NCBI GenBank assembly: GCA_044892525.1
Contig: CM097885.1
Coordinates: 184,512,001 to 184,576,000 of the forward strand
From: Schmidtea polychroa
Taxonomy: Eukaryota
Reading direction: 5' to 3'
DNA: 64,000 bases
This document shows, piece by piece, positions 1 to 64,000 of this stretch. Position numbers and translations under genes: made by a program. Under the pieces are notes generated by a model. It was not told the origin of the DNA, ran no database searches, and saw nothing but the letters and a program-made list of their open reading frames with translations. Every line of letters starts with the position of its first letter. Positions within the stretch are counted from its first letter, which is position 1.

Positions 1-20296
<20,296 letters not shown>

Positions 20297-21021
20297 GCAG
20301 AAAAATGTTAGATTAATTAGTTTAACAAAATAATTAATTTAAATAGTTGTTGTTTTTAGTTAACTTTTCTTTCTAATTGGTAATTTTTGTTTTAATATTG
20401 TGCCATATTGTGCAATATTGTGCAATAAATTATAATGTCATTGGAATAAACAAATTATATTTGTATTATAAGATATTTTTGGTTAATTTTTCCAGAACCT
20501 TGGTATTAAAGTTTATAAAACTTATTAGCAATGTTAATAATAAGTCAGTAGTTCTTTCATGCAAACTATTTAATAAGTTACGGTTATATTGATCAGTACA
20601 AAGCTATTAAAATTCAAAGTGTATGTTAATAATTTTAAGAGAGTTAAAAGTAGCGAAAGGTAATTAACGAAAAGTATAAGATATATATGATAGGATTGAT
20701 ACAAATAATTCATTTAATAAGCTTTATATCGCCCTTTCAAGCTATAATTAAATTAGTAGTAATTGGTTAAGTGAAAGGAATTTTTAGATTCCTATTTAAT
20801 CCTGATTATTAATCACAATTTAAAAGGAAAGCTAACTCAACAAAATTTGGCGTTGTGGACAAAGAGAAAAGTCATGATGTTGAGGATTTGATTATTTGAA
20901 TAATTTGAAGCTGATTTAGGACAAATATTTTCTATACTTATCTTGATTTTAAAACAAATGAAATTCAAATTTATGTTTTGGGGACAATTATTATGCCACA
21001 GTAAAGATGTATACCAATATC

Positions 21022-21340
21022 GTAACTAATGTGAATTACGCAGCTAAATTTATTATGAAAAAATGAATTAAAACCGAAATGTGACAGAGAAGCTAAATTT
21101 TAAAGCAAAATAAATCATCAGGATATCATTGAACTTTATTGAGCTTTTGATAGGAAAGACATGTCGGTTTTGACATTTGAATTACGCAGATGTACGGAAA
21201 GGATGGAATGACTGAAATTTAATAAAAATATTCAGAAATTGGACAAATTGAAATCCATGCTATTACATATAATGCTCAATAGCTTTTGCCTATTCTTTCC
21301 GATTCAAAAAGTGCATATGTTCATATGGTCACAAAAAGTT
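21022..21340 (+). pseudogene. Decayed Ser/Thr kinase (CAMK/DAPK/MLCK-like) fragment
   Basis: VTNVNYAAKFIMKK* and DREAKF*SKINHQDIIELY*AFDRKDMSVLTFEL resemble subdomains II-V (YAAKFI..RE..IL..L.H.NII.L.E.FE); stops and frameshift. Confidence 0.4.
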
Positions 21341-21629
21341 AAATAATATTAACAAAAGAAGAAAAAATTAATGTAGTTTTCTCTACTACATTAATTGTAA
21401 ATTGTTTATTATTGGCAGTTATTTCAAAATATTAAAGTGCGAAAATTGTGTAAGCAACAAATAATTGGTAAGTTATTTTTATTATTTTCTTTTTTATTAT
21501 ATTTTTAATATACTTGTTAAATAAAACTAGAAGTCGAATTCAAATTATATTCAAAAATTATAACAATATCGGTTTGACTAAACAAATCATTAAATTGACG
21601 ATTAAGCATTTCTAAATAACAATAATAAT

Positions 21630-22057
21630 CAGTGCTCGAAGTGGAACAAAATATGTGCCGGGATAGGCATGCTGTGGCACCCGGGATTCCAGGCTTTTAT
21701 GCAGAAATTTTCAGTTGGGGGTGTTGCAAAACTTTGGGGGTGTCCAACAAATTTTTTTTTGGGGGGGGTGTCCACCCATTTAATCATAAGTTTCAGAATA
21801 TACCTACCTATTTATTACTGCTGCTTGGGAAATTCTTAATTGAATAGAGAATAGAGAATAAAGAATATATATATATATACATACATATATGGATGTACTA
21901 TGTGTGACCTTAATTGCAGTATTTGTGTGCCTATAAAATGAAATAAGTACCGGGATAAACCTATAGATTATATGAAATGAAGTGCCGGGATGCAATTCCG
22001 CCTGCATAATCAATGCCGGGATAATATCCCGGCTATCCCGCCTCACTTCGAGCACTG
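21630..22057. mobile_element. hAT-type MITE inserted in the 3' LTR of element 1
   Basis: Perfect 14-bp TIRs CAGTGCTCGAAGTG, 8-bp TSD ATAATAAT; absent from the 5' LTR. Confidence 0.93.
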
Positions 22058-22162
22058 ATAATAATTATGTACGCCATAATATAATACGAATATAATACTT
22101 TAATATATGTATATGTTAATTTCTTAATAGTAATAATTCAGATGTAATTTATTATTATAATA

Positions 22163-25100
22163 TTATATTGTGCTAATAATTAAATCTTCCTCACATCCCC
22201 CCTGTTTAAAAGGCTTTAGCCATTCTACATTTCGAATCATTGTTTTACCTTCTTTATCCATAAGTTCGTAACTTCTATCATGTAGTTTTTTTATCACTCG
22301 AAAAGGTCCTCTGTATCTATCATCTTCTTTTTTTCTTGTGTCTATCTTTACTAAAACGTTGTCATCTATTTTAAATTCTCTATTAATTCTATCTGCGTTT
22401 CTGTACTTAACATTTCTTTGCTTTTCTTGTATCTCTTCAATGATTCTAATTCGGTCATTAGTAACTTCCTTTTTGTTTTGCCATTCTCTTGTTATTCGAA
22501 ACCCAAATACTATTTCCGCTGGACTTTTCCCTAATGTACTTTGTACGGTTGCGTTCAAAGCAAATTCAATTTCTGGTAATACCTCTACCCAATTGCTTTT
22601 TAATCTATCTTTAATTGAGGTACTCATGAAATCTCTTATTGTTCGAAATTGCCGTTCTATTAATCCATTTGCACTATGATGGTATGGACTTGAAAATTGA
22701 AGCATTATGTTATGGGTTTTAGCTAATTCTTTCATCACACCTGATTCAAATGTCTTCCCACAATCTACTTGAATTATCCTAGGAGAACCGTATTTTAGAA
22801 TCCAAAATTTCATTATTGTGTCCGCTGTTGTTTTCTCATCTTGCTTAGAAACTGCTGTAAGAGAAATATATCGAGTGCACATATCAATAATTCCTAAAAT
22901 ATACTTTTTCCCATGTACACTTGTTTTCAAAGGTCCACAAAAATCTATAGCAATTGTTTCAAACGGTTTCGACACTTCCGTTTTTAGTATAGTTTCCTTT
23001 GTTTTAGTTGTTAGTGTTTTTCTTTTTTGACATAATTCACAATTTTGAATAATTTCTGTAGTTATCATTTGTAATTCATCCATGTCATAATTTACTTTTA
23101 TGTAGTCAATCACTTTTTTGCAACCTGCGTGGCATAGGATTTTATGCATTTCTTTGATAAATTTTTCGCGATTGTTTTTAGGAATCCAAATTTTATTTTC
23201 TTTTGTCATGATAACATCATCATCAATCTTAAATTTAGTTTTTACATTTTTCATGATTAATTCTTTTTGATTTTCTATCTCAACATTACCCTTTTGCCAA
23301 ATCACACCTTGCTTAACAGCTGTCATTGTTAAAAGTCTTGTTTTCATTTTTTCTGTTTTAGGATTTTCATGAACTTCCATACATTGAGTACATCGTCCAC
23401 ACTTATCTCGGGATAATGCATCTGCATTGGTATGTTCCATACCTTTTCTAAATGAAATATCCATATCCAAACTGCTAAGAAAATTTATCCAAGTTTGGAA
23501 TTGTGCCGTGATTGGCTTTTTTGTTGCCATCATGAATGTTATTGCTTTATGGTCCGTTCTTAATTTAAATTTTTTCCCATACAAATAATGTTTAAAATGT
23601 TGAGTAAAATAATAAATGGCCAATAACTCCTTCCTTGTTATAAAATAACCTATTTCATGCTTATTCATTGAATGCGAACCATATGCAATTACTCGCTCAT
23701 GTCCCTGTTCGTCTAACTGTGATAAAACCGCACCAATTGTGTCAAAACTTGCATCAGTGTCCAAAATAAATTCTTTCTGAAAGTTAGGGTATATTAATAC
23801 TGGTGTTTTCGATAATGCATTTTTTAATTCTTCAAATGCTTCTTCACATTTTTCTGACCATATAAGTTTTTCATTAGTCGTACCACATATAGACTCTAAT
23901 ATTCGTGAAAACATTGAATAATTTTTTATAAATTTTCTATAATAATTACACAACCCCAAAAAACTTCTTAGTTGTTTCAAACATTGAGGTCTTACAAAAT
24001 TTTTAATTGCTTCAATTTTATTTTCATCCACTTTCACACCTTCATTATTAATTATATGGCCTAAAAATTTTGTCTCATTTGTTAAAAATATACATTTTTC
24101 TGGATTTACTCGTAATCCCGCTTCCCTAATTTTCATTAATACTTCATTTATTCTTTTAAAATGCTCTTCTTTATTTGTAGAAAATATTAATATGTCATCC
24201 AAATATACAATAGCTGTATTCCACAGAAGTTTTCCTAAAACCATATTCATTAGTTTTTGAAATGTAGCCGGTGCCGCAGCAATTCCAAAAGGCATTCTAT
24301 TAAAACAGTACTGTCCGCTCCTTGTTGAAAATGCGGTTTTTTCTTGTGAATTATTTGTTAACTCCACTTGATAATATGCACTTCCAAGATCTATAGTACT
24401 AAAAAACTTGGATCCATTGAGTGAATCTAACATTTGTTCAATATTAGGCATTGGAAATATTTGTCTTTCTGTTATTTTATTTAGGTTTCTAAAATCCAAA
24501 CACAATCTGATGTCATTCTTTTCTTTTTTCCAAACACATACCAATGGAGTATTCCAACTCGAATCACATTTCCTAATAATACCATTTTCTTCCAAATTTT
24601 TTATAGCCTCCTCAATCTTTTCTTCTAAATGAGCCGGTTGTCGTCTAGGGTTCATGTAAATTGGGCCCTCAGTAGTTTTGATTTCGTGCCATAATAAATC
24701 TGTTTTTCCAATGTCCCATTTATCAGCCATAAAAACTTCTTTATTTTCATTAATTATCTGATACATTTTATCTCCTTTTTTTAAATCAAATAATTTTATT
24801 GCTCGACTAAATCTTTTCTCATCATTATATGAGTTGCTAAATCTTGCCTCAATATTACAAATTTCATTAAAATTATTTTCTATTTCCGTATTTTCAGTTA
24901 TACTATCGTTTATTTTCATTAACTTGATGTTGAATTGACGAAGTAAATCTATCCCACCAATAATTGACGGTGAAACCTTTTTAACAACAACAAAAATCAC
25001 ATTCTCTTCTTTGTTACCGATTTGAATCTTCAATTTAACATTGCCAAATGTTTCCAATGGACTGCCATTTGCACACCAAATTCCTTCATTGTGAGGTTTA

Positions 25101-25762
25101 ATATCTATCTCACCTATTTCTTTGATGATCGAGCTATCTATTACATTCATTCTAGCCCCCGTATCCAATAGACAATGTTTGAAATAAATCCTATTAATCC
25201 CAACTATTACGCTTGGTCTTCCACCCATCTTATCATATACAATTTCTAAATCGTCATTTAAAACAGAAATATTATTTATATGTTTATCCAATGTTTCGTC
25301 ATAAACAAACCTTTTACTGCTATTTATTAATTTTGCCTCACAAATACTTATTATCTTCTTACAATTCTGATCACATTTATTTTCAATTACATTAATTTTA
25401 TCACGCATCCAATTACAATCATTAATATCAGTTTTATCTCTTACGTCATATATAATCTTACTGTTACTCTGATTATCTTCCTTTATTACATCATATTTTT
25501 TTAATTTACTTTTCACGTTTTTAATACTATCTTCTAAAATTACATCTGATTTAAATCTAATATTTTTTACCTTTAAATTTGATTTAGATATACTGTCTAA
25601 ATTATTATTACTACTTTTAAAATTATACATACTGTCTAAATTACTATTACTATTATTATTAAAAAATATACTATACTTATCTTGGCGCACACAATCATCA
25701 TTATTACCTTTTAATGCATGGCTCCTATCATCTCGCCTAATGATGGAGCCCTCCCATTTGGG
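22163..25762 (-). CDS. pol: Pol of element 1 (PR-RT-RNaseH-IN), expressed by -1 frameshift from gag
   Basis: LLDTGA (PR), YLDDIL (RT), LDTDAS (RH), H-x4-H..C-x2-C, IDFCG/VDCG/LIERQF (IN), YRGPFRV; the pol frame stays open upstream of the called start and overlaps the gag 3' end; ORF ends inside the 3' LTR. Confidence 0.96.
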   Translation of the reverse strand, partial: PKWEGSIIRRDDRSHALKGNNDDCVRQDKYSIFFNNNSNSNLDSMYNFKSSNNNLDSISKSNLKVKNIRFKSDVILEDSIKNVKSKLKKYDVIKEDNQSNSKIIYDVRDKTDINDCNWMRDKINVIENKCDQNCKKIISICEAKLINSSKRFVYDETLDKHINNISVLNDDLEIVYDKMGGRPSVIVGINRIYFKHCLLDTGARMNVIDSSIIKEIGEIDIKPHNEGIWCANGSPLETFGNVKLKIQIGNKEENVIFVVVKKVSPSIIGGIDLLRQFNIKLMKINDSITENTEIENNFNEICNIEARFSNSYNDEKRFSRAIKLFDLKKGDKMYQIINENKEVFMADKWDIGKTDLLWHEIKTTEGPIYMNPRRQPAHLEEKIEEAIKNLEENGIIRKCDSSWNTPLVCVWKKEKNDIRLCLDFRNLNKITERQIFPMPNIEQMLDSLNGSKFFSTIDLGSAYYQVELTNNSQEKTAFSTRSGQYCFNRMPFGIAAAPATFQKLMNMVLGKLLWNTAIVYLDDILIFSTNKEEHFKRINEVLMKIREAGLRVNPEKCIFLTNETKFLGHIINNEGVKVDENKIEAIKNFVRPQCLKQLRSFLGLCNYYRKFIKNYSMFSRILESICGTTNEKLIWSEKCEEAFEELKNALSKTPVLIYPNFQKEFILDTDASFDTIGAVLSQLDEQGHERVIAYGSHSMNKHEIGYFITRKELLAIYYFTQHFKHYLYGKKFKLRTDHKAITFMMATKKPITAQFQTWINFLSSLDMDISFRKGMEHTNADALSRDKCGRCTQCMEVHENPKTEKMKTRLLTMTAVKQGVIWQKGNVEIENQKELIMKNVKTKFKIDDDVIMTKENKIWIPKNNREKFIKEMHKILCHAGCKKVIDYIKVNYDMDELQMITTEIIQNCELCQKRKTLTTKTKETILKTEVSKPFETIAIDFCGPLKTSVHGKKYILGIIDMCTRYISLTAVSKQDEKTTADTIMKFWILKYGSPRIIQVDCGKTFESGVMKELAKTHNIMLQFSSPYHHSANGLIERQFRTIRDFMSTSIKDRLKSNWVEVLPEIEFALNATVQSTLGKSPAEIVFGFRITREWQNKKEVTNDRIRIIEEIQEKQRNVKYRNADRINREFKIDDNVLVKIDTRKKEDDRYRGPFRVIKKLHDRSYELMDKEGKTMIRNVEWLKPFKQGGCEEDLIISTI

Positions 25763-26874
25763 TGTCCATCACTTCGGGTAGACTGAGAATCCTCCGCTTC
25801 GTTTCCGCGGTCTTCCATAGCTGCCACTCTTCCATCGGCATATCTGTCTTGATATCGTCTGTTATCCTCGTAATTTCTAGATTGGTTTCTTCCTGATGAT
25901 CGTGTGTCTGCTGATCCCCAACATTGAAACCGCAAATGACCACGTTTTCCACATCCTGAGCATGAAATCGATGGACATTCTCCCGGGTGATGGCCAGATT
26001 CCTTACAAGCGTTGCATCTCAATTCTGAATTTATCTTGTTATTTTTACATTCTCTAATCATGTGTCCTTCTTTTCCACATCCATAACACTTCTTTTTTGG
26101 GCATTCTCGACTCGAATGTCCTAGTTCTTGACAATTCCAACATGTAACAACGCGACTTCCACTTGCTCTGTTGACTCTATGGTAATACTGTTGATTAGTA
26201 TTCCTTCCAGAATCGAAGCTTTGAGCGTGCGGAATAGAATTGAATCTTGGTTCAAAATTTCGTCTTTCTTGAACATTCGAAAAATTGCGTTGTCGATCTT
26301 GTATATCGGCAAATCCTTGTCGTTTCTTTATTACGTTTGCGAACGTTTCTTTTCTTTGCATAACTGCAATACTAGAAACTTCAATGTTGATAGCATCAAC
26401 TTTACGAATTACGTCCTTGATCTCTTCGACTTTTAAAGCATCTCGCATCTTGATCTCTTTTTGGATTTCTTTGTCTTTGACACAATGTATCAAAAAATAA
26501 GCGACTAATTCGTTTTTATCCCACTTGTGTTTCAATACTTTGTCGACCATTTTCTCAATCTTTTCGAAAAACACTGGCGCTGCATCGTTATCTTTCTCAT
26601 AATTGTATAAGTTCAGAAAATCGCCTATCAGTGTTGACGGCTTCTTGAAAGCTTCTCTGAGTCTATCTTCAAAATTAATAAATTTGACATCGACGGCTTC
26701 ATAAATCGGTAAAATATCTCTTGAAATAAGGCATTTTATCATCATATTTTGGTTATCTTGATCTAACCCACATAACTGAAAATATCGCTTACATTCTTCA
26801 ATGAAAGTTTCGATTTCGTGTCTTCCGTCGTAAACATCCGGAATCATCTTATTCACTATTGCCAGGGTCGCCAT
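25711..26874 (-). CDS. gag: Gag of element 1 (387 aa, four CCHC zinc knuckles)
   Basis: CWNCQELGHSSREC, CYGCGKEGHMIREC, CNACKESGHHPGEC, CSGCGKRGHLRFQC; position directly after the 5' LTR. Confidence 0.92.
   Translation of the reverse strand: MATLAIVNKMIPDVYDGRHEIETFIEECKRYFQLCGLDQDNQNMMIKCLISRDILPIYEAVDVKFINFEDRLREAFKKPSTLIGDFLNLYNYEKDNDAAPVFFEKIEKMVDKVLKHKWDKNELVAYFLIHCVKDKEIQKEIKMRDALKVEEIKDVIRKVDAINIEVSSIAVMQRKETFANVIKKRQGFADIQDRQRNFSNVQERRNFEPRFNSIPHAQSFDSGRNTNQQYYHRVNRASGSRVVTCWNCQELGHSSRECPKKKCYGCGKEGHMIRECKNNKINSELRCNACKESGHHPGECPSISCSGCGKRGHLRFQCWGSADTRSSGRNQSRNYEDNRRYQDRYADGRVAAMEDRGNEAEDSQSTRSDGHPNGRAPSLGEMIGAMH
25720..25762 (-). promoter_or_regulatory. -1 programmed ribosomal frameshift signal
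   Basis: C CCA AAU heptamer in gag phase, 5-nt spacer, stem GGCUCCAUCAU/AUGAU(A)GGAGCC with 8-nt loop. Confidence 0.75.
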
Positions 26875-27379
26875 GTTAAATAAAACTAGAAGTCGAATTC
26901 AAATTATATTCAAAAATTATAACAATATCGGTTTGACTAAACAAATCATTAAATTGACGATTAAGCATTTCTAAATAACAATAATAATTATGTACGCCAT
27001 AATATAATACGAATATAATACTTTAATATATGTATATGTTAATTTCTTAATAGTAATAATTCAGATGTAATTTATTATTATAATATTATATTGTGCTAAT
27101 AATTAAATCTTCCTCACAATACTAAATCAGTTAATAAAGCGATTCAAAATATATACGGTCAAACTTTAATTTTCTAACTATTGTGACAAAAAAAATGATG
27201 GCGGAAATCGAATTTGGCAGTAAATCGAGGTGAAAATTGAATTTCTATATCATTAAACCCTAATAGACTTAGCAATCTTCTAAATGCATCTTAAACGATT
27301 GTTAATGTATACAGCAGACTCATAATCATTTTCTTGGCAATAATTTAAGAATACGGTAAAACACCATGGTTCTCTATAT

Positions 27380-27876
27380 CAGAGGTTCTCAACCTGTGGT
27401 CCGCGACGAGCAGTTAGGTGGTCCACGAATTGGTGACTAGAACAAAATGTAATAATTATGACGGACACGGATAATACAATGTTGATTTGAGGATTTTAAT
27501 TTTTATAAACCTGAAACTTTAACTAAACTTACTAATAATTCACTAAAATATAATGCTGAAAAGCTGCAATAAAGATTTGCATTAAATTTAAATTTCTCAG
27601 ATAATATACGTTTTATTCGAAACAAAATTTGGTAGACAAGTTTTATCTCTGTCTCAAATCAGAAAATTTACTTTAAATGCTTGTGAATTTGTCTCTGATT
27701 TAATTCCTGGGCAACCCAAAACCTACCCTAAATGGGGCCTCCAATGCAAAAAAAATCGTTTTCAGTTTGGGCTCGTCCCAAGACAATTAATCACTACTGG
27801 CCGTCCAGTGGTGGTCCACCACTGAGGTACATAATTTTGAAATGGTCCTTGAGTTTGAAAAGGTTGAGAACTTCTG
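27380..27876. mobile_element. hAT (Charlie/MER5-like) MITE
   Basis: TIRs CAGAGGTTCTCAACCT / AGGTTGAGAACTTCTG; degenerate 8-bp TSD CTCTATAT vs CTTTACAT. Confidence 0.8.
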
Positions 27877-28309
27877 CTTTACATTACACATGATACTAGA
27901 AAATGTAATTTGACTGCTAACTTTTCTGCACAAAAATGAAGATGTGTTTTTAAATTCATTCTACACAAACACGACAAATTTATCTGAACACAAAATTACA
28001 ACTTTCACATTCACGCCATATAATCTCTTGATATATGCTTGTAAGCATTGGACATGCAGTCACATTCGCAATGTAAATTTTACATAGACAAATGATTTGT
28101 GGGGTCATAGAGCCAGAGTTATTAAATTTATTTTATAATTTGTCTTATACATAAGAGACGAAATGTTATAGGAACCCATTCACAGGCGTAAACTAACTGT
28201 GTAATATACAAAGTATCATTCTCATCACCCAATTTACAATTAGGAATTTTGAAATGCATTTTATGTTTACCTCTATCCAGTTTATATTTTGTTTCTAGAC
28301 TGACTCACA

Positions 28310-31300
28310 GTGGATAAAAAAAAGTTCTCTTCAGGTGCTCAGATGCGTGCATTTAAAAGAAAAAGGAATTTGAAAGAAGCAGACAAAGCAAAATATCAAA
28401 GATTATTGTCTTTTTCTGAACTCCATAGTGTAGAAGAAAGTATTTCTACAACATGTGTGCTTCCTACTCAAGTGACTGAACCTGCTGTAGAAAACAGAAG
28501 TCTTGTTGAAATAATAAATGAACTTTTCTAAATGACAAAGCAAGATTTGACACAGGAAAAAGCAAAGTGAAAAATTATTTGAGCATTTTGGTTGAAAGGG
28601 ATGCCTGTCAACCTTTAAAAAATGATATGTCTACAAGAGACTATCCCACTACCAATCCTAGGAAATAAAAGCAATTTCTATAAAATTAAAATCCCCTTGA
28701 AGAACAAGTACATAGATACTGGATAGCTTCATCATACAGAAGTAATTATTGTTACTGTCATCATTGTTGGTTATTTGGTGAAGACGCCAGAACTTCGCCA
28801 TGGATAGAGTATGAATGATTGGAAGCACATTTTCTAAAGCATTAAAAACACTTTCAATCAAAATTTCATCACAGAGCAGTAAGTGCGGATAAACAATTCG
28901 ACAAGACTATGTTGATTGAAGTTTCATTGAAAAAACAAATGGGTATAGAAGTTCAAAAATAGAAATATGTTCTTAATCGTCAGTTCGGACTCCTACGAAA
29001 ACTTACTGGTCATACAGAATCCTTGGGTGCTCTTAATCCACACGCGCTCTTATAAATATTAAGACACAATATACTAAAAACATAAAATTTAAAGAAAAAA
29101 AGCAATTATTTATTGAAATCGTTTATTTATCAATCAATAACTGAGACTGAAAAAAAATTCTTTAAAAATACAATAGCGTTTACTGATTCATCTTTCAATC
29201 TTGTTCTCAATTTAGACACCACAATTCCAAATGTTGAAAATACGCGTTCGCTTTCCAATGATATTGGTTTCACTGTTAGAAGAGCATTATATAATAAATC
29301 CATATTTTTGATCTGAATTTAGTGGCTTCATAAAGTTGAAATTCTTTGTTAAAAGAATTGAAATTATCCCCATTGATGGCTATTACAGAATTTATGTTTT
29401 TTTTATTTCTAAATTCACCTCATCGGAAACTGATAGTGATGTAGTTTCGGATTCACGTTTATCATGAATACATAACGTTTCTGCATGTTCTTCACCAGTA
29501 TTTCTTTGTGCAGTTTCTTCTTTTGGAAATAATCGTTTCATTAGTTATTTGGCATATGCTAATGTGACTTTTCTTGGCGAATACTGAAACCATGCATTTT
29601 CTTTTGATGAAGAAAAATTGTGCAGAAACATCAAAAGTAACACCATCGGTTTATTCATCTCTGGCTTATACGTTAAAGTAAAACCTCTTTGAAATTTAAT
29701 CTTAGCGCAGAGTTTCTTTCTGTAAATTTATTCATTAAAAAATTACAATCGTTTCGCAAGATAATAATGTACATCTTTTCTGCTTAGTGCTTCAACAGTA
29801 GCTTTTAATGGAGACAGAACAGCCAACATATCCTTAAAAATAACCAAATTATTTTCTTGAACTTTTTAATAGCATTCAATTCAGCCAGACTGATTTTTAT
29901 ACAAATATACAGCATGATAAATCTCTCAATCATAGCTTCAAATAGAATTCTATCTGGTTTTAATATCTCTTATCAAACCAATTTCCTTTTTAAATTCTTG
30001 TTTTACATATCGCTGCAAAATACTATTTTTATTGGGTGATCGTCTGAAGAAATTTAGAACATTTTGAACTTCTTTTATTGCCTTGTTTGGCTGAAGAATA
30101 ATTCAAGTTCATAATTTTCAAAAACCAATTCACCATTTTCAAAATCGTTGGAATTGTCATCCGATTCTAATTCTGAAAGTTCTGAACTTATTTCGTCATC
30201 ACATATTTCTTCACGAAAATCCAGTTTCTCGCAATTATTGTAGAAAATATTTATTACAGCTAGATGAATGGCCTGAATCATGCATTACTCGTGGAGAGCA
30301 GGACTTTCACACCAAACTTACACATAACACTAGCACCTTTAGTTGTCGATGCAACAATGCTTTTCGAAAATGACTCCAAATTCTTTCAAATGTTGGTTGA
30401 CGATATTTTCAGTTTCTATGGCATCACAACTTCCAATTATTCGAACTAACCCCAAATTGAAAAAAAACTGATTCGTTACAATGAATATTAATATTGAAAT
30501 ATCACTTGTTGGCAACACTTGTCCACTCATCGACAGTAAGACTGAATCTTTCACTACTGTTTAAGTTTTTACTTATATTTTCAATTATTGTGGCCTTTTC
30601 CTCTCTAAAATAAGAAATTACTAAATCCATTACTTTTGATGGATTTTTTGGAAGATTATAGTCTTTATCCGAAATATATTGCCTTATTAATGAACTTTTT
30701 GTTATTGCGTTTACTCTGAAACTATCTTCAGAAACTAATCGTGTCACAATTTCATTTAGCTGTTGTTGTCTCTTCATAAAATTAAGAATATTTGGATTAT
30801 TGTTGGTGTACATTTTTTTTGAACTGGAGCTGCAGTCTTTTGAGCGTGAACTGGTAAGATCCTGCATATGTTTTAGTTTTAAATGGTTCAACGTTGGTGT
30901 TGTGGAAGATCGCTTACATCTTACCTTGTGTGCATTTTTTACAGGAAGCTTTATATCCATTTCTTTTAAAAAAATACCCAAACCTCAGCAGAATTTCGTT
31001 TAGACATTTTTTATAAGGACTAAAAATGTGAAATTCAAAATCTTTCAAAATAATTGTATAAATGAATCTTACTGTTTGGTATATTTAGGTTAATAACTTA
31101 TTTCATTAAAACAATTAATCAATAATATTTAAATCAATCTATGTATTCGTATATTTCCACATTTTATGTTAAACTGTCACTTTTTTAGTCATGCGTATTG
31201 CGTATGAAATATATTTTAATTTTGTATTTATATTTAAATGGTTGGCCTACTTAGATCAGTTTTAGTAATAAAACACAAAATAATTTGAATTTATTACATA

Positions 31301-32260
31301 ATATCTCTTAGAATTATCGTAATTTTCTGAAATTAAATTAAAAAAGCATAAATTTTTTAAACTAAATCACGATTCATAATCATTAACCCGCATTCACCGA
31401 ATAATGATAAAAGTATTCGAAAATCGAATACTAAATCTTTGCTGAATGATTCGAAAAGTATTCGACGAATATATTTGTATGTCTCAACCCTGCACATGAG
31501 CACGATCGATCATATTCTCAAACAACATTTTAAAGACAAGATACATCTGAAATATCTGAGCAAAACTATCTTTGAGGAACAAGTTCAGATTCTTTCAAAA
31601 ATGACACTTGACGAAATTGTTGATCTACAACTGAAATAATTCAGAAGGATCAAATTACGGTGCTATTGATATAAAAAGTAACAATGAAAGAACAGGGAAA
31701 TTGGAAGAACTCAGATGCAATCATAAATTTAAATAATTTGTAGAGCAGGCAAAGAATGCCTGGAATGACATGAGATTTGATGCAACTGAAGATGATTCGA
31801 GTAAGGAGAAGAAAGATTATGGATCATGAAGCTTGTGGTTGTGAAAGACTAGCTACTGCTTCAGATAGATATCACACTTAAATTTATTTTCTAGCACTGG
31901 ATAGTATAACTGGGGAGATGCGAAAAATTTCATCAATATTTCGATTTTTGAGTCCAAATTGACTGGCTAAAGGCTCAGATGATGAAATAAAAACACAAGT
32001 AGCAACATTGGTAGACAACTTCTCAAATGAATTAACATCTGAACTTAGAAATTAACTCTCTTCATTTATTGACCTCTACTTTTCACAACCAAAGGAAATG
32101 AGGTTATGCCATATATCTGAAATTTTTAATGAACAATGACTTGTGTGATGGGTCACCAGAGACTATCCAGTTTTGGGTTTGCTCGCCATTGAAAGCAAAA
32201 TTACAAAATCAATAAACTTGGACAAAGCTATAACTCACTTTTCAAATGTTAAATATATGT
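28310..32260 (+). mobile_element. Degenerate hAT (Tip100/ZMYM1-like) transposase remnant, split by a nested insertion
   Basis: N-term FSSGAQMRAFKRKR, DWKHIF (about 28820), KIHLKYLSKT (about 31545), C-terminal LGLLAIESKITKSINLDKAITHF dimerization-like motif. Confidence 0.6.
29140..31492 (-). mobile_element. Degenerate hAT transposon nested in the Tip100-like remnant
   Basis: RFSLTVDEWTS catalytic motif (ORF 30502-30981), VLSPLKATVEALSRKD, LLTVKPISLESERVFS..LRTRLKDESVNAIVFLK dimerization domain; CAGGGTTGAGAC terminus at 31492. Confidence 0.8.
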
Positions 32261-32778
32261 TTATAATTATATGCACAATTTCATTATTTTATTATTTGTT
32301 TACACCAAAAACATCTGATAGTTTGTTTCAAATAAAATGTACTTGTCGCCTTAATCAATATTGGTAGGTAAATGGGAAATAAAAACACATTTTCTATGCT
32401 CGCTAGAAAAAGGAGTGATTTATTTTCACTTTGGAGCCCCCTTACTTACCAGTGACGACTGGGGTCTATTCCTTAAATCCGACAGTCACCCCTATTATCA
32501 TTATTATCCATTAATATTATNNNNNNNNNNNNNNNNNNNNNNNNNNNNNNNNNNNNNNNNNNNNNNNNNNNNNNNNNNNNNNNNNNNNNNNNNNNNNNNN
32601 NNNNNNNNNNNNNNNNNNNNNNNNNNNNNNNNNNNNNNNNNNNNNNNNNNNNNNNNNNNNNNNNNNNNNNNNNNNNNNNNNNNNNNNNNNNNNNNNNNNN
32701 NNNNNNNNNNNNNNNNNNNNNNNNNNNNNNNNNNNNNNNNNNNNNNNNNNNNNNNNNNNNNNNNNNNNNNNNNNNNNN

Positions 32779-32945
32779 TCCGCTTAATATCACGGGGTCC
32801 GGCCGATATATAAATGTGATATAAACCGAATGTGCTATTAAGCGAAAAAAAATACTTGTATTATCTACGGTTTTTGTTCAACATCTTGGCGTGATAATAA
32901 GCGTATTGTGATATAAAACGATGTGCTATTAAGCGGATTGTACTG
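32779..32945. mobile_element. Small pogo/Tigger-like MITE (left end in gap)
   Basis: TCCGCTTAATATCAC and GTGCTATTAAGCGGATTGTACTG-TA inverted termini. Confidence 0.6.
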
Positions 32946-35900
32946 TATATGATAATTTAATTGTTTAACATTTAATTAATGCTGCTACCAAGAAATCATC
33001 ACTAAGTACTATTATTACTGTTATCATTATTAATTATTATTACCTTCATTACGAATGATATTTCCAGTGTCATTGTTAATATTGTCATTTAGGGCTTTAT
33101 TAAGCATCATACAAATTGTCCGGGAAACTTTGATCGCCCATGAATATCGTCAGTATTGCCACATATCTAGGGTCGTGACATTTATTAAGTTCACTCTCAG
33201 GAGTGTCGTCTTCGATACCGGTCTTATTAAGGGCAATGTGGTTAATAGAGTTTGTAACAACACCGTCATCTCCATAGCTAAGTAAATCCCCATAGATGAT
33301 AAATGATCCCTTAAATAAAAAATTCTTGTGTTATTCTTAGTTTGGTATTTTGTGTTAGTTTGGTATTTTGTGCAAGTCAGTCACGGCCTGACTCTTTGGT
33401 GTCCTTTTGAAATTAAGTTAAACAACCCAACACAATAATCTTTATTCGAGACTAATACAATTACACTTTTGATTACACTCTTCAATGAAACAACCACAAC
33501 TTTAAACTACTTTTTTGCTATGCACCTTTCAATATTAATCTGAAACTTGCACAGGGATTAATCTTTCTTTCTGGTACACTCGATTCGAAAATATTCAGTT
33601 ATCTCCAAGTTCAATTCTTCTTTGCTTCCTCTTGTTATATTATCTTCGATCTTCTGGCTGCCCTATTTACTCGGCGATCGCTTTTATACCCATCTCGTAA
33701 TTTAATTTTTCCTTGTCAAATTATTTTGGATACATTTTCACCGGGCTTCCTCTTATCTACCCAATTAGATTGAGCAATTTTCTTCTATTTTTGATAGCTT
33801 GCCCCAATTTAATTATTCGTCGGTTGATTAAATTGCCTCTAGCTAATTTGATTGATCATTCGGGTCCTCTCACACTGCTAGGGTTTTCCATTGTCTCAGA
33901 TTTTCCATCAGCCCAGATTTCCCATTAGCTCGGGTTTTCTATTAGCTAATAAATTTTTAATAAATTTTTGTTTTTTGTAATTAATTCCTTCTAGGGACCT
34001 CCTATTGATTTTATTTTATTATATTTGAACGTCTCTTAGTTCGGCATCCGTACATACCAGTTTCTCCGGAAAATATGCATTTTTATTTTTTTTGATTTTT
34101 AATTAAAAATTTATACTTTAAATTATTATTGTGAATTTGGTGTTTTTTATTGATTTTTCACAATATTTTTGTATCTCTCTTGTTGAACCCCAACATAATT
34201 TTCCTCTGAATTTTATTTAATGTAATGTCTTTGAGCTTTGTAAACATTATGACGTCCATAAATTAATCACTCCGGCCTTGCTACTGTTGCGCCAATAAAA
34301 ATGAGGCAATCCTCTTTTGCGACGCGAGAAATGTGCTTCTAGAAGCTACGATTGATCGCTTCGAGGGCACGAAGTTTAGGCTGTCACAAATGAAAGAAGC
34401 CCAGCAAAAGGTTCGTCGACTTATACAGATGTCGGGACAGTCTGATAGACGAAAGTCGGGCCCAACGGAATTTAATCAAAGAGCAGTCTCATGCACTCCA
34501 TTAGATATACACCAAAAGCGAACTTCAACATTGGATTCCCAATCTTCCACTGGTAAAGCTTGCCAATGTGATTCCGGTTTATTACCTGACATACACTGAA
34601 CCATGAGTATGCATGGCTGAGTTCCATTAGTCACGTGGTCATCTGACAACGAATAATTTCTGATTTTCATTAGACATTTAGGTTACTTGATTCTCATAGC
34701 TTTGTTAAATGGATATTGACGAATGTCACTGTTTAGGGGGAGATTTTGTTCTGACAAATGTTTTGAAAATAATGATTCATTGTGAAATCACAAAAAAATT
34801 GTTTGTTACAATAACATTGACGTATTTAATGACTCATTCCTCTCTTCTATAAGGTCGATTATGGCATCATCGCTTTTGTCCCAATGACTTTAACCTATTT
34901 CATGACTTTTTGTTCTGATTTAGAACAAAATTTATTTAAAAACGAGTCACCGTGAGCTCAGATCTGCTTATTCCTGTTTTTGGTGAATTTTACCTTGATA
35001 TATAGAAGTTAAGGAGGGAATGGCCTAAGCAATATGATAGAGAATGTGAAGGTCTGGTGGAACCATTTATTCATGTCATCAAACAAAACAAAAGTGAGAC
35101 CCGCTATTGATTATCAAGTCAAAATGAACAAGAAAATATTTTTAAAAAGTTATTCAAATGTTTAAAAAACACTGCAAAGCTTATTTTTAAAATTCCACAT
35201 TTGTAACAAAAATTTAAAGAAAATTCAAAAATTCAAAATCTATTATTCAATTTACAGACAAACAAAAAATACAATCATATTATTTAAGAAATGATTCAAT
35301 AAAAATATTTATGCTGATTAAAGATAAGGTTAAATAAAGATTAAAACAAATATTAAATAAAAATTGAATCAAAATTAAAACATTTTAAAAAACTCGCTGT
35401 GAGATTTTGTAGTCAAATATAAAATGTTTATTTATTCATCTAGTAAAGTGGTTTGAATAATTATCTGTGTCACGGAGTATGGGTCGCAATTCGATGTGGG
35501 TCGACGATCTTCGAAGTAGCCACATCCATCGGCAGATACTCGGAATGGAATACGGACCGATACACTGCGGTTTCCTACTCCTAAAATTACAAGAATTGTT
35601 TTATTCGATTCAACAAGACATCGAAATGAAATTACTGAAGAAAACTTGTCAATGGAACTAGTTTCAAGACGGCCAATTAATCTTCTCTTGTTATCTTCAC
35701 CTTTGTGTGGATCATATGCATAAATGTGTTCCATGTATTTTTTAGATAATATTTCTATTGCTTCCTATATATATCTAATTATATCAATAAAAGTTTTCCC
35801 CGAATACATTATATTTTATCTAGAATTTGATAAATCTGGAATTTAGTTAATCGAAAATAACATTGAAAGAGAATTTGGAAAATAGATGGAGAACATTGAT

Positions 35901-37731
35901 CAACATTTCATAGAAATGGATTTTCTGAACATATTGAGCCTGTTTATTATTATCACTATTACAATAATTATGTTATCACTAGTTGGGGTACCCGGCGTTG
36001 CACGATTTAAAAAATAGTAAACAGATTCAAAATAAAGAAATTTATTTCAATTCATTCATTAAAAAAAAATAATTTAAAAAATACATAAAAATTTAATTAA
36101 AAAAAGTACATGTAATTTCTATATCACTCATGATAAAGCTTGTCGATAGACTATATTTTTCGTTTTCCTTCTGGTGAAAAAATGAAAAGATTTCTTGGTG
36201 ACCCAACTCTAGAACATGCCACATATAGCTGTCCATGGGCAAATATGCTTCCTCAAGTACAATACCTGCCACTTTTAAAGACTGTCCCTATGCCTTGTTG
36301 ATAGACATGGCAAATGCAAGCCTGATTGGAAATTGGAGGCGCTTGAAATTAAAAAGCATATCTGTTGGTATGAGTGGAATTCTTGGGATGAAGACATCTT
36401 CTACTTTGGCGCAGCCTGTCAAAATTGCGGCTTCTATTACATTAGGTAAGAGATTCTAGATGCTAAATTGTGTTCCATTGCATAGTTTAGGGGATCCAAA
36501 TTTCTCAGAAGTATGATAGGAGCTTCAATTTTAAGTTCCAAGTTGTGTGAAGGCATGCCAGGAGGCTCCAATAAATTCAAAAACTCTGTTGGATAATAAA
36601 TAGCTTGGGACGGATCTGTAACCGTATCAATTGATTTGTAGGTTTGTTGGGGTTCAGTAGGAACCGGAAATGAACGTTCGAAATTAGATAATAAATAAAA
36701 TAATAATTAATTACCAAAATTAGGATTAAAATAAAAATAGTATTTTAAAATTACCAAAAATAGAAAGTAAATACTAAAATTAAAACTAAAATATAATTGG
36801 TAATAAATAATTACTAAAAATAGAATTATAGAAATTATTTAAAATATATAATAAAAATAGTAATTAAACAATTACTATTAATAGAATTACGTAAAATAAA
36901 TTAGTATAAATAATAGATAAAAATTAGAAGGAAGGACGAAGTGAGAAGGCAGAAAACCGCAGTGTCTGAAATTAGAGAAGAAGAAGTCAATTCTATTTTT
37001 AGCAACCAACTAATTCTCGTCAAGTTTTGGAATTTTGGGAAATTTGGTTTTATCGTAAACTAATTTTCGGCGAAGTGACAGTTGGCATAATTTTCATCGA
37101 TTAAAGGAAAATTTAGTTTTGGAATTTTGGGAATTTAGTCTTATCGACAATCTAATTGAAGAATTTGTATTGGAAATATTGGATCGAAAGCTAATTTTGT
37201 GGATTATCTATTATAACGTTATTTGGTAAAGATATTAAATCAGTTAGTATTTATCATTATTTAAATAGTTATAAGTAATTTTCAAATCGGTTTATATTTT
37301 AACAAATTAAAGTAATTTCAAATAAGGGATATCATAACGTCAGCACGTATTTTTGTGTTGTGTCGTTATCAATAATTATTTGAAAAGAGTTAACCAATTT
37401 CTGGGTTAACTCTATAGCGAAAATTTTGGTGATTGTCCCGTTCTCTTTTTCCTTTCACCTATATCGGGCTGTTGGCGCATTTAGGGCCAGCCTTGATACT
37501 TAGTAACACTCTTCAGGGCGGTTTGAATAACCGTTTTCTATACTTAGAGAAAGCAGCGTGGTGTACCTATATATATATATATTTAAACGTGTGAATAATC
37601 TTTTAATTGAAAAATAAATATTTAAATCATATTTCTTGTTTATTTATACCTACGCGCATAAATTATTTACGTGGAGTCAGATAGAACATTTTTGTGTTAG
37701 TTCGAAGACATACCCATCGAACCTAACATTT

Positions 37732-37749
37732 TGGTGAGCCCGACGTGAT
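37732..37749 (+). promoter_or_regulatory. Primer-binding site complementary to tRNA-Trp
   Basis: TGGTGAGCCCGACGTGAT; complement ATCACGTCGGGCTCACCA matches the metazoan tRNA-Trp 3' end (ATCACGTCGGGGTCACCA) at 17/18. Confidence 0.85.
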
Positions 37750-37827
37750 TAAATTATCAGCGGGTATATATTGAATTAAAACAAAATAGCGTTAGGAACT
37801 AGAGCCAGAGTAAAACTGGAAAATCAA

Positions 37828-40800
37828 ATGGCAGAGGAAGCTAATGTAAATGCATTTGCCAGATATCCCGCTCTGCCCGTAAAGGCATTCAGCGGTGATC
37901 CGGGAGAATTCCCAGAGTTTATGTCTGAATATTATCAGATGGCCAAAGCATACGCCTATCCAGATAATATCATGATACAAAGGCTGCCTATATATTTGAA
38001 GGGGCTGGCAAGAGAAAAATATAATGACATTATGGCATTACCAGTTGCTCAAGTACCGAAAACATGGGCCGAAATGAGAGAACAAATGACTGCTCGAATA
38101 TTGCCCGGAGATGCGGGAAGAATATTTAGACAACAATTTTACCATCGAAAACAGAATGCCAATGAACATGTGGGGGAATTTGCACACCAGCTATCTTTAA
38201 TTGCTGAAAGAGCATTTGGACCAAAAACCACATGGGCAAAGCCAACAGAATTGTTAGTTAAGGATCAGCTATGGGCAGGACTTACTCCTACAATGAGGAA
38301 CGCGCTAATATTACATACTAGCGACGATTTTGACGAATTGACACGGAAAGCTGTCGTAATTGAAAGCAGCTTGGAAAAGTCAACCATGTTCCTGGTAAAC
38401 AGTGAAAGAACACCGGTAGAGTGTTTCAATTGCCATAGAAAAGGGCATATAGCGAAAGATTGTACCAGTAGGAAAATTATGGACAATCGTAAAAGTATAC
38501 AATGTACCAAATGTGGACGGAATAACCACAGTGCGGAGAATTGTAGAGTGCAGAATTTGCAATGCGAAAAATGTAAGCGAAAGGGACATGTTGCTGCGGT
38601 CTGCAAGACTAGAAGTCCTCAGAACAGCAATAATTTTAGTACAATCAGAAGAGATGATGTAAATTCATCAGGAAAGATAAAATGTCACGGATGTGGGAAA
38701 TTCGGACATATGATGAGGTCATGTCCTCAGAACCAGAGTGGAAACACGAGTCAGTTCAATAAAAATACCGATAAGGGTAATGTGAACAAGTCTAAGACAA
38801 CTTTCATGGTTAACCAGGATCAAGGGTTAACGTATCTGCAACAACTGGAAATGGAAATCCAGGAAGAAAAGAATAGGTTGGCTAGATTGACCGACCAAGA
38901 AGGCACCATCTTCATGGTAGAAGTTGGAAGAGATGAGTATCTCAGAAAAAAGGACTCCGTTAGAGAGGACCTTCAGGAAACGGAATCAGAGGAGAGTTCC
39001 GATGATGAACCTAGTATGGCCACCATACTAAGCGAGTTCGATAGAACCTTGACAGGGAAAGCAAAGGTAAAAGAAGGGTCAGATACCCTAACAAAATGTT
39101 TAAAACTGGTGGATTCCAGATATGAGTACCAGCAGAAGCTGGCCAGACAATTGGGAAAATTGGGAGAAACAGAAATTAAAATTCACGAAATCGATACAGT
39201 AGTAAAACTGATATCGCAGGTCGAAGATGATCCAAAGTATCATAACGACACGTACAAAATCCTAAGGAAATTAGGAAAACTTTTGGAACATGAGTGGGAT
39301 CTCCAAGATGCCCAGCTCAATATAAAACTCCCACAGGATAAAGAGTATAACCTCGATATAAATGTAAGAAGTCGAGCCGATAAATTAACGGAAACATTGA
39401 CAAGTATTAAGCATCAAGGATATGACTTATACTTATGTGGAATAAAATTAGAAGCAAACCAAACACTTCTACAGAACGGGATACTCCCAGGTAGAGTGAC
39501 GAAGCTCACAGCAAAGAGAGCACCAAAGCCAGTGGCAGTAATGGATCAAGATAGCGTATTCTTGATTACTCAGATGGAAATCGAGAGATTGGAGGAAACT
39601 CAACAATTAACCCAGCGACTAGGGTTGGAATTGCAGAAATCCCCACGAGATGGTGAAACTATAAAGGAAATACTGGACTGGATGTTAGTATTACGAATAC
39701 CAGTAGATTTATTGGAAGCAATAATTCCACTTATACTACCAGTGGTAAAGGAAACAAGCCCATTTCAGACGCAAATTGAAGCGCTGATGAGGAAAAATGG
39801 GAAAGCTATCCGAAGTCAGCCTGATAGACAAGGCAACATTAATCTAGACGTGCGAATGATGGGAAAAGAACCATTAACAATGATTTATAATTGCTATATC
39901 AAGGTTAAAATATTGAGGAGAGATGTAATTGCCACCGATCAAACTACAGGTATATTCCTGATAATGGTCCATGGCAGGCAAGTGGATGACGATGAATATT
40001 TAGTGGATGTGGGTTGTCTACCGCTGGCAACAACCACGGTAATGATCATCCCAGTAACTCCACCAGAGTCCCAGTGGTCATTAATGAGACTGCCAGATAT
40101 AGCAAACCAAATTGCGGAAGAAATTGAGGAAATAAGACTAGAGGAAATTAATCCCTGTCAAATGGTGGACATTGACGAGCAAGATTACTTCTCAGAATAC
40201 ATCAGATTAAACCCAGGAGAAACAAACGTAGGAGCTACTACGTCACAAGCAGTAACAAATCTGGAGAATGAAAAACCTCCGGAGAAAGTGAAAAAAGATG
40301 CACGAGGACGTCCTAGAAAGGATCAGATGAAACCTCCACCCAAGGAGCAGTTAAATCCGGAAACGATTCGGAAAATTCAGTTAAAAACATTAGCAGGGAT
40401 AGCTCAAGAAATGGACGACCAGGCGGGAGATGAGACAACAGCAGAAAGGTCGTTATTGTGGCAACGTATACAACAAATGATCGGGATTATCAGGCCCGAA
40501 TGGAGAATTCCAAAAATCAAGGGGATCGAAGTAAAGAAAATAACAAAAGAGGTCAAGAAGACAATGGACAGAGTATCCAAAGATGTAACAACAAGAGATA
40601 CCCAGGATGTCATAGAAGCATTCGTGCAGCAAGGGTTAACAAGAGGGAAAGTGGTAACATCTTTATCATTGTTAATTCAAAATGCCTTGGCCCGGATAGG
40701 GGATGATAAAAGGCTTATAGAACGAGAAATCGATCAAATAGTCGAAATGGTAGATTATTACCTGGAGGTATGGATGACCGTAAACAAATTTTGGGAAAAA

Positions 40801-42483
40801 GAAACGATTCCAAAACCACGATTTGAAGTCGTAGAAGAAGCCATAAATAATGGTAGTCCAGGCACAGGAAACATGACAAGCATGATCTTGATGTTCCTAG
40901 TGATGATGGGCATATTAAAACAAACAAATTCATTAACAGTATTTGACTGTGGAAACCCTAAACTATCTCGGGTATATTCGCTAGTAGATGCAATTGAGTG
41001 CAAAGAGGCGTATCCCGAGAAGGTTCATCAAGGGGAAAAGGTAGAATATTATGTCTACCAAGAGAGTGAATTTTATAGAACCACGATAAAGGAATGTAGA
41101 GTTCAGAGAGCTACGTTCGAATATTATTGCGGTAGTAATAGCTATTCTGCTTTTCTATCCGCAACATTAATACCAAGGCCGGTAAACATAATGCCCGAAG
41201 ATTGCTTAGATGCATTTCGAAAAGGAAGTGTGAGGATAGACAACGAGGTATCAATTTCAGCAGAAATTGGGAAAACCTTGGGAATAACAATCACCCGAGG
41301 AGGAACAATCGCTTCAGACGGAACATGCGAAGGTAGAAAGAAAATTAGCGGTAGCAATTTAGTTTCCTATGTGGTAGACATAGAAGATTACTCAGTGGAG
41401 CTACGAGAATACGAGGGAACATTCGATGGGGCCACAGGAAAATTGATGGCACATCCGCAATGCAATGCCAAGTTCGGTAGTTGTAAAACGGGAACCACTA
41501 CGTTAATTTACGAACAAATGAGAGATCATTGTGAGTTGGCTTTCCTCAAGAAAATTCCTTTTAGAAAATTAAATGGAACTAAATATCGGGACTCCCAGAA
41601 TCCAGAAAAGGTTTGGGATAAAGCAAAAACGTTGAAGAAAATCAACAAACAAGAGAAGGAAGATATCGGAGAGGAAAACACACCTCTAGTATTGATATCG
41701 GAAGACAAGACGGAAGCAATTCGATTTGTCCGAAAAGATAAAAGGACTAAATGTGGGAAAAGAGTATACGAGACGAACTACAAAGGAATTTTCCTGTCCA
41801 GAGAATATATCCGGAATTCCAAGGTCCTACATGTAAAGGATATCAAAATCACGAATTATATAAATAATAAGGTAGATTATTTATATCATGATCTGCAAGG
41901 ACAAATGCAAGATATGTATCAAGAAGTGATACTAAACGATTGTAAGCTAAATCGTGAAATAGTCCGAAATAGATTAGCAATATCTATCGTTAACCCAGAG
42001 TTGGTTACTCCAATGTTATTGGAAGATGGAATGTTTGGCAGAATCATGGGAGAAGCTATATATAGCTATGAGTGTAAACCAGTTGAAGTACAATTAGCCA
42101 GATTTAATCAATGCACTCTAGAACTGCCAGTATCTTACCAAGGAAAATTGAGATTTGTTATGCCAGTAACCAGAAAGTTACTTGAGGAAAACGCTAAACC
42201 TCAACCAGCTATATGCAACCCGGCAATATCACCATTATACAAAATAAATGACATGTGGATATCTCTGCCGGAAAGAAAACCATCTACACAACGGGTAGAG
42301 ACCTTGGAAGTGACTAAATTAAAAGATAATCTGGAATTCAAGTCACTAGATGAATTAGCAAAAGGAGGGATCTATACTCCCGACGATATCGAGGAAGCAA
42401 GGAGGACATTGCTATTCCCACACATCAGAGACAGAGGTATCACGGAAATTATAAGAACAATTTATCATGATAATTTGATATGA
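37828..42483 (+). CDS. gag: ORF1 of element 2: Gag (4 CCHC knuckles) + accessory region + signal segment + chuvirus-like glycoprotein ectodomain
   Basis: Retrotransposon-Gag-like N-term (FSGDPGEFPEF..YLKGLAREKY), CFNCHRKGHIAKDC etc.; Cys-rich ectodomain beginning LTVFDC; ends at a single TGA in frame with ORF2. Confidence 0.9.
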   Translation: MAEEANVNAFARYPALPVKAFSGDPGEFPEFMSEYYQMAKAYAYPDNIMIQRLPIYLKGLAREKYNDIMALPVAQVPKTWAEMREQMTARILPGDAGRIFRQQFYHRKQNANEHVGEFAHQLSLIAERAFGPKTTWAKPTELLVKDQLWAGLTPTMRNALILHTSDDFDELTRKAVVIESSLEKSTMFLVNSERTPVECFNCHRKGHIAKDCTSRKIMDNRKSIQCTKCGRNNHSAENCRVQNLQCEKCKRKGHVAAVCKTRSPQNSNNFSTIRRDDVNSSGKIKCHGCGKFGHMMRSCPQNQSGNTSQFNKNTDKGNVNKSKTTFMVNQDQGLTYLQQLEMEIQEEKNRLARLTDQEGTIFMVEVGRDEYLRKKDSVREDLQETESEESSDDEPSMATILSEFDRTLTGKAKVKEGSDTLTKCLKLVDSRYEYQQKLARQLGKLGETEIKIHEIDTVVKLISQVEDDPKYHNDTYKILRKLGKLLEHEWDLQDAQLNIKLPQDKEYNLDINVRSRADKLTETLTSIKHQGYDLYLCGIKLEANQTLLQNGILPGRVTKLTAKRAPKPVAVMDQDSVFLITQMEIERLEETQQLTQRLGLELQKSPRDGETIKEILDWMLVLRIPVDLLEAIIPLILPVVKETSPFQTQIEALMRKNGKAIRSQPDRQGNINLDVRMMGKEPLTMIYNCYIKVKILRRDVIATDQTTGIFLIMVHGRQVDDDEYLVDVGCLPLATTTVMIIPVTPPESQWSLMRLPDIANQIAEEIEEIRLEEINPCQMVDIDEQDYFSEYIRLNPGETNVGATTSQAVTNLENEKPPEKVKKDARGRPRKDQMKPPPKEQLNPETIRKIQLKTLAGIAQEMDDQAGDETTAERSLLWQRIQQMIGIIRPEWRIPKIKGIEVKKITKEVKKTMDRVSKDVTTRDTQDVIEAFVQQGLTRGKVVTSLSLLIQNALARIGDDKRLIEREIDQIVEMVDYYLEVWMTVNKFWEKETIPKPRFEVVEEAINNGSPGTGNMTSMILMFLVMMGILKQTNSLTVFDCGNPKLSRVYSLVDAIECKEAYPEKVHQGEKVEYYVYQESEFYRTTIKECRVQRATFEYYCGSNSYSAFLSATLIPRPVNIMPEDCLDAFRKGSVRIDNEVSISAEIGKTLGITITRGGTIASDGTCEGRKKISGSNLVSYVVDIEDYSVELREYEGTFDGATGKLMAHPQCNAKFGSCKTGTTTLIYEQMRDHCELAFLKKIPFRKLNGTKYRDSQNPEKVWDKAKTLKKINKQEKEDIGEENTPLVLISEDKTEAIRFVRKDKRTKCGKRVYETNYKGIFLSREYIRNSKVLHVKDIKITNYINNKVDYLYHDLQGQMQDMYQEVILNDCKLNREIVRNRLAISIVNPELVTPMLLEDGMFGRIMGEAIYSYECKPVEVQLARFNQCTLELPVSYQGKLRFVMPVTRKLLEENAKPQPAICNPAISPLYKINDMWISLPERKPSTQRVETLEVTKLKDNLEFKSLDELAKGGIYTPDDIEEARRTLLFPHIRDRGITEIIRTIYHDNLI

Positions 42484-42735
42484 CCAGATTACAATTTATT
42501 ATTTGGACCGGAACACTATAAAGAAGCAGCAAAGAACGTAATGATGAAAATATGGGGACGATTTACCAATTTTGGTATTTTCGTCGCGGGATGTTCAGGA
42601 ATTTACGCAATATTTGTAATTTTAAAGCTGATAATTACACAACTGATGTCAACATATAGCATATTCAAAATTGGAGGATGGTCATGGAAACTGCTATTAG
42701 GACTATGTCCTATGTGTGCAGAGTTTGCATTATTC
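40873..42735 (+). CDS. env: Env-like class III fusion glycoprotein (Jingchuvirales/chuvirus G-like), spanning the ORF1/ORF2 stop
   Basis: Signal-like MILMFLVMMGILKQTNS, VFDC, ECRV..YYCG, DCL, DGTCEG, CKLNREIVRNRL, GMFGRIMGEAIYSYECKPV, CTLELPVSY, FVMPVTRKL, GGIYTPDDIE, KIWGRFTNFG + TM, GWSW..LG; this motif order matches chuvirus G as I recall it (not database-verified). Confidence 0.8.
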
Positions 42736-45700
42736 AAACATCACAGAAAAGAAATTAAAGAAATTAGACAGAAACATTTGGTCAAACATGAAGTAATTGG
42801 AACAGAAATGGAGGAGTATTCGAGTTATCGGGACGATAACAATTCAAAGGGAGGAGGTAATGGAGGCTCTCGTGAGACATCTTCAAGATCAAATCAATCA
42901 CGAAAACAGAACTACAACAAAAAACCGAATCAGCAACAAAGAAAATCGAGATTCAAGGAATATCTTCCTCCATATGACCAATCAAAGGAAATCTATGTGA
43001 GAAAACAGTCCTCAGAAGGAGAATATGACAGTTCCGACCAAAAATTCGACATAAGGTCACCCAGATTCAAGAGAAGTCCAAGATACGTACAATTGCCAAC
43101 TTTGAGGAGTTTACCATCCGCACCAAACGAAGGGCGGGAACACTCGAGGGAAACAACACTCAGAACAGGACGACACCAATGGAAAATCGGTGAAGATACC
43201 ATATTTAATAATTTGACATGCTCAACATTGCCAGAATTACTTAAAGTGCACTATCCAAAGGAAGCGTTAGAGTCAATTAAAGCTAAATTCAAAGAGTATA
43301 ATCCTCAACTGAGTGATCCTGAATTACTGGAAGCAGAACAAACGAGGGCAAATACAATCGGTATATCGCACGATACTATCTTGATGGTCAACAACCCAGT
43401 GAACTTGGATAAAAAGCCAATGATAAAAATAAGAGTGAACCGACATACAGTTAATGCGGTGATAGACTCAGGAGCAGATGGTACCATAATTGAAGCTAAA
43501 TTGTTAAACCATCATGAACTGCAATCGCTAAAACCGGCAGGAGTAAAATTAACAGGAGCAAACGGATCCTCATTAAACGTAATAGGGTCATTATCATGCC
43601 AGATTAAGCTTTGTGACCAGGAGCTCCATCACGACATCATAGTGATGAGAAGTCTCCCAGCCGAATGTCTATTAGGTATGGACATCCTAAAAAGACTACG
43701 AGGAGTAGTATTCGATTGTGCATCTGGATTGTTAATCCGAGCACGAGGTAAAAAGAGAAAAATTTACAACGATGATACGGCTTATATAGATCATACAACT
43801 ATCATACCACCCAGAGCGGAAACAGTTTGCTTTGTAGCTACAAGCAATAATTGGGAAGGTGAAGTTGTATTCGAACCAAACGAAAAATTCTCGGAGAAAT
43901 ACAATATACCAGTAACGCATAGCGTAGGTTTAATAGTCAATGGCAGAATACCAATCAGGGTAGCCAATCTGGACATTAAACCACTTTACTTATATCCAGA
44001 TACCAGAGTGGGCAGAATCTGGAAACAAAACGAACCACAAGCTACGGGAGAAGGGTCAATACTCACCGTAAAGGCAGAAGAAAGAGATCCAGACATTGAG
44101 TACTACGATGCACCTACAGCAAACAGCAAAGTGCTAACTAGAAAAGAAAATATTCAAGTAAATATGTTATTGAGGAAATATGACCAGGTATTCGCGAAAC
44201 ATGAATATGATCTGGGAAAGACAAACTTGTTAGAACATGAGATTGTTCTCACCAATACAAAACCTATAAAGTTGAGGCCATACCGTATTCCATTCAGTCT
44301 GGAGGAATCAGTAGATAAACAGGTGAAACTGATGTTAAAACATGGCATAATCAGGCATAGTAAATCACCATATCAATCACCAATGATAGTGGTGGCCAAG
44401 AAGGATGGATCAGTACGATTATGTAACGACTATCGCATGGTTAACGAAGCAACATGCAAAGATAGCCATCCATTGCCATTGTTAGATTATATCTATGGAC
44501 GCATGAGAAACGCTAGGTTCTTCTCAGTAATGGACGCCCAAAAGGGATTTTATCAAATTAAGCTAAAAGATGAGACTATACCAATAACAGCGTTTTCTAC
44601 GAGTATGGGTCATTACGAATATAACGTAATGCCATTTGGACTCACCGGAGCTCCAGCCACATTTCAAAGAGCAATGAATTTGATGCTCATGGATGTACAT
44701 CATGCGATGGTATACATTGACGACGTTATAGTATTCTCGCCAAATTTGGAAAAACACTTGGAACATTTGGAAGATGTGTTCAAGAGGTTGATTAACGCCA
44801 ACATGAAAGTGAAACCGACCAAATGTAAATGGGCCGAACCAGAAGTGGTATATGTTGGCCATATCATATCACGAGACGGGGTTAAACCCGACCCAGCTAA
44901 TGTCGAAAAGGTAAAGAATTTCCCGGAGCCTAAAACCGTTAAACATATCAAAGGGTTTTTAGGTCTAGTTGGATACTACAGAAAATTCATTAGAAACTTT
45001 TCGGTTATAGCTTTTCCACTCACGCAGTTAGAAGGCAAAAATGTCAAATTTGTGTGGGGAACAGAACAGCAAGAAGCATTTGATATGCTCAAGGAAAAAC
45101 TCATCAAGCCACCTATATTGCGATTTCCAGACTTTGAGAGACAATTTTTGGTTATGACAGATGCCAGCACTCGGGGCATAGGTGCTGTGCTAGGTCAGAG
45201 AGATGACCTAGGAGATGAGTATGCAATTGCATACGCTAGCAGAGGATTAAAACCGCATGAAAGAAACTACGCAGTGATAGAACTAGAGGCTTTAGCAATT
45301 GTGTATGCTATAACCCAGTTTAGGACTTATCTATGGGGTCGAAAGATCATAGTGTATACCGATCATAGACCATTACAGTGGTTGACGAAACACACAATGG
45401 ATACATCAAAACTGGTCAGATGGGCATTAATTCTACAGCCATATGACATAGAAATCCATTATAGAAAAGGAGATCACAATGGAAATGCAGATGCTTTATC
45501 GAGAATGGACCAGGAGGAGGAGGCAGAAGATGTGAAGGAAGGACGTCTCGAAGGGACTATCTTCACACTGACTCGAGAAGCCAACCGGCTAGCTGATTTA
45601 ATGGAGGCACAAAAAGCTGACGAAGAAATCAATGTCATTCGACAAGCCTTAGAAGCGAAATACGTGCCCACAGAATTCACGAAATACTGGGAAAAGAATA

Positions 45701-47865
45701 AGGACAAGTTTGTGCTGGAGGAAGGATTAGTCAAATATTCAGATGTAAGAGACAATGTTGTAATGGTCCCTAAGAAATACCGTGAAGCACTCATGTTGCA
45801 GTATCACGATGGAGCCTTAGGAGGCCACCTGTCATCCAGAAAAACATTGTCAAGGTTAAAACAAAAATATTTTTGGCCCGGCATGAAACAAGAGGTTAAA
45901 ACCTGGTGTCAGACATGTAAGATCTGTATCACCAGAAGAAATACCGGAAAGAAACCACACGTGCCAATGAAGCCGATGCCAGTACCATCTACACCTATGG
46001 AAATGACGGCAATGGACGTGTTGGGGCCATTTAAAGAATCCAATAGCGGAAACAAGTACATCTTAGTGTTCTGTGACTACTTGACTAAGTGGCCAGAAGC
46101 CTACCCGATGCCTAATCACAAAGCTGATACGATAGCTAGAATTTTCGTTGAACAAATTGTCTTTAGGTATGGAGTACCTACGAAGCTATTAACGGATCGG
46201 GGAGCTGATTTCATGAGTAATTTGCTCAAAGGAATAAATGATTATTTCGGAGTTTTAAAGTTGAACACTTCCCCATATCACCCACAGACGGATGGGCTAG
46301 TAGAGCGATTTAATGGAACATTAGCTAATATGTTAGCATCATATGTAAATTCAGGGCAAACGGATTGGGATATCCACATTCCATCCTGTTTATTTGCATA
46401 TAGAAATGCAGTACACGAAGGAACAGGTGAAACACCATTTTACCTAATGTATTTGAGACAAAGTAAAATGCCAGTAGATCTGTTGTTTTTTCCTAAAGCA
46501 ACACAGTACTTGGATCAGCAAGATTATCTAATGGAAATGCGGGAAAGAATGCAGGAAGCATGGGCTAGAGCAGGCCTCAGTATAAAATATAATCAGGAGG
46601 CATCCAAAGATTATCATGACCGAAAAGCCAAGGATCATGGCATATTGGTTGGAGACCAGGTGATGTTGGAAAGTCATTATAACAAGAAAGGCTTATCACC
46701 AAAACTCATGCGCAATTTCAAAGGGCCATATGAGGTATTGAGAACCACAGACACAAATCTCATATTACAACTTGTAGCCAACAGAAAAGCAGAACCAATA
46801 ATGGTGCATGCTAATCGGTGTAAAAAGTGCGAAATCTCAACAAAAGGAATCTCTGGAAATTCAAAAGTAAGAGCACCAGAGAAACAAGTGAAACCAAACA
46901 CTACCGAAGAACCACAAGAACACCGATACCCATTGAGATCAAGGGGTGTCCCAAAATCGGTAACCTTTTTGCTGATAATAAGCTGTATGATGACTTTGGC
47001 AATGGCAAAAAGGGATAGAAAGGCCTATTTTCAGCCGATGGCTATGCAAGTGGAACACTTACATTTTATAAGAACGTATCATGGAATTAGCATACTCACA
47101 ACGTGCGATAATGCTACAAAGTTCAATTTACATTTCTACAACAAGTACTTACGGGTCCGCCAGCTCGATTCAGAAGAAAAAGAGTGGGAATTATATGACT
47201 TAAAAGCCGAGACGGATTATAAACTGCATATCGCAGCATCAAGGTTATATCGGAATGGTTGGTATACCTATCACGTATCAAATTGGATCCTACGGACGGC
47301 GGATTTCACAAATCGCATATCGATATCCTACGGAAGGGATAAAGTAAAGTTTAGTCAGCGAATTAACAGGGAGGAGAAGGTGAAAATCAGCATTCTAGAC
47401 GGATCAACCACGAGAGGAACATTATGGTTAGACCAGAACTCTCCCTCCCAAGAAAGGTATCTAAATCAGTCAGTAGAATATTCGGTTCTAGTTATATACT
47501 ATAGTCCGAGGAAACGGGAGGACGATAGGTGGTTCGAGGTATTCGAGGAGATATTACCTTTGAAACAGCCAGTAATAACGGAAATACCCCCAAAAGTAGT
47601 TAGAGAAAACATGGTGATACATCCCACGATGTGGCAACATCTTAGACAGTTGCCACCGATCAAACAAATATCTTGTCCAACGACTCCAAACTTGACAAAC
47701 TGTTGTGATTGTAATGCCATCACAAACTTTAATACAGGATATATCCTTAAAGTACCCATAGGGGTATGGATTACGGTATCAGCCGTCCTATCGCTAGTAA
47801 CTACACTGATAGCTATGGGTATTTGGACCAAGCTATATTTTAGACAAGCCATAAGGGCTTACTGA
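42541..47865 (+). CDS. pol: ORF2 of element 2: Env TM/tail + PR-RT-RNaseH-IN + C-terminal type I membrane protein
   Basis: VIDSGA (PR), YIDDV (RT), VMTDAS (RH), HDGALGGH..CQTC, MDVLG/TDRG/VERFNG (IN), FKGPYEV; then hydrophobic VTFLLIISCMMTLAMA, ectodomain and TM GVWITVSAVLSLVTTLIAMGIW. Confidence 0.95.
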   Translation: MMKIWGRFTNFGIFVAGCSGIYAIFVILKLIITQLMSTYSIFKIGGWSWKLLLGLCPMCAEFALFKHHRKEIKEIRQKHLVKHEVIGTEMEEYSSYRDDNNSKGGGNGGSRETSSRSNQSRKQNYNKKPNQQQRKSRFKEYLPPYDQSKEIYVRKQSSEGEYDSSDQKFDIRSPRFKRSPRYVQLPTLRSLPSAPNEGREHSRETTLRTGRHQWKIGEDTIFNNLTCSTLPELLKVHYPKEALESIKAKFKEYNPQLSDPELLEAEQTRANTIGISHDTILMVNNPVNLDKKPMIKIRVNRHTVNAVIDSGADGTIIEAKLLNHHELQSLKPAGVKLTGANGSSLNVIGSLSCQIKLCDQELHHDIIVMRSLPAECLLGMDILKRLRGVVFDCASGLLIRARGKKRKIYNDDTAYIDHTTIIPPRAETVCFVATSNNWEGEVVFEPNEKFSEKYNIPVTHSVGLIVNGRIPIRVANLDIKPLYLYPDTRVGRIWKQNEPQATGEGSILTVKAEERDPDIEYYDAPTANSKVLTRKENIQVNMLLRKYDQVFAKHEYDLGKTNLLEHEIVLTNTKPIKLRPYRIPFSLEESVDKQVKLMLKHGIIRHSKSPYQSPMIVVAKKDGSVRLCNDYRMVNEATCKDSHPLPLLDYIYGRMRNARFFSVMDAQKGFYQIKLKDETIPITAFSTSMGHYEYNVMPFGLTGAPATFQRAMNLMLMDVHHAMVYIDDVIVFSPNLEKHLEHLEDVFKRLINANMKVKPTKCKWAEPEVVYVGHIISRDGVKPDPANVEKVKNFPEPKTVKHIKGFLGLVGYYRKFIRNFSVIAFPLTQLEGKNVKFVWGTEQQEAFDMLKEKLIKPPILRFPDFERQFLVMTDASTRGIGAVLGQRDDLGDEYAIAYASRGLKPHERNYAVIELEALAIVYAITQFRTYLWGRKIIVYTDHRPLQWLTKHTMDTSKLVRWALILQPYDIEIHYRKGDHNGNADALSRMDQEEEAEDVKEGRLEGTIFTLTREANRLADLMEAQKADEEINVIRQALEAKYVPTEFTKYWEKNKDKFVLEEGLVKYSDVRDNVVMVPKKYREALMLQYHDGALGGHLSSRKTLSRLKQKYFWPGMKQEVKTWCQTCKICITRRNTGKKPHVPMKPMPVPSTPMEMTAMDVLGPFKESNSGNKYILVFCDYLTKWPEAYPMPNHKADTIARIFVEQIVFRYGVPTKLLTDRGADFMSNLLKGINDYFGVLKLNTSPYHPQTDGLVERFNGTLANMLASYVNSGQTDWDIHIPSCLFAYRNAVHEGTGETPFYLMYLRQSKMPVDLLFFPKATQYLDQQDYLMEMRERMQEAWARAGLSIKYNQEASKDYHDRKAKDHGILVGDQVMLESHYNKKGLSPKLMRNFKGPYEVLRTTDTNLILQLVANRKAEPIMVHANRCKKCEISTKGISGNSKVRAPEKQVKPNTTEEPQEHRYPLRSRGVPKSVTFLLIISCMMTLAMAKRDRKAYFQPMAMQVEHLHFIRTYHGISILTTCDNATKFNLHFYNKYLRVRQLDSEEKEWELYDLKAETDYKLHIAASRLYRNGWYTYHVSNWILRTADFTNRISISYGRDKVKFSQRINREEKVKISILDGSTTRGTLWLDQNSPSQERYLNQSVEYSVLVIYYSPRKREDDRWFEVFEEILPLKQPVITEIPPKVVRENMVIHPTMWQHLRQLPPIKQISCPTTPNLTNCCDCNAITNFNTGYILKVPIGVWITVSAVLSLVTTLIAMGIWTKLYFRQAIRAY

Positions 47866-48002
47866 TGTCGCAATTATGACAATTACAGACTCCCCCGAGG
47901 GAAAAATCATATATAAATATTTATATATATATTAAAATCTATATTTACGTAGAGCTCCAGGTAGCATTAAAATTCAGCATATGTAGATCTTTTAGAAGAC
48001 TC

Positions 48003-50165
48003 ATGCATATCTTTTTAGCCTATTATGGCATATCAGTATATCTGATATTATGGTTAATGATTTTTATTTCAGGAATGCAGAGCCACCCAATATCCCAATA
48101 TCAAGGAAAACATAGCATTATACGTGCTACAACCTTACTAAAAGAAAAACTTATTTATAAAAACCTGGAGAAGCAGGTTATGGAGCAAAGTAGAAAAGGC
48201 CAAAGGCACTGGTTTTACGGTCATTGTTCAGGCATACCCAATAATTTTAAATTTGACGAGGCCCCAAAGCGTCAAATGATCATCTCAAGAATCCCGGGTA
48301 AGCATAACGGTAGTATTAGGCTTACCGATGTCATGCCTGAGTTTGGCAGACATAGTCTGACCAACCACCTGTGGATACACGCCATTAACAAACCATTTAC
48401 GGTTTATGTTCCTGGCGCCACAAACCCCATTTTGCTGCAAAAGCACACAACCCTCGAGATAGAAAACGGGGATGGAAGGGAAAAGAACATCTCACTGTTA
48501 TGTGAAGGTATAGATACCATCATAGCAATGGAAATTCTGGAACCTCACAGAGAAACACAAACGAGATGGGTTAATGACCCAAACTGGACATATAATGTCA
48601 ACGATAACGACATTAAAACATTCAAGTCTTTCGTTAGACAGCGCATGGACCCTAGACAAGAGGATAACCTCACCATCTTCGTAGCAGCTCACTACGCTAC
48701 ATTACGACAATTTTTGAAACCGGCAATCGTGGCCATCTCGATCTCACACTTCAATGGTGATCTAATACTCAACACGAGAGTCACCCCCAGAGCACAGGTC
48801 AAACATTACCAATCGCATGCGCATGGTATGACCGAGAAACAAATAACAGGACAGTTCGACGGAGAAGACTGTGCCGAAAGAATTAGAAAAATCTGCGATG
48901 GGAAGATCATCGTGGGATTACTAGTAAAGGACCTATTAGAAGTAATCAGATTCCCAATGCAGCGCGCACTCGGAATTCGTGAGTTAGGCGCAGCTAAATG
49001 CCTCGAAAGTAGGGAACTAAAGAAATGCAACGGGTATTACCGTTTGGCATATCTAGCAAAAGCAGTCACCGGTAAAGAGGCACATCACTTCTCGGACCTA
49101 CAAACGGAGAATGATGTCACAACCATTAAGGAGATTTACGACAATTTACGAGACATCTGGGTTGATGACATTTCACCAGACACCCGGAAAGAGGTGGTGT
49201 CTTCACAAATAAAGCAGATGGAACCCGGAACCTCAAGCAGGCAGAAACCTCTAGCTATGGAGAGCTATGTGAAAGAAGATATCCCCAGGTCAAAGTTGTT
49301 GAAAATAGTGGAAGAAGATTCCTTGTCGCCGCCAGCCATTTCAATTGCTGATGAAGACGACTATGCCACTTGTGAGAGTGCAGACGATAACTGCCTCCAA
49401 GTCACCCTTACCAATGACGGTAGAGTGGTGAATTCGGCTAAAATGGAAATAGACAAACCACAGCCAGCAGAAAAGTTAGTTGAACGGGTCACCAAGATCC
49501 TGAAAGCATTGGCCCCGTTGGGTGAACCCAAACAAGGAGCAGAAGGAGGAACGTTACCCCAAGCTGTAGCACCATTACTTAAGCTACAAGATTTGAAGTT
49601 TAAAAAGAAAACAACGGAGAAACTCCCCCAGAAAGAGGACAAGGAGAAAACTGTCCCTATCTCCGCAAAAAGGAAAAAGGAGATTCCTAAGAGTACGAAA
49701 AAGAAAATGCCTAGGATATCCATCCAGGATGAGGATGACGATCTCCTAGAAACTCACTATCAGCCACCAGATCCCGCGTTGACCAAGATATTGGCAACAA
49801 AGAGTGAACCCACGATTACAGGAGAGCCGATCATCGTGAAGGAAGGCGAGTTCGTCGGAAGGGGCAACTCAATCAAAATACGGGAAGATCTCGACAGAGA
49901 AGATCCTAGTTGGTGGCAGAGACCCGACAGCAGATGGAAACCGCGTATCAAGGAATACGACGGAGGCCCAATCCATGAAGTAGCCGTATCCAATTTCCCC
50001 GATTACGGAGTATTGGAGGCTAATGAGGGCTCATATATCATCTCCTCAATTGTGTACAAAGAGGTAAGTACACGGGAGACTTTGGTGGTCAGTTACAGAC
50101 CTGACATTGTAGAACAAAGGATCCGTAACGAAAGTGCCAAGGTCATGAAAAGGAGAAAATACTAG
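48003..50165 (+). CDS. ORF3 of element 2: accessory protein with a DEDDh (ISG20/REX4-like) exonuclease-fold domain lacking catalytic residues; probable true start ATG 48075
   Basis: 720-codon intact ORF inside the LTRs; VAISISHFNGDLILNTRVTPRAQVKHYQSHAHGM..KIIVG aligns by eye with REX4/ISG20 ARVSIVN..G..LYD.YV.P...V.DYRT..SGI..RILVG. Confidence 0.7.
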   Translation: MHIFLAYYGISVYLILWLMIFISGMQSHPISQYQGKHSIIRATTLLKEKLIYKNLEKQVMEQSRKGQRHWFYGHCSGIPNNFKFDEAPKRQMIISRIPGKHNGSIRLTDVMPEFGRHSLTNHLWIHAINKPFTVYVPGATNPILLQKHTTLEIENGDGREKNISLLCEGIDTIIAMEILEPHRETQTRWVNDPNWTYNVNDNDIKTFKSFVRQRMDPRQEDNLTIFVAAHYATLRQFLKPAIVAISISHFNGDLILNTRVTPRAQVKHYQSHAHGMTEKQITGQFDGEDCAERIRKICDGKIIVGLLVKDLLEVIRFPMQRALGIRELGAAKCLESRELKKCNGYYRLAYLAKAVTGKEAHHFSDLQTENDVTTIKEIYDNLRDIWVDDISPDTRKEVVSSQIKQMEPGTSSRQKPLAMESYVKEDIPRSKLLKIVEEDSLSPPAISIADEDDYATCESADDNCLQVTLTNDGRVVNSAKMEIDKPQPAEKLVERVTKILKALAPLGEPKQGAEGGTLPQAVAPLLKLQDLKFKKKTTEKLPQKEDKEKTVPISAKRKKEIPKSTKKKMPRISIQDEDDDLLETHYQPPDPALTKILATKSEPTITGEPIIVKEGEFVGRGNSIKIREDLDREDPSWWQRPDSRWKPRIKEYDGGPIHEVAVSNFPDYGVLEANEGSYIISSIVYKEVSTRETLVVSYRPDIVEQRIRNESAKVMKRRKY

Positions 50166-51366
50166 CAATTCGGCTATGTGTTCAATGGACCTAGCAATTT
50201 GCTATACGTCCTCAATCCCAACACCTTCGACAACTCAATCCAATCCAGATATTCAAATTTATGAACAACATTTGATTAATCTGATTCTTGATTTTGTTTA
50301 ACAATTTTTGATTTTGACTTTGATTGCTTTATATATATTTTAATCAGTGATTCATTTTATTTATTTTTGTTTTTTGTATCGGCTGCAATTGTCTTATCTT
50401 TACCGCTTTAATTTTCGGGACGAAAATCTTGTTAGGGGGAAGACATGTTGGGGTTCAGTAGGAACCGGAAATGAACGTTCGAAATTAGATAATAAATAAA
50501 ATAATAATTAATTACCAAAATTAGGATTAAAATAAAAATAGTATTTTAAAATTACCAAAAATAGAAAGTAAATACTAAAATTAAAACTAAAATATAATTG
50601 GTAATAAATAATTACTAAAAATAGAATTATAGAAATTATTTAAAATATATAATAAAAATAGTAATTAAACAATTACTATTAATAGAATTACGTAAAATAA
50701 ATTAGTATAAATAATAGATAAAAATTAGAAGGAAGGACGAAGTGAGAAGGCAGAAAACCGCAGTGTCTGAAATTAGAGAAGAAGAAGTCAATTCTATTTT
50801 TAGCAACCAACTAATTCTCGTCAAGTTTTGGAATTTTGGGAAATTTGGTTTTATCGTAAACTAATTTTCGGCGAAGTGACAGTTGGCATAATTTTCATCG
50901 ATTAAAGGAAAATTTAGTTTTGGAATTTTGGGAATTTAGTCTTATCGACAATCTAATTGAAGAATTTGTATTGGAAATATTGGATCGAAAGCTAATTTTG
51001 TGGATTATCTATTATAACGTTATTTGGTAAAGATATTAAATCAGTTAGTATTTATCATTATTTAAATAGTTATAAGTAATTTTCAAATCGGTTTATATTT
51101 TAACAAATTAAAGTAATTTCAAATAAGGGATATCATAACGTCAGCACGTATTTTTGTGTTGTGTCGTTATCAATAATTATTTGAAAAGAGTTAACCAATT
51201 TCTGGGTTAACTCTATAGCGAAAATTTTGGTGATTGTCCCGTTCTCTTTTTCCTTTCACCTATATCGGGCTGTTGGCGCATTTAGGGCCAGCCTTGATAC
51301 TTAGTAACACTCTTCAGGGCGGTTTGAATAACCGTTTTCTATACTTAGAGAAAGCAGCGTGGTGTA

Positions 51367-51400
<34 letters not shown>

Positions 51401-53680
51401 AACGTGTGAATAATCTTTTAATTGAAAAATAAATATTTAAATCATATTTCTTGTTTATTTATACCTACGCGCATAAATTATTTACGTGGAGTCAGATAGA
51501 ACATTTTTGTGTTAGTTCGAAGACATACCCATCGAACCTAACAGGTTTTTGAAATGCCTGTTAGAAAATTGTGAATTTGAGAATTGATGCTGTTGACACT
51601 TGAATTCTTTGGAGCAAGAATGGCTCTTCGCACAACCACTCAGGATTTTTAAACTGGTCTTGGATGTTTGGAAAAACTGCAAGTTTCAACTCTTCAAGTG
51701 ACTTTACTACAGTGCAAAAATCTGTTTTAAATATATCACAAAAAGCAAGTGGATTAGAAACAGAGCATGTTGTCAGCAAAAATGAAAACAAATGTCTCAA
51801 ACGGGTAGATGATTGAGATGTACATGTCTCCTCCATGGTCCAGACCCAATGGTGATCGTTTTCTAGTGGACCTTGCATTTGGCAGGCTTCCCTAAATGTA
51901 GCACACACATGACCATCAACAATTTTTAAGTCAGTGTAGGATGTTGGTCCTCTAACAACAAGAAGTAGCATCCTCAAAAAGAAGCATTCCGCATTGGATG
52001 GGTGAACAGTGTACACACGTCCCAATGCATTATATCATCTATTCTCAAACCATGGGTCGCGAGGATAGATAACCACACATAGATAAGCTAGTCAGCAATA
52101 TGCAAGCTCACTCATCTCATTAATATGCTAAATTTATTCGAGAATGCAACTGTGTTTTTTAAATTTATTCTTTTATTTCGGATAATTAAATGTAATAATT
52201 ATCTTTAAGAATTAAGGGTTTGTTAGCAAAATTTTAAAAGAATTAAAATACGTTTAATGGGAAAATATTTTAGTCGGAGTTGGTAAATATAAAGTTGATT
52301 GCAAAAGAAGGAAAAAATTTTGTATTGGGTCGCCAAGTTTCTGGTTTCTGGCTAGTGGGTCCCTATTTAAAACAGTTTGAGGACCCCTACATTAGATGAC
52401 TTTATCCCTGGATGATATTCAACATCTGCTCCTTGTTTGCGGCGTTGAAACAATTTTTGAGAAGCATTCCAAGTAAAGTACCTTGAAACTGCACAATAGA
52501 GAATGGTTTTTGCAAAGTCATCTTGTTGGCACAGTTGAAAAATAGCTGTCAAAGTTATTCTTGGTGGCTCCAGAATTTGCTGATGGATATTTTCTTGGTT
52601 GAAGTATGCTCTTTGCACATTTTTAAGATGAACACTTAAACAAACAATTGTTGGATATGATTCACGAATTTGGAAATTCAAAATTCTCCAGGCTGCTTCA
52701 TTATTGCTGATGTAACGACCTTTAGAAATTTTTTCACCTCATCTGGGTTCTCTTGGTTTCCTTCAAGACCAAAAACTGCCTGGTCACTTCCTTTATTGAC
52801 ATACTTGCAGATGTATTTGATAACCTTGACAGATTGGCATGATTCGACATTGATGTGAGCTTGAAACTTTTTTTGTCAAAATTGCAGTGTTTACGGCGTC
52901 TGTACACATGATAGCCATCTTCACCAGTTTTAGTTTCTTGTATCAAATTTCTTGGATATTATTTGAGCATTTTCCATCAACCATACAAGCAGAGTTTCTG
53001 TTCAAATATCCACAGAGTCCATGCAGCATATTAATATTAAATTAATATTAAATATTTAAAATCAAAATTAGAATGATTTTATATTACAAACAAAATTTTG
53101 TATTGAAAATGTATAAAAATGGAATAAATATATGGTTAGGGTACCCTAGGGGTGGTCACCTGGGGTTGAAACATAGCCTATGACCTGTCCGGAGTCAAAT
53201 GAGAGTCACATGTAAAATTTCAGCACTCTAGGTCCAACGGTGGGAAATTCTATAGAAAACAAACAAACAAACTTTCATCATTATTTATCAGATTATTAAT
53301 GTTTTTATTGTTTATTATTACTATTAATAAAATTTTAATTAATAAAAACATTTTTTACTTTTTAGGAGTTATTTTGAGTATAAGTCCACAACTTGGAAGA
53401 CAATGTGGTGACACTTACAATGTAAGAATTCCAAGATTTACAACTCATGTTTTAATTCAATAAGTGTTTAAAATAAAATAAAAATAATAAATTGATACGC
53501 GAAAGCAGTTGCACAAGAAATAAATCTTAAAGCAAAAAACAAAAATATCGTCGAAGACGCAAAATATTAGCTTATCCAAAGTGATATAAATTGATATAAA
53601 AAGCGATCGCTCAAACAAGCAGGAAAGAAAAAATAAGAAAATAAAAGCAGAAAATCAACAATTAAAACAAAAAATAAAGA

Positions 53681-54710
53681 TCAAATTAATTGGAATGTAT
53701 CTCGGGTGTGTATTGGAGGGTGTATCTCGGCCAGTTCTATAGCCGTTGGCCGGATGGCTGCCGCGACGTGTTCGTCGATGGCCTGTTGATTTAATTTGGT
53801 CTCCATGGCCCGCATCTGTAGTTTCAGGGCTCGTATTTCGGTCTTATCTTGGGGGTTCTGGAGCTGCAGATGCTCAATCTGTTTCAGGTACTTGTGCGCC
53901 ACCTCGGGGCGAATCCAAGTCTGCTCCATGTTCAGGCTACGTTCTTTGAACTTATTGACGCTGGCTTGGAGTCGCTCAGCCTGCTGCTGCGCCTGCTCCC
54001 TGTCCTTCCGGAGGCCTTTAAATAGCTTATACACGAAAATGAAACTGTAATCAACCGATTTTTACCATATTTTATTTCGTTATTAATTGTAGGCATCTTT
54101 GAGACAAAACCTTTGTAACAATATCCGAGGTACTACGCCCCATATGAGAGCGGTTGAACCTTAAGGTTCCATTAGAGAATTATAATTTTACGACAAAGTC
54201 ATTTATTGAAGTCATAGCAACCAGATTAATATAACTTTAAAAACAAGACGTTTATTTAAATAATATATCAGTCAGGGTTCGCGAAAATCACTAAAAATCA
54301 AAGCAGAATGAGAACCAATTCCCTGAGATCGTCGAGATTTCAGCTTCGGGGGGCCTTCTTCGGGATCGGCCCCGTTTCTTCTTTGGCTTCGACTCCACTT
54401 CTGCCTCCTCTATTGGTCGGCCGGCTCCGACGGCACGGATCTGAGCCTCAATCAGGCGAAGATCATATTGTGCCCTGGCGATGGCACCCATGGTGCGATC
54501 TCGGGCGTCGACGAGCCAATTGTTGTCCGGCTCGGTCTTCACCCACACCGGGGCACTAGCCTCGGGGTCTTCCCAGATCACCCGATCCGAACAATCCAGG
54601 TCCCGTCCCTGGCTCCATCGATGTATGTGGTGCCAAATATGCCTGGAGTGGAGGCGCGTATTCGTTACGTCACATCTGTCTTCTTCGCTTTGCTCATTGG
54701 AGTTCGACAT
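53681..54710 (-). CDS. Putative two-exon orphan gene (about 252 aa; basic NLS-like stretch + coiled coil)
   Basis: Exons 54316-54710 and 53681-54044 join in phase across a GT..AG intron 54045-54315; GC-richer than flanks; KPKKKRGRSRRR; no recognised homolog. Confidence 0.4.
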
Positions 54711-57700
54711 TCTAAATTGTTATTACATAGATAAATACTTTTTCCAATTCCGGCGATCGCCTTTTTTAATCATGACCTTTTATCTCATACATAATTTTTA
54801 TTTCTTAAAATACTGAGACTGTCTTACAATTGTATGGTACCACTACATTGACAACAAATTAAAGATGGTATTTTTTTGTAGACCAAAACCTATTGAAAAT
54901 TGAAATCCTACTGCCTAATTAACTTGAGCATTTAAAATCATGCAGTAATTGGTAACCCTAAGATTGTAATAATATAGAAAAACGAACTACTAAATACTAA
55001 TTAAAATTCATGTTTTCGACAGTAAATCTATAAAATTAAATTATGTATTTTTTATAAATTTTTAATGTTTCTTTTAATTTGGAATGGAAAAATATTTTTT
55101 ACAAAAAAAAAATAAGACTTTAAGATGATTTATAAAAGTATAGTTATTTCAACTATACTATTTCCATTATTGTCAAGAACAATTCTACGCCAAAAAAAAC
55201 AATTAATTATTAATTTAGAATTTTTCCTGATCTTGATGACATAGATACTTTTGTTTTAAGTAGGTGAGGGATAAATGAATTTTTCTTAACTGTTTATTTT
55301 GCGAGGAAAGATTCCCAAGTTCGAAAATGATTTCCTTGTCTAGGGATTTTACTATTAATTGTTGGATGGGATTTGATTTTTATTTTTAATTTCAGTATTC
55401 CAATTGTTTGTAGATTCCTGTCAAGTCTAGCTCAACGAAATTTATCGGAAAATCATTCGGCAATCGAGGCTACTAAAGGCACGTCCAGATCTGTTAATTG
55501 CAATTCAACTTTGAGACCCACATTCATCAATCGAGATGGAAATTATCTATTTGATGATTCTAGGAAAGTACAAGTTCCTAAAAACCTTCCTATTGCACTT
55601 AGCAGAAGTTCGCGTATGTTTTGCTCATTTAAGCTCCGCTGCTTACTTTATGAATGCGTAACTCCTTATGCCACTATTCGAGTCGGCGACAACAGGAACC
55701 ATACAAGAAAATTCATGTAGTCTGAAGTAAACAATTCTAGCCATCGCAATGGGATCTTTCTTCATCAATCGGAATATACATCGCAATGGCACCTTGGAAT
55801 TTACTTTATCGAAGCTTGGAAAGCAGATTTTCAAATAAATAAAAGTTTCAGTTGTTTGATGTTAATGAATCCCAGAGCATTGTTAAGATTTTCAAGGACA
55901 AACTCACGAACTATTCGAAAACTCTAGCCGATAATCGAAATCAAATTGTAGAAACTTCTAGCCACCTATCACTCGAGGAATATTTTATTTTTCGACAGAA
56001 GGATAATCAAGAATTCAAGTAAAATTTTTATCTATTGGAAGATTTTTAGTAATTTAAAATGTTGAAAGTAACTGTAATTTGTTAGAAAATTAAATATTTC
56101 AATATGATAGTGTTTCCTTACTTACCCATTATTTGTAGTAAATTATTTTAATCTAGTAAAAGTTTTATGATTATGAATGCAATCATGCTCAGTAACACGT
56201 ATGATTTAGATATAAATTTCTTTTTGGTTTGCATATTATTTCGAAGGTGATGTGGAAATGAAATCATAATTTTCTTGTATTTTCCGCGAAGCTGAGGTTC
56301 AGCTGGTCACAGCTCGAGGGACACTAGTTGTTCCTCTTGCCAGAAGGCCAGGGGTTGCATCAGCGGCGCAGTGGTTGAAAGCGGGTCATTGTGGGGGTTT
56401 CCTCACTGATCGGTCACCACAGGAGTGAATAGAAACTCGTATCAATCAGTTGGCAAGTGGAAATTTGGTAAACATTTCTTGTGAATGATTCTCGCAATGG
56501 CTGGGATGTCTGACTCGTTCGTCGACGTTATTTCCAATCCGAACACTCTACTGATCGATTATTAGCCGTCGTTGAAACTAGGATCCTTCGTCAGATCATT
56601 ATATCAGAAATCTTAATGCCAGACTCCTGATCTTTTAGACATTCACGTTACCCAATATCACCAAATAGAAAAATTGGCAAATTGCGCTGCCACATGTCTT
56701 TGATCCAGAATTGTCGTTCTAGGAACTGCACTACAGCGAACTTGAGCATTCAGATAGGCTATCTCGATAAATTCGATCTTCAGAAACACCCGAGTAGGGA
56801 AGGTGACCGAATTTTCTCGCCCCAGTAAGAATAAACACTCTTAGCCAGGATGAACGAGTCTCTAATAGGATAAGATCCTGATAATAATTATTTACTACTC
56901 GTATCCGATCAGATGTCGTACTGTTGATATAAACATCATGAAAGTTGACTCTTCTAATTCGCGAGAACAAATAGTTTTTGACATCATTACAACCCGATAG
57001 TAGGCTTTTTGAAACATGGTGGGAATTCACCTTCAAAATTCGATACATCAGATTAATACCTACAGGCAGGGTTGCCTACAGAATAATTTCGGTCACTGAG
57101 AACTGATAGCTGTATTTTAGCACGATCTACCAGCAGAGATAACCAAATCCCCGAACTTGCATCAGACAGATAGTCACAGAAGCGCCGAATACCGACTATA
57201 ACTCAGATAATGACATCCGTCAGATAATACGGCCTGCGTAGTTCAATACTTCTGTCAGGATAACAAATATGACTACACATAATTAGACGGGTGAGATAAT
57301 AATTCGAGTAGCCACACTGAATTTATGGTTAACCAATGCGATTGATAAACTGGCGGCCAGTTCCCACAATGAAATTTTCACGATCAAGTTAAATCTCACT
57401 ATACACACGAGATAAAATCGTACAATCATATTTAATTAAATTGCTAATTTAACCTAAATCGCCTCCCAGCAAACAACAGGGACCCACTTAAGAAATCTAG
57501 ATACTCCAATATCCTGTCGGCAGGGTTCTTTTCAGGTGCTACTAATTTCATAAACTCAATTGATCAGTTATTTGTGCGGGATTCGTGAAATAAAATAAAA
57601 TAAATAAAATAAATGGAAATTCTCTTCATTTGCTAAACGAAACCGAACCCCGATTTTTCTCTAGCGTGATGTATGGGGAATTGACTGATTGTTGTTTAAG

Positions 57701-57940
57701 TTTATGATTTGTGGTATTAGTTAGGGTAATAATTACGACGAGTTATTGGTGTTGCCCTGAATGTTGTAATGTTATGCCTCTAATATTAATTTTTACAATC
57801 ACGATTATTCTTCGTTATTGTCTTTAGTATGATGATCATCGTTATCTCTTTTTCTTTATAACGAATTAAAGGGAGTATGGAGGATGTATTGAGAATTGAG
57901 AAAACTTGACCACAGCATTTAATTTGTTTATCTGTTTAGG

Positions 57941-58663
57941 ATGTCTAAAACTCCCATACCAACCACTGTCTTACGCCCGTGCTTCTCTTGTGCGGACAAG
58001 AACCTTCTCATAAAAACGCTCCAGACTCAAAATGGTCTTCTCAAGAAGAAGGCTGACCACCTGGAAGGGGCGTACTTTTCTCCCGCGCAGATGAAAGAGG
58101 TGAGAACGAGGCTTACCAGGGCAGAAAGATGTCGTAACGAATTGGTCGAGGAGAGCCGTGCTTTACGAGCTCTGATCAAGGAACAATCTGTGGCGCTGCA
58201 CCAGGTCTACGTGCAGACGTCGGTTACGAAAAGGATAGTAGATATTCCAATTTCGGACGAGGACAATCTATTTCCGTCCCATCACCTTCAACTAAAAGCC
58301 ATCGCAACGTCCACCGATCAGGCTAGTGTCACTAGTTCAGTTGCCCCAAGACTAACAACCTCCTCGGACCCCGTTTACCTGGGCACGAGTCGAGCTGCAC
58401 CAAGAGTGGTAGACCTAGTAACCCCGGTCACTCTCCCGGAGGCAAAGAAAGTCACCAAACGCCGGCAACCTCCTAGAGCCGAGCGCACGAAGAGGAGAAG
58501 GGCCCTCCAGGCCGAAAGAGAAGCGGCCCTGATCGCCGCCGTTCAACTACCAACTCCGATACCTCCGGCGGAATCTACACCTCAGTCTCTCCCTACATTC
58601 AGGGTAGTCCCGCCCACTAGTACAGCCTGGGAAGAAGATGCCTTATTTTTTCGACCTGGATGA
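57941..58663 (+). CDS. Orphan 240-aa ORF (CxxC, coiled coil, Pro/Thr-rich, basic NLS-like tail)
   Basis: Intact ORF in a GC-richer island, preceded by acceptor-like TGTTTAG|G; no recognised homolog. Confidence 0.45.
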   Translation: MSKTPIPTTVLRPCFSCADKNLLIKTLQTQNGLLKKKADHLEGAYFSPAQMKEVRTRLTRAERCRNELVEESRALRALIKEQSVALHQVYVQTSVTKRIVDIPISDEDNLFPSHHLQLKAIATSTDQASVTSSVAPRLTTSSDPVYLGTSRAAPRVVDLVTPVTLPEAKKVTKRRQPPRAERTKRRRALQAEREAALIAAVQLPTPIPPAESTPQSLPTFRVVPPTSTAWEEDALFFRPG

Positions 58664-59279
58664 GTTATTTGCAGGAACTTCTCCAACCACCTTATGATTT
58701 GAACTCTGTAATATCTAAAATGATAATCATGCATGTTCTTTTTTGTCGTATCTTATGAATATATCTTGTTGTCGTTGGTAAATATGTTTTCATGCTGTGG
58801 GGTAATTAATGAACTGATTGTGAGGGTCTGTCTGAGCATTGCATAGGGTTAGACTGGCGAATTGAATGTCGTAGTAGAGATTGGTCAATGACAGGAATGA
58901 TGTATGAGATCTTTGAGTGATGAAAATGACGTCAGTCCTTCTAATGGCCGTCGAGTAACAGTTAAGTCGAGTTTCGATGAGGGAGTAGTCCTAAGGCAGG
59001 GGCTCACCTGCCTCATCGTGGCTCGCCGACATGGCACAGCACCAACATGATGCGAATCATGGGTGTCATGTTCGAAGTGTGATCGTGGGGGTTTTGATTA
59101 CGGGTCCGTTGAAACGATGAAATACTGTGTGTGCATTTAGGACTATCATCCCCTGATAAGTGAAAATGTTTTCTGACTCGACCCAAGACCCAGCAATATA
59201 TATAATTAATATGCAAATAAGTTGTAATTTTGTAAGTAGTATATATCAGTAATATTGAATAGCCAAATATGTGTTGTAA

Positions 59280-59720
59280 AAGGGGGGGGGTAATTTATAA
59301 AATTATAATTTGTAAATTTTATAAGAGGTATATATTTATAAGTAGTATATATAAGCAATATTAAATTAATATTTCTATATAGGGTATTATAGGGGGTTAA
59401 TTCGTAAAATTATAGTTTATACATTTTATAAGTAGGATGTAAGACTGCTATGAATAGTCATATATAAGTAGTTATGGGGGGGGGATGATTAATAAAATTA
59501 TAATCTTTAACTTTTTAAGAAATATATATTTATAGTTAGTATTTATAAGTAATATTAATATAGATTTTTATAAATAAGATATTATAGGGGTAATTTGTAA
59601 AATCATAGGTTATAAATTCTATAAATAGAATATATAAATAACATTATTATGAACAGTATAGATAAGTAGTTATGGGGTAATTTATAAAATTATAACTTAT
59701 ACATTTTATATATCCATATA
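59280..59720. repeat. Degenerate AT-rich tandem array, period about 90-105 bp
   Basis: GGGG(G)TAATTTATAAAATTATA-like unit starts near 59284, 59391, 59478, 59587, 59673. Confidence 0.65.
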
Positions 59721-62700
59721 AGTAATATTAAGGTGCAAGTAGTATATACAAATAATATTAGCATATACCCATAGGACCTAGGGGTGATCTAAAAAATTTT
59801 CTTTGTCCAAATTTATTTGGGAGAGATTTGTAAAGATACATTAATACAATTATAAGATCTAGTTTATCGATTTATGTTCCCAGATAATATATAAGGTATA
59901 ACTTTAAGGTATAAAGTATAACTTTTCATAGGTAAAATCCTTTTGGCACATAAAATATTACACTTTAGCAAAATAGATATAATAAAATTAAAGGTAGCCA
60001 TGATATGATATTTATAGATTTGGAACTTATGAGTAAGGTAACATAACCATATATAATTCTAAGTGCGGTTAGGACTAAAACTGAATATTAAATTGTTATG
60101 TATAATTATGAGGAAGGGTTAAGCATAGAATAGACATAGAATTATCATAGATCATTATAAAAATTATACATCAATTGTTAAATTATCAAGTTAGATATCA
60201 TACTATTATTTTAGCGTTGATGAACATTATCTTTAGGTATATTTTAATAAGAGGTTTACTGCTATAAATTTGCTTAATTTTAAAATCGGCAAATTGATTT
60301 TTGGTTAATTGAATGCATCGTGAATTCCTGACTTACGCATTGCATTTCGAATTGTCCCAAACTGTAGTCGTTTTCTTTGCTCAAATTTTCCGCTTACGAC
60401 ATTTAATCCTTCTTTGTGGTTATCCATTCATTATCTCTGAACATTGGAAGTATCATTGCAGTAATTGAAGGTCTATTCCACTTCCCTTTAATTTATAATT
60501 TTCAGTTCGAAATGCATAGGCATAATGGGAATCCGTGTATAATTTGATATTTTTATGATTTAGTTTTAGCCAACTACATTCGTGTTCCATATTTTGATTA
60601 ATTAAGTCTGGAGCTATACTCCGTTTATCATGCCTAGGGTACTGTATTTGTGTTGATTTTAAGTGTGTACGTTATGTGTATTTTATACATGAAAGAGGTC
60701 GATTTAAAGAAAAATTGCTTGCTTTCGGGGCCTCACTGTGGTCCCTACGACAAGCCCTAATGTGTATATACGTCGGTAATATACTACCGTATTATAATAA
60801 CAATAACGAGCTCTGAGAACTCCATCGCCCGGATGTAATTCATCGACGAACCCAGTGGCCTATACCACTGAGTCTGTACGACCTCCGACGACCCCACCAT
60901 TTATAGTATCTACGTGCTTGCCAGTCAGTGGCCTGCAGACGTCAAGGCTGCTTGCACAATGACGTTAGATTTTATAAAATAACAATTTTTATGCGAGACG
61001 GATCAAAATCGATGAAGCCTTCGATTGATGTTGATCCCTCCAAAAAAATTTTTAAAGAAAATACCTTTAATATTATCATATTGATATTACAATTAATCTA
61101 ATCATTTTAATATCAATGCAAAACACATTTAACATAATTAATAAATATGCATGAAATACAACAAACATCCTTACTTTGAAGTTTTCTGATATATAACAAA
61201 AAAATTTTTTGGCATAAAGATTAAGCTTGTGACTAAAATGCGTCGGTATGTATACCTATTTTTGTGTGTGCAAGTACACGTGTATGTATTGATGCATTAA
61301 AACAAACTCGAATTCTTTTTATTCTAGAATTTTCTGTTTTCTTTTTTTTATATTTTTAATGGCAATTTTACTACCATAATTTTTACTTTTAAATTTTAAT
61401 TTTCTAATTATTTTTTGTTAAATTTACCTCCATGATGGATTTGGAACAACTCCAGAACATTCCATATTAATTTTAAATTAATTTTTATTTTATTGATGTT
61501 TTTCTTAATTTCTTTTTAAGAATTTTTATTTTTATTGCTAATTTATTTATTTTGATGAATTTTATTGTTTTATGTGGCTTTCATGATGGTTATCGCCATT
61601 CTTATGAAATGTTCTGGGATTTTCTAGAATTTTTCAATGTTTTACCATCTTTCTAAGCTATTCGAGTCTGTTTTTTGTAATTTTGTTTCTTTGCTATTTT
61701 TGAGTTAGTTTCTTGCACTACTTCTTGCGTTTGTATCATTTTATTTAGTTTCTTTGTTTATATTTTTGTTGTTTTTCTTCTTAATTAATATGGTTTATTT
61801 GGTGTATTTTTCTATTTAACTGCACTTATTGCTATTTGCGTGCTATGTACCTACGCACCTTAGTCAGAATTTAGAGTTTTGGGTCTAGAAATCAGTTCTA
61901 GCCCAACAATAGACTAACAAAAATTTTATTCTTCCATTAAAAGATAAGAAAATACAATCCAAATGATCAAGTGGTCTATGTTATTAAACACATTCCAATC
62001 CATGCCAACTCGTAATCCTTAAGATTTTAACCTGAAACCATGATCCAGCTCAAAGGAAAATCTCAACCTTTTATTTATTATTATCACTATTATCATCAAT
62101 GATATCTTTTTCTATTCTTATTACTATCATTAATTAGTGAAATCATAATAATTATTGCCAGTGGTATTAATTTTTTCATTTTAATAATTATGTTAATAGT
62201 ATCGTCATCGTTGTTATCAACATTATTCATCTGCCTATAGTAATAAACACATAAACACGGCTTAAACACCGTTATCAGTATTCTTTTTGCCGTTATTAAG
62301 ACGGTTATCATCTTTATTATTCTCATCCATTATTATTATTATTTATAGGGTATTCTTTATCACTAATATTATCGTCTATTACTTTTACTATTATTATAAC
62401 TATCATTATTATTATTAGGCTCGTTATCATGGATATTGTTATCGTACCAATTGCTCTTACAGCCCTGTTAATACCAATTTTCGTTTGTGTACTTAGTGGA
62501 GTATCTAAAATGTGTACTGATTCTTTTATTTTAATATTGAGGTTGCCAGAATCTCAACTTGGTATCTTATATAAATAAATAAAATGACACTGGTTAGTAA
62601 ATGTTATTAAATATAACAATTACAAAGATGATTACCTGATAAAACACTAAGATATATTATGTGTGTAAAAGCGTGTGTGTAATTCAATGCGTTTTCTGAG

Positions 62701-64000
62701 TTCAATTTTTATATTTCTGTAGTGGATATCAATTATGAAATTCTTCTTGAGCTAAGAAATTTTTGGGCGAATACAATGAATTTTTGTCAGGTATTTATAC
62801 CAAAATCTGAATATGTTTAAATATTTAAATTGATTTTCCTAAATAAATATTTTATTTAATTGTCTCGGTTTTGAATTCATTTAATGTTAAAATAAAATAA
62901 TTAGAATTATATCCCATATATAAACCAACCTACAAAAAATTTACACTCCATAACACTAACAAATAAAAATAAATTCTACCAATAAATTATTTTCAAAATT
63001 AATCAAACGCAAATCAAATTAACTATTTTTAATTATTTATATTATTTTAGTTGTTGGAGGATATTTAATTTAGTGTTACTAAGATACCAAATGATAAATG
63101 TGATATTTAATTTATGCTACCAAGTCACCAAATATGAAGATAAAAAATAATTAAATATAATAACAAAACGCCAGATTAAAATATAATGCAAATCAGTTAT
63201 CAAGATCCAAATATTATTGTCAACGTCATCAGAGAATTACTAATTTTAGGACACTGATGACGTTAGATGAATGAAAAAAATGAATATTTGGACAAGGACC
63301 ATCAAAGATTTCAAGTGCGTATCTAATCAATTTCGAGGAGAAAGAGGATCACCGGGTCACGTTTATCCTAAATAAATATTATAAGACAGGTCCAAGAAGC
63401 TACCTTTTGAATGTATATGCGGAAGAATGATAATTCATCTCACTCAACTCAACAATATCAAATTACAATTCAATACAACATATTCTGTGAAAGATATTCG
63501 ATATCAACCAAAACAATAATTCGATGTTACATTCTAGAGTCTAGAATCTAGACAATCACTATCTTATTTGTAAATAATATTAACTTTCAGTGTAAATAAA
63601 ATTTTTATTCATGGAGTCTTGACTTTATGCAAATAATATTTTGAAATTAACATTTTTGCTTATATAAACAATATAATATAAGTAATCGGTCAATTATTTT
63701 TTAATAGGAAATAAGTTTTCTTGTTTTAATTAATAAAATTAATGTTGGTAAGGAGTCAGTTGAGACACGAATACAGCAAGAAAAGAGCACAAAGTTAATT
63801 TAAATAGTATTAAACAAATAATCTAAACCAATCAAAATGATTGGAAATTGGAAAATAAAAATTCATCAAAACCAGATCAAATTACACACTAGGATGATTC
63901 TGATTGGTTGAGTTAAACACAAAAAACTATAAAAGCAGTTGTCTCAGAAGACACTTTTCCTTCTTTTCAAACTATTTCAGATAACAAACAAACTTCAGTC

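Follow-up and report, generated by a model that had tools for sequence, protein, structure and literature searches.

Between positions 36645 and 51543 of the 64,000-nucleotide stretch of Schmidtea polychroa DNA analysed here (the window), a Ty3/gypsy element appears to carry a viral-type fusion glycoprotein, G, between gag and pol. Is this gene order genuine, is it new, and what does the element encode downstream of its integrase? On balance we favour a Ty3/gypsy element of GAG-ENV-POL order, compact and Burro-like, present here as a defective copy that inserted recently; its family would encode a polyprotein predicted to thread through the ER membrane and likely extended by occasional readthrough of a leaky TGA.

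Boundaries, coding frame and copy status

The element is 14.9 kb long and has Ty3/gypsy traits: TG...CA LTRs, a PBS, a polypurine tract (PPT) and a target duplication. All features located below are on the + strand, except the target-site duplication, which has no strand. The 5′ LTR (36645-37728, 1084 bp) and the 3′ LTR (50446-51543, 1098 bp), both TG...CA, align with 0 mismatches and 14 gap columns, the gap being a (TA)n tract; they are otherwise the same, as a reading made from the sequence alone had stated. That sequence-only reading had also called the target duplication, PBS and PPT intact, and all three are present: a 4-bp GGTT duplication (36641-36644, second copy at 51544-51547), a PBS directly after the 5′ LTR (37732-37750) and a PPT just 5′ of the 3′ LTR (50430-50445). 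The PBS looks like what we take to be the 3′ end of tRNA-Trp. Across the genome this pattern is matched 1084 times; no tRNA gene was found in the 10 of these loci that were scanned, and a T-arm plus PBS pattern had no genomic match.

The class assignment is consistent with the pol order, PR-RT-RH-IN, with a gypsy-type RNase H and an H2C2 integrase; no Pao-specific Pfam family was matched. An env-less gypsy element also lies within the 64-kb window. RT-RH identity to it is 38%, versus 55-56% to Smed_1/2-like families. Two ORFs in the right flank gave no Pfam match.

A single frame of 3345 codons spans 37828-47865; a TGA at codon 1552 (42481-42483) is its sole internal stop. Pfam and hydropathy bear out the order claimed for it, Gag, G, PR-RT-RH-IN and a second membrane protein: the Pfam matches follow as Retrotrans_gag, CCHC knuckles, PF24664 (Monjiviricetes_fusion), aspartyl protease, RVT_1, RNase H, H2C2 and rve, and all four hydrophobic segments noted earlier were recovered, at 40861-40917, 42577-42633, 46948-47004 and 47758-47814. 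The sequence-only reading had overlooked a 761-codon ORF2 (47880-50165).

Gag (37828-38730) comprises a capsid-like region (PF03732, E 0.0045) and four CCHC knuckles (PF00098, E 2.6e-7). The cargo region that separates it from env aligns at 21-30% to that of a sister family, L109, the two polyproteins aligning at 30%; Pfam cargo matches were obtained in L109 only. There, PF00240 is matched in two stretches (E 4.2e-5), and by homology we predict two degenerate ubiquitin-like segments at 39290-40080 of the window, where no relevant Pfam match was found. Likewise, L109 matches PF00452 (E 0.0021) and its BH2-like stretch aligns with the window, which points to a degenerate Bcl-2-like domain at 40420-40830, a segment with no Pfam match of its own. 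Pol (43410-46800) was resolved by Pfam into protease, linker, RT, RNase H and integrase; the linker is dUTPase-like by eye only, and no Pfam dUTPase was matched in it.

Purifying selection acts on every module of the element family, pN/pS of shared changes being 0.02 in G, 0.03 in PR-RT and 0.05 in the tail. The copy at 36645-51543 itself is young but defective. Its internal TGA lies 5′ of the G anchor, so that this copy cannot make Pol, and a second private break, a frameshifting deletion, is found at the polyprotein end. Uninterrupted ORFs are absent from this copy; many sister copies are open over the stretches examined. That the TGA within G might be a programmed readthrough site was ruled out, because the TGA is private: 0 of 19 sister loci carry a stop at that site. 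The products of this copy would be limited to Gag and a G ectodomain without its anchor, and it would need help in trans to move.

A fusion glycoprotein between gag and pol

G is introduced by the hydrophobic segment H1 (40861-40935), predicted to serve both as tail anchor of the Gag moiety and as internal signal for G. In the window family no basic residue occurs in the 15 residues preceding H1, whereas sister families have them. The ectodomain (40936-42576, 14 Cys), in which the private TGA lies, is followed by a transmembrane anchor (42577-42642) recognised by hydropathy, with a milder hydrophobic stretch after it (KD 1.22). The proposal that G is a fusogen of the chuvirus/gB class held up well: PF24664 is matched with E 4.1e-69 before the TGA and 3e-12 after it, and the five matches of a PDB profile search, although weak (E 1.1-1.7), are all herpes gB. 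A single sequon is present in G, a furin motif is absent, and a search for homologues in a large protein set gave 1 match. Its position in frame between gag and pol, under strong purifying selection, is also confirmed.

The odd gene order is the one thing that could speak for an assembly chimera or a one-off insertion of a viral gene. The G/pol junction was found in at least 40 genome places, and is carried at 97-100% in 40 of the 40 scored, copies that are related and do not count as independent events; this recurrence tells against an assembly chimera. Contigs from other sequencing runs bridge the junction, other element families share it, and in 10 of the 19 sister loci no stop interrupts the 4 kb that cover G and PR-RT. 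The five-part layout also occurs in a second family, there in a single frame of 3334 codons. The chimera or one-off reading is thus already refuted, and we give it practically no weight; the env block is neither, as the sequence-only reading required.

The 3′ end: a second ectodomain, a conserved stop context and ORF2

Downstream of the integrase, a second internal signal segment, H3 (46948-47007, hydropathy), is kept in sister families. It precedes a second ectodomain (47008-47757), predicted to form two FN3-like beta-sandwiches and a Cys-containing stalk, and a second anchor, TM2 (47758-47826, hydropathy). The ectodomain is under purifying selection (pN/pS 0.13 on shared changes). Its model consists of two all-beta domains (pLDDT 69), and a fold search gave two-domain matches to FN3 pairs of fibronectin, CD148 and CD45 at Z 7-8, a range that is common for the tool and in which FN3 scores no better than C2 domains and other Ig-like sandwiches. 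The best library match of its profile was an FN3-repeat protein (E 3.2e-6); hhalign against that protein gave no significance, Pfam fn3 was not matched, and the large protein set held no homologue. A profile match to EOLA1/ASCH fell from E 0.0014 to 0.75 once stalk and TM had been trimmed, and was taken as chance. From model, fold search and profile we take this to be a likely FN3-like surface protein. We found no report of such a post-integrase protein in Ty3/gypsy elements, and it looks new.

How does the polyprotein end? A candidate readthrough stop, TGA followed by CAATTA (47877-47885), forms its in-frame end in 25 of 28 copies, and likewise in 4 of 6 sister loci, the context being retained in sister families; in the copy at 36645-51543 it is out of frame. 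CARYYA follows just 1 of the 206 TGAs in the element, and the conserved 15-mer at this context has 132 genome matches against 3 for a control. Behind the TGA lies a 65-codon spacer (47880-48074) with two hydrophobic stretches, a short hairpin and a T-rich AG. No stop interrupts it in 25 of 28 copies or in 4 of 6 sister loci, the other two frames containing 8 and 3 stops, and its length is divisible by 3 in 33 of 34 copies, 195 and 198 both occurring in each group. A single in-frame stop, the CARYYA context and an open frame are thus all found at the family level. In a mammalian reporter, readthrough at UGA-CARYYA was about 15% (PMC4132726). No stable RNA structure was detected 3′ of the TGA (z −1.1). 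From these sequence features, the family polyprotein is likely extended by occasional readthrough of the conserved TGA-CAATTA. We did not find such a conserved readthrough-context stop in print for these elements, and it looks new.

Part of the evidence fits another route, in which the TGA is a plain stop and translation from ATG 48075, on an RNA that is spliced or starts internally, yields ORF2 as a soluble protein of 696 residues. The T-rich AG, with 10-11 pyrimidines in 14 bases, stands two bases 5′ of this conserved ATG and is kept in all 34 measurable copies. The spacer is constrained at the nucleotide level, with 0 shared synonymous changes where 13 were expected, as would suit a cis-element, and its hydrophobic-looking codons could arise from T-rich DNA alone. 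A nuclease fold would moreover suit a soluble product. This route leaves unaccounted for both the exact CARYYA context with its in-frame stop and an open spacer that tolerates only frame-keeping length changes; we hold it to be rather improbable, if still a serious competitor. Readthrough and the ATG 48075 route can coexist. Judged by the charges flanking the stronger spacer helix, the ORF2 body would be luminal if only that helix crosses the membrane; the lumen is a poor location for an RNA-binding fold.

Errantivirus env is made by splicing, and the CAG at 47886-47888 could similarly be an acceptor, placing the spacer and ORF2 in frame behind an upstream exon. This too predicts an open, frame-keeping spacer, and the AG belongs to the conserved 15-mer. 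Its pyrimidine tract is weak (7 of 14 bases), however, and it offers no reason for an in-frame polyprotein stop at that spot in two diverged families, so that we consider it very unlikely. Contigs of presumed-RNA runs contain no joint into 47889 or 48073, which weighs neither way. Readthrough remains the reading that we prefer.

ORF2 comprises an N-terminal domain, an exonuclease fold (about 48600-49190), a low-complexity region and a conserved C-terminal domain, with pN/pS values of 0.04 and 0.11. Homology to the DEDDh fold of ISG20/REXO4 type is found. ORF2 matches a repeat family in which the DxE...H..ED motif is intact (E 4e-21), and its profile matches ISG20L2 with E 0.008, or 4.6e-9 when rows of that intact repeat family are included. 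The catalytic D-x-E of motif I is replaced in the window and in the sister L052, and present in L116, L119 and L122. We predict a disabled nuclease. The large protein set contained no homologue of ORF2. An AlkB-like (2OG-Fe(II) oxygenase) fold, suggested by eye for the N-terminus, was not confirmed: tblastn against 5 host AlkB loci gave no match, hhalign returned a probability of 0.1, and no relevant PDB profile was matched. A single-sequence model of this domain had a pLDDT of 35, unusable for fold assignment. In the second family the polyprotein stops at a TAA and no long ORF follows, meaning that ORF2 is dispensable for the lineage. An ORF2 with an ISG20-like fold was not found in print for these elements and looks new.

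Proposed mechanism and comparison with known systems

Membrane topology was judged from hydropathy only, and a membrane-threaded polyprotein may reasonably be inferred. Gag, with its ubiquitin-like and Bcl-2-like cargo, would stay cytosolic, held by H1, which would also direct G into the lumen. The G anchor would bring the chain back to the cytosol, so that Pol would fold on the G tail; H3 would then send the two FN3-like domains into the lumen, where TM2 would anchor them. Signal peptidase and the element protease would cut the chain, so that Gag, G, Pol and the FN3-like protein would arise in equal quantity at a single membrane, from which enveloped particles would bud. G would fuse membranes, with the FN3-like protein as a likely adhesion or attachment partner. 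Herpes- and paramyxoviruses split attachment and fusion proteins, and an FN3-like protein beside a gB-type fusogen would parallel this division. A minority of ribosomes would pass the TGA and append ORF2, whose exonuclease fold, having lost catalytic acids, would be likelier to bind RNA than to cleave it, and might shield the element RNA from host decay or the piRNA machinery.

Would such an element be infectious? G and the FN3-like protein might instead work at the surface of the host cell or within its internal compartments, for example in adhesion, cell fusion or particle assembly, the element moving only within the cell. The literature on these elements yielded no particle or transmission data, and copy number is not direct evidence of current activity (PMC13524379). 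On the other hand, G is constrained like RT (0.02 versus 0.03) and keeps its 14 Cys, as expected of a working fusogen, and we regard a non-infectious element as possible though hardly probable. The most far-reaching interpretation is a lineage of two-glycoprotein enveloped flatworm retroviruses, with a threaded polyprotein that would fix product ratios, a captured FN3-type attachment protein and a dead, leaky-stop ISG20-like nuclease shielding RNA from silencing, spreading between cells, stem cells included. We put it forward as speculation, and think it unlikely as a whole.

The layout is not new. The sequence-only reading knew of no described Ty3/gypsy lineage of this kind, and two publications overturn that claim: an in-frame env between gag and pol has been published for planarian Burro (PMC6431247), and GAG-ENV-POL errantiviruses with HSV/gB-type Env, six of them in Schmidtea, have also been described (PMC13524379). 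Families with the same design thus exist, as far as architecture and G similarity go, and the layout part of our analysis adds just one more.

GAG-ENV-POL errantiviruses are known from flatworms, nematodes and bryozoans (Chary and Hayashi, eLife, PMC13524379). As in these, Env lies between gag and pol, is of gB/chuvirus type and is flanked by signal and TM. Smed_errantivirus_4, among _1 to _6, shares with our element the gene order, gB-type Env, 14.9 kb length and multiple copies. Counted by eye, its G row is identical in 96 of 150 residues; the Smed_errantivirus_2 row matches the L108/L109 family nearly letter for letter, also by eye. Since none of the six Smed G rows is identical, the element family is not listed there, and from its G sequence we place it as an unlisted sister of Smed_errantivirus_4. 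The Smed rows list no PBS, unlike our element, where it is evident, and the main text of that paper makes no mention of fibronectin, readthrough, polyprotein, accessory or exonuclease.

The giant planarian gypsy Burro/GYPSM1 (Arkhipova and Yushenova 2019, with Grohme 2018 and Jurka 2007 as cited there; PMC6431247, excerpted) shares a single polyprotein, a Gag with CCHC knuckles and env in frame between gag and pol; its env matches mononegavirus fusion proteins. Burro also carries ubiquitin-like and BCL2-like cargo, which in our element is predicted by homology. Burro exceeds 30 kb and has 4873 residues, against about 15 kb and 3345 here, and its MATH, BIR and ankyrin domains gave no Pfam match in our element, which we therefore call Burro-like, not Burro. 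The excerpted description names no post-integrase membrane protein, readthrough or exonuclease. Mosquito elements with a chuvirus G (Dezordi et al., as cited in PMC13524379) have the same glycoprotein family but, according to that citation, are BEL/Pao.

The 3′ end matters more than the layout, and the conserved UGA-CAAUUA is a short recoding signal directly testable in a laboratory animal. SIRE1 of soybean offers a likeness, with an accessory ORF past a single stop codon after pol, made by suppression, as stated in PMC2829016. It is a Ty1/copia element, from another superfamily and kingdom, and its readthrough product is env-like, whereas here a predicted pseudo-nuclease stands behind a second membrane protein. 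Juno and Vesta of bdelloid rotifers are gypsy-like, with a 3′ accessory ORF3 of DEDD exonuclease fold (PMC5408684); the word readthrough is absent from that paper. Their exonuclease is DEDDy, has intact catalytic residues and no TM domains, and replaces env; ours is of the ISG20/REXO4-like DEDDh fold, without motif-I acids, and stands alongside Env. The predicted dead DEDD nuclease of ORF2 recalls Maelstrom and EXD1 of the piRNA pathway (PMC5408684), and suggests a possible, testable counter-defence against PIWI silencing.

Anatomy, selection and copy state of the main element

The main element, a Ty3/gypsy copy, spans 36645-51543 and is flanked by a 4 bp target duplication; its LTRs, of 1084 and 1098 bp, align with 0 mismatches and 14 gap columns. 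Each LTR contains an imperfect 43-bp repeat at a spacing of 92 bp (37023-37157 and 50824-50958). The sequence-only reading had described one long frame from 37828 to 47865 with a single TGA inside, and this frame was recovered, the TGA being codon 1552. The domain order it gave was confirmed by Pfam (gag, CCHC knuckles, PF24664 Monjiviricetes_fusion, protease, RT, RNase H and integrase), and its four hydrophobic segments were found again by hydropathy, together with two additional ones in the accessory region. In the Pfam search, the fusion glycoprotein (G) matched PF24664 with an E-value of 4.1e-69, and Borna disease virus G with an E-value of 5e-4. Absent from that reading was a further frame, ORF2 (47880-50165, 761 codons).

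The element sits in what we take to be decayed Helitron-like Rep/helicase sequence, with helicase-like motifs to its left (36300-36644) and to its right (51544-52738), on the minus strand; two ORFs of the right flank gave no Pfam match. A second Ty3/gypsy element, devoid of env, lies at 22163-26898 on the minus strand; its gag (395 codons) and pol (1201 codons) frames overlap, and both are open. Its RT-RH is 38% identical to that of the main element. A fragment at 30502-30984, minus strand, resembles a hAT-type transposase by eye, and had no match in Pfam.

The junction between G and pol was present in 40 of 40 scored places, at 97-100% identity (243 candidates in the genome), and the ORF2 search, in which 119 candidates were scored, yielded 122 matches, many of them with frames of 761 or 762 codons. 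Counting substitutions common to at least 3 copies against the window sequence, a crude measure since the copies are related, pN/pS was 0.02 for G, 0.05 for the G tail and 0.03 for PR-RT; the second ectodomain had a value of 0.13, and the halves of ORF2 had values of 0.04 and 0.11. We conclude that the family is young and that all its modules are constrained. The window copy is real, young and doubly defective. Its first defect is a stop ahead of the G anchor: 10 of 19 sister loci were stop-free across 4 kb, and none of the 19 had a stop at the codon broken here. The second is a small deletion that shifts the frame at the end of the polyprotein and has a length found in 1 of 28 copies, the window copy only. 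These data establish the anatomy of the main element, the selection acting on it and the state of this copy.

ORF2 and its junction with the polyprotein

The polyprotein and ORF2 meet at TGA-CAATTA (47877-47885), a motif found ahead of ORF2 in 28 of 30 family loci and forming the in-frame polyprotein end in 25 of 28. Among 15 sister-family loci, it was detected in 6, in frame with the tail of TM2, the anchor of the second ectodomain, in 4. This TGA is the only one of 206 in the element to be followed by CARYYA (chance 0.0025 each), and the 15-mer around it had 132 genome matches, compared to 3 for a control. CARYYA is the readthrough context of tobacco mosaic virus, and after UGA gives ∼15% readthrough in a mammalian reporter (PMC4132726); an env-like ORF is expressed through stop suppression in SIRE1 (PMC2829016). 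The spacer (47880-48074) leading to ATG 48075 is 72% AT and stop-free (chance 0.004), the other frames having 8 and 3 stops. In 33 of 34 measurable copies its length is divisible by 3, 195 and 198 both occurring in each group, and it lacks stops in 25 of 28 family and 4 of 6 sister copies (2 sister rows were not measurable). A short hairpin motif at 48020-48045 persists in 33 of the 34 copies that could be measured, those of sister families among them.

Several points count against readthrough: a conserved T-rich AG stands two bases 5′ of ATG 48075, shared synonymous changes in the spacer number 0 for 13 expected, no stable RNA fold was found 3′ of the junction stop, and the ORF2 body might end up on either side of the membrane. 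Weighing the two, we lean towards the junction TGA being read through, alone or beside splicing.

Residues 245-444 of ORF2 match 9 of the 10 loci retrieved with PF00929, at E-values of 4e-21 to 2e-10. The PF00929 loci examined retain the DxE motif and H..ED; the motif-I acids are lost in the window ORF2 and in its sister. A profile built from window-like rows only reached ISG20L2 at E 0.008, versus 4.6e-9 when intact rows were included. A multi-copy family of the same genome (L116-L123) carries a DEDDh exonuclease ORF with catalytic motifs kept, ∼28% identical to ORF2, and beside one member, L120, is a pol that shares 54% identity with the window's.

The second membrane protein and a proposed mechanism

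The second membrane protein is conserved at ∼42% in a sister family and ∼22% in the Smed_2-like families, which carry one further domain. Searched against 1.84 billion proteins, its profile gave 2 matches: an FN3-repeat protein (E 3.2e-6, confined to one short motif) and, in the representative library, P0003, a 410-residue signal-ectodomain-TM protein with its own Met start (E 3.9e-5). A model from 9 sequences has two all-beta domains (pLDDT 69). In the structure search it matched the tandem FN3 pairs of fibronectin (Z 8.1, 155 aligned, rmsd 13.2) and CD148 (Z 7.9, 164 aligned, rmsd 5.6); C2 domains tie with these on the second domain (Z 8.1, 101 aligned, rmsd 3.2), and Pfam fn3 and hhalign were both negative for FN3. 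An FN3-like fold is the likely prediction.

We propose that the polyprotein would be threaded co-translationally, leaving Gag and Pol in the cytosol and placing G and the FN3-like protein in the lumen. The chain would be cut by signal peptidase and the element's own protease, and budding would proceed with the four products in equal amounts; a minor readthrough product would carry a putative RNA-binding pseudo-nuclease. Because in this family H1, the hydrophobic segment before G, is not preceded by basic residues, and the G anchor is succeeded by a milder hydrophobic stretch, this topology remains a prediction.

Published layouts and related families

The layout had been thought undescribed. 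This was not borne out, as env between gag and pol is already reported in PMC6431247 and PMC13524379. Burro, a giant planarian gypsy element, combines Gag with ubiquitin-like and BCL2-like motifs, and its env, which sits between gag and pol in the same frame, matches mononegavirus fusion proteins, described as the first such case (PMC6431247). GAG-ENV-POL errantiviruses of the HSV/gB type are reported in Nematoda, Bryozoa and Platyhelminthes (PMC13524379, citing Sacco 2022). Literature searches (FN3, particles, DEDD ORFs including PMC5408684, readthrough) and word searches of PMC13524379 returned no description of an FN3-like protein, dead nuclease or readthrough signal in these elements; figures, Repbase entries and the authors' bait files, as well as Grohme 2018 and Sacco 2022, may bear on the matter. 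The headline layout is known, and the novelty appears to lie in the 3′ modules.

A PF24664 search of the genome (68 of 2581 candidates scored) revealed a second abundant family, with frames of 3334 codons. In its copy L108/L109 the order is Gag, ubiquitin-like (PF00240, E 4.2e-5), Bcl-2-like (PF00452, E 0.0021), signal, G, TM, Pol, signal, ectodomain, TM. In this Smed_2-like family a conserved 80-codon ORF (CxxC, then coiled-coil-like) follows the polyprotein in place of ORF2 (L108 4183-4422 and L110 4127-4369, minus strand). At another locus, L051 (2-9700, minus strand), an element that is Burro-like by eye (Gag, MATH-like, ubiquitin-like) adjoins a decayed sister of the main element; small ORFs lie upstream, one with a RING-like motif at its end.

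Compared by eye, the L108/L109 G is almost identical, residue by residue, to the row published for Smed_errantivirus_2, a likeness that led us to infer the planarian Schmidtea mediterranea as host. The window G is 43-44% identical to the families found with PF24664, and shares 96 of 150 positions, counted by eye, with the Smed_errantivirus_4 row. The main element belongs to a sister family outside the six listed Smed_errantiviruses.
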